Source: Thermoplasmata archaeon
GTDB taxonomy: Archaea > Thermoplasmatota > Thermoplasmata > Sysuiplasmatales > Sysuiplasmataceae
Direction of reading: 5' to 3'
Length of the DNA stretch: 36,966 bases
NCBI GenBank assembly: GCA_021811925.1
Contig: JAKAPY010000002.1
Coordinates: 1-36,966 of the forward strand
Below are positions 1 through 36,966 of the stretch, piece by piece; the first letter of the stretch is position 1, and each line of letters begins with the position of its first letter. The notes beneath the pieces are model-generated. The model saw only the letters and a program-made list of their open reading frames with translations. It searched no databases and was not told the origin of the DNA. The translations under genes and the position numbers were made by a program.

Positions 1-101
1 CAGCTGAAGGGCCGCACAGTCCCCTGTTCCTCATGAGGAATGATGAAATAGAATCGGTCAGGAAGAACATTCAGATTGCAGGACAGGTGGTGAGACAATG
101 A
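1..101 (+). CDS. 3' end of upstream gene, probably 2-oxoacid:ferredoxin oxidoreductase alpha subunit (partial)
   Basis: Frame 3 is open from the window edge (AEGPHSPLFLMRNDEIESVRKNIQIAGQVVRQ*). It stops at TGA 99-101, overlapping the next ATG (ATGA). The product is inferred only from the beta-subunit gene that follows. Confidence 0.45.
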   Translation, partial: AEGPHSPLFLMRNDEIESVRKNIQIAGQVVRQ

Positions 102-1063
102 TGTCTGGTGAGGCATACCGGACGGTAAAGGACCTGCCCACCGAAGAGTTCATGGCCCCCGGCAATCCGCTGTGTGCAGGCTGCGGTGGCCTTCTGGCCG
201 TCAGACTGTTTCACAAGGCGCTGGGAGGAAAGGTTGTCTGGGTCAATGCCGCCGGATGCATTACAATGCTGTCGGTCTATCCGTATTCACCACTTCAGTC
301 AAGCTGGCTCTATACCGCTTTCGCGAGCGCACCCGCAGGCGCCCAGGGAATAAGGGATGCCCTGGACCTGATGATTAAGAAAGGGAAGATTTCGCCGGAC
401 GAGGATTTGAAAGTCGTAGTTGTCTCGGGGGACGGGGCGGCCTACGACATTGGCCTGCAGTCCACGCTTGGAGCAGTGCAGAGGAAGCTGGACTTCTACT
501 ACCTGTGCTACGACAACGAGGCTTACGGCAACACTGGCTTCCAGATGTCCTCAGCCACACCATATGGTTCGTCATCCGCGACCACTGAACCGACGGCCTC
601 TTTCCCGGAGGGAAACACCGGGCATAAGAAGGACCTCTTCGAGGTCTGGAAGTCTCAGAAACCCGCTTATCTCGCAACAATCTCAACTGCGCAAACTGTG
701 GACTTCCTGCAGAAGGTGGAGAAATCGACCAGGATAACAGGGCCGAAGCTATTCATATCGCCAGTGGGGTGCCCGACCGGCTGGGGGTACGACCCTCAGG
801 AGACTATAAGGGTCGAGAAGCTCGGGCTGGAAACGGGGATATGGCCACTCAAGGAGTATGTTGACGGAAGGGTGAAGCACACCCATGTTCCAGGCGCGAT
901 GAAACCCGTGGAGCAGTACCTCGAGACACAGGCAAGGTTCAAACACCTCTTCAAGCCGGAGAAGAGGGACGAAGTGATATCCAGAATACAGGAAGATGTC
1001 AACAACTACTGGACGATGGCATCGAGGGCCGAAGGCTTCCATGTGAGGCTGATCGGCACCTGA
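98..1063 (+). CDS. porB: 2-oxoacid (pyruvate-type):ferredoxin oxidoreductase beta subunit, TPP-binding
   Basis: 321-aa ORF with GNPLCAGCGG near the N-terminus and the TPP motif SGDGAAYDIGLQS...NEAYGNTG. Substrate specificity (por/vor/kor) cannot be resolved by eye. Confidence 0.85.
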   Translation: MMSGEAYRTVKDLPTEEFMAPGNPLCAGCGGLLAVRLFHKALGGKVVWVNAAGCITMLSVYPYSPLQSSWLYTAFASAPAGAQGIRDALDLMIKKGKISPDEDLKVVVVSGDGAAYDIGLQSTLGAVQRKLDFYYLCYDNEAYGNTGFQMSSATPYGSSSATTEPTASFPEGNTGHKKDLFEVWKSQKPAYLATISTAQTVDFLQKVEKSTRITGPKLFISPVGCPTGWGYDPQETIRVEKLGLETGIWPLKEYVDGRVKHTHVPGAMKPVEQYLETQARFKHLFKPEKRDEVISRIQEDVNNYWTMASRAEGFHVRLIGT

Positions 1064-1124
1064 TGATTCGGCAATTCACTGAATAACAAGCTGAAGCGGG
1101 CCATTGCAGGCATGGACCACTGGT

Positions 1125-1925
1125 TCAGCGGACCGGAAGGTTCTTTCTGTAATGCAACTCCAACCCTAATCTCTGGAAGCCTGCCCTGACCAGTATTGGC
1201 GTAGATGTCGTTTCCCTCGCAGTCACAACTGCATACCTTGTGCCGAGCCTGTATCCCTCTGTGCACCTGGCGATGACAAGTGAACCGTACAATCCCCTTT
1301 TCCTGTAGTCGGGATGAGTTCCGGCACCCCAGAGCTTGAGTATGTTTCCTTCAACGGTGGCGCCTCCGCTGCACACCGTCCTTCCACCCACTTTTCCAAA
1401 AATTGTCATGTTTGCCTCGTCCCCGGACTCACGCAAAAGCTCTTCCGCCCTTCCCAGGATTTCATCGCCTGTAAAGGGTGCTTCGTTGAAGGCCCCCTCG
1501 CTCACTCTTAGCGACTGCACAGCGTCCTCAATCGTCCTCACTTTTCCGACTTCGGCGTCTGCGGCTGTTCTCAGCCCGGGTAGACGGGGTGTCCGCCCCT
1601 CACCCATGTCGAAGCAAAGGTACTCGAGCCTGTCTGAAAGGCTGTAATCCCTTCTCTGAAGCCATTCACCCATGTCCCGCGGTCCGCTTCCGGGCTTGCA
1701 CTGCCATGTGAGGGTGCGTCTGCCCTCCTTCCTGACGAGCGCCTCCACCTCGTCAATCAGCCTGCCAGCGTCATCGGCGTTGAACCTGTCGACGATATTC
1801 CTTTCGGGAGAATTTTTCCAGAGTGAGAGCCTGTAGCGTTCATTTTCGAGAACAATGGAACCATGCGGAACCCAGTACCATGAGGCTATGACGTTTGCAA
1901 GCTCCTCCTTGCTCATTTCAGTCAA
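1125..1925 (-). CDS. GNAT-family N-acetyltransferase
   Basis: 266-aa ORF. The C-terminal half has an acetyl-CoA-binding-type motif: THPDYRKRGLYGSLVIARCTEGYRLG...ILVRAGFQRLG. Confidence 0.7.
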   Translation of the reverse strand: MTEMSKEELANVIASWYWVPHGSIVLENERYRLSLWKNSPERNIVDRFNADDAGRLIDEVEALVRKEGRRTLTWQCKPGSGPRDMGEWLQRRDYSLSDRLEYLCFDMGEGRTPRLPGLRTAADAEVGKVRTIEDAVQSLRVSEGAFNEAPFTGDEILGRAEELLRESGDEANMTIFGKVGGRTVCSGGATVEGNILKLWGAGTHPDYRKRGLYGSLVIARCTEGYRLGTRYAVVTARETTSTPILVRAGFQRLGLELHYRKNLPVR

Positions 1926-2001
1926 AAGTATTCCCTGCTGGTTTGTAGAGGCACGGCTGGGTCGTGCCTCGGGAAGAGTTTTTCAGGAAGCGGCCAGGCG
2001 C

Positions 2002-2307
2002 TCAGCCAAAGAGTGCCCCAAGACCGGCTGCAGCTTCTTCTTCGGAAACAGCTTCTTCCTTCTTTTCTTCCTTTTTCTTATCTTCTTTCTTCTCGGCTGG
2101 CGCTGCTGCCTGCGGTGCTGGTGCTGCCATCATGGCCGCACTTGCAATCGCTTCCTCTATGTTGACGCCGCTGAGGGAAGCCGTAAGAGCCTTTATTCTT
2201 GCCTGATCGGGCTCTAATCCGGCCGCCTTGATGACGTTCGCAACACTCTCGTCGTTTATCTCCTTGCCAGCGCTGTGCAGCAGCAAAGCACTGTATATGT
2301 ACTCCAT
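2002..2307 (-). CDS. rpl12: 50S ribosomal stalk protein P1 (L12)
   Basis: [22 protein letters not shown]... N-terminus, an Ala/Pro hinge, a KKEEKKEE acidic tail and a GLGALFG end. It is the last gene of the L1-L10-L12 block. Confidence 0.95.
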
Positions 2308-2337
2308 TACTATACCTCCGTTTTTCCGTTTGATATT

Positions 2338-3192
2338 TCAGGCATCCCCTGTCTTCTTCTTGAGCGCGGATGCCTGTGCAGTTGCCTTTGAAAGGAGCAG
2401 TTTCACCGTCTCCTTCGTCGGTATTTCTGCGTACACGCTCAGGTTGACTGCGTTCTTGTGCGCGTCTCCAAGCAGGTATCTCACGCTTAATGGCGTGAAG
2501 TATCTGCTCTTGACTGCAAGCGATAGAGCCTGCCGGGAAGCGTTGGCCAGGTCTGACAGCATTTTGGCGTCGTCGACATGAAGCACTTCCTTCCTGAACA
2601 GCAGCCCTTTTTCGAACATTGCCTTGACTTCGAGTCCGGCAACCAGAGGGAATATCTCCATTCTTGTCAGTGCGGATGCGATCGCTGGAGCAATCACGTC
2701 CCCTTTCTTGACAAGCAGCTTGTCCTTCTTGATTACAACCTTGCCGCCCTCGATGCTCGCCGGCAGTCCCGCCTTCTGCAGCTCGCCGACAATCGGTCCG
2801 GGCTTGAACGAGGTCTCGCCTGCCTTGATTTCTATATCCTCGGGGGATATCTCGCCGCCCTTGGCTGCCAGGCGGGTCTTGTTCTTTTCAAGTGTCCTGT
2901 AGAGGGCGAAGGGATTCTGGTTTGAGCATATGAGCGCCGTCTGGTCGTGTGAAACAAGTTCTTCAAGCTGGCCCAGACCCTGGACGTCCTTTCCGACCTG
3001 GTCCAGTGCCATCTTGATAAGCTTGCCCCTCGACACGTGTATCTGTGCCACACCGCTCAGTTTCTTTCGAATCTGCTGGAACTGGGCTGCCGGGAGTCCC
3101 CTGATGCTTACTACTCCAACAACCTTCGAAGTCCTCAAGCTGTCAGCCAGCACTTTCAAGTTTTCCGTTTTCCAACTTCTTGAGTGAGCCAT
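2338..3192 (-). CDS. rpl10: 50S ribosomal protein P0 (L10)
   Basis: The ORF lies between L1 and L12. The track ORF starts at GTG 3201, directly abutting the L1 stop; ATG at 3192 (MAHSRSWKTENLK...) is preferred. Length and position are typical of archaeal P0. Confidence 0.9.
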   Translation of the reverse strand: MAHSRSWKTENLKVLADSLRTSKVVGVVSIRGLPAAQFQQIRKKLSGVAQIHVSRGKLIKMALDQVGKDVQGLGQLEELVSHDQTALICSNQNPFALYRTLEKNKTRLAAKGGEISPEDIEIKAGETSFKPGPIVGELQKAGLPASIEGGKVVIKKDKLLVKKGDVIAPAIASALTRMEIFPLVAGLEVKAMFEKGLLFRKEVLHVDDAKMLSDLANASRQALSLAVKSRYFTPLSVRYLLGDAHKNAVNLSVYAEIPTKETVKLLLSKATAQASALKKKTGDA

Positions 3193-3201
3193 TGACAGCA
3201 C

Positions 3202-3840
3202 CTACATGATCCTAACTGCGGGACCCATTGTCGTCTTGACATAGGCCGATTCGAGGTTTATCCTTCCCTTCTCCAGCCTTCCGATTACCCTGTTCAGAAC
3301 AGTATCAATGTTATCTGCCAGATCTTCAGGGTTCATAGACCTGGTGCCTACATGAGCCTGAAATGTCTTCTTCTCCTTGGTTCTCACAGAAGTTGTTCTC
3401 TTGAGGGTGTTAATTATGGGCGCCGGGTCGGAACCAGGCTGTATCGCCTTCGGCATTTTTCCCCTCGGACCCAGAACAACTCCCATTTTTCTTCCGATTG
3501 TTGCCATCAGCGGGGCTTCGGCTATGAAATAGTCATATTGCCTTGCCAGGCGCTTCGCATTCTTCTTGTCATCCATGTATTTGTTGAACTCATCCGGCGA
3601 GATGACAAGATCTGCAGCCGTCCGTGCCTTGATCGCCATTTCCCCCCCGCCGAACAGGCAGACCTTGATGGCCTTGCCTCTTCCCTTGGGGAGTATGATG
3701 TCCTCCTGTATCCTGTTCTTCGGAACAGACAGGTCCACATCCTTCAGGTTGATGGCAACTTCAACGCTTTCCTCAAATTTCCTCTGAGGGGCTGTTGTGA
3801 TTGCCTTCTTGACAGCTTCTACGGTTTCCTTGTTTGCCAA
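3202..3840 (-). CDS. rpl1: 50S ribosomal protein L1
   Basis: The conserved start region ...ETVEAVKKAITTAPQRKFEESVEVAINLKDVDL is present. I prefer TTG 3840 over the ORF-track ATG 3900, because a TATA-like CTTTAAAT at 3922-3915 would put the transcript start downstream of 3900. The stop is TAG. Confidence 0.85.
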   Translation of the reverse strand: MANKETVEAVKKAITTAPQRKFEESVEVAINLKDVDLSVPKNRIQEDIILPKGRGKAIKVCLFGGGEMAIKARTAADLVISPDEFNKYMDDKKNAKRLARQYDYFIAEAPLMATIGRKMGVVLGPRGKMPKAIQPGSDPAPIINTLKRTTSVRTKEKKTFQAHVGTRSMNPEDLADNIDTVLNRVIGRLEKGRINLESAYVKTTMGPAVRIM

Positions 3841-3914
3841 ATAATCATCCTCTTGTAGTGCAGCGAACCTACCCGGTTCTCCTACAACGGCAAACCACAC
3901 TTAATGCGACCAAG

Positions 3915-3922
3915 ATTTAAAG
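3915..3922 (-). promoter_or_regulatory. TATA-like box for the rpl1-rpl10-rpl12 unit
   Basis: The minus strand reads CTTTAAAT in the 180-nt L11-L1 spacer, ~75-80 nt upstream of TTG 3840. Confidence 0.35.
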
Positions 3923-4022
3923 TTTTGCCCGCCACCCGTCAGTTGCCATTGCCTTATGTTGTGCCACGGCCCATGTTTTGCACTTGGACCTGGATGCCCA
4001 AAATTGCGTGGAGTGCCCGCTT

Positions 4023-4496
4023 TCACTTCAGCTTGTTGTCCCAGGTGCCCTTGTTGATTTCCTCAATAACCGCTTTGGGCTCCTTGCCCTCCACCGTTAC
4101 ACCTACAGACACGCACGTGCCAACGACTTCCTTTGCTCTTGTCTTCACGGTTGCACCCAGGGAGGCCTCCTTCTTCATGTCGGCTATCTTGAGAACCTGT
4201 ACCATTGACAGGTTGCCGGCCTTCGTGCTTTTGGGATTTCCAGATCCCTTCTCCACTCCAAGCTCCTTCAGTATCAGGGCGGTAGTGGGCGGCGTTCCGA
4301 CAAGTATGTTGAACGTCTTATCCGCGTTTACCTCGATAGTAACCGGGACCTTCATCCCGGAAAACTGCCTGGTTTTTTCATTTATTTCCTGCACGATCTT
4401 CGCAACGTTGACACCCAAGGGCCCCAGTGCAGGTCCGAGCGGGTTTCCGGGTGTTGCCTTTCCAGCATCAATGAGTGCATTTATCCTGTCAGCCAT
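4023..4496 (-). CDS. rpl11: 50S ribosomal protein L11
   Basis: 157-aa ORF containing ...ATPGNPLGPALGPLGVNVAKIVQEINEKT... and ...GTPPTTALILKELG..., the classic L11 motifs. Confidence 0.95.
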   Translation of the reverse strand: MADRINALIDAGKATPGNPLGPALGPLGVNVAKIVQEINEKTRQFSGMKVPVTIEVNADKTFNILVGTPPTTALILKELGVEKGSGNPKSTKAGNLSMVQVLKIADMKKEASLGATVKTRAKEVVGTCVSVGVTVEGKEPKAVIEEINKGTWDNKLK

Positions 4497-4524
4497 CAGT
4501 CATCACCATCTCTTGTGAATCAAT

Positions 4525-5451
4525 TCACTTATCCTTCTCAATAACTCTGACATGGTCCCCTCTGACCGTCACCGGTATGGGGACAACCGCCTCGAATAAC
4601 TCGACCGTTATTTCCTCTTTGCCGTGATCAATGCGCTGAACACGTGCCTTTTCACCCTTGAACGGTCCGGACACGAGCTCCACAATATCGCCTTCGACAA
4701 TTCCACTGACCGTTGGCTTGGGGGTAAGGAAATGGCTTACCTCGTCAAGCGAAGTTTCGCCCTTGACGAGGCCGTGTGTCTTCCTTATCCCGCGGACAGC
4801 GTTCTCTATCTTGTCGCTGTTCATGGCCTCGATAAGCACGTAACCCCTTATTGTGGATGGGAGAAGAATTGAATATATGCCGAGCTGGCCGTCCTTAGCC
4901 CTTGCGCCAATGGAGTCGGCAACCTCTCTTTCCTGGCCTATCGCTGTCTTCACAGCAAGTATGGATGGCCTGACGGCAACCTTGAACCTGGGAGTCTGCG
5001 TGGCGACCTTCGATGAAATGGAAACGCCGACTTCCGTTGCATCCCCAAATGATGCACCTGGCGCAACCGATACGTCCACTGTGACCCAGTGATCGCCCGT
5101 GCTGAGGTTTGCATCAAATTCAGCGGGAAGGCTTGTGTAGCTGTCCCATTTGACCACGCCGTCAAGGTATACCTTCACCTGCCAGTCTGGCGACCCCTCA
5201 ACCTCGGTTATGAGTCTTGGTTCAGCCTTGAAATGAAATGAACTGTCACTTTCCACCTTGATTTTGGCGCTGAACTCTGCATTTCCGCCAACCGGGACGA
5301 TTGCCTCCTTCTCACCAGGCACTTCCATCATGAACGACTTTATACCCTGCCCCGGCGAGACGCTGCTTCCAGTTTCATAGGATGACACTTTCAAAGACCC
5401 CCAGAGGTTCAACCGAATATTCCCGAACTGATTGACGGGAAGTATGTCCAT
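4525..5451 (-). CDS. spt5: Transcription elongation factor Spt5 (NusG) with an in-frame N-terminal extension of ~120-160 aa
   Basis: The C-terminal ~150 aa hold the NGN domain (ILAVKTAIGQEREVADSI...GYVLIEA) and the KOW domain (GDIVELVSGPFKGEKARVQRID). The upstream 160 codons are open in the same frame. Alternative starts are ATG 5331 and 5328; the start at 5451 overlaps secE by 43 nt. Confidence 0.85.
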   Translation of the reverse strand: MDILPVNQFGNIRLNLWGSLKVSSYETGSSVSPGQGIKSFMMEVPGEKEAIVPVGGNAEFSAKIKVESDSSFHFKAEPRLITEVEGSPDWQVKVYLDGVVKWDSYTSLPAEFDANLSTGDHWVTVDVSVAPGASFGDATEVGVSISSKVATQTPRFKVAVRPSILAVKTAIGQEREVADSIGARAKDGQLGIYSILLPSTIRGYVLIEAMNSDKIENAVRGIRKTHGLVKGETSLDEVSHFLTPKPTVSGIVEGDIVELVSGPFKGEKARVQRIDHGKEEITVELFEAVVPIPVTVRGDHVRVIEKDK

Positions 5452-5669
5452 ACAAGGTAAAGGAGAAAGCCAAGTCCTCCGATGAGGAACAGGCCAAGAG
5501 CGACCATCTTCACTACCCTGACATACTCATCCATGGTTGGCTTTCTGGCCATTTTGAATATTCTTCCATACTTTCCCTTACCGATATTTCTGAACCGTTC
5601 CTCAAGCTTCCGCTGGGCCTGGTAGGTCGTCTCGGTAAAGTCGAAGTTGGTTATCGAATTGCTCATCAC
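5409..5669 (-). CDS. secE: Preprotein translocase subunit SecE (Sec61 gamma)
   Basis: Small ORF immediately upstream of spt5, with KPTMDEYVRVVKMVALGLFLIGGLGFLLYLV forming a single C-terminal TM helix. Confidence 0.85.
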   Translation of the reverse strand: MMSNSITNFDFTETTYQAQRKLEERFRNIGKGKYGRIFKMARKPTMDEYVRVVKMVALGLFLIGGLGFLLYLVWTYFPSISSGIFG

Positions 5670-5840
5670 ACGTTACCTTCTTCACGATGCGCTTTGCTGT
5701 GGGCGCATTCGCTGTAAACTGGAGTCAATTCGGTCTACTACTTAATATTTCTTTGCAATGCCGGGTTTTGAGAGTGCCTTTGACCTCTGAGAAGTCACTG
5801 CGCCTGCCAGCTCGGGGACCAGTCTGGCCGCTTGCCTGTA

Positions 5841-6950
5841 TCACCTTATGAAGTCCATGTCGAGGGACTTTGTCTCGACATTGTCTGCCGGACCAAGGAT
5901 GTGCTTGGACTTGACTCCTGTGAGAACAACCATGACTCTTACCTTCTTCTCCATGGCCGGGTCGATGGCGGCACCCCATATCAGTCTGGCCGAAGGGCTG
6001 ATCTTTGTCTGGATCATCTCGGCAACCTTTTCCGCCTCGCTTACAGTCATGTCCTGGCCTCCCACGACATTGACAAGGGCGCCGTTTGCTCCCGATATGT
6101 CCACATCAATCAGCGGAGAATTTATTGCCTCCATGACAGCGTCGCTGGCCCTTTCCTCGCCTTCGCCCTCACCAAGGCCAATCATGGCGACTCCCCCGCC
6201 CTTCATTATAGTCTTGAGATCGTTGAAGTCCAAGTTGACCAGGCCGGGCTTGGTAATAACCTCGGTTATTCCCTTGATGCTCCTGACAAGCACTTCGTCC
6301 GCAACCTTGAATGCGGCATTGAGGGACAGCCTCGGCACCAGTTCGAGCAGTTTGTCATTAGGTATTACAATGACCGTGTCGGCCACATTCCTCAGCCTCT
6401 CCAGTCCCCATTCGGCGTTCTCGGCCCTTATTGCGCCCTCGGCTTTGAATGGTGAAGTGCAAATGGCGATTGTGAGCGAACCCATTTCCTTGGCCAGCTG
6501 TGAAACAAAAGGAGCCGCGCCTGTGCCTGTGCCGCCGCCAAGTCCTGCGGTGACAAAAACAATATCCGCTCCCTGAATTGACTTCCTGAGGTCGTCCTCG
6601 GCTTCTCTGGCAGCTTCCTCCCCAACCTGTGGCAGAGCGCCTGCGCCGAGCCCTCGCGTGCTTCTCCTGCCGAGCAGTATCTTGTGGGGTGCCCTGACAA
6701 TAAGGAGGTGCTGTGCATCCGTGTTGGCAGCATACATTTCTGCCCCCGTTATGCCTGTTTCGACCAGCCTGTCTATCGTGTTTGTTCCGCCGCCGCCACA
6801 ACCGACGATCTTTATGTTTGTCTTCAGCCCGGAAAGAATCTTTATTAACTCGTCGTCTTCCGCGCTGTACCCGTCCCCTGCCAGTTCAGGCTCCTCTGAG
6901 CCTTCATCCTGTGACACTCTCGATATTGCATCATTCACTAACGATTTCAT
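5841..6950 (-). CDS. ftsZ: Cell division protein FtsZ (FtsZ1-type)
   Basis: Carries [13 protein letters not shown], the tubulin signature [12 protein letters not shown], and NVVGG...VSEA. I prefer ATG 6950 ([10 protein letters not shown]), which has GAGGT 9 nt upstream, over the ORF-track start at 6980. Confidence 0.93.
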
Positions 6951-7194
6951 AAGGCCGACCTCGCATCCCACCCATCCCAAGGATCAGGAATTATAGGTAT
7001 TGTACAGGTCTATCGTTTTGAAACATTAATAAGTTTCCATAGGCGATCGCATCGTCCCCGACTCTCGAATCGTGTCTCACACCCCTTCCATGCTTTCGGG
7101 TGCCAAGGGTCGAATCACCGTTCACTTTCGGAGGCGGCTGCTGACAGCGCAGGAAGCAGTTTTAACAACACGATGCGATTCGCAGGCGTTGTAG

Positions 7195-7917
7195 ATGCCT
7201 AAGTTCAGAGTAATCCTTGTTAGGCCCGAGGTGGAAGGCAACATAGGTGCCGTGGCAAGATCGATGGCGAATTTCGGTTTCGATGAATTGTACATGGTCT
7301 CACCTGTGGGAATAGGCGTCGAAGCGCGCAACAGGGCGAAGCATGGCAACTTCATCCTCGACGGCGCCGTCCTGACGAATTCACTGGAGGACGCCCTGGA
7401 AGGCTGCGACCTTGCCATCGGAACAACAGGAATAAGGAATATCGGAGAAAAGAAATTTCTCAGGAATTTTGAGACGCCAAGGGAGTTTGCTGAAAGGGTC
7501 TCCGGAACAAGGAGGAAATACGCACTGGTTTTTGGGCCGGAAGGCCTGGGACTTTTCAACGAGGAACTCGCGAGATGCGACGCGCTGGTAAGCATTCCAA
7601 GCTCCCCAGAATACCCCGTGCTCAACCTGTCCCATGCAGTTACAGTTGTACTGTATGAACTCTTCCTGACAGGCTATGTTAAAGACTCGGTCAAGCTCTC
7701 TGTCGCATATGAAAAGGAGAAACTGAACAATCATTACTCAAGCCTGCTGGACGAGATATCCTACCCCGAGCACAAGAAGGAGAAGGCAAGGCTGATGTTC
7801 CGGCGGCTGGTTGGCAGGTCCGGCCTGTCAAAGTGGGAGTTTTTCATCATGATGGGTGTGATCACGAGAACACTCTACTCGCTGAGGCATTCCGGCGGAA
7901 AATACGCAAAGAAGTGA
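7195..7917 (+). CDS. SpoU/TrmJ-type tRNA 2'-O-methyltransferase
   Basis: Motifs VILVRPEVEGNIGAVARSMANFGFDELYMV, ALVFGPEGLGL and VSIPSSPEYPVLNLSHAVTVVLYEL match the SPOUT knot. Confidence 0.8.
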   Translation: MPKFRVILVRPEVEGNIGAVARSMANFGFDELYMVSPVGIGVEARNRAKHGNFILDGAVLTNSLEDALEGCDLAIGTTGIRNIGEKKFLRNFETPREFAERVSGTRRKYALVFGPEGLGLFNEELARCDALVSIPSSPEYPVLNLSHAVTVVLYELFLTGYVKDSVKLSVAYEKEKLNNHYSSLLDEISYPEHKKEKARLMFRRLVGRSGLSKWEFFIMMGVITRTLYSLRHSGGKYAKK

Positions 7918-8871
7918 TTACCAGGATTCCGGCCTGACGCCGGTGACTATGGCTGTCACGCTCAGCACAGCGTCGTTTCTGTCTACCTGCCTTGCTCCCA
8001 TGATTATGTGGGCCCTGTTCCCGATGAAATCTGATATGCCCTTGAGTATCCCGTGCGTCTTCTCAAGAGTAAGCGCCTCTCCTCCCGAGACATGGACGAC
8101 GGCGCCAGAAGCCCGGGCCAGGTTTGTCTGAAGCAGAGGATGCCTTGCAGCATCGTCTACGAGCGTCCGGACATCCTCGTTTTCGCTGCATATTACTGTC
8201 GATGTGCCTCCGCCCCTGAAGATTGTCCTCATGTCCGCATAATCAATATTCATCAGGGATGGTTTCAGGAGGGATCCAGACACATTTGTCACAATCTGGG
8301 AAGTAAGCGTGTCCATGACCGCAAAAGCCTGCTGCATTGTTAATTCCGGGAACTGTTTGACAAGCCTGCTGTTCTCCATTATGACGGTGCTGTCAGACTC
8401 GTGTATAAGCTCCCTCACATAATCCCTGGCCCTCTCGACCCTTCCCCTTTCAAAATCGAAGGGCATCGAAGTTATCGAGACTGCAAGTGCGCCCGCCTCC
8501 CTGGCGACAGAGGCCACTACCGGAGCCGTTCCCGTCCCGGTGCCACCTCCCATGCCCGAGAGTATGAATACAAGGCTGCTTCCGAGCAGCTCTGTTTTCA
8601 GGCGGTCGCGGCTCAGCTCGGCAGCTTTTCTTGCCAGCGCGACGTTTCCGCCCGCTCCGCGCCCGCCTGTAAATTCCCTCCCGATGAGCAGCTTCCTGTT
8701 GGCCTTTATCCTCACAAGGTGGCCGGCATCAGTATTCAGGGCTATTGTCTTCAGATTGTCTGTGCCCTCAAAGTCCAGGTTGTTCAGGGCATTGTTGCCT
8801 GCGCCGCCGCATCCCACGACTGCTACTCCAAGTCTCGGAGCAACAATCTCATCTCTTTCAGAAATGATCAT
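7918..8871 (-). CDS. ftsZ2: FtsZ paralogue (FtsZ2-type), short with no C-terminal tail
   Basis: Carries VGCGGAGNNALNNL, GGRGAGGNVALARKAAE and GMGGGTGTGTAPVVA. It is 317 aa and starts 18 nt downstream of the RHH gene. Confidence 0.88.
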   Translation of the reverse strand: MIISERDEIVAPRLGVAVVGCGGAGNNALNNLDFEGTDNLKTIALNTDAGHLVRIKANRKLLIGREFTGGRGAGGNVALARKAAELSRDRLKTELLGSSLVFILSGMGGGTGTGTAPVVASVAREAGALAVSITSMPFDFERGRVERARDYVRELIHESDSTVIMENSRLVKQFPELTMQQAFAVMDTLTSQIVTNVSGSLLKPSLMNIDYADMRTIFRGGGTSTVICSENEDVRTLVDDAARHPLLQTNLARASGAVVHVSGGEALTLEKTHGILKGISDFIGNRAHIIMGARQVDRNDAVLSVTAIVTGVRPESW

Positions 8872-8889
8872 GCTTGTTCCGCGTGCCGT

Positions 8890-9213
8890 CTACTTTCTCT
8901 TTTCGGACGGCTTCGGTGTCAGTCTCCGTCTTAGGTACTCTCTTACCGCATTCCTGATGGCATCGTCAACAGAAACAGAGTCTCCCTTCTTGACCAGTTT
9001 CTGCAGTTCAACAGCGTTGCCCTTTGGCAGTTCGACCGTGACCTTCTGGATATGCTTCGGAGAGAAGTTCCTGTCGATGAACTGTTCGATCGCGGTCCTC
9101 ATCACCTCAGATATGTTCGCATATTTGCCGCTTGAAACAAGCGACTCGAGAGTCGTAAGACTCTCCTGATCAAGTCTTATTGTAACCCTCTCCGATTCTA
9201 CCATGACATTCAC
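8890..9213 (-). CDS. Ribbon-helix-helix (CopG-like) regulator with two tandem RHH units; CdrS/CdrL-like by position
   Basis: RVTIRLDQESLTTLESLVSSGKYANISEVMRTAIEQFIDR is followed by a second copy, KVTVELPKGNAVELQKLVKKGDSVSVDDAIRNAVREYLRR. The gene sits immediately upstream of ftsZ2 on the same strand. Confidence 0.75.
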   Translation of the reverse strand: MNVMVESERVTIRLDQESLTTLESLVSSGKYANISEVMRTAIEQFIDRNFSPKHIQKVTVELPKGNAVELQKLVKKGDSVSVDDAIRNAVREYLRRRLTPKPSEKRK

Positions 9214-9522
9214 CTCATTGTACGCAGCTGTCTGACGATTTCCTTTATAACGGCTGACAGTAATATGCCACGGCTAATATATATGATTATGGTCAGGTTG
9301 CTCGTAAACAGGCCAGCATCTCACCCCGTGACTGCAATGATGCGTGAGTGAGTCAGACTTTGTTCCGGCCTCCGCCATACCTGACCAGGGTCTGTTCGGC
9401 CCGACCGGTTGCGCCCTTGGCACGCTGTTGAAACTGAATGATACGAAGAAGGGACGGGAAACGGCGCCCCTGCTCGATCATTCAGTGGCCAGCAGGCGAT
9501 CCTGCCTGGATGATTCAAACTC

Positions 9523-10473
9523 TCATGCCGTCTTTTCCACCATCTGCAGGTAGACTGGAGTGAGCCAGGAGGCAAATCTCCCGTCCCTCCCTCTGATGAC
9601 CGCCTCAAACGCATTGATCAGCTTCTCTGTCACATTCCCCACCTTGCCATCGCTGACTGCCCTTCTGTCAACGCTGCCAATCGGAGTGATTTGCGCCGCG
9701 GTCCCGCACAGGAACAGCTCATCGCATGTGTACAGTTCGGTCCTCGAAATGTCCCTTTCCACCACCGGTATGTTGTGGTCCTCTGCCAGCCTTATGACCG
9801 AATCCCTTGTAATGCCCTCCAGTATATCGGCGGAAAGTGGCGGTGTGATCAGGACACCATTCTTGACCATGAAAATGTTCTCGCCCGAACCCTCACAGAC
9901 ATAGCCGTTCTGCGTAAGGAAGAGCGCTTCGTCGAAGCCCGACTGTGCAGCTTCCGAGGAGGCAATCATGCTGTTCACGTACGCACCCGTCACCTTGGCA
10001 CTTGGCGGAAGCGAGTTGTTTGTTATCCTTGTCCATGAGGAGACGCAGACGTTCAGCGGTTTTACGCTTGCGAAGTAGCCGCCCATCGACTGCGAGAATA
10101 TGAAGTAGTCAGTCGACTGTTTGGCGGGCCTTATCCCTATGCCGCCTGCCCCGAAATAAATCATCGGTCTGATGTAAACATCTGTCTTGTGATTATTTAC
10201 TCTTAGCAGCTCGACTATCTTGTCTGCAAATTCCTTTTCACCGATCGCCGGTTTGAGGTTCAGTATCTTGCTGTTGTTCAACATCCTTCTTACATGTTCC
10301 TTAAGCCTGAAAACAGACAGCTGCTTTCCTTCGTGGTCCATGTATGCCCTGATGCCCTCAAAAACGCCCGAGCCGTAGAGAAGTCCATGCGTGGAAACAT
10401 GCACTTTTGCATCTTCCCAGCCTACAAAGTTGCCGTTCATTACAACTTTTCTTATTTCCTCTACCATGTGCAC
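9523..10473 (-). CDS. ilvE: Branched-chain amino acid aminotransferase
   Basis: 316-aa ORF with HGLLYGSGVFEGIRAY, ...PPSAKVTGAYVNSMIAS..., EGSGENIF and LEGITRD. This is the fold-type IV PLP enzyme pattern. Confidence 0.9.
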   Translation of the reverse strand: MHMVEEIRKVVMNGNFVGWEDAKVHVSTHGLLYGSGVFEGIRAYMDHEGKQLSVFRLKEHVRRMLNNSKILNLKPAIGEKEFADKIVELLRVNNHKTDVYIRPMIYFGAGGIGIRPAKQSTDYFIFSQSMGGYFASVKPLNVCVSSWTRITNNSLPPSAKVTGAYVNSMIASSEAAQSGFDEALFLTQNGYVCEGSGENIFMVKNGVLITPPLSADILEGITRDSVIRLAEDHNIPVVERDISRTELYTCDELFLCGTAAQITPIGSVDRRAVSDGKVGNVTEKLINAFEAVIRGRDGRFASWLTPVYLQMVEKTA

Positions 10474-10561
10474 TACCGATTCGCTAACGGTTGACCCGTG
10501 ATTTAATCCTATTCAGAATTTATTTCTCTTAGACAAATCATTGCACGGAGCGGGATGGGTT

Positions 10562-10679
10562 CGGGGCCGAGGGGAAATCCGGCTTGCGCTTTCGGACCCC
10601 TGACCTTCTGGTTAAAAGCCAGTTGCTCTGTCCAGGGAGTTCAGCGTGTGAGCCTCCTACCTAGCTGAGCTACGGCCCC
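10562..10679 (-). tRNA. tRNA-Lys (anticodon UUU) with two non-canonical introns: ~27-29 nt at the D-loop/D-stem junction and 15 nt in the T-loop
   Basis: The minus strand shows acceptor GGGGCCG/CGGCCCC (7/7 pairs) and D stem GCTC/GAGC. It also has anticodon arm ACTGG-CTTTTAA-CCAGA, variable loop AGGTC and T stem AGGGG/CCCCT. The gene is 118 nt against ~74-76 nt mature. No CCA is encoded. Confidence 0.8.
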
Positions 10680-10701
10680 TGTCAAACAGCAAGGCACCTT
10701 C

Positions 10702-10711
10702 TTTATTAAAA
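10702..10711 (-). promoter_or_regulatory. TATA box of the tRNA-Lys gene
   Basis: The minus strand reads TTTTAATAAA, centred ~27-28 nt upstream of tRNA position +1 (10679). Confidence 0.55.
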
Positions 10712-11033
10712 GATTGGTCAACGCGGCATTGTCCCTGCAGACCTTTGTTACAACCAGGCTCTTCCTCTGTTGGTGCGAGCAGGAATGCATGAGCGGCTCA
10801 CCTGCCTGACATCGTACCCTTGCGTCTCATGAAAGAGCGGGATTTGAATCCTGGAGGGTGTAGATTGCAGCTTTCAGAGACGATGGCAATGGGCAAAGCT
10901 CATGGTCTTCCCTCGTGTGCACAATCCCCCGGGGAAAGGATGAGGTGCAGGCAAAAGGCAGCGTATCCGCTGAGGTATGGAGTGCGAAACTGGTTGCCTC
11001 AGGAGGGTTGACTGAAACCCGTCGACCTGCCCG

Positions 11034-11291
11034 TCACTGGGTCTTCTTAACCTTCTTAGCCTTCTTTGCCGCCCTTGCAATCATGATGGTCATGATTACC
11101 GCAATTACAGTCACAACGACGGCATAGGCGAGGTTCGGTGCGATGCCCTTGGTCGTCCCGAAGATCTGCTGGAAAAGGGCAAGAATGAATCCGTTCCAAG
11201 CCAGTGCTGCCACCAGACCGAAGGCTGTCGTAATGAGCACTGCGAAATTGTCGATTACTTGTTCCCTGAAACTTTTATCGTCGTCGGCCAT
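11034..11291 (-). CDS. Small membrane protein (two predicted TM helices, Lys-rich C-terminal tail)
   Basis: Reads MADDDKSFREQVIDNFAVLITTAFGLVAALAWNGF...AVVVTVIAVIMTIMIARAAKKAKKVKKTQ. The upstream 49 codons of the track ORF look non-coding (AT-rich, odd composition). Confidence 0.6.
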   Translation of the reverse strand: MADDDKSFREQVIDNFAVLITTAFGLVAALAWNGFILALFQQIFGTTKGIAPNLAYAVVVTVIAVIMTIMIARAAKKAKKVKKTQ

Positions 11292-11443
11292 TTTTACCAA
11301 ATCTGCTATATTCGTAAAGTCATATATCAATCGAATATGCATAGAATTCAGACATTGGCGACCCATGCTACTAATTGTTATGCTGCCATCCAATTCAACA
11401 ACTGCATAGCTTATATACGTGGAAATTCTCCGAATCAAAGTCT

Positions 11444-11614
11444 ATGATGACAGAAGAGGTAAACTGCAGTTCATGCGGGATAATGCTTGTCGGCCATGCA
11501 GTCACATCTTTCCCGTGCCCGAATTGCGGTGAAACGAGGATAGGCAGATGCGCCCAGTGCCGGGATCAGGGTGTGAGCTACACCTGTCCTGCTTGCGGAT
11601 TTTCAGGACCATGA
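11444..11614 (+). CDS. Zn-ribbon protein (COG2888-like), the usual partner of EF-1beta
   Basis: Reads [12 protein letters not shown]...FPCPNCG...RCAQCR...[11 protein letters not shown], giving four CxxC pairs. It lies 10 nt upstream of EF-1beta. Confidence 0.75.
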
Positions 11615-11623
11615 GGTGTTCCT

Positions 11624-11890
11624 TTGGGTAAGGTTGCAATGACTTACAGAATGATGCCCGAGTCGACAGACTTTGTTTTTGACGGACTTGAGTCAACTAT
11701 CAGGTCGAAGCTTCCCAAGGGTTCTGAGTTCAGGGACAGCAGGATTGTTCCAATAGCTTTCGGCCTCAAGTCATTTGAAGTCATGATTGTTGCCACGGAC
11801 GAGGAAGGGGTGGCAGACAGGGTAGAAGGCGCTCTTGCCTCCATAGATGGCATACAGAGCGTCGAGGCGACTGAGACAACTCTTCTCTGA
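11624..11890 (+). CDS. Translation elongation factor aEF-1 beta
   Basis: A TTG start gives MGKVAMTYRMMPES..., matching the usual MG.V....MPES N-terminus. The ORF is 88 aa and contains ...VPIAFGLKSFEVMIV.... Confidence 0.85.
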   Translation: MGKVAMTYRMMPESTDFVFDGLESTIRSKLPKGSEFRDSRIVPIAFGLKSFEVMIVATDEEGVADRVEGALASIDGIQSVEATETTLL

Positions 11891-11950
11891 CCATCCGGCC
11901 CTCCTCTGCTCACTGTTATATTCAAGTATCCCGCTTCCGCAGCAGTTGGT

Positions 11951-13015
11951 ATGCTCGGCTTCGAAAACCAGCCTAGACTTCTGGCGATATTCCCCTACAC
12001 GGCGGAAGCAAGGTCCTATATCAGTTCAAACAATTTCGACCTTGACGCAATATTGACCAACCCCCTGTTCGAGAGGGTGAGGGAGAAGGGAAAGGAACGT
12101 GTTCTTTCATCCCTTCGTGACATGAAGCTCGGGGAGCAGAAGCTGTACAACAGTGAGGAGTGCAAGGTTGAGCTTCTTTCATTCATTGTCTCAAGAATGA
12201 TGGCCTCTGTCATCGGTGACAGATTCCTCATCAACAGGCTTGCCGTAACAGAGGGCAAGGTTGCTGAAGAAAGACTCAACGGAGACTATTCATCCATGCT
12301 TGTTCCGCTTGCACGGGAATTTGGAATCGACCCGCAGCCCTGGGGCGATGACTACAGACTCAAATTCACAGCCTTTCTGAAATATTCGTCAAAGATGAGA
12401 TCGCCTGAATGGAAGCTGCTCTACCAGAAAATGGACCACGGTTACGTCGTTGTCGGGAAGCTCAGGTTGACAAGGCTTGTGGAACAGGCGATAACCGATT
12501 ACCTCTCAGAAAGGCTTCCTCCCTACACCGATGCCATAAGGAACTCCCTGAGAAGGGAGATAGCGGAGGTAACGGAAGCTCTTGAATCAATAAAGAAGGA
12601 ATATCAGAGGGACACGCTCGGAGAGATAGAGCCCGCAAGATATCCGCCATGCATGCGTGAAATACTCAGGCAGATTCAGAACTCTGAGAATGTCCCCCAG
12701 ATGGGGCGTTTTGCCATAGTCACATTCCTGCATGCAATAGGCATGACTCCGGAACAGATATTCGAGGTATTCAGTTCAGTTCCAGATTTCAGGGCCGAGA
12801 AGACAAGGTACCAGATAGAGCATATCACCGGCAAGATATCCTCGACCGAATATTCGGTGCCAGAGTGCAGCACAATGAAGTCCTACGGCATTTGTCATAA
12901 TCCAGACACGCTCTGTGCGCAGCCCTGGATGAAACATCCCCTCACATACTACAAACAAAAGGGAAAGAAGCCTAGAGCTGCTTCCAGGAAGCAACAGCCC
13001 GATAAACCGCGGTGA
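11951..13015 (+). CDS. priL: DNA primase large subunit PriL
   Basis: Carries YPPCMREILRQIQNSENVPQMGRFAIVTFLHAIGMTPEQIFEVF and the Fe-S cysteines ...SVPECSTMKSYGICH.... Confidence 0.88.
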   Translation: MLGFENQPRLLAIFPYTAEARSYISSNNFDLDAILTNPLFERVREKGKERVLSSLRDMKLGEQKLYNSEECKVELLSFIVSRMMASVIGDRFLINRLAVTEGKVAEERLNGDYSSMLVPLAREFGIDPQPWGDDYRLKFTAFLKYSSKMRSPEWKLLYQKMDHGYVVVGKLRLTRLVEQAITDYLSERLPPYTDAIRNSLRREIAEVTEALESIKKEYQRDTLGEIEPARYPPCMREILRQIQNSENVPQMGRFAIVTFLHAIGMTPEQIFEVFSSVPDFRAEKTRYQIEHITGKISSTEYSVPECSTMKSYGICHNPDTLCAQPWMKHPLTYYKQKGKKPRAASRKQQPDKPR

Positions 13016-13604
13016 TGTTTCCGAGCACTGCAAAGACAAGGAGCAGCCAGTCGAACGTTGTAAGCGAAAGCAGTTCCGGTCCATGAGTCCCGGACGCAGG
13101 GGAGATGAATGCAAACTGTATGATGAGCGCAATGAGCATCAGGACAATCCTGTCAGCCCTTCCAAGCATGCCGCCGTAGTTCCTTTTCAGGCCCACCGCC
13201 TGGGCCTGTGTGCCGAGGTAGCTCGTCATGAACACGCCGACAAGCGCCATTATGCCTATCGGAACGCTTGTCGTGAATACACTGAATGTGAAACCGAGGA
13301 CCAGCGCTATGTCGGAATATCTGTCGAGCACGTGGTCCAGGAAATCCCCCCTCGGGCCGCTTGTTCCTGTCACACGGGCAACTGCCCCGTCGAGTGCATC
13401 CAGAAATCCGCTGAAGACTATCAGCAGCAGGGCTGCAAGAAGGAGATAAGCGCTGTGAACGGTGGAGAAGAGGATGGATGCGGCAGCAAGCACCGCGAGC
13501 ACGAAGGAGGCCAATGTTAGCAGATTTGGCGAAACGCCCTTCAGCCTGGTGGCAAGCGGATCAAGAATTAGCCCTGTTCCCGTTCTTGCCCTGTCTAGAA
13601 CCAT
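12972..13604 (-). CDS. CDP-alcohol phosphatidyltransferase (archaetidylinositol-phosphate synthase-like)
   Basis: Carries the signature DALDGAVARVTGTSGPRGDFLDHVLDRYSD in a multi-TM ORF. Its 3' end overlaps priL convergently by 44 nt. Confidence 0.8.
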   Translation of the reverse strand: MVLDRARTGTGLILDPLATRLKGVSPNLLTLASFVLAVLAAASILFSTVHSAYLLLAALLLIVFSGFLDALDGAVARVTGTSGPRGDFLDHVLDRYSDIALVLGFTFSVFTTSVPIGIMALVGVFMTSYLGTQAQAVGLKRNYGGMLGRADRIVLMLIALIIQFAFISPASGTHGPELLSLTTFDWLLLVFAVLGNITAVYRAVASWKQL

Positions 13605-14134
13605 TCTTCTATCTCACCCGTCCAGTTTATCCTTCCCGGCCTCAGAGAGTCAGGCATTTTCCCGACCGCGTCCAGCACAGCGTCCGTGGCAGAAGATACT
13701 TCTCTGCCTGTCGTGTCAACCTCAAACACATCCTTTATTCTTTCCGACGCTTCCACGAGTATAACATCAAGTATTTCCGCCCTGACATTCTCCAGTATCT
13801 TCACCTCGTTCCATCCTCTTCGCGTCAGCCTTTCACGCAGCGTGTGTGGCTCGCACCTGAGGACAACAGCGGTGCTGCATGTGGCGAAGTGAGAGAGGTG
13901 CCCCGAAAGGAAGAGCATGGTATGCTTCATGGGCGAGAGATGCCCATCCACCTTTTTTCTCAGTTCGTCAGTGTCCACCTCCCTGCTCCCGTATTCAGGA
14001 TTGAAGCGTGTGCGCACATGCAGGCTGTCTATGAGTTCAGCGATCTCAAGGACCGCATAACCTCTTTTTTTCAGCTCCTCCGAGATGCTGCTCTTCCCGG
14101 TGCCTGGCGTCCCTGTTAAGGCCGCGACCTTCAA
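13595..14134 (-). CDS. Fap7/AK6-type adenylate kinase-like NTPase
   Basis: Carries the P-loop LTGTPGTGKSS. I prefer TTG 14134, which overlaps the truA stop (TTGA); the track start at 14209 would run 79 nt into truA. Confidence 0.75.
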   Translation of the reverse strand: MKVAALTGTPGTGKSSISEELKKRGYAVLEIAELIDSLHVRTRFNPEYGSREVDTDELRKKVDGHLSPMKHTMLFLSGHLSHFATCSTAVVLRCEPHTLRERLTRRGWNEVKILENVRAEILDVILVEASERIKDVFEVDTTGREVSSATDAVLDAVGKMPDSLRPGRINWTGEIEEWF

Positions 14135-14928
14135 GCGATCGACCCCCGGGCAGCAAGCATTCCATCCAGGACGGCAAGCGCCCTGCTTGTGTTCATGCTT
14201 TCTGACCACCTGACCGCACTTTCTCCTTTCAGCGGCACTGGACGGAACGTCATTCCATAGTCGACATCCATGAGGATAAGGTACTGCGGAGGGGCGAGAC
14301 CAAAGCTTTTCGAGCCTTCGCCATTCAATGCCTTCAGCACATCATCTTCCTCGACAAGCCCATTCGCCAGGGCCTGAGCCGCAGCAACCACCCTCCTGAT
14401 CATGTTGTGCAGAAAACTCCTGCCGTAGAAGTCTATGAGCAGGCACCCGTCTCCCTCCGAAATGAGTATCCTGTCAATGCTCCTGTAACGTCCCTTTGAC
14501 CCGCTCTTCGAGAAATTCTTGAAATCCCTCTGTCCAACGAAATGGGAGAAAGCGCTGTTCAGCCTGTCCCTGTCGATCCTGTCGTATAAGAGGTAACGGT
14601 ATTGCCTCATTCTCGCTCTCCTGGGACTGAAAGTTGCGCTTACATCCAGGTACGAGTGGAAGAGTATGTCCCTGCACTTTGCGTTCAGGCCGTCAATCAG
14701 CTCATCCGGATTGAAGTGGGTGTTGAATGCAACCACATTTCCGAGTGCATGGACACCCCTGTCAGTTCTGCTTGCACTTGCAAAATCCGCGCCTTCGGCA
14801 CTTTCGAATGCATGCATCCCGAGGCATGCGGATATTATGTCCCCCTCCACGGTCCTCACGCCTGGCTGCCTCTGGTAACCGTAGAATGCGGAGCCGTTAT
14901 ATCCGAACTTCAAAGCGAGTCTTTGCAT
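14131..14928 (-). CDS. truA: tRNA pseudouridine synthase A
   Basis: Carries FGYNGSAFYGYQRQPGVRTVEG and the catalytic motif SRTDRGVHALGNVV. Confidence 0.9.
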   Translation of the reverse strand: MQRLALKFGYNGSAFYGYQRQPGVRTVEGDIISACLGMHAFESAEGADFASASRTDRGVHALGNVVAFNTHFNPDELIDGLNAKCRDILFHSYLDVSATFSPRRARMRQYRYLLYDRIDRDRLNSAFSHFVGQRDFKNFSKSGSKGRYRSIDRILISEGDGCLLIDFYGRSFLHNMIRRVVAAAQALANGLVEEDDVLKALNGEGSKSFGLAPPQYLILMDVDYGMTFRPVPLKGESAVRWSESMNTSRALAVLDGMLAARGSIA

Positions 14929-15016
14929 TTCATCTGCTGTTATTGCTTAACTGTAATAACAATTATCTTGTCGCCTGCAATCATGTTACCTGCTCAGTGG
15001 TGTGTCTGTGTCAAGT

Positions 15017-15283
15017 ATGGCTCTCAAGGTCAAATTCAGGGGTCATGTTCAGGGCGTTTCTTTCAGGTTCTATGCCAAGCGATTTGCAGACGCCAACGAT
15101 GTCAAGGGGTGGGTGCGGAACCTGAGCGATGGGACGGTCGAAGCCCTCTTTGAAGGCGAGGAGGGACCCGTGAGGCGTGTTGTAGAACAGTGCAGGACAG
15201 GAAATCCCTATGCAGGCGTGACGCAGGTGGATGCGGTCGAAGTGGATTACACCGGCAGGTACCAGTCATTCATAATCAGGTGA
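15017..15283 (+). CDS. acyP: Acylphosphatase
   Basis: Reads MALKVKFRGHVQGVSFRFYAKRFADANDVKGWVRNLSDGTVEALFEG. The track ORF starts 5 codons earlier at GTG 15002. Confidence 0.88.
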   Translation: MALKVKFRGHVQGVSFRFYAKRFADANDVKGWVRNLSDGTVEALFEGEEGPVRRVVEQCRTGNPYAGVTQVDAVEVDYTGRYQSFIIR

Positions 15284-15285
15284 GT

Positions 15286-16134
15286 TTACGCTGTCTTCCT
15301 GAACCATTCCTTTCCGTAAAGTGTTGCGGGATTTTCATAATTGACCTTCCAGATGTCCTCTTCAGAGAATATGCCGGCCCCGAGCAGTTCCCTCGTCCTT
15401 TTTGGAACGGTTGCAATGCCCAGGACCGCACCTGGTCTGGCGGGGTCGTCGATGTAGTCTGTTTCCATCACGAACCGCTTTCCCTTTTTCGCAGCCGAAA
15501 ACACCAGCTCCCGTGTCGCCTTCACCGATGGGAAGATGCCGGAATTCTCATCTTCGTTTACAAGGTCGGTGCAATGGTGCTTGATCACCCTGCCTCTTTC
15601 CATACCGCCTGCATCTGCAAAGCCAGCTATTTCGGCAAGACTTGACGGCGACGGGTCTTCGGTGTGGAGTATTACAGGGCAACCGACGCTCTTTGCCTGC
15701 CTGAAGCATGCCTCCATAATCCTGTTGCTTGCGGCCAGGAGTTCCTCACTGACAGGGAAATGCGGCCTTCCCACTTCGCCGATTGCATTTGCCTTCCCTT
15801 CCATGACGAACTCTCCTGCAAGTTCTACTCCGCGCACCATTCTTTCTTCGGCCTGCTCAATTCCAAGCTGCCCGGCAAGCCCGAGAAGAGTCACCGGATA
15901 AGGCCCGATGGCGAGGAGCACGTCAATGCCTGCAGCTTCCTCCGCCTCCTTTTTTATGGACGCTCCCTCTTCGTACATCCTGAGGAAAAAATCGTCTTTC
16001 AGCAGCCCTTCGTCCGGGGGAAGTGCGACGAGCATGAAACCAGTGCCACCCTTCCTCCCGAACTCTTTTACGGCGTCGGTGAAACGCCCCTTCCGCTGCA
16101 GATGGACGTGATTGTCAAAAACGGGATATGCCAT
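15286..16134 (-). CDS. TatD-related TIM-barrel metal-dependent hydrolase
   Basis: Has an N-terminal FDNHVHL metal motif, an internal ...VILHTED... and a ...KHHC... pattern. It starts 2 nt after the tbp stop. Confidence 0.6.
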   Translation of the reverse strand: MAYPVFDNHVHLQRKGRFTDAVKEFGRKGGTGFMLVALPPDEGLLKDDFFLRMYEEGASIKKEAEEAAGIDVLLAIGPYPVTLLGLAGQLGIEQAEERMVRGVELAGEFVMEGKANAIGEVGRPHFPVSEELLAASNRIMEACFRQAKSVGCPVILHTEDPSPSSLAEIAGFADAGGMERGRVIKHHCTDLVNEDENSGIFPSVKATRELVFSAAKKGKRFVMETDYIDDPARPGAVLGIATVPKRTRELLGAGIFSEEDIWKVNYENPATLYGKEWFRKTA

Positions 16135-16136
16135 GA

Positions 16137-16691
16137 TCAGTGAAGGAGGCCAGCTCCCTGCAGTTCTTCCATGATCTTCTGCTCCGCATCGCCGACATCG
16201 GACGGTTTACGCGCACCTGTGCAGACAAGCTTGCCGCTGCCGAATAGAAGGACCACGACCTTCGGTGAATCAAGCCTGTAGACAAGGCCGGGAAACTGTT
16301 CAGGTTCGTACTCGACCTTCTCGAGACCGAGACTGATGGCAATTGCATTGAGGTTTATCTCCTGCCCGAGATCGGACGAGGCGACAATGTTCTGCACCTC
16401 GATCTTGGGCTCTATCTTGATTTCTATGCCTGCCCTTCCAATCTGCTTTGAAACCTTGCTGATTGCGAGCTTGACTTCGTCAAGGCTCTTGGCACCGGTG
16501 CAGACGACCTTTCCGCTCCTGAAAAGAAGCGTTGCCGTCTTCGGCTCCTTTAATCTGTAGATCAAACCGGGGAACTGCTCAGGCTCATATTCCGCACCGT
16601 CGAGTGCAAGGGCAATAGCCTGCAGATCAAGCTGTTCGCCAAGAGATGTCGATGCGACCACATTCTCTATCTTAATTGTTGGCATTTTCAT
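16137..16691 (-). CDS. tbp: TATA-box binding protein
   Basis: Shows two direct repeats: IENVVAS...EQFPGLIYRL..PK.A.LLF.SGK.VCTGAKS and VQNIVASSDL...EQFPGLVYRLDSPKVVVLLFGSGKLVCTGARK. Confidence 0.95.
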   Translation of the reverse strand: MKMPTIKIENVVASTSLGEQLDLQAIALALDGAEYEPEQFPGLIYRLKEPKTATLLFRSGKVVCTGAKSLDEVKLAISKVSKQIGRAGIEIKIEPKIEVQNIVASSDLGQEINLNAIAISLGLEKVEYEPEQFPGLVYRLDSPKVVVLLFGSGKLVCTGARKPSDVGDAEQKIMEELQGAGLLH

Positions 16692-16757
16692 TCCCCTGTT
16701 AACTGAAACAATCCAAAGATGTTTAAATACCTATTTAAAAGCTTATATAAGGTTAAC

Positions 16758-16766
16758 AACGGAAAT
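16758..16766. repeat. Left target-site duplication AACGGAAAT
   Basis: This direct repeat matches AACGGAATT at 18247-18255 (8/9). It lies immediately outside the left inverted repeat. Confidence 0.7.
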
Positions 16767-16782
16767 GGCTTTGTGACTAAAC
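16767..16782. repeat. Left terminal inverted repeat GGCTTTGTGACTAAAC
   Basis: Its reverse complement matches 18231-18246 at 15 of 16 positions. Confidence 0.8.
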
Positions 16783-16872
16783 CCATACAGGATTAGTTGT
16801 TTAGCCACAATAAAAGGAGTTTAGTCACAGTTTCACCTCCGAGGCGGCACAATATGATACCATTGGGTGCCT

Positions 16873-17127
16873 TCAGTTGAAATAGGAAGCCTGGGTGGAG
16901 ACTTGGGTCTTGTCAACCCTTATGCTTGAAAAATCTAAACTTATCTCGTACTTTTGTGCCTCATGAATGATGACCATTATGTTGTAGGAAAGTATCTTGC
17001 AAAGCAGTTCGTCTTGTTGAGCCAGTTTGTTCTTTGACTTAAGCGTCTCCTGAAATGTTCTCCTGACCAGTGAATATCTTCTTTTCCATTCTATGGTGAT
17101 CAGATTGATAAGACTATTAACGGCAAG
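16873..17127 (-). pseudogene. DDE transposase C-terminal remnant (IS4/IS5-superfamily-like)
   Basis: The minus-strand frame reads LAVNSLINLITIEWKRRYSLVRRTFQETLKSKNKLAQQDELLCKILSYNIMVIIHEAQKYEISLDF...*. It is preceded by in-frame TAA TAG. No start codon and no N-terminal catalytic part are present. Confidence 0.6.
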
Positions 17128-17137
17128 CTATTATAGG
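17128..17137 (+). promoter_or_regulatory. TATA-like box for the antitoxin/PIN pair
   Basis: CTATTATAGG is centred ~33 nt upstream of ATG 17166, consistent with a short-leader or leaderless transcript. Confidence 0.35.
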
Positions 17138-17165
17138 AAGCCAGAGGGTAGGTGGCCCTAGAACC

Positions 17166-17735
17166 ATGACAGATGACCTCACTGCCGGGGAAGATATGCT
17201 TATTTCGCTGCTTTTCGAGGGCGCGGGGAAGCAGAAGTATAACGTCCCCGTAGGGGGAAAGACGCGGTTAGTGAAGGAACTCTTCATACTCTGGAAAGTG
17301 TACGGGGTGGATACCGGATATGAGTTCATACCTTACTATTTTGGACCGTTTTCGCCTGAAATCTATAGGGATCTTGCAAGTTTAGATGCTTTTGGGCTCA
17401 TCAAGATTGAGGATGCCATCTCAGGTAGCGAGATTTCTCTTACGCCGGAAGGAGTCAAGAGAGCTACCGAAGCGAGAGCGAAACTGCCTCAGGCGACTTT
17501 GGAAAGGTTAGTGAGTTGCAAGGAAAAATACAATAAGATGCCTTTGACGGACCTCATTGATTATGTCTACAAACGCTGGCCCAAATTTACAGATAAGAGC
17601 CTCAATGATCCGGATATATTGTTGAAGGAGCTAAGTGCCGAGTTTGACAAAGTGGGTATAACTGACGAAGATATCAGCGAGACTATTGAAGAGTACCGGA
17701 AAGAGAAGAAGTCGAAGGCCAAGGAATGCGTGTAG
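17166..17735 (+). CDS. Panacea/DUF4065-like (SocA-type) putative antitoxin
   Basis: GKTRLVKELFILWKV...FIPYYFGPFSPEIYRDLASLDAFGLI parallels the DUF4065 pattern T.LKLQKLLY...F.AW.YGPV.P.LY...YG. It overlaps the downstream PIN gene by 10 nt. Confidence 0.6.
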   Translation: MTDDLTAGEDMLISLLFEGAGKQKYNVPVGGKTRLVKELFILWKVYGVDTGYEFIPYYFGPFSPEIYRDLASLDAFGLIKIEDAISGSEISLTPEGVKRATEARAKLPQATLERLVSCKEKYNKMPLTDLIDYVYKRWPKFTDKSLNDPDILLKELSAEFDKVGITDEDISETIEEYRKEKKSKAKECV

Positions 17736-18142
17736 TCGTAGATACCAATGTTTTGGTATCAATCATAAAGCATCGTGAAAGAGAAGTGATGAATGCCATC
17801 TACAACACGATAAAAGACAAACTCACAATAATTGTATTCTGCAGAGCAACCTATGACGAATTGAAAGAGGTTCTGTCCAGGCGCAAATTCAGGAATATCA
17901 ACAAGACAGTTATTAATGGCTATTTGGCATTTCTATCCGAAAGGGCAGACTGGAAAGAGCCAAATCGGCATGGCAATGAGGCTATCGACCCCGATGATCA
18001 GGTGTTTATCGATCTCGCCGTAACAACCAACTGCAGGTATCTGATAACTGGCAACCTCAAGCATATGCCCCAGACTAGAATTGTTGGACGCGTGTCCATC
18101 GTTTCTCCCCACGAATTCGCTACAGCTGAAAAACTACTATAA
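17726..18142 (+). CDS. PIN-domain toxin (TIGR00305/COG1569-like)
   Basis: Carries VVVDTNVLVSII, ...ATYDELKEVLSRRKF... and DPDDQVFIDLAVTTNCRYLITGNLKH. Size (138 aa) and acidic residues are typical of PIN RNases. Confidence 0.85.
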   Translation: MRVVVDTNVLVSIIKHREREVMNAIYNTIKDKLTIIVFCRATYDELKEVLSRRKFRNINKTVINGYLAFLSERADWKEPNRHGNEAIDPDDQVFIDLAVTTNCRYLITGNLKHMPQTRIVGRVSIVSPHEFATAEKLL

Positions 18143-18230
18143 TCAATGTTTAGGTATGGATGCCCTTCGACACATGAGCCCTTTCCCCCTTACGGGACCA
18201 AGAGAAATAGATTTAATCACAAGCAGAAGA

Positions 18231-18246
18231 GTTTAATCACAAAGCC
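18231..18246. repeat. Right terminal inverted repeat GTTTAATCACAAAGCC
   Basis: This is the inverted partner of 16767-16782 (15/16). Confidence 0.8.
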
Positions 18247-18255
18247 AACGGAATT
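18247..18255. repeat. Right target-site duplication AACGGAATT
   Basis: This is the direct-repeat partner of 16758-16766 (8/9). Confidence 0.7.
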
Positions 18256-18383
18256 GTTTTCGATCCAAATTACACGCGGATATGATAACAAGCGCCTCCC
18301 GCCCTCGGCTTTATAAGGAAAGACTTGGACCGGAGGAAATCCCTCCATGAAGCGGGCTTTTCCCATCAAGGGGAGGTGCGGTT

Positions 18384-18704
18384 GTGTTTATGCCTCGCAA
18401 AATGGCCGCTTCTTTCCGCCCGCAGCTTTCTCGCTTCAGTATTGGAATCACAGGAGGGTTACCCGTAAAGGGAAAGGCAGTTGCTTCCTCGGGTCAGGCG
18501 GCAGGAGAGCCAAGAGTGCATGATACAGTTTCCGCCAACGTCCTGGGCCGCGTGCTGAGCGTGGACCAGGCAGGCAGCTTTGCAGGTATTCCCGCCGGTG
18601 TGCTATTTGGAGGTGTGCTGGCGGGTACGCTCGGAATAGGTCTCCACCACGCCGTTTCAGGACTTGGACTGCTTGTCAACGGCGCAGAGTACGAATCTGC
18701 ATAA
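18384..18704 (+). CDS. Hypothetical small protein, possibly a C-terminal remnant of an MFS-type transporter
   Basis: GGGGAGGTG lies just upstream of GTG 18384 / ATG 18390. The C-terminal half, GRVLSVDQAGSFAGIPAGVLFGGVLAGTLGIGL, resembles the last MFS helices. The ORF is only 106 aa. Confidence 0.3.
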   Translation: MFMPRKMAASFRPQLSRFSIGITGGLPVKGKAVASSGQAAGEPRVHDTVSANVLGRVLSVDQAGSFAGIPAGVLFGGVLAGTLGIGLHHAVSGLGLLVNGAEYESA

Positions 18705-18765
18705 GCAACCGGCACAATTGCAGTTCGTGAACCAGCAGGACTCCGCTTCCCGGGAAGGGATTTCT

Positions 18766-19497
18766 GTGAGAAGAATAGCGGAGTTGCCGGAACTTGAAAG
18801 TCTTCAGATTCGAGGCATTTCATTCTTCGATCCTTTCCTTAAGCAGTTTGCGCTTGAAACAATGCTTTCCGGCGGGGAAGTCCACGTCGCTCAATCTGGG
18901 GACGGCAATATCGGAGGAATGCTGCTTTACGACGATGTTGAAAGGGCAGGCAGCATTTTCACAAGATCCGGTGAAACGCTCGAGGCCCTCTTCAAGCTCA
19001 AGGAAAAGATGGTATTTTTCTCCGAGCTTCAGCTTGAACTCAGAAAGGAGGACTATCTCATATACACTATAGACCTGACCCGCTACTCCTTCTCCCACCG
19101 TTTCAATCATGAAGTCAGTGTCGCGGGCGAGGACGACATGGCCGAAATTCTCGGCCTTATGACTTCTTCATACTCCAGGATAAACACACGCTGGATCAAG
19201 ATAGCAACTGCTGCCGGTGAAAAGTGTTTCATTGTCCGGACCCATCACGGAATAGAGGGAGTCGCATGGCTGTCAGTGGTTGGAGGGAGAGGCAGGCTGC
19301 ACTCGCTGGTTGTCTCTCCACAGTTCAGGAAGCAGGGAGTCGGGACTGACCTGCTGTTTGCGAGGCTGCTGTGGCTGAGGAGCATGGGTGGAAGGTTTGC
19401 ATTTTCAGAGATCGCAGAATCAAACAAGCACTCCCGGGCAATTGCCCTCAGCGGCGGGATGCGGGAGTCCGGAGTCATGTATCAGTACCGCGGCTGA
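18766..19497 (+). CDS. GNAT-family N-acetyltransferase
   Basis: The C-terminus reads LHSLVVSPQFRKQGVGTDLLFARLLWLRSMGGRFAFSEIAESNKHSRAIALSGGM. The start is uncertain: the track ORF begins at 18664, and GTG 18766 (VRRIAELPEL) avoids overlap with the preceding ORF. Confidence 0.7.
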   Translation: MRRIAELPELESLQIRGISFFDPFLKQFALETMLSGGEVHVAQSGDGNIGGMLLYDDVERAGSIFTRSGETLEALFKLKEKMVFFSELQLELRKEDYLIYTIDLTRYSFSHRFNHEVSVAGEDDMAEILGLMTSSYSRINTRWIKIATAAGEKCFIVRTHHGIEGVAWLSVVGGRGRLHSLVVSPQFRKQGVGTDLLFARLLWLRSMGGRFAFSEIAESNKHSRAIALSGGMRESGVMYQYRG

Positions 19498-19524
19498 CTC
19501 ACCGTCCCATCGAAAACCCCGAAA

Positions 19525-20592
19525 TCAGCTTCTCGGGGCACCGCAAACCGGACATCTGAGGGCCGTCGATTCTATAAGCGAACCGCAAAACTGGCATTTT
19601 ACCTTCACCACTTCCTTGACAACAATCTGCTGCACCTGCGGCTGTTCCGGATTGAAGCTTATCGGCGGCGGCCCCGGAGGCTGTTGACGGGGTGCGGCCT
19701 GCTGCGGCGGCGCGGGCGCATACCCGTACCGAACCTTTCCCTCGGCTGGATGCTGAGGCAGTTTTTCCCTCCTTCTTCTGGAGAGCGAACGCAGGACAAG
19801 CGCAGTAATAACCAGCAGGACGACGATCACAACGATGGCAATGACCAGCAAGTCGTTCATGTTCAGGGATGCAGGCTGGGACGGTGCCTGGCCAGGTGTC
19901 AGGCTGTAGCTTGTGGATGTCACATACAGAGTCTCTGTATAAGTGAATCCGTCACCTAAACTGTTGGTGTCGTGCTCGGTGTAGACGTAGCCAACAATAT
20001 AACCGGTTGATATGTCAAAATACGCCTTCCAGTTGTATGTCGCCGTGAAGCTTCCGTAAACGTCATTTCTCGGGTATGATCCGTTCCCCTCGGAGAATAT
20101 CGTCTTCACATACGATCCAGTGGAGGGGAGTTTGTAGCTGTAGCCGGTCGAGACAACTTTCATCTGGGTGTTCAGCAGGTAGAACTGGCTTCCCTGGCCG
20201 AGAGAGTTGTTCATGTAAAACCAGACATAGGGGTTGGAGTAGCCTGCCTGGTTGTCCGTGCCGTTGACATATCTGTAGGTGCTGTACGAGAAAGTGAAAT
20301 TGCCTGCCGAGCTTCCGCTGCTCGAGCTGCCTGTGTTGTTGCGGAATGTCCAGAAATACTGATAGAACGAGGATGCCACATTCCCTGTAAGCAGGGATGT
20401 TATCTGCTCCGTGCCGTTGACGTTCTGCTGCTCGGTATACCCTGTGTAGTTGCCCTGCCCGCCGTTGACAGTTATCGTCTCGTAGTAGTTGAGGCGGTCA
20501 CCGGACTTTGGTGTGTAGTGTGCGGTCGCAGCCGACGGCATGAGCAGCACTGAGACAAGCGCCACTGCAATCAGTGCCTTCCACAAAATCAT
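19525..20592 (-). CDS. Type-I membrane protein: signal peptide, sequon-rich Tyr/Ser/Thr/Asn ectodomain, one TM helix, Pro/Gln linker, C-terminal zinc ribbon
   Basis: Signal peptide MILWKALIAVALVSVLLMPSAATA and seven N-x-S/T sequons by my count. TM helix LLVIAIVVIVVLLVITALVL is followed by RSLSRRRRE, and the protein ends CQFCGSLIESTALRCPVCG. ATGA overlap with the upstream gene. Confidence 0.8.
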   Translation of the reverse strand: MILWKALIAVALVSVLLMPSAATAHYTPKSGDRLNYYETITVNGGQGNYTGYTEQQNVNGTEQITSLLTGNVASSFYQYFWTFRNNTGSSSSGSSAGNFTFSYSTYRYVNGTDNQAGYSNPYVWFYMNNSLGQGSQFYLLNTQMKVVSTGYSYKLPSTGSYVKTIFSEGNGSYPRNDVYGSFTATYNWKAYFDISTGYIVGYVYTEHDTNSLGDGFTYTETLYVTSTSYSLTPGQAPSQPASLNMNDLLVIAIVVIVVLLVITALVLRSLSRRRREKLPQHPAEGKVRYGYAPAPPQQAAPRQQPPGPPPISFNPEQPQVQQIVVKEVVKVKCQFCGSLIESTALRCPVCGAPRS

Positions 20593-22121
20593 CCGTAAAA
20601 TCCCCCAAGGGCATGTATGTGTCCGGGGTGAGCTCCGCCGATGCCGCTGAAGGTTGAATAGTACGAGGAATGCACTATGATCATGGGCATGAACAGGGGC
20701 ACGAACGGGCGTGAGGCCGCATATGTGAACTGGACGGGCGTCTCTGCGATGCGTGCTGTGCTGTCAAGGTCCCTGACAATCTCATTCTTTATTCCATGAA
20801 TCATCCTGACTGCAAGTGCAATCAGTTCCGACTGCTCAAGTCCCCCCGCCTTTGAACCAATGATTGAATATGTCTTCTCAAGCAGGTTGAGCGTCTCGTT
20901 CGCCTCCATGACAGGGATGGAAGTCAGTATCGCTGCAGCAACGAGCGGATATTCCAGATAGTGCTTGAGCCCTTCCGTTATTATCGCCAGCTTGCTCTGG
21001 AAACCGTCGGCTGGAAGATCGGATGCCGCCAGGTATGCAGACGAAAGCTCCGTGTCCTCGGACACTTCAAATCCCCATGAATTGAAGAGCGCCCTCGTTG
21101 ACATGAATTTCCTCTTTAAATCATCCGGGGGGCTGTTGATTATCGACATCAGGGCAGCGGACTCGTATGAATTTGTGAGCTGCCTGAAATCGCGGAACGA
21201 GTCAAGCGGGAATGTGCCGTCATACCTCTTCCCGAAGAAGAGAATCGAACTGACGCCTGCAGATATCTCCTTTGGAACATCAAGGTGATGCCTGACCTGG
21301 TGGTCAAGGTCGAACAGCTCGGGGATTGTGCTGTTGAGGTCTGCGCCTGAACATGCGAGCACCTCGGCGGCGGTCATCCTGTTTTCCAGGTTGTGGGATA
21401 TCTTCTCAATACCCTGAAACGCCTGATAGAACCTGTTGTCAAGGTCCCCCGGGTTCCCCTGAATCTTGGCGAGGCCGATTGAAGTGCTCCACCTTTCAGA
21501 CATATCGGCATCCACCAGTATCTGGGCAAGATAACGGAAATGGTTCACACCCCTGACAGCTATTCCGTCAAGTTCGCCGAGAGTCTGGTTCAGCTGTTGC
21601 ACGTATGCGGTGAAGTCGGTATCCGAAACCCTGTAAATCCTTATCCCAAGGTCTTTCATCGAAAGTAGACCAGTTTCGGTCAGTGCCACATATCCATCCG
21701 CGTAGGAGACAAGCTTGTCCAGTAGCGTCGTCTTGGCTATGAAAGAGGCAAGCGTCGACTCCTTCCCGGTTATGTCTGCGCCAAGCTTGCTGAGCGTTTC
21801 CTTCTCCTGCTGCACCTTCTGCATTTCAGCCTGTTCCTGGCCCTTGGTGTGCGCGATTCTGAAGAATATGGACTGGGCTTTCTTGAAATCAGGCCCGAAT
21901 TCCCTTGACTCCTGCTCCTCGGCCGTTTTCTCCTGGGAAATGTCTCTGGTGAGCTGCTCTATCTGTCCGACATCCGCAGTCAGCTTGCCGTAGTCGTCCT
22001 TTGTGAGAGTCTGTATGTAGCCTGCTGCCTTCAATGATTCAATGTCCGCCGGTGCCACATTGACAGTTATCGTTCTTGCTGCAATCTGGTTGAAAAAATA
22101 ATAGACTTCGGAGCACTTCAT
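20589..22121 (-). CDS. Hypothetical 510-aa protein (charged coiled-coil-like N-terminal part, helical repeat body, Gly/His-rich tail)
   Basis: A long ORF with ATGA overlaps at both ends. I recognised no family-defining motif. Confidence 0.75.
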   Translation of the reverse strand: MKCSEVYYFFNQIAARTITVNVAPADIESLKAAGYIQTLTKDDYGKLTADVGQIEQLTRDISQEKTAEEQESREFGPDFKKAQSIFFRIAHTKGQEQAEMQKVQQEKETLSKLGADITGKESTLASFIAKTTLLDKLVSYADGYVALTETGLLSMKDLGIRIYRVSDTDFTAYVQQLNQTLGELDGIAVRGVNHFRYLAQILVDADMSERWSTSIGLAKIQGNPGDLDNRFYQAFQGIEKISHNLENRMTAAEVLACSGADLNSTIPELFDLDHQVRHHLDVPKEISAGVSSILFFGKRYDGTFPLDSFRDFRQLTNSYESAALMSIINSPPDDLKRKFMSTRALFNSWGFEVSEDTELSSAYLAASDLPADGFQSKLAIITEGLKHYLEYPLVAAAILTSIPVMEANETLNLLEKTYSIIGSKAGGLEQSELIALAVRMIHGIKNEIVRDLDSTARIAETPVQFTYAASRPFVPLFMPMIIVHSSYYSTFSGIGGAHPGHIHALGGFYG

Positions 22122-23293
22122 TCATTTCCCCAGTCGACGATCGGAAACTGCTTATAAAGACTTTCTTCGTTTAATTTATTCTTAATATTCAATATTACGG
22201 AATTGCTGCTCTCCGACACATCTATGAATGGATCGCTCCCGAGGGCTTGGGCGACAAGGGTTCCAAACTGTATTTTCCTGTCATTTCCGCCACCGAAACG
22301 TGCCGCCCGCTCCCGTTCTATCTGCTCGTATGCAAACATGAATTCATACAGGGAACGGTGCAGCTGCTCCTCTATCTTGTCCTCGACCCTTCCCCTGTCC
22401 AAAATCCTTTCTTCTATTCCTTCAAGGTCAACGAAGTAGACCGTGCCGTCGGGGGATATCACCGCATCCTTGTCGAGCCAGACGTCGTTGAAGTCAAGGC
22501 CCTCAAATCTCCCGTCGTCCCGCATGGACATTGTTCTTGGAAACAGCGTGAGGAGTGCTATGCAGCTCCTGATGAAGTTGCATTCGAACAGGTATGCCTT
22601 GTCGTTGCTGTCGATGTGGAACATGTCGAATATTCTCTTCATGTTCCTGCCAATGACATTCCCTGCATGGAAATAGACTCTTATGTTGGAGGGGACAAGG
22701 CGCAGTTCCTGGACAATCCTTCCCGTAAACCTCCTGTACCAGTATATCTTTTTCAGCTGCTTCTCCAGCTCTTCCGGAAGAAATGCTATGCTGACCACGG
22801 GTGCGATTCTGAAACCGTTTATCGATGTGATGTTTGCCATCTCGGAGACCCTCATCGCAGTTGTCGCGTGTTCAAGCCCCTGTCCTCCGTAAGGTGAGCC
22901 CCTGAGCCACAACTCTCCTGTTATGAAACGGGCGGGGCCACTGGTCGAGCCTTTGAGAATCTTTTCCCTGAGGCTCATATCCCGGACCAGTGAGGAAACA
23001 TACTCGCCGTTGAGAAGTTGCATGGAGAACGGGTCGGTTGTGGAACCTATTCCCTTAACCGAGAGATGGAATTCGGTCCCATCGATTGTTGCGACCGGTT
23101 CAGGAGATATGGCTCCCCTGTTGTCGTCCTCTACAAATTCCCTCTTTCCTTCACTCTCGGCGTTCATCAGTGGAATGACCGACTCCGGCAGGTAGATCGA
23201 ATTGAACCCCTGAGCAGTTGAAAAATGCCTGCTTGTCGAAACGCCATCGGCCGCGTACGAGTACAGGTCGAGCCGTGTCCCGAGCATCTCCAT
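22118..23293 (-). CDS. Hypothetical 391-aa protein, possibly an ATP-grasp-like or kinase-like enzyme
   Basis: YFHAGNVIGRN ... DKDAVISPDGTVYFVDLEGIE resembles the ATP-grasp NLHRGG ... VMEVN arrangement. It is the first gene of the operon, downstream of a 200-bp gap. Confidence 0.75.
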   Translation of the reverse strand: MEMLGTRLDLYSYAADGVSTSRHFSTAQGFNSIYLPESVIPLMNAESEGKREFVEDDNRGAISPEPVATIDGTEFHLSVKGIGSTTDPFSMQLLNGEYVSSLVRDMSLREKILKGSTSGPARFITGELWLRGSPYGGQGLEHATTAMRVSEMANITSINGFRIAPVVSIAFLPEELEKQLKKIYWYRRFTGRIVQELRLVPSNIRVYFHAGNVIGRNMKRIFDMFHIDSNDKAYLFECNFIRSCIALLTLFPRTMSMRDDGRFEGLDFNDVWLDKDAVISPDGTVYFVDLEGIEERILDRGRVEDKIEEQLHRSLYEFMFAYEQIERERAARFGGGNDRKIQFGTLVAQALGSDPFIDVSESSNSVILNIKNKLNEESLYKQFPIVDWGNE

Positions 23294-23494
23294 TGTTTGT
23301 CTCCGTGAATTTCATACAAATAGAGGACATGGGCCTATTAACCCTTACACAAAATTCGATGTCCCCGAATGGTGCCTTGTTGCGTATGGCCGACTTTCAG
23401 CTTCTGCGGGCCGAACACATTCACCCGCCGAAACAGGTCGCCGCGTTAGTGCTGCACCCGTGAAGCCATCTGTTTCAGGCGCAAATTCGGCCCT

Positions 23495-24211
23495 TCAATC
23501 CCTCGTGAACCTGAGTTTCACCAGGAATTTCAGGTTGTTCCATCCGTCTTTCCAGGTCCTGAGCTTCTTCTCCCCCTGCCTGAGGCTGAACTCCACTGGA
23601 ATCTCCTTGAAGCGGACGTGCTTCGCCGCCTTGATCTTTATTTCCTCCGAGAACGGAAATCCGTTGCTTCTCACATTCAGCTTCTCGAAAACGGATTTCT
23701 TCAATATCCACATGCCGCTCTGCGAGTCACTCAGCCTTACACCGAACAGAACTCTCGTTGTCATATTCAGTATCCAGTTGCCGAACCGGTGAGTCCTGTT
23801 CATCGCCCCTTCCCTCATCTGGCCGAATCTGTTTGCAGTAATGAAGTCAAGCTGATCCCTGTTGAATATGCCAAGCAGAAATGGTATTGCCTCGGGCGGG
23901 TATGATGCGTCTGCATCCATTGTTATGATTGTTTCCCCCGCAGCAGCTCCAAAGCCGGTCTTGTATGCCCTGCCATAGCCCCTCTCCGGCTCCCTTACAA
24001 CCCTGCATCCCTTCTGCTGCGCTATCTCCGTTGTCCTGTCCCTGGAGTTGGTGTCCACTATGATGATTTCGTAGTCTCTTGTCACCGAGTCCAGGTTTGC
24101 CCTGATCCTGTCCACTACGGGGCCTATGGACTTTTCTTCGTTTATCGTGGGTATGATTACCGATATCACGGTGCTACAAGAGGGATTGAACGTTCCTCCC
24201 CTAATAATCAT
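23495..24211 (-). CDS. Family 2 glycosyltransferase (dolichyl-phosphate hexose synthase-like)
   Basis: Carries ISVIIPTINEEKSIGPVVDRI, YEIIIVDTNSRDRT, GYGRAYKTGF and TMDADASYP. The start is uncertain: the track start is 24277, ATG 24211 is preferred, and a later GTG is also possible. Confidence 0.85.
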   Translation of the reverse strand: MIIRGGTFNPSCSTVISVIIPTINEEKSIGPVVDRIRANLDSVTRDYEIIIVDTNSRDRTTEIAQQKGCRVVREPERGYGRAYKTGFGAAAGETIITMDADASYPPEAIPFLLGIFNRDQLDFITANRFGQMREGAMNRTHRFGNWILNMTTRVLFGVRLSDSQSGMWILKKSVFEKLNVRSNGFPFSEEIKIKAAKHVRFKEIPVEFSLRQGEKKLRTWKDGWNNLKFLVKLRFTRD

Positions 24212-24330
24212 TACCGTTATATTCGCAGCCGTGCGCATGCCAGGGCATGCCGATCTTCCGTGTCCGGCCAGAGCCATTCATAAAGGCGAGTGGTCCCTTC
24301 CAGAATCACATCACAGGGCATAACCGGTTT

Positions 24331-25110
24331 TCAGTTCCTTCCTTCTCCGAACAGCTTGTACGCCACATAACCCATGAGGGCTGCGAAAACCCTGATCATG
24401 GAATGCATTGTCATCTTCCTCTTGAAAAGCTCCAGCGGTTTGTAGCTTGACCAGAGCCTGCCGTATTTCAATGTGAGCTGCTTTCTCCCGGCACCATTCC
24501 AGAAAGCCTGTTTCGCAAAGGAATAGAGGTTCTCTCTCGTCTTGTGGTAGACAACTGCCTCCTCGTTGAACATGACTGGAAAATGGCCGTCGACCGCCCT
24601 GATGTTCATGTCGATGTCCTCCGCCGTTATGAACCACCTGTCGAAGAATCCTATCCTGTCAACAACACTCCTGTGATACACCAGGTTGCAGGAAGGGTAA
24701 GTGACATCCATCCCTCTTCTGAACAGTTCGACTCTCTGCATCCCCATATACGGTCCCTGGCCTATGTAAACGGTCTTGCCTGCGACCACTCCGGGCGAAT
24801 TCATTTTCTTCTGAACTTCGGGCAACCAGTTGCTGTCTGCAATGCAGTCCCCGTCTATGAAAGCAAACGCATCACCCCTTGCCCGGTTGATGCCTATGTT
24901 CCGGCCTTCCCCCCTCTTGCATCCCTGGACGACCAGATGTATGTAGTCATATCTTCCTGCAAACTCCCTGACCGCTTCCGCTGTGCCGTCCTCGCTGTCG
25001 GAATCCACAACAATGATCTCCTTGTCCACATCCTGCCTCACGAGGCTGTCGAGGAGGTCCCTTATGTTTTCCACCTCGTTTCTCACTGTTATGATCACGC
25101 TGAACAGCAC
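24331..25110 (-). CDS. Family 2 glycosyltransferase
   Basis: Carries MLFSVIITVRNEVENIRDLLDSLVRQD, EIIVVDSDSEDGT and FIDGDC. Confidence 0.85.
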   Translation of the reverse strand: MLFSVIITVRNEVENIRDLLDSLVRQDVDKEIIVVDSDSEDGTAEAVREFAGRYDYIHLVVQGCKRGEGRNIGINRARGDAFAFIDGDCIADSNWLPEVQKKMNSPGVVAGKTVYIGQGPYMGMQRVELFRRGMDVTYPSCNLVYHRSVVDRIGFFDRWFITAEDIDMNIRAVDGHFPVMFNEEAVVYHKTRENLYSFAKQAFWNGAGRKQLTLKYGRLWSSYKPLELFKRKMTMHSMIRVFAALMGYVAYKLFGEGRN

Positions 25111-25152
25111 AACTGGGCATTTGTGTTACGCTTAATAAACTGACACCCCCGA

Positions 25153-25647
25153 TCAGCTGGACCGGGGCTCGCTGCGCATGTAATCGTCGACAGCCTGCAG
25201 TATACCCTGCTTCCCGACGATTGCATACTTCAGGCCAGCCCTTCTTGCCAGCTCACCGTCAATGTCATCCCTGTCGCCTATGACATACTCGTCGGAGGAG
25301 CCATGGTCCTTCCTTGCCTGGGCAATCAGTCCCGTGAGCGGCTTCCTGCAACCGCAGCCGTCTTCGGGTTTGTGCGGGCAGTAGTATATCCCGTCTATGT
25401 GCGCATCATGTTCAGCAAGCTGCCTCTTCATCTCGTCATTCACCTCCGCCATCTGGGTGGCGTTGAAGTATCCCCTGCCTATCCCAGACTGGTTCGTCAG
25501 CACTATCACCGCTACACCGCTTCTGTTCAGCCTGCTGATGGCTTCCCCTGCGCCCTTCATCAGCCTCACCTGCTCCCTGCTGCTGCAGTAGGGGCAGTCT
25601 TCGATTATCGTATTGTCCCTGTCCAGGTATACTGTCCTTTTTCCCAT
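25153..25647 (-). CDS. HAD-IIIA phosphatase, D,D-heptose-1,7-bisphosphate phosphatase (GmhB)-like
   Basis: Carries VYLDRDNTIIED, LTNQSGIGRGYF and YYCPHKPEDGCGCRKPLTGL (zinc-binding loop). ATG 25647 is preferred over the track start at 25722. Confidence 0.8.
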   Translation of the reverse strand: MGKRTVYLDRDNTIIEDCPYCSSREQVRLMKGAGEAISRLNRSGVAVIVLTNQSGIGRGYFNATQMAEVNDEMKRQLAEHDAHIDGIYYCPHKPEDGCGCRKPLTGLIAQARKDHGSSDEYVIGDRDDIDGELARRAGLKYAIVGKQGILQAVDDYMRSEPRSS

Positions 25648-25721
25648 GTCTTCTGCTGTGTTCCGAATCATCACACATGCATGAATGTTTTCCAGGTGAA
25701 AACATTTTACAGCACCCTGCA

Positions 25722-26174
25722 ATGCCTGTGGTCATGGCGGATGAGAAGCTGAGTGCGTTGCTCAACACTCTGCAGGTGCCTCTCCCTGAACTCAAGAAGG
25801 AAGCGAATTTCGGCCTGAAGATGCGTATCCAGCATGTTGCATACATGCTCCAGTTTGTCGGGGAGGAGGGCTTCAACTTCTCATTCTCAACCTACTTCAG
25901 GGGACCGTATTCCGTTGATCTTGCCAAAAAATGCTCTCTCATGACAGAGAATCCGGAGGGGGCGATAGGCAGAAGCGAGCTTGCAAGGTGGTTCTTTGAC
26001 CATGACCTCGAATGGCTCAATGCCGCCGTTACAATTATGATGCTCAGTTCTTCCCACAGCGGCGGGGAGAGGGAGTGGTTCGAGGCTGTCCGCCAGTACA
26101 GGGAAAGGCTGAGTGAAGAGGATTTCAAATCCATCCTCGCGGAACTCCGGAAGAGGAAGATAATCGCCGTCTGA
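25722..26174 (+). CDS. Hypothetical protein, second Panacea/DUF4065-like (antitoxin-like) gene with no adjacent toxin
   Basis: LKMRIQHVAYMLQFVGEEGFNFSFSTYFRGPYSVDLAKK parallels the motif in 17166-17735. The start is ATG 25722 or 25734. The stop lies 3 nt from the convergent oxidoreductase stop. Confidence 0.5.
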   Translation: MPVVMADEKLSALLNTLQVPLPELKKEANFGLKMRIQHVAYMLQFVGEEGFNFSFSTYFRGPYSVDLAKKCSLMTENPEGAIGRSELARWFFDHDLEWLNAAVTIMMLSSSHSGGEREWFEAVRQYRERLSEEDFKSILAELRKRKIIAV

Positions 26175-26176
26175 AT

Positions 26177-29062
26177 TCAGTTGTTTTTCCCGGCCGCTGT
26201 CGCCCTGCTCAGCTGCAGGCCCGCAGATCTCGCTAGCAGCAGAAGCGTCATCTCGGGCGCCCGTCCCGTCGCCTGCTCTATCTGGAGCGCGCACTCTTCA
26301 CCGTCAGTGACAAGCACCGTGCCCTCGTCCATTTCCCTGCCCGCCTCAACAAACACCTTCTTGCCTATCTCCATCGACAGGTTGAAGGTCTCCTTTGCAA
26401 AACCGTAGCTTCCACCCGCGCCGCAGCATCCTGCTTGTATCTCCTCTACTTCTGCGCCAGGGATCATTTTCAGCAGCTCAACGACCTTCCTGTCAGTGCC
26501 GAGCGCCCTCGAATGGCAGGAGGGATGATACAGTATCCTTCTTGCCACGGGCCTGAAATCTAGCCCCGTCTCCTCCTCCCTTATGACCTCCAGCAGGAAT
26601 TCGTGGACATCCATTGCCCTCCTTGCCACCGTCCTGGATCGTTCGTCGTCGACAACGCTCAGGTAGTCGTTCCGGAGGGCCATCACAGCCGATGGCGAGG
26701 AGCAGACGACCGGCGTCCCCCTTACGGCGTAAGGATAGAGGTAGCTTACATTCTCAAGCACATACTTGCCAGCCTCCCTGAGCATCCCAAGATATATCAG
26801 CGGCAGGCCTGTGAAGTGCTGTTTGGGGAAGAGCGTCGCATAGCCGGCCTCCTCCAGAATGCCTACAACCGCCCTGCCTATTCTGGAGTCGAAGTAGTTC
26901 GCATACATGTCCGAGAAGTAGGCAACCTCCCCCTTCTTCCCCGGTCTGGAGACATGCTTCTCAAACCACTCGCCGAATGGCTCGAGGTCAAACTCAGGGA
27001 TCTTCCTCCGCCTGTCGATTCCGAATGCGTGCTCAAGAGCGGATCTCGCATTCCTTGATCTTGCAAGCCTGTTTGAGAGCCTGGCCACGCTTGAGGCAAC
27101 CATCGTGTACAGCTCGTAATCAGAGAAGAACCTGGAACTTCTCCCCACTGTTCCTGCGCCGACGCGTTTGACATGCTGCGCCCTCGCCTCAATCATGATC
27201 TTGGGCGTGTTGACATGGCTCGGGCACTCGGCCGCGCACATCTTGCACTCAATGCAGTAATCGTAGATGGAACGTGCGTACTCGCCGCTGTACATCGCGA
27301 TCGTGGGCACGCCTCCCATGTTGCTCAGCAGCCTCACAAGGTTGTTCAGGCCCCGAGGAGAAGTGAGTTCGCTGCCTGTTGTCTTGTACACCGGGCACTG
27401 CGTCTCGATGAATGAAAGCGTCCTGCACTCCCCGCATCCGTGGCATGCCTCTATTTCATCTATCATTGACAGGGGCCGCTCGTCGAATCTGGAGATTACA
27501 TCAGGTGTGTTCCAGTTGAGCCTGGGCCTGAATGGCCTTCTCTCGTGCTCGGGGCCGAACCTGTATGGCTGCTCTTCCTCCGTGCCTGGTTGTCTCGACC
27601 CGCCAAGTATGTTCAACGGATCGAAACTCTTTTTCAGAAGCTCGAAAGCAGTTGTGAGCCTTTCATCCATGGCATAACGGGCGTAGGGCTGAAGCTGCAG
27701 CCCTATTCCATTCTCCGATGCTATCCTTCCGCCCTCCGCCTTCAGTGCAGTTGCAAGCTCAGTCATGAATGATGCAAGCTTGTCCCTGTCATCGGATTTC
27801 CTGAGGTTGAGGAACGGCCTGATGTACATGATGCCCTCCGCTGCGTGCCCGAACACGAGCGACCTGAGGGCATACCGCCTCGAAATCTCCTCCACAGCGG
27901 TCATCAGGTCGGGCATTTTTGCAGGCGGGACCTCGACTCCCTCCGCCGCGACAACGTACCTTCCGGAGGGAGACGGCCTCTGAAGCCTGTGTATCGCATC
28001 CTTGAGGCCATCCATGACTTCTTCCGGGCTGCCGCTGACATCGACGATCTCCGATGCTCCCCTGCCTGCAAGATCTTCTTTCGAAAGGCTGCCTGATTTG
28101 AATATTGCCAGGAGCCAGTGCATCACGTTCCGGGGAAAGGTGAATCCCTGGTGGACGGATCTGAACGCGGATGCAAGCGTCTGGTCTATGTATTCCAGGC
28201 AGACTGCGTCCTCCCTGGCAGCGGCTGCAAACCTGAATGCATCCTTCGCAGTCCCGAACCCTATCAGCACGGAGCGGGCCGTGTCAAGCCTGTCAACTAT
28301 CCTCATTGTTGCGGATGTGAATATTGAAAGTGAACCTTCTGAACCGATCATGAGGTCAACGAAGTCGATGCTGTCCTGCTTGAACGAAGAAATCCTGTAG
28401 CCGCACGTTCCGCGGAATGGCGCAGCGCCCTCCTTCAGCAGCGGCAGCAACTTTGACTTCAGGATATCGATATCCGGGTGCTGTATCTCGCCCTCTCCCC
28501 TCTTCAGCTCGAGTCTCCTGCCTTCCGCATTTACGGCTTCTATTGCAACAACTGTGTCGTGCATTCTGCCGAAACCGGTCGAAAGGAAACCGCCCGCATC
28601 ATTGGACATGCACCCACCCACGGTGCACTTCCAGCCCTTGACGGGGAAAATGGGAACCATTTTACCGTATTTCTTGAGTTCAAGATTCAGTGCCTCTATT
28701 GTTATCCCCGCACTGGCAGTGACGAGGCCGTTTGCTATATCCAGCGCGAGGATTGAATTCATGTTGCGGCTGAAATCAAGAACGATACCGTTGCCAAGGG
28801 CTGCATCAGTCACGCTTGTTCCGGCACCCCTCGGAGTCACCGGTATCGAGTATCTGCGGCAGAACTGGAGAGTCTCGACGACGTCGTCCGTTCCCTCAGG
28901 TGCAATGACGGCCAGCGGCTCAATCTCGAAGTTTCCCGCATTTGTCGAATACGAGCTCGTCTCTATCGCCGAATCGGCGATCTTGCCCCTTATCTTTCCT
29001 TCGAGCTCGGCTCTGTGCCTCCTCCAGACCTCCTCGAATCCGCCAGATGTGAGAAGTGCCAT
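26177..29062 (-). CDS. Fused FAD-linked oxidase / 4Fe-4S dicluster / CCG-domain oxidoreductase (YdiJ- or GlcD-GlcF-fusion-like; D-lactate/glycolate dehydrogenase type)
   Basis: The N-terminal FAD-binding PCMH region reads ...VTPRGAGTSVTDAALG.... The centre has two Cys clusters, CHGCGECRTLSFIETQCP and CIECKMCAAECP. The C-terminus has two CCG-type regions, including ...IQAGCCGAGGSYGF.... ATG 29062 is preferred over TTG 29080. Confidence 0.8.
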   Translation of the reverse strand: MALLTSGGFEEVWRRHRAELEGKIRGKIADSAIETSSYSTNAGNFEIEPLAVIAPEGTDDVVETLQFCRRYSIPVTPRGAGTSVTDAALGNGIVLDFSRNMNSILALDIANGLVTASAGITIEALNLELKKYGKMVPIFPVKGWKCTVGGCMSNDAGGFLSTGFGRMHDTVVAIEAVNAEGRRLELKRGEGEIQHPDIDILKSKLLPLLKEGAAPFRGTCGYRISSFKQDSIDFVDLMIGSEGSLSIFTSATMRIVDRLDTARSVLIGFGTAKDAFRFAAAAREDAVCLEYIDQTLASAFRSVHQGFTFPRNVMHWLLAIFKSGSLSKEDLAGRGASEIVDVSGSPEEVMDGLKDAIHRLQRPSPSGRYVVAAEGVEVPPAKMPDLMTAVEEISRRYALRSLVFGHAAEGIMYIRPFLNLRKSDDRDKLASFMTELATALKAEGGRIASENGIGLQLQPYARYAMDERLTTAFELLKKSFDPLNILGGSRQPGTEEEQPYRFGPEHERRPFRPRLNWNTPDVISRFDERPLSMIDEIEACHGCGECRTLSFIETQCPVYKTTGSELTSPRGLNNLVRLLSNMGGVPTIAMYSGEYARSIYDYCIECKMCAAECPSHVNTPKIMIEARAQHVKRVGAGTVGRSSRFFSDYELYTMVASSVARLSNRLARSRNARSALEHAFGIDRRRKIPEFDLEPFGEWFEKHVSRPGKKGEVAYFSDMYANYFDSRIGRAVVGILEEAGYATLFPKQHFTGLPLIYLGMLREAGKYVLENVSYLYPYAVRGTPVVCSSPSAVMALRNDYLSVVDDERSRTVARRAMDVHEFLLEVIREEETGLDFRPVARRILYHPSCHSRALGTDRKVVELLKMIPGAEVEEIQAGCCGAGGSYGFAKETFNLSMEIGKKVFVEAGREMDEGTVLVTDGEECALQIEQATGRAPEMTLLLLARSAGLQLSRATAAGKNN

Positions 29063-29180
29063 TATTACAACTATAAACAAACAGTGGCGCGTATTTAAAC
29101 AAATTCGACTCTGTCGCTTTTCCGCGGAACAAACGGTTTAATTGAAGCAGGCGGTTACGTCCATCTCCGGAGGCAATGGA

Positions 29181-29633
29181 ATGGTAAGTGTAGGTGACAA
29201 AGCACCAGATTTCAAATTGAGAGCGGACGACGGCAAGGAATACAGTCTCGGATCGATGAAGGGCAAGAAGGTTGTCCTGTACTTCTATCCGAAGGACGAC
29301 ACGCCCGGATGCACCGTGGAAGCCTGCGGCTTCAGGGACGGCATATCAGCAATATCTGGAAAGAATGCCGTTGTCCTCGGCGTTAGCAGGGACACCGTCG
29401 ATTCACACAAAAAGTTCAAGTCGAAGTACAGCCTCAATTTCCCTCTTCTTGCAGACACCGAATCGAAGGTATGCGAGGCATACGGTGTCCTCAAGGAAAA
29501 GACAATGTACGGCAACAAGTCAATCGGCATCGTCAGGAGCACATTTGTTATTGATGAAGCAGGCAAAATTGCAGGCGTCATTTCGCCCGTGAAACCGGAC
29601 GGGCACGAGAAGGAAGTGCTTCAGTACCTGTGA
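29181..29633 (+). CDS. bcp: Peroxiredoxin, Bcp/PrxQ type
   Basis: Reads MVSVGDKAPDFKL...VVLYFYPKDDTPGCTVEACGFRD. The track ORF begins at TTG 29142. Confidence 0.9.
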   Translation: MVSVGDKAPDFKLRADDGKEYSLGSMKGKKVVLYFYPKDDTPGCTVEACGFRDGISAISGKNAVVLGVSRDTVDSHKKFKSKYSLNFPLLADTESKVCEAYGVLKEKTMYGNKSIGIVRSTFVIDEAGKIAGVISPVKPDGHEKEVLQYL

Positions 29634-29644
29634 AGTTGCAGGCG

Positions 29645-30280
29645 TCAGTCATCATCAAGGATGTGTCCCATTTTCCTTTTCTTGGTGCTGAGGTAACGGG
29701 AGTTGACCCTGTTGCCCTTGACTCTCAGGGGTTCCCTTCCCTTCACCTTCACGCCTAGTGCCTTCAGCTGGACTACCTTGTCGGGATTGTTTGTAAGGAG
29801 CACGATTGACTTCACGCCGAGGTCGCTGAGAATGTATGCAGCGCCGTCGTAGCTTCTCTCATCAGGCTCGAATCCAAGGAGCACATTTGCCGCGACCGTG
29901 TCTATGCCCTGATCCTGCATGTGGTAAGCCCTCACCTTGTTCAGCAGCCCAATTCCCCTTCCCTCCTGCCTGAGGTACAGTATTATTCCTCTCCCCTTCT
30001 TCTCAATGGCACGCATCGACTTCCTCAGCTGCTCGCCGCAGTCGCACCTGAGCGAACCGAGCGCATCGCCCGTGAGGCATTCGCTGTGGACCCTTACAAG
30101 CACATCCTCCCTTCCCCTGACGTCCCCCTTGATGATTGCAAGATGGTCCCTGCCTTCCACTGCATCCTCGTATGCTATGGCGCGGAAATTGCCGTATCGC
30201 GTAGGCAGCTTCGCCTCTACCGTCCTGATGAAGTCCCGTCTCTTCCCTGAAGCGCTTCCATTTCGGGCCCTTTTTGCCAT
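29645..30280 (-). CDS. ribA: GTP cyclohydrolase II
   Basis: Carries VRVHSECLTGDALGSLRCDCGEQL and ILYLRQEGRGIGLLNKVRAY. ATG 30280 is preferred over the track start at 30340. Confidence 0.88.
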   Translation of the reverse strand: MAKRARNGSASGKRRDFIRTVEAKLPTRYGNFRAIAYEDAVEGRDHLAIIKGDVRGREDVLVRVHSECLTGDALGSLRCDCGEQLRKSMRAIEKKGRGIILYLRQEGRGIGLLNKVRAYHMQDQGIDTVAANVLLGFEPDERSYDGAAYILSDLGVKSIVLLTNNPDKVVQLKALGVKVKGREPLRVKGNRVNSRYLSTKKRKMGHILDDD

Positions 30281-30400
30281 CGGTCTTCTTCTCCCCTGTA
30301 ACAGATGCGTGCAGCACTTAAGCCTGACGGATCTGCACATTCGGCAGGCCAGCTACTGGATTCAGTTTATTTATCCCCTCTATGTTTGACACCTGATACG

Positions 30401-31453
30401 ATGGCGAGACAGGCAGTGTCCAGGAAGTCGCTTCTTTCCAAGCCGGTGAAGAGCATTGACCTCGAGGATGCGGACAGCATCACAAAACTTGTTGATGCGT
30501 TCAAGTCAGCCTCAATCCAGGCAAGGAACATCGGTAAGGCAGCCGAGGTATACGAAAACATGCTGACCGACGGCGACAGGCCTACTGTGATTATTGGCCT
30601 TTCCGGTGCGCTCATCGCCGCAGGGCTGAGGAAGGTCATCAGGGATCTTGTGGAAAGGGGACTCGTGGATGTCATTGTCTCGACGGGGGCTGTGCTGTAC
30701 CAGGACATGTACCAGGCGAGGGGGTACAAGCATTACGTCGGCAGCCCATTTGCGGATGACGCGGTCCTCAGGGACATGGCCATCGACAGGATTTACGACA
30801 CCTACGTGGATGAGCTGAAATTCGAGGAAACAGACAGGTACATCGCCTCTGCAATAGAGTCGATGGGTCCAGGCGTCTACTCCTCGAGGGAGGTAATGTC
30901 CGCCCTCTCTTCCAGGCTCAGGGACGAACAGTCCATACTCTACACTGCGCACAGGCGCGGCGTCCCTGTTTTCAGCCCGGCGCTGAACGACAGCTCAATC
31001 GGCATAGGCCTCACGCTGCTTCATTTCAGGCAGTTGGGGATGAAGGAAAGCTTTGTCCTCGATTCAATCAAGGACAATTACGAGCTTGTTGAAATAATAC
31101 TTAAATCGAAAAAGACGGGTGTCATATACATTGGAGGCGGCACACCGAAGAACTGGATAAACGATGCAGAGGTCATGGCCGGATACGCCTTCAACACCGA
31201 CATAAAGGGTCACAGTTACGCCCTGCAGCTTACAACCGACGTGCCACACTGGGGGGGCCTCAGCGGAAGCACCCTGGAGGAGGCGAGATCTTGGGGCAAG
31301 ATACAGAAGAAGGCAACAACGGCAACGGCCTATGTCGAGGCCAGCGTGTCACTCCCTCTCATCGCTGGCTATGTGCTGGGGAAGAAACTTTACAGGGGAA
31401 GGAAGAGGCTGGCGTTCAAATGGGACAGGAACGGGAGTCTTGAGCTCTCGTGA
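30401..31453 (+). CDS. dys: Deoxyhypusine synthase
   Basis: Carries IGLSGALIAAGLRKVIRDLVERGLVDVIVSTGA, ...SPALNDSSIG..., ...IGGGTPKNW... and ...EARSWGK.... ATG 30401 is preferred over 30305. Confidence 0.88.
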   Translation: MARQAVSRKSLLSKPVKSIDLEDADSITKLVDAFKSASIQARNIGKAAEVYENMLTDGDRPTVIIGLSGALIAAGLRKVIRDLVERGLVDVIVSTGAVLYQDMYQARGYKHYVGSPFADDAVLRDMAIDRIYDTYVDELKFEETDRYIASAIESMGPGVYSSREVMSALSSRLRDEQSILYTAHRRGVPVFSPALNDSSIGIGLTLLHFRQLGMKESFVLDSIKDNYELVEIILKSKKTGVIYIGGGTPKNWINDAEVMAGYAFNTDIKGHSYALQLTTDVPHWGGLSGSTLEEARSWGKIQKKATTATAYVEASVSLPLIAGYVLGKKLYRGRKRLAFKWDRNGSLELS

Positions 31454-31518
31454 GCACCTGAGTATCAGGCAAAGTTTATCTACACAGCCATTTTCATAAT
31501 GTGATTGAGAAGTGAAGT

Positions 31519-31857
31519 ATGGCAGGCAATGGTACAATAGACAAACCGATGGAAGTGACAGACGACACATTCAGCGAGACAATCAAGAAACACCCAATGG
31601 TGGTCGTTGACTGCTGGGCGGGATGGTGCCAGCCCTGCAAGATGATAGCACCCTCGGTGGAACAGCTGGCCAAGGAATTGAGCGGCAAGGTCGTCTTCGG
31701 GAAGCTGGACGTTGACGCAAACGCATCAACGCCTGCGGAATACGGCATAATGAGCATACCGACGCTACTTATTTTCAAGAACGGCAAGCATGTTGACACA
31801 ATCATTGGCGCAGTCCCCAAGTCGATGATCAAGGATGCAATTGACAGACACATGTGA
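31519..31857 (+). CDS. trxA: Thioredoxin
   Basis: Carries the WAGWCQPCKMIAP active site and ...YGIMSIPTLLIFKNG.... The ORF is 112 aa. Confidence 0.92.
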   Translation: MAGNGTIDKPMEVTDDTFSETIKKHPMVVVDCWAGWCQPCKMIAPSVEQLAKELSGKVVFGKLDVDANASTPAEYGIMSIPTLLIFKNGKHVDTIIGAVPKSMIKDAIDRHM

Positions 31858-31862
31858 GAAAC

Positions 31863-32552
31863 ATGTGCAGGATGATGGGTGCAATTTCTTCGGGCAGCCT
31901 TCCGGTTGACGAGTTTGAACTGTTCGGCAGTTATGCCGTTTCGGAATGGTCGCCCAATGGAAAGGGGCATGCCGACGGCTGGGGCATATACACAAGCGAC
32001 GGCGGGAGCGGCGGGTATGCGGGTCGCGACTCGTCCAGCGCTTATGGCAACCTGAGATTCCTTGCCTCTGCCGAGAAGCTGAGGGGAAAGCACGGAATTG
32101 CCATGGTCCACATAAGGAACGCCTCCTGCGGCACGGTCAGGACAGAAAATTCACATCCCTTTGTTCAGGGGAGGTACGCGCTCGCCCACAACGGCACAAT
32201 CAGGTTCCCCAAGGGTTATGAGGATGTCACGGACAGCGAGCTGCTTTTCAGGCACATTCTCGACAAAACCCCGGCAATGGGGTTTCGCGATGCGCTCGTG
32301 GATGGAATAAACGCTGCAAGGGAAGCAGGCTTCTCCGGCCTTGTCCTGCTTGCAACAGACGGTGAGACGCTTTACGGCTTCAGGGATTACACTGAACTTC
32401 CTGATTACTATACACTCAGCTACTGCGGCATGGATGGCGGAGCAATGATATCGCAGGTCAGGAGCAACGGGCACGACTGGACTGACCTTCGGAAGGGGCA
32501 GCTACTTTCCGTTCGTTCTGACGGAACACTGCTTGTTGAAGAGCTGGCGTGA
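31863..32552 (+). CDS. Class II (Ntn-type) glutamine amidotransferase, YafJ-like
   Basis: The start at ATG 31863 gives Met-Cys (MCRMMGAIS) with the nucleophile Cys2. It also carries HADGWGI, HIRNASCGTVRTENSHPF and ALAHNGTI. Confidence 0.8.
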   Translation: MCRMMGAISSGSLPVDEFELFGSYAVSEWSPNGKGHADGWGIYTSDGGSGGYAGRDSSSAYGNLRFLASAEKLRGKHGIAMVHIRNASCGTVRTENSHPFVQGRYALAHNGTIRFPKGYEDVTDSELLFRHILDKTPAMGFRDALVDGINAAREAGFSGLVLLATDGETLYGFRDYTELPDYYTLSYCGMDGGAMISQVRSNGHDWTDLRKGQLLSVRSDGTLLVEELA

Positions 32553-32554
32553 AG

Positions 32555-32815
32555 CTACTCCTTGGTTGGAAGCATTTCAAGCCCGAGATGCTTGTTCCTG
32601 TTCTCTTCCCGGCAGTGCATCTGCCAGGCGCGCTCAATGTGTTCGCAGGTTGCAAGTCTTTCGAACGCAGGGCAGTCGCAGAAAGTCCTGTCCTTGACTA
32701 TGCTGACCGTCCTTATCCTGCCTGTGGACTCGGCCCTTATTGCATAGACGAAAATCCATTCGTCCCCTTTTCCCTTGATAGCCATCAATGTGCATCCCGA
32801 CAACCATGATATCAT
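32555..32815 (-). CDS. Small SWIM zinc-finger protein
   Basis: FCDCPAFERLATCEHI fits the SWIM pattern CxC-x(n)-CxH. The ORF is 86 aa, possibly starting at the internal MAIKGKG. Confidence 0.55.
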   Translation of the reverse strand: MISWLSGCTLMAIKGKGDEWIFVYAIRAESTGRIRTVSIVKDRTFCDCPAFERLATCEHIERAWQMHCREENRNKHLGLEMLPTKE

Positions 32816-32852
32816 TTCTCATTCTTAAGCCTTGTGAAGAAATGCCATTTTG

Positions 32853-33296
32853 TCATGCATCTGTCTGACGGTCATCCTCTCCGGAAGATGTGAACCACGC
32901 CGGCATGAAGGGGAACAGCTGCTCATCGTGCTCCTCGAGCGCGATGCTGTTTCCGTCCGTGTCGCGCAGCATGGCATATCTTCCCCAGAACGTTTCACCG
33001 ATGGTGCCTTTTGCTATCGTGCCGTCTGCCCTCATGCCTATCTCTATTTCCTCGAAGACCGCTCCCCTTCCCTTCAGGGTGGTTACAGCCTCGTCCATGC
33101 CGGTGACTTCAAACTTCAGCTCCTGGCTGCCACTCGCCTGTCCGTATGAAATCTCAAGCGAAACTCCCCTGCAGTCAAGCACCACATACATTTCCTCTCT
33201 CCTCAGCGCCCTCAGGCCGAGAACATGCGAGTAGAAGTCACCGAGTCTGGACGGACTGGCGCTTCTGATTGTCATGACGGCAATGCAAAGATTCAT
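32853..33296 (-). CDS. VOC (glyoxalase/bleomycin-resistance/dioxygenase) superfamily protein
   Basis: Carries LGDFYSHVLGL... and ...RYAMLRDTDGNSIALEE. ATG 33296 is preferred, since it leaves a divergent promoter gap. Confidence 0.6.
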   Translation of the reverse strand: MNLCIAVMTIRSASPSRLGDFYSHVLGLRALRREEMYVVLDCRGVSLEISYGQASGSQELKFEVTGMDEAVTTLKGRGAVFEEIEIGMRADGTIAKGTIGETFWGRYAMLRDTDGNSIALEEHDEQLFPFMPAWFTSSGEDDRQTDA

Positions 33297-33351
33297 GGAA
33301 GTGGAATCTCCCTGCGGGTTATCAACCATGCTTCGACACAATGTACCTATA

Positions 33352-33360
33352 TTTTTATAT
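33352..33360 (+). promoter_or_regulatory. TATA-like box for the wHTH regulator operon
   Basis: TTTTTATAT is centred ~27 nt upstream of ATG 33383, consistent with a leaderless mRNA. Confidence 0.4.
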
Positions 33361-33382
33361 CTTTGACATCGATTCGGTACGG

Positions 33383-33838
33383 ATGTCGTTCGAAATTACG
33401 GTTGTTTCAAACACTCCTCTCACACCCCTTGGCGACATGGATGAGATACTCTCCATATTCCTCTCCCAGGTCGGTTACATTCCAGCTGGATACACACCTA
33501 GGAATGCGGCCGCGGATGTCGAGAGCAGCATTCCATTCAGGATATTCCGCGACTACTTTCTCAGGAAGCCCGACAGGGTCTGGCTAATAGACGAGATTGC
33601 CGCCGACATCGAGGCTACAAAGGCATCGGTGTACAGGCACATAAACAAGCTCAAGTCCCTCGACCTCCTGGAGGAGGGATACATCGACAGGAAGGGGAGC
33701 CAGAAGAAAGGGTACAGAATCAGGTACGGCAATCTCAGCAAGGCATGGAATTTCACAGAATCAAATGTCCAGGCGGCAATGGATTCATACAGGAAGACTG
33801 TGGATCACATCCAGCGTCTTTCGGAGGGATCAAAATGA
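33383..33838 (+). CDS. Winged-helix (ArsR/MarR-like) transcriptional regulator
   Basis: Reads LIDEIAADIEATKASVYRHINKLKSLDLLEEGYIDRKGSQKKGYRIRY. ATG 33383 is preferred; the track ORF starts at 33341. Confidence 0.7.
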   Translation: MSFEITVVSNTPLTPLGDMDEILSIFLSQVGYIPAGYTPRNAAADVESSIPFRIFRDYFLRKPDRVWLIDEIAADIEATKASVYRHINKLKSLDLLEEGYIDRKGSQKKGYRIRYGNLSKAWNFTESNVQAAMDSYRKTVDHIQRLSEGSK

Positions 33839-34113
33839 ACGAAGATGAGAACTACTCACTTGTGAAGGGGTCAGTCTACAGGGTCAGCAGCGCCGGTCCC
33901 GCCGACGCAGCGGTCGAAACGGAAGGCACGTTTATCGGTTATCAGCAGTTCGGCGAGGAGAGTGCCCTTGCCATGAGGATGACTGGAGACGGAAAGGCCG
34001 AATCCGTGAGGATAATACCGTGCAGCGCCGTGCTCTATGTAGATGTGATAAAGCAGGAGAAGGAAGCAAAGAAGCAGAAGGCAAAGCCAGAAAAGGTCGA
34101 ATTCTACGGGTGA
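33835..34113 (+). CDS. Hypothetical small protein (92 aa, Lys/Glu-rich tail)
   Basis: ATG 33835 overlaps the regulator stop (ATGA). It reads MNEDENYSLVKGSVYRVSS...VIKQEKEAKKQKAKPEKVEFYG, and I recognised no family. Confidence 0.55.
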   Translation: MNEDENYSLVKGSVYRVSSAGPADAAVETEGTFIGYQQFGEESALAMRMTGDGKAESVRIIPCSAVLYVDVIKQEKEAKKQKAKPEKVEFYG

Positions 34114-34265
34114 GTGCTTCACACTCCCGCACGCATCTGGATTGACATAGGTGGAATGGCAGGATGAGCGCCCAATGACTCGGAAAAGGCTTGGCGGGGC
34201 AGAGGTCGAGAGAGGGCCGAAAGGCCTCCGGGGATGGTCGCTGGAGGGAGGGAATCCAGCAGGAC

Positions 34266-34275
34266 TTTTTGTTTT
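34266..34275 (+). terminator. Oligo-T tract (TTTTTGTTTT), candidate archaeal terminator
   Basis: The T-run follows a GC-rich structured segment downstream of the small ORF. Confidence 0.35.
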
Positions 34276-34331
34276 CCGCTGTTTGATGCACAGGCAAGTT
34301 TCTTAGTCTTATCACTCATAGAGCTGTTTGG

Positions 34332-35399
34332 ATGATTGAGGAGCAATTCACAAAAGTAAAGACAATGGTCTTCCCCAGGGTGGTTCTTGCAGGCCATGGC
34401 GTGATCAGGAAGGTGGGCGATGTTGTCGTCGAACTGAAGCTGGGCAGAAAGGCACTGCTCGTCACGGGCGGAAGAACATCTGCAATAGCCGGCCGAAGAG
34501 TCGCCAAACTGCTGGAGAAATCGTCGAAGACGGTGCGAATAGAAGTCAGCGGCCAGGCCACTAAATCAAACCTTGATTCACTTGTGGAGAAGGCCAGGGA
34601 ATTCGCACCCGATATTGTTCTTGGTGTTGGCGGAGGAAGCAAGATTGATCTGGCGAAGATGACAGCCAGGATTGTGGGCTCGGAATTTGTGAGCGTCCCT
34701 ACATCCGCATCGCATGACGGCATATCATCCCCGAGGGCTTCAATAAAGGTTGACGGCATCAGCTCCTCGCTTGAGGGAGCCACGCCAATTGCGATTGTCG
34801 CCGACACGCAGGTAATTTCCCGCGCTCCGTACAGGATGCTTGCCGCAGGTTGCGCGGATGTGCTCAGCAATGCGAGTGCATTGAGGGACTGGGAGATTGC
34901 TGTAAAGGCAGGCAGGGAAAGCATGAGCACCACAGCCTACGCCCTGTCGAGCTATGCGGGCAACTCCGTCATGCAGGATGCGGGCCGAATCAGGAAGAAC
35001 CACGAGACATCTACCTGGTTAGCCGTCAGGCCCATAATTGCGTCTGGACTTGCCATGGGGGTAGCCGGCTCTTCAAGGCCGGCCAGTGGCTCCGAGCATC
35101 TGTTCTCGCATGCACTGGACTCGATGCAGTCGGGCGGTGCAATGCATGGTGAGCAGTGTGGCGTCGGGGCAATAATGATGACAGCCTATCAGGGAGGCGA
35201 CTGGAAGGGAATCAGGGAAGCGCTCAGGAAACTCGGATGCCCTACTGATGCGAAGGGCCTTGGAGTGGCGCCAGAGACGGTGGTGGAAGCGCTTCTCAGG
35301 GCAAAGTCGATGCGGGAAGACAGGTATACCATACTCGACAGCAAACCATTCACAAGGCAGTCGGCGATCAGGCTCGCCAGGAAGACAATGGTTATCTGA
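34332..35399 (+). CDS. egsA: sn-Glycerol-1-phosphate dehydrogenase
   Basis: Carries GVGGGSKIDLAK, SVPTSASHDGISSPRASIK, ...SGSEHLFSHALD... and ...HGEQCGVG.... This is the iron-type alcohol dehydrogenase fold typical of EgsA/AraM. Confidence 0.88.
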   Translation: MIEEQFTKVKTMVFPRVVLAGHGVIRKVGDVVVELKLGRKALLVTGGRTSAIAGRRVAKLLEKSSKTVRIEVSGQATKSNLDSLVEKAREFAPDIVLGVGGGSKIDLAKMTARIVGSEFVSVPTSASHDGISSPRASIKVDGISSSLEGATPIAIVADTQVISRAPYRMLAAGCADVLSNASALRDWEIAVKAGRESMSTTAYALSSYAGNSVMQDAGRIRKNHETSTWLAVRPIIASGLAMGVAGSSRPASGSEHLFSHALDSMQSGGAMHGEQCGVGAIMMTAYQGGDWKGIREALRKLGCPTDAKGLGVAPETVVEALLRAKSMREDRYTILDSKPFTRQSAIRLARKTMVI

Positions 35400-35649
35400 C
35401 ATGTGCGCCTGCATCCATCATGCTGCGGAAGCGCAGCATAATTCGATGTGGCGCCACCGGATGCAGTCTAATTCCCTGTTTGGACTGCAGGCAAATAAGC
35501 CGAGAGGGCAGGCCCGGATTTCAGCCTTGGGAGGAAATCGGGTCATCTGCGCCGGGCCCGGGTCACGAAGACACATTCATGTATTGGACAAGCAATAGCC
35601 ACTTCCATGTCACGATCATTCTATCTGATTTCGGAAGGAGCTGGTTTTT

Positions 35650-36072
35650 GTGTCAGGCATCACACTAATAGGAGAGCATATAGCAAGTGTAGGTACGCAG
35701 TTTGTATTCAACGGCGGTGCACCTGAGTGCAGGGAGTGCAAACTCAAGATCGCGTGTCTTAATCTCGAACCCGGTCAGCATTACAGGGTGGTCGAGGTCA
35801 GGCCAAAGCATCATGACGAATGCGTCATTCACGAACAGGGAGTGCGCATTGTCAGGGTGGAGGAAATACGGAGTAGGATTGCAGTAAGGCGCAGGCAGGC
35901 GTTCGAGGGCTCAATCATAACAACCGACGAGAGGCGTTGCCACATTAAAAGCTGCCCCAACTACAGGCTGTGCTTCCCCCTTGGTGCAAAGAGGGGAAAA
36001 TACAAGGTGCTCAAGGACCTCGGATCAGTCCAGTGCGCAATAGGCGAGGATCTCCGTCTGATAGAGGTCTGA
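35650..36072 (+). CDS. UPF0179-family Cys-rich protein
   Basis: A GTG start gives SGITLIGEHIASVGTQFVFNGGAPECRECKLKIACLNLEPGQHYRVVEVRPKHHDECVIHEQGV. This matches my memory of the UPF0179 layout. Confidence 0.6.
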   Translation: MSGITLIGEHIASVGTQFVFNGGAPECRECKLKIACLNLEPGQHYRVVEVRPKHHDECVIHEQGVRIVRVEEIRSRIAVRRRQAFEGSIITTDERRCHIKSCPNYRLCFPLGAKRGKYKVLKDLGSVQCAIGEDLRLIEV

Positions 36073-36088
36073 AGGCACCGCGTGCATA

Positions 36089-36966
36089 TCACTGCAGCAT
36101 TTCGACAAGTACATTTTCGCCGTTGCGTACCGCAATGCCCATTGGCTGCATCACTATTCCATCCGCCTCTGAGATGCTCGTTATCGCACCCGATTCCTTG
36201 AAAACGGGATAGCATTTCTCGCCCCTGAGCCTGACAGGCAGCAGGTGGGCCATGCGCTCATCCGCTCTCTCTGCGCCGCAATAACGGGCGGCAACAATGC
36301 GATGGGCGCGAATTTCTGGAATGCCCGCCATCTTTCTTACCGAAGGCGCAACAAGATAGTGAGCGCCGAGGAAGGACGAGACTGGATGACCGGCAAGTCC
36401 GAATACCGGCTTTCCTTTCACGATGCCCAGCATTGTCGGTCTCCCTGGCCTTATCCGTACCCCGTGGAAGAGAAGCCTGCCCTCCTCCATGATCACGCCC
36501 GAAACAAAATCCCTCTGCCCGACGGAGCTGCCGCTGGCAAACACACATGCGTCATACTTCAGCGCATCGCGCAGGGACGACCTTATGGATTCCCTGTCAT
36601 CAACTGCCGGCGGAAGCATTACCGCGTTTCCACCCGCTCTCTCTATTACAGAAGAGATTGTGTGAGAATTGACATCGTATATCTGTCCCCTGCGGGCCTT
36701 TTTTCCGAGGGGCGCTATCTCATCTCCCCCGGGTATCACTGCAACGACCGGTTTTCTGGTGACAGCAACATGCGTCATGCCTTGAGAGGCAAGCGCTCCC
36801 AACAGGCCAGTCGTCAGGACGCTGTCTCTTTCGGCAATGACTGCGCCTTTCCTTATGTCAACGCCCTTTTTCGAGACTTCCTCCCATCTCTGAACGCGGC
36901 GCCTGAATGAAATCATTCCATCCGCTTCGTCAGTGTGCTCGAACATGACCGACGCATCCGTGAGAT
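36089..36966 (-). CDS. moeA: Molybdopterin molybdenumtransferase MoeA (5' end beyond the window edge)
   Basis: Carries VAVIPGGDEIAPLG, IYDVNSHTISSVIERAGG, ASGSSVGQRDFV and HGVRIRPGRPTMLG...GLAGHPVSSF. The frame is open to position 36966. Confidence 0.85.
   Translation of the reverse strand, partial: LTDASVMFEHTDEADGMISFRRRVQRWEEVSKKGVDIRKGAVIAERDSVLTTGLLGALASQGMTHVAVTRKPVVAVIPGGDEIAPLGKKARRGQIYDVNSHTISSVIERAGGNAVMLPPAVDDRESIRSSLRDALKYDACVFASGSSVGQRDFVSGVIMEEGRLLFHGVRIRPGRPTMLGIVKGKPVFGLAGHPVSSFLGAHYLVAPSVRKMAGIPEIRAHRIVAARYCGAERADERMAHLLPVRLRGEKCYPVFKESGAITSISEADGIVMQPMGIAVRNGENVLVEMLQ

Follow-up and report, generated by a model that had tools for sequence, protein, structure and literature searches.

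A conserved four-gene locus of archaea and some bacteria that may encode an undescribed membrane-coupled protein-modification module

Three overlapping genes and a convergent GNAT acetyltransferase gene in the window, i.e. the whole 36,966-nucleotide stretch of Thermoplasmata DNA analysed here, occur together in nearly all related loci whose contig allows it, and we tentatively read the four as components of a membrane-coupled protein-modification (signalling) module that has not been described before. An earlier note on this DNA had described the three overlapping genes as unassignable to named families and as a good candidate for an undescribed system; both claims hold, since gene 1, gene 2 and the ectodomain of gene 3 find no match in Pfam, NCBIfam, PADLOC, PHROG or PDB sequence searches, and gene order is kept in relatives.

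Every element of the layout described earlier is present: three minus-strand ORFs which overlap by 4 nt (ATGA) at both the gene 1/gene 2 and the gene 2/gene 3 junction, a gap of 201 bp (23294–23494; given before as about 200 bp) on the 5' side of gene 1, and a TATA-like box; a GGAG lies about 10 nt 5' of the gene 1 ATG. The trio is a real, translationally coupled operon and, judged by their relatives, its members are real genes and not chance ORFs, because searches at E<=0.001 give 1318, 751 and 612 homologues for genes 1, 2 and 3, and identity to the nearest large group is about 45–57%. The window is archaeal and carries a TBP gene at 16137–16691. The locus adjoins a PIN-domain pair and a variable region, and also two GT2 genes and a HAD phosphatase gene. 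Two architectures are distinguished below, viz. Type A, with the order gene 1, gene 2, gene 3 and convergent GNAT, and Type B, where one gene encodes the gene-3 ectodomain, its TM helix and the GNAT in a single protein and is followed by genes 1 and 2. The features are:

18664–19497, plus strand: GNAT acetyltransferase of 277 aa when counted from TTG (a GTG at 18766 is an alternative start), carrying an additional N-terminal domain and a GNAT core with RKQGVG
19525–20592, minus strand: gene 3, 355 aa, type-I membrane protein (ORF, homologues, topology)
19528–19650, minus strand: gene 3 cytoplasmic end, conserved QPxVQQIVVKEVVKV strand and CxxC-x10-CxxC zinc ribbon, in Type A only, where the GNAT is a separate protein
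19858–20520, minus strand: gene 3 ectodomain, which has seven sequons and represents a new domain family; the 'long GNAT' proteins of Type B start with a homologous ectodomain
20589–22121, minus strand: gene 2, 510 aa, all-helical orphan (ORF, homologues, model)
20592–20672, minus strand: gene 2 C-terminal tail, aa 484–510, HSSYYSTFSGIGGAHPGHIHALGGFYG-COOH, with the hallmark HPxHxH...[YFW]G-COOH
22118–23293, minus strand: gene 1, 391 aa, soluble, putatively a very divergent protein-kinase-like enzyme (ORF, homologues, model)
22421–22468, minus strand: gene 1 aa 276–291, D276 ... D289-L-E291, presumed metal-binding/catalytic pair (DFG-like); D289 invariant, D276 and E291 at least 90% conserved
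22679–22702, minus strand: gene 1 aa 198–205, R-L-V-P-S-N-I-R, two near-invariant Arg seven apart; R198 at least 90% and R205 100% conserved
23042–23128, minus strand: gene 1 aa 56–84, beta1-beta2 loop DDNRGA (R59) and beta3 strand ending SVKGIGS (K80-G-x-G); R59, K80, G81 and G83 at least 90% conserved across the superfamily
23334–23341, minus strand: TATA-like TTAATAGG, candidate archaeal promoter element read from the sequence, 41–48 nt 5' of the gene 1 ATG

The gene order of the trio is conserved in relatives, GNAT included, with Type A found in about 70 of some 80 related genome loci; around it nothing further is conserved, the flanks varying between genomes. Type B is carried by Myxococcota, Methanoperedens, other Thermoplasmatota and Hodarchaeota, and 19–21 of the 21 loci consist of exactly three genes (the fused ectodomain–TM–GNAT, gene 1 and gene 2). 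hhalign pairs the gene 3 ectodomain with the N-terminal half of Type B long GNATs at probabilities of 99.5% (E=3e-23) and 98.3% (E=3e-14), the window GNAT aligns to the cytoplasmic half of these fusion proteins (E=2e-20 and 3e-26), and in both types a single TM helix is followed by basic residues. By gene order and homology, then, the GNAT is a fourth conserved member of the unit. The trio had been regarded as a closed, self-contained unit with the GNAT gene as a mere boundary: the overlapping trio stands and its closure does not, the supposed boundary being a conserved partner which other lineages fuse to a gene-3-type ectodomain. The distribution of the module is sporadic and cross-domain, covering soil archaea and, in rearranged form, some bacteria, and one transfer into Bathyarchaeia is probable.

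The GNAT itself exceeds the cut-off of Pfam Acetyltransf_1 (30.4 bits versus 20.7), and among remote relatives RimI, Naa10 and Naa30 come nearest to it. Gene 3 has the topology proposed for it, with a signal peptide (aa 1–24), a Tyr/Ser/Thr/Asn/Gly-rich ectodomain (aa 25–245) holding exactly seven N-x-S/T sequons, one TM helix (aa 248–267), a basic stop-transfer (RSLSRRRRE), a Pro/Gln linker and the cytoplasmic zinc ribbon. Homologous ectodomains have a median of 7 sequons each, every position being kept in 40–77% of sequences. None of 48 sequences lacks any of the four ribbon cysteines (C333/C336/C347/C350). The Pfam Zn_Ribbon_1 score of gene 3, 19.8 bits, is below the cut-off, but homologues carry precomputed PF13240/PF13248 matches; the HMM locates the ribbon in Type A loci only.

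Gene 2 had been described as a helical protein with a Gly/His-rich tail, and its model agrees, with a small N-terminal domain, a long helical hairpin (aa 54–136), about 14 further helices (aa 149–441) and a disordered conserved tail. Structure comparison gave no significant PDB match for the fold; DUF1598 matches 2 of 52 members. In Type B loci a gene 2 homologue comes after gene 1. The tail (pLDDT <50) is rich in Tyr, Ser, Thr and His; in Type A its Y487, G496, H498, P499, H501, H503 and G506 are invariant, and almost all complete Type B homologues end in the same hallmark, e.g. FHPVHSHYVYG and HPMHMHTVPYFG. It is the most striking conserved tail of the module.

Gene 1, by its homologues, founds an unnamed superfamily: none of them is named or has a Pfam domain, and the window protein is about 57% identical to those of a large Bathyarchaeia/Thermoplasmata group. 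No TM segment is found in its sequence. The AF2 model is confident (pLDDT 87, pTM 0.89), and Foldseek searches of two libraries place kinases, pseudokinases, APH/ChoK-like enzymes or NIS synthetases on top, although the matches are weak, with every E-value above 0.001 and TM-scores of 0.2–0.4. A nucleotide-binding fold had been expected for gene 1, and the model supports a nucleotide-enzyme-like protein; it resembles kinase-like folds alone, and weakly, and similarity to ATP-grasp is absent, so that the kinase reading, which the earlier note had ranked below ATP-grasp, is the one towards which the fold evidence points. Residues of catalytic type are conserved superfamily-wide (R59, K80, G81, G136, Q195, R198, R205, D276, D289, E291), and D276 and D289 lie before beta7 and after beta8 of the model, which fits a kinase catalytic segment.

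The closest parallel may be the pseudokinase SelO/YdiU. In region-wise hhalign, gene 1 aa 56–84 find their best SelO match at GDGRG...LKGAG (P=0.002) and the R198/R205 region aligns to R170/R177 of Escherichia coli SelO (P=0.006), i.e. two regions independently pick functionally equivalent sites, against 0.47–0.70 for control regions. The equivalent arginines of P. syringae SelO, R176/R183, are gamma-phosphate ligands of flipped ATP (PMC8097203), and YdiU acts on Tyr and His (bioRxiv 10.1101/692707). The alignment of the invariant Lys and the R-x6-R pair of gene 1 with the residues that hold flipped ATP is suggestive, not proven: full-length hhalign gives P=0.044 (unrelated controls 0.07–0.31), SelO yields no Pfam or PDB HMM match to gene 1, the similarity lying below every conventional threshold, the region-wise comparison recovered no alignment of the catalytic loop to SelO NTDN/DYG, and SelO structures are not in the top 50 Foldseek matches.

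Physical contacts, gene 1 chemistry, substrate identity and signalling are proposed here as follows. Gene 3 has its ectodomain, which is probably N-glycosylated, outside the cell and its zinc ribbon inside. Because a covalent fusion joins ectodomain and TM helix with the GNAT in other lineages, we infer that membrane protein and acetyltransferase form one unit at the inner membrane face; in the window the zinc ribbon may stand in for the covalent link, docking the now-soluble GNAT. Gene 1 is predicted to be a catalytically competent, very divergent kinase-fold enzyme, whose Lys80, Arg198, Arg205 and Asp289 best match the 'flipped' ATP arrangement, and given these SelO/YdiU-like residues the group that it attaches to a protein side chain may be a nucleotide monophosphate (AMP or UMP) rather than phosphate. 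Gene 2 would be its dedicated partner, with the invariant, flexible tail as the most likely modification or docking site, and the state of the ectodomain, which we assume to be the 'sensor', would govern whether gene 2, or targets recruited by it, are acetylated and nucleotidylated (or phosphorylated). The GNAT could also act on a small molecule, and gene 2 could be an enzyme or structural protein instead of a substrate. The earlier idea of an enzyme and scaffold acting through the membrane-protein tail may still hold; the fusion, however, links the membrane protein with the GNAT, and it is gene 2 that has the most striking conserved tail.

Gene 1 could instead be a divergent Ser/Thr/Tyr protein kinase which phosphorylates gene 2 or cytoplasmic gene 3, the SelO-like motifs being convergent or coincidental. 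Such canonical phosphosignalling seems to us unlikely: ACVR1 kinase leads the Foldseek matches by probability (0.94), Ser/Thr kinases come up in the viral library, the beta3 Lys and DFG-like Asp are conserved, D270 and D274, at the place of an HRD-type Asp, are invariant within Type A, and the gene 2 tail is Ser/Thr/Tyr-rich; however, Pkinase, APH and RIO HMMs match none of 44 gene 1 members even at E=10, the Gly-rich GxGxxG loop is absent, and conservation across the whole superfamily falls on the R-x6-R pair, which canonical kinases are without, and not on D270/D274. Somewhat less probable again is a small-molecule pathway, with gene 1 as an NIS-synthetase-type ATP-dependent carboxylate-activating ligase or small-molecule kinase, the GNAT acylating the same metabolite and the His-rich gene 2 tail binding metal or carrying the product. 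A GNAT and a kinase or NIS enzyme act on one metabolite in aerobactin and desferrioxamine synthesis and in the AAC(6')-APH(2'') resistance enzyme. Ranked by E-value and TM-score, the NIS synthetases AcsD, IucC and DesD and the GNAT–NIS fusion DfoC are among the best Foldseek matches, APH- and ChoK-like kinases appear too, the GNAT weakly matches phosphinothricin, aminoglycoside and streptothricin acetyltransferases and MshD, and the tail could hold metal. Yet the NIS TM-scores are just 0.33–0.38 (rmsd 9–15 A), gene 1 has no IucA/IucC Pfam match, genes for a further biosynthetic enzyme, an exporter or a receptor are not conserved beside the module, and a large GNAT-fused ectodomain is hard to square with a cytoplasmic pathway.

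The remaining readings are weaker still. The surroundings of the locus had suggested an accessory-genome, defence or glycosylation context, which proves incidental. An anti-virus defence or conflict system, with a membrane sensor and effector enzymes (kinase-like and a GNAT toxin) in an accessory island, would suit the adjoining PIN-domain pair and variable region, the sporadic distribution and the probable transfer, but is improbable: PADLOC and PHROG are unmatched, flanks elsewhere are unrelated and often housekeeping (e.g. Trm1, RNase HII), the proteins are unusually well conserved for what are commonly fast-evolving genes, and the module is without a nuclease, protease or pore-forming effector. 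The reading of gene 1 as a RimK-type ATP-grasp ligase, adding amino acids to a protein C-terminus such as the terminal Gly of gene 2, drew on a superficial motif resemblance (VQE; D...DxE), and the gene 2 C-terminus is indeed invariant and Gly-ended. ATP-grasp and kinase folds have a related nucleotide site in common, which counts in its favour. We reject it as very improbable, as HMM, Foldseek and motif-mapping tests all failed: no family HMM matches, neither Foldseek search has an ATP-grasp structure among its 50 best matches, and in region-wise hhalign against a shallow RimK profile no motif region falls on the KxxxGxxGxG, QEY or ExN sites, the catalytic region best matching RimK residues 2–16. 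Least probable of all is a role in surface glycoprotein biogenesis with the neighbouring GT2–GT2–HAD genes; gene 3 is rich in sequons, but these neighbours are not syntenic with the module elsewhere (a GT2 match in 1 of about 80 loci), and Myxococcota also have it.

Among known systems, RimK and tubulin-tyrosine-ligase C-terminal tail ligases share with the module the concept of an ATP-dependent enzyme and a protein with an invariant C-terminal tail, although every ATP-grasp membership test of gene 1 was negative. AAC(6')-APH(2'') and DfoC/IucB-IucA/C likewise bring together a GNAT and an ATP-using enzyme that is kinase-like or NIS-synthetase-like, whereas the module has no family-level match and no other pathway genes, tethers its GNAT to the membrane with an ectodomain and has an obligatory 500-aa helical partner. 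Of the remote sequence relatives of the GNAT core, the RimI/Naa-type protein N-alpha-acetyltransferases come closest, and they have the canonical acetyl-CoA motif in common with it, but all scores lie far under family cut-offs (TIGR01575 25.9 bits versus 86.4), about 130 aa at the N terminus of the window GNAT form an additional domain and the Type B GNAT is membrane-fused. The SelO/YdiU AMPylating-UMPylating pseudokinases (Pfam PF02696) are, like gene 1, two-lobed kinase-like enzymes, alike in the order and near-equal spacing of a basic beta1-beta2 loop (DGNR[SA] versus GDGR[AG]), K-G-x-G-x-T on beta3, P-Y-x3-G, R-x2-P-S-x2-R (two Arg seven apart) and a later Asp...Asp pair, and the gene 1 superfamily too has no strictly conserved HRD-type Asp. 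Gene 1 differs in the absence of HMM-level similarity, in an approximately 55-residue helical insertion between beta3 and the hinge, in its catalytic-loop sequence (DKDA/VDLEG, in SelO NTDN/IDYG), in being some 90 aa shorter, without the C-terminal Cys/Sec tail, and in that it is always encoded together with gene 2 and a GNAT, an association that SelO does not have. Receptor-type bacterial Ser/Thr kinases (e.g. PknB, with PASTA ectodomains) also join a domain outside the cell, through a single TM helix, to modifying enzymes in the cytoplasm, which makes an outside-in signalling logic plausible; in the module, by contrast, the ectodomain represents a new family, its fusion or pairing partner is an acetyltransferase and not the kinase-like enzyme, and the latter is a separate, soluble protein.

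The module is laid out as follows, g1 to g3 and GNAT being its four genes:

22118-23293, minus strand: g1, an ORF of 391 aa without a TM segment
20589-22121, minus strand: g2, an ORF of 510 aa without a TM segment
19525-20592, minus strand: g3, an ORF of 355 aa with type-I membrane features
18664-19497, plus strand: GNAT, an acetyltransferase gene convergent with g3, with an Acetyltransf_1 score of 30.4 bits against a Pfam gathering score of 20.7
23334-23341, minus strand: TATA-like TTAATAGG, 41-48 nt before the g1 ATG, from reading of the sequence
23495-25722, minus strand: a GT2-GT2-HAD phosphatase block, directly upstream of the module and not syntenic with it elsewhere

The three minus-strand ORFs described in the earlier note are present exactly at these coordinates and lengths, and the 4-nt ATGA stop/start overlaps were read at both the g1/g2 and the g2/g3 junctions. 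The upstream gap, put at about 200 bp, measures 201 bp between g1 and the upstream GT2 gene; the TATA-like box was found as described, and a GGAG was read about 10 nt upstream of the g1 ATG. The window, which is archaeal, includes a TBP gene at 16137-16691. The numbers of homologues recovered (1318 for g1, 751 for g2 and 612 for g3) indicate that all three are genuine genes, and these homologues are named only ‘hypothetical’ or ‘zinc ribbon domain-containing’ in all sources. The claim that none of the three belongs to a named family also stands, as Pfam, NCBIfam, PADLOC and PHROGs gave no significant match for g1, g2 or the g3 ectodomain. Sequence and profile searches of the PDB returned no match for any of the three, HMM searches of the PDB with the g1 (A1 and A7), g2 and g3 profiles gave nothing useful, and a search of the literature found no description of this module. 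g1, g2 and the g3 ectodomain are families without a name, a Pfam model or a solved relative.

Gene order in relatives supports the grouping, but with an addition. The order g1, g2, g3 followed by a convergent GNAT, here called Type A, recurs in essentially every sufficiently long contig among the related genome loci, with identities to the window proteins of ~52–67% for g1, 38–67% for g2, 39–65% for g3 and 29–48% for GNAT. Clustering of the flanking ORFs of these loci found nothing conserved besides the four genes, and some flanks in other genomes are partly housekeeping genes. As the convergent GNAT recurs while the flanks otherwise vary, GNAT is a member of the module, so that the unit earlier described as closed with three genes has a conserved fourth. 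The glycosylation and toxin–antitoxin surroundings, once taken as a meaningful setting, are on the same grounds incidental, neither the GT2-GT2-HAD block nor the PIN pair being syntenic elsewhere. This PIN pair (17166-18142, plus strand) consists of a 189-aa ORF without a family that overlaps a PIN_3-domain gene (17726-18142) by 10 nt, and looks like a toxin–antitoxin-type pair. Elsewhere in the window, 26177-29080 (minus strand) encodes a 967-aa GlcD/HdrD-like fusion of FAD_binding_4, FAD-oxidase_C, two 4Fe-4S clusters and a CCG domain.

Type A was found in 246 species-level genomes, almost all of them MAGs from soil, peat or bogs; these are assigned to Thermoplasmata/Thermoplasmatota or Bathyarchaeia by labels that are partly unreliable. 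A neighbour-joining (NJ) tree of g1 places the Bathyarchaeia copies in a single clade within several deep clades of Thermoplasmata, and pairs the window copy with that of a Thermoplasmata MAG (67% identity); this simple tree suggests a Thermoplasmata origin of the module and one probable transfer to Bathyarchaeia. Type A modules also occur on contigs labelled Thaumarchaeota, Nitrososphaerales, Ca. Acidoferrum, ‘bacterium’ or Acidiferrales (loci L003, L035, L038, L074 and L133), which, where placed in the g1 tree, nest within Bathyarchaeia or Thermoplasmata clades, suggesting mis-binning or mislabelling. At L133 the module is rearranged (4653-8745), with g2 as two ORFs, g1 and GNAT co-directional and no g3 within the 12-kb locus.

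The GNAT protein carries the acetyl-CoA motif RKQGVG, in which R222, G225 and G227 are invariant. Among remote relatives, the protein N-alpha-acetyltransferases RimI, Naa10/ARD1 and Naa30 come nearest, then phosphinothricin and aminoglycoside acetyltransferases, with every score below the family cut-off. The N-terminal half, compared as a degenerate second GNAT, gave hhalign P=0.063. The start is ambiguous between TTG at 18664 (277 aa) and GTG at 18766 (243 aa), homologues being 264–270 aa long. Between the PIN gene and GNAT lie ~520 bp without a convincing gene (18143-18704), in which a Gly/Ala-rich 106-aa ORF (18384-18704, plus strand) may be a gene remnant.

The features claimed for g3 were all recovered: a hydrophobic N-terminal signal, seven N-x-S/T sequons, one TM helix (aa 248–267) followed by RSLSRRRRE, and a terminal CxxC-x10-CxxC. 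The ectodomain, composed of 13% Thr, 13% Ser, 12.5% Tyr, 11% Gly and 9% Asn, is, judged by sequence, a new domain family. Homologues carry a median of seven sequons, each position being kept in 40–77% of sequences, a pattern compatible with predicted N-glycosylation. The four cysteines C333, C336, C347 and C350 are present in 48/48 sequences, as in a two-knuckle zinc ribbon; the window protein scores 19.8 bits with Zn_Ribbon_1 against a Pfam cut-off of 25, and PF13240/PF13248 are recorded for many homologues.

The relationship between g3 and GNAT is illuminated by a second arrangement, Type B, uncovered from the genomic contexts of distant g1 representatives and a second genome scan. A deep g1 profile search returned only 138 cluster representatives, the distant ones without a Pfam domain. 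In Type B a ‘long GNAT’ of 540–600 aa precedes homologues of g1 and g2, in that order, and these three genes and no other are conserved in 19–21 of the 21 loci, which belong to Myxococcota/Sandaracinaceae, Ca. Methanoperedens, Methanobacteriota, other Thermoplasmatota and one Hodarchaeota MAG. The long GNAT is built from a signal or anchor, an ectodomain, one TM helix followed by basic residues, and a cytoplasmic part. Its ectodomain aligns with that of g3 at hhalign probabilities of 99.5% (E=3e-23) and 98.3% (E=3e-14); the cytoplasmic part matches the window GNAT over its full length, N-terminal extra domain included (E=2e-20 and 3e-26). The zinc ribbon occurs only at loci with a separate GNAT. 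Given the fusion and the restriction of the ribbon to unfused systems, the most economical reading is that the membrane protein g3 would act together with GNAT as a single physical unit, and that the ribbon and the conserved strand before it would serve as a docking device in place of the covalent link. At one Type B locus, a 57-aa double-zinc-ribbon protein (L085:534-707, minus strand) is encoded just upstream of the fused GNAT gene, and is not conserved at other Type B loci.

The g2 protein was modelled with AF2 at pLDDT 79 as a small N-terminal domain, a long helical hairpin (aa 54–136) and ~14 more helices; the model has no structural neighbour in the PDB, its likeness to designed alpha/alpha toroids is weak, and internal repeats were not detected in the helical domain (P=0.1). 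A DUF1598 match (23.6 bits) was seen in only 2/52 homologues and was treated as chance, and evidence for a DNA-binding domain at aa 50–151 (MCM6 C-terminal winged helix, E=0.023; Rio2_N in 2/52 members) was too weak to accept. The tail, aa 445–510, has pLDDT below 50 and is among the best-conserved parts of the protein, with Y487, G496, H498, P499, H501, H503 and G506 invariant. Its closing motif, HPxHxH...[YFW]G-COOH, returns in almost all complete Type B homologues, examples of Type B tails being FHPVHSHYVYG, HPMHMHTVPYFG and RPSHSHGSSG, and an M-x-C N-terminus is frequent in g2. This disordered, invariant, Tyr/Ser/His-rich tail, carried by the obligate partner of a putative kinase-fold enzyme, would be the likeliest modification or docking site.

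That enzyme, g1, had been likened from sequence alone chiefly to RimK-type ATP-grasp proteins, a reading which fails its tests. No ATP-grasp profile matched g1 at E<=1 (Pfam/NCBIfam) or any of 44 superfamily members at E<=10, no ATP-grasp enzyme was among the top 50 Foldseek matches in the PDB or BFVD, and region-wise hhalign aligned no g1 region with the RimK K...Gly-loop, QE[YF] hinge or E-x-N Mg site, though with limited power, the RimK profile being shallow (88–100% identity). The AF2 model of g1 (pLDDT 87, pTM 0.89) had no Foldseek match at E<=0.001 (best E-value 8e-3, TM-scores 0.2–0.4), and these structural similarities are weak; the interpretable matches in the PDB and BFVD are all to PKL or NIS-synthetase folds. 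In the PDB the top ones were the NIS synthetases AcsD, IucC, DesD and DfoC, ACVR1 (probability 0.94), the pseudokinases ROP5 and ROP2, maltokinase, APH, COQ8A and AceK; BFVD gave Ser/Thr, APH-like and ChoK-like kinases. NIS synthetases head this list, but membership of that three-domain family finds no support: no IucA/IucC Pfam profile matched, Foldseek gave TM 0.33–0.38 at rmsd 9–15 Å, and g1 is ~200 aa shorter.

Residues conserved across the 44 members are R59, K80-G81-x-G83, P134-x-G136-x-Q138, P165, Q195, R198-L-x-P201-S202-x-x-R205, D276, G283 and D289-L-E291. K80, at least 90% conserved and at the end of strand 73–80, fits a PKL-type beta3 Lys, and D289, 100% conserved and following strands 277–279 and 285–287, a DFG-type Asp. 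No Pkinase, APH, RIO, ABC1 or similar profile matched g1 (Pfam/NCBIfam, the 44 members and PDB profiles). On its predicted structure g1 is probably a new kinase-fold family, very probably with catalytic activity. Stand-alone distant g1-like proteins of 401–452 aa on archaeal contigs (L163, L165 and L167, one adjoining ribosomal protein genes) lack GNAT, g2 and g3 partners and so offer no functional clue. The giant repeat proteins P0494 (1612 aa) and P0507 (2953 aa) show 7–11 partial matches to g1 profile positions 16–116; these DUF5907/DUF7369 repeat proteins are probably uninformative and the match possibly compositional.

The best-supported picture is that the module would be a membrane-coupled protein-modification or signalling system, its parts being an ectodomain with GNAT, the putative kinase-fold enzyme g1 and a helical partner or substrate, g2. 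The likelihood of a small-molecule pathway is lower, given that further genes of such a pathway are not conserved and that an ectodomain is attached to the GNAT. A mycothiol-like route combining GT, HAD, ligase and an MshD-like GNAT, was discarded since the GT and HAD neighbours are not syntenic elsewhere, which likewise makes a glycosylation link, suggested by the adjacent block, incidental. The defence role that had been considered conceivable is unsupported: no PADLOC model or PHROG matches, and the flanks are variable and partly housekeeping. The fusion gives the module a clear, testable wiring in which an ectodomain is coupled to an acetyltransferase. The fixed set is kept by several hundred uncultivated Thermoplasmata and Bathyarchaeia species from soil and peat, and with the fused form in Methanoperedens, a Hodarchaeota MAG and Myxococcota it is common to soil archaea, an Asgard lineage and Myxococcota, of which the last (Sandaracinus) provide a cultivable entry point.

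As to chemistry, the pattern of conserved g1 residues resembles that of SelO/YdiU, a likeness that prompted specific tests. The SelO/YdiU profile PF02696 matched neither g1 nor any of the 44 members, no SelO/YdiU chain appeared in the PDB HMM search with the g1 profile, and global-mode hhalign was uninformative. Full-length hhalign against an 81-sequence SelO alignment gave P=0.044 at a probability of 1.2% (unrelated controls 0.07–0.31), along a path that places g1 R59, K80, R198 and R205 opposite E. coli SelO R86, K107, R170 and R177. The last three correspond, with identical spacing, to P. syringae K113, R176 and R183, the residues that contact the gamma-phosphate when ATP is bound flipped (PMC8097203). 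The near-invariant K80, R198 and R205 of g1 match, at motif level only, the SelO Lys and two Arg seven apart. For g1 aa 50–92 and 186–212 the best match in the whole SelO profile is the functionally equivalent site (P=0.002 and 0.006), against P=0.47–0.70 for three control regions; the PYGGQG loop is collinear but weak (P=0.35), and the catalytic-loop region did not align with the SelO NTDN...DYG segment of Asn253/Asp262 type (P=0.53, all by region-wise hhalign), D276...D289-L-E291 lying in the expected structural position of the metal/catalytic segment. For g1, the evidence supports a SelO-like mechanism with NMP transfer as a lead, as opposed to demonstrating membership of that family.

We would hold only tentatively, and as rather improbable in its entirety, that g1 founds a new SelO-like branch and, with an ectodomain-controlled, membrane-tethered GNAT, writes nucleotidyl and acetyl marks on the g2 tail as a new transmembrane signalling or protein-modification system. 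The marks would fall on the C-terminal tail, invariant and rich in His and Tyr, and perhaps also on the conserved N-terminus; YdiU itself modifies Tyr and His (bioRxiv 10.1101/692707). The g1 motifs predict transfer from the alpha-phosphate, not the gamma-phosphate, requiring K80, R198, R205 and D289. Were g1 an ordinary kinase, the module would still be a new signalling architecture; if the prediction is confirmed, it would be a new receptor-linked post-translational modification system, and SelO-type ‘flipped ATP’ chemistry would be extended to archaea.
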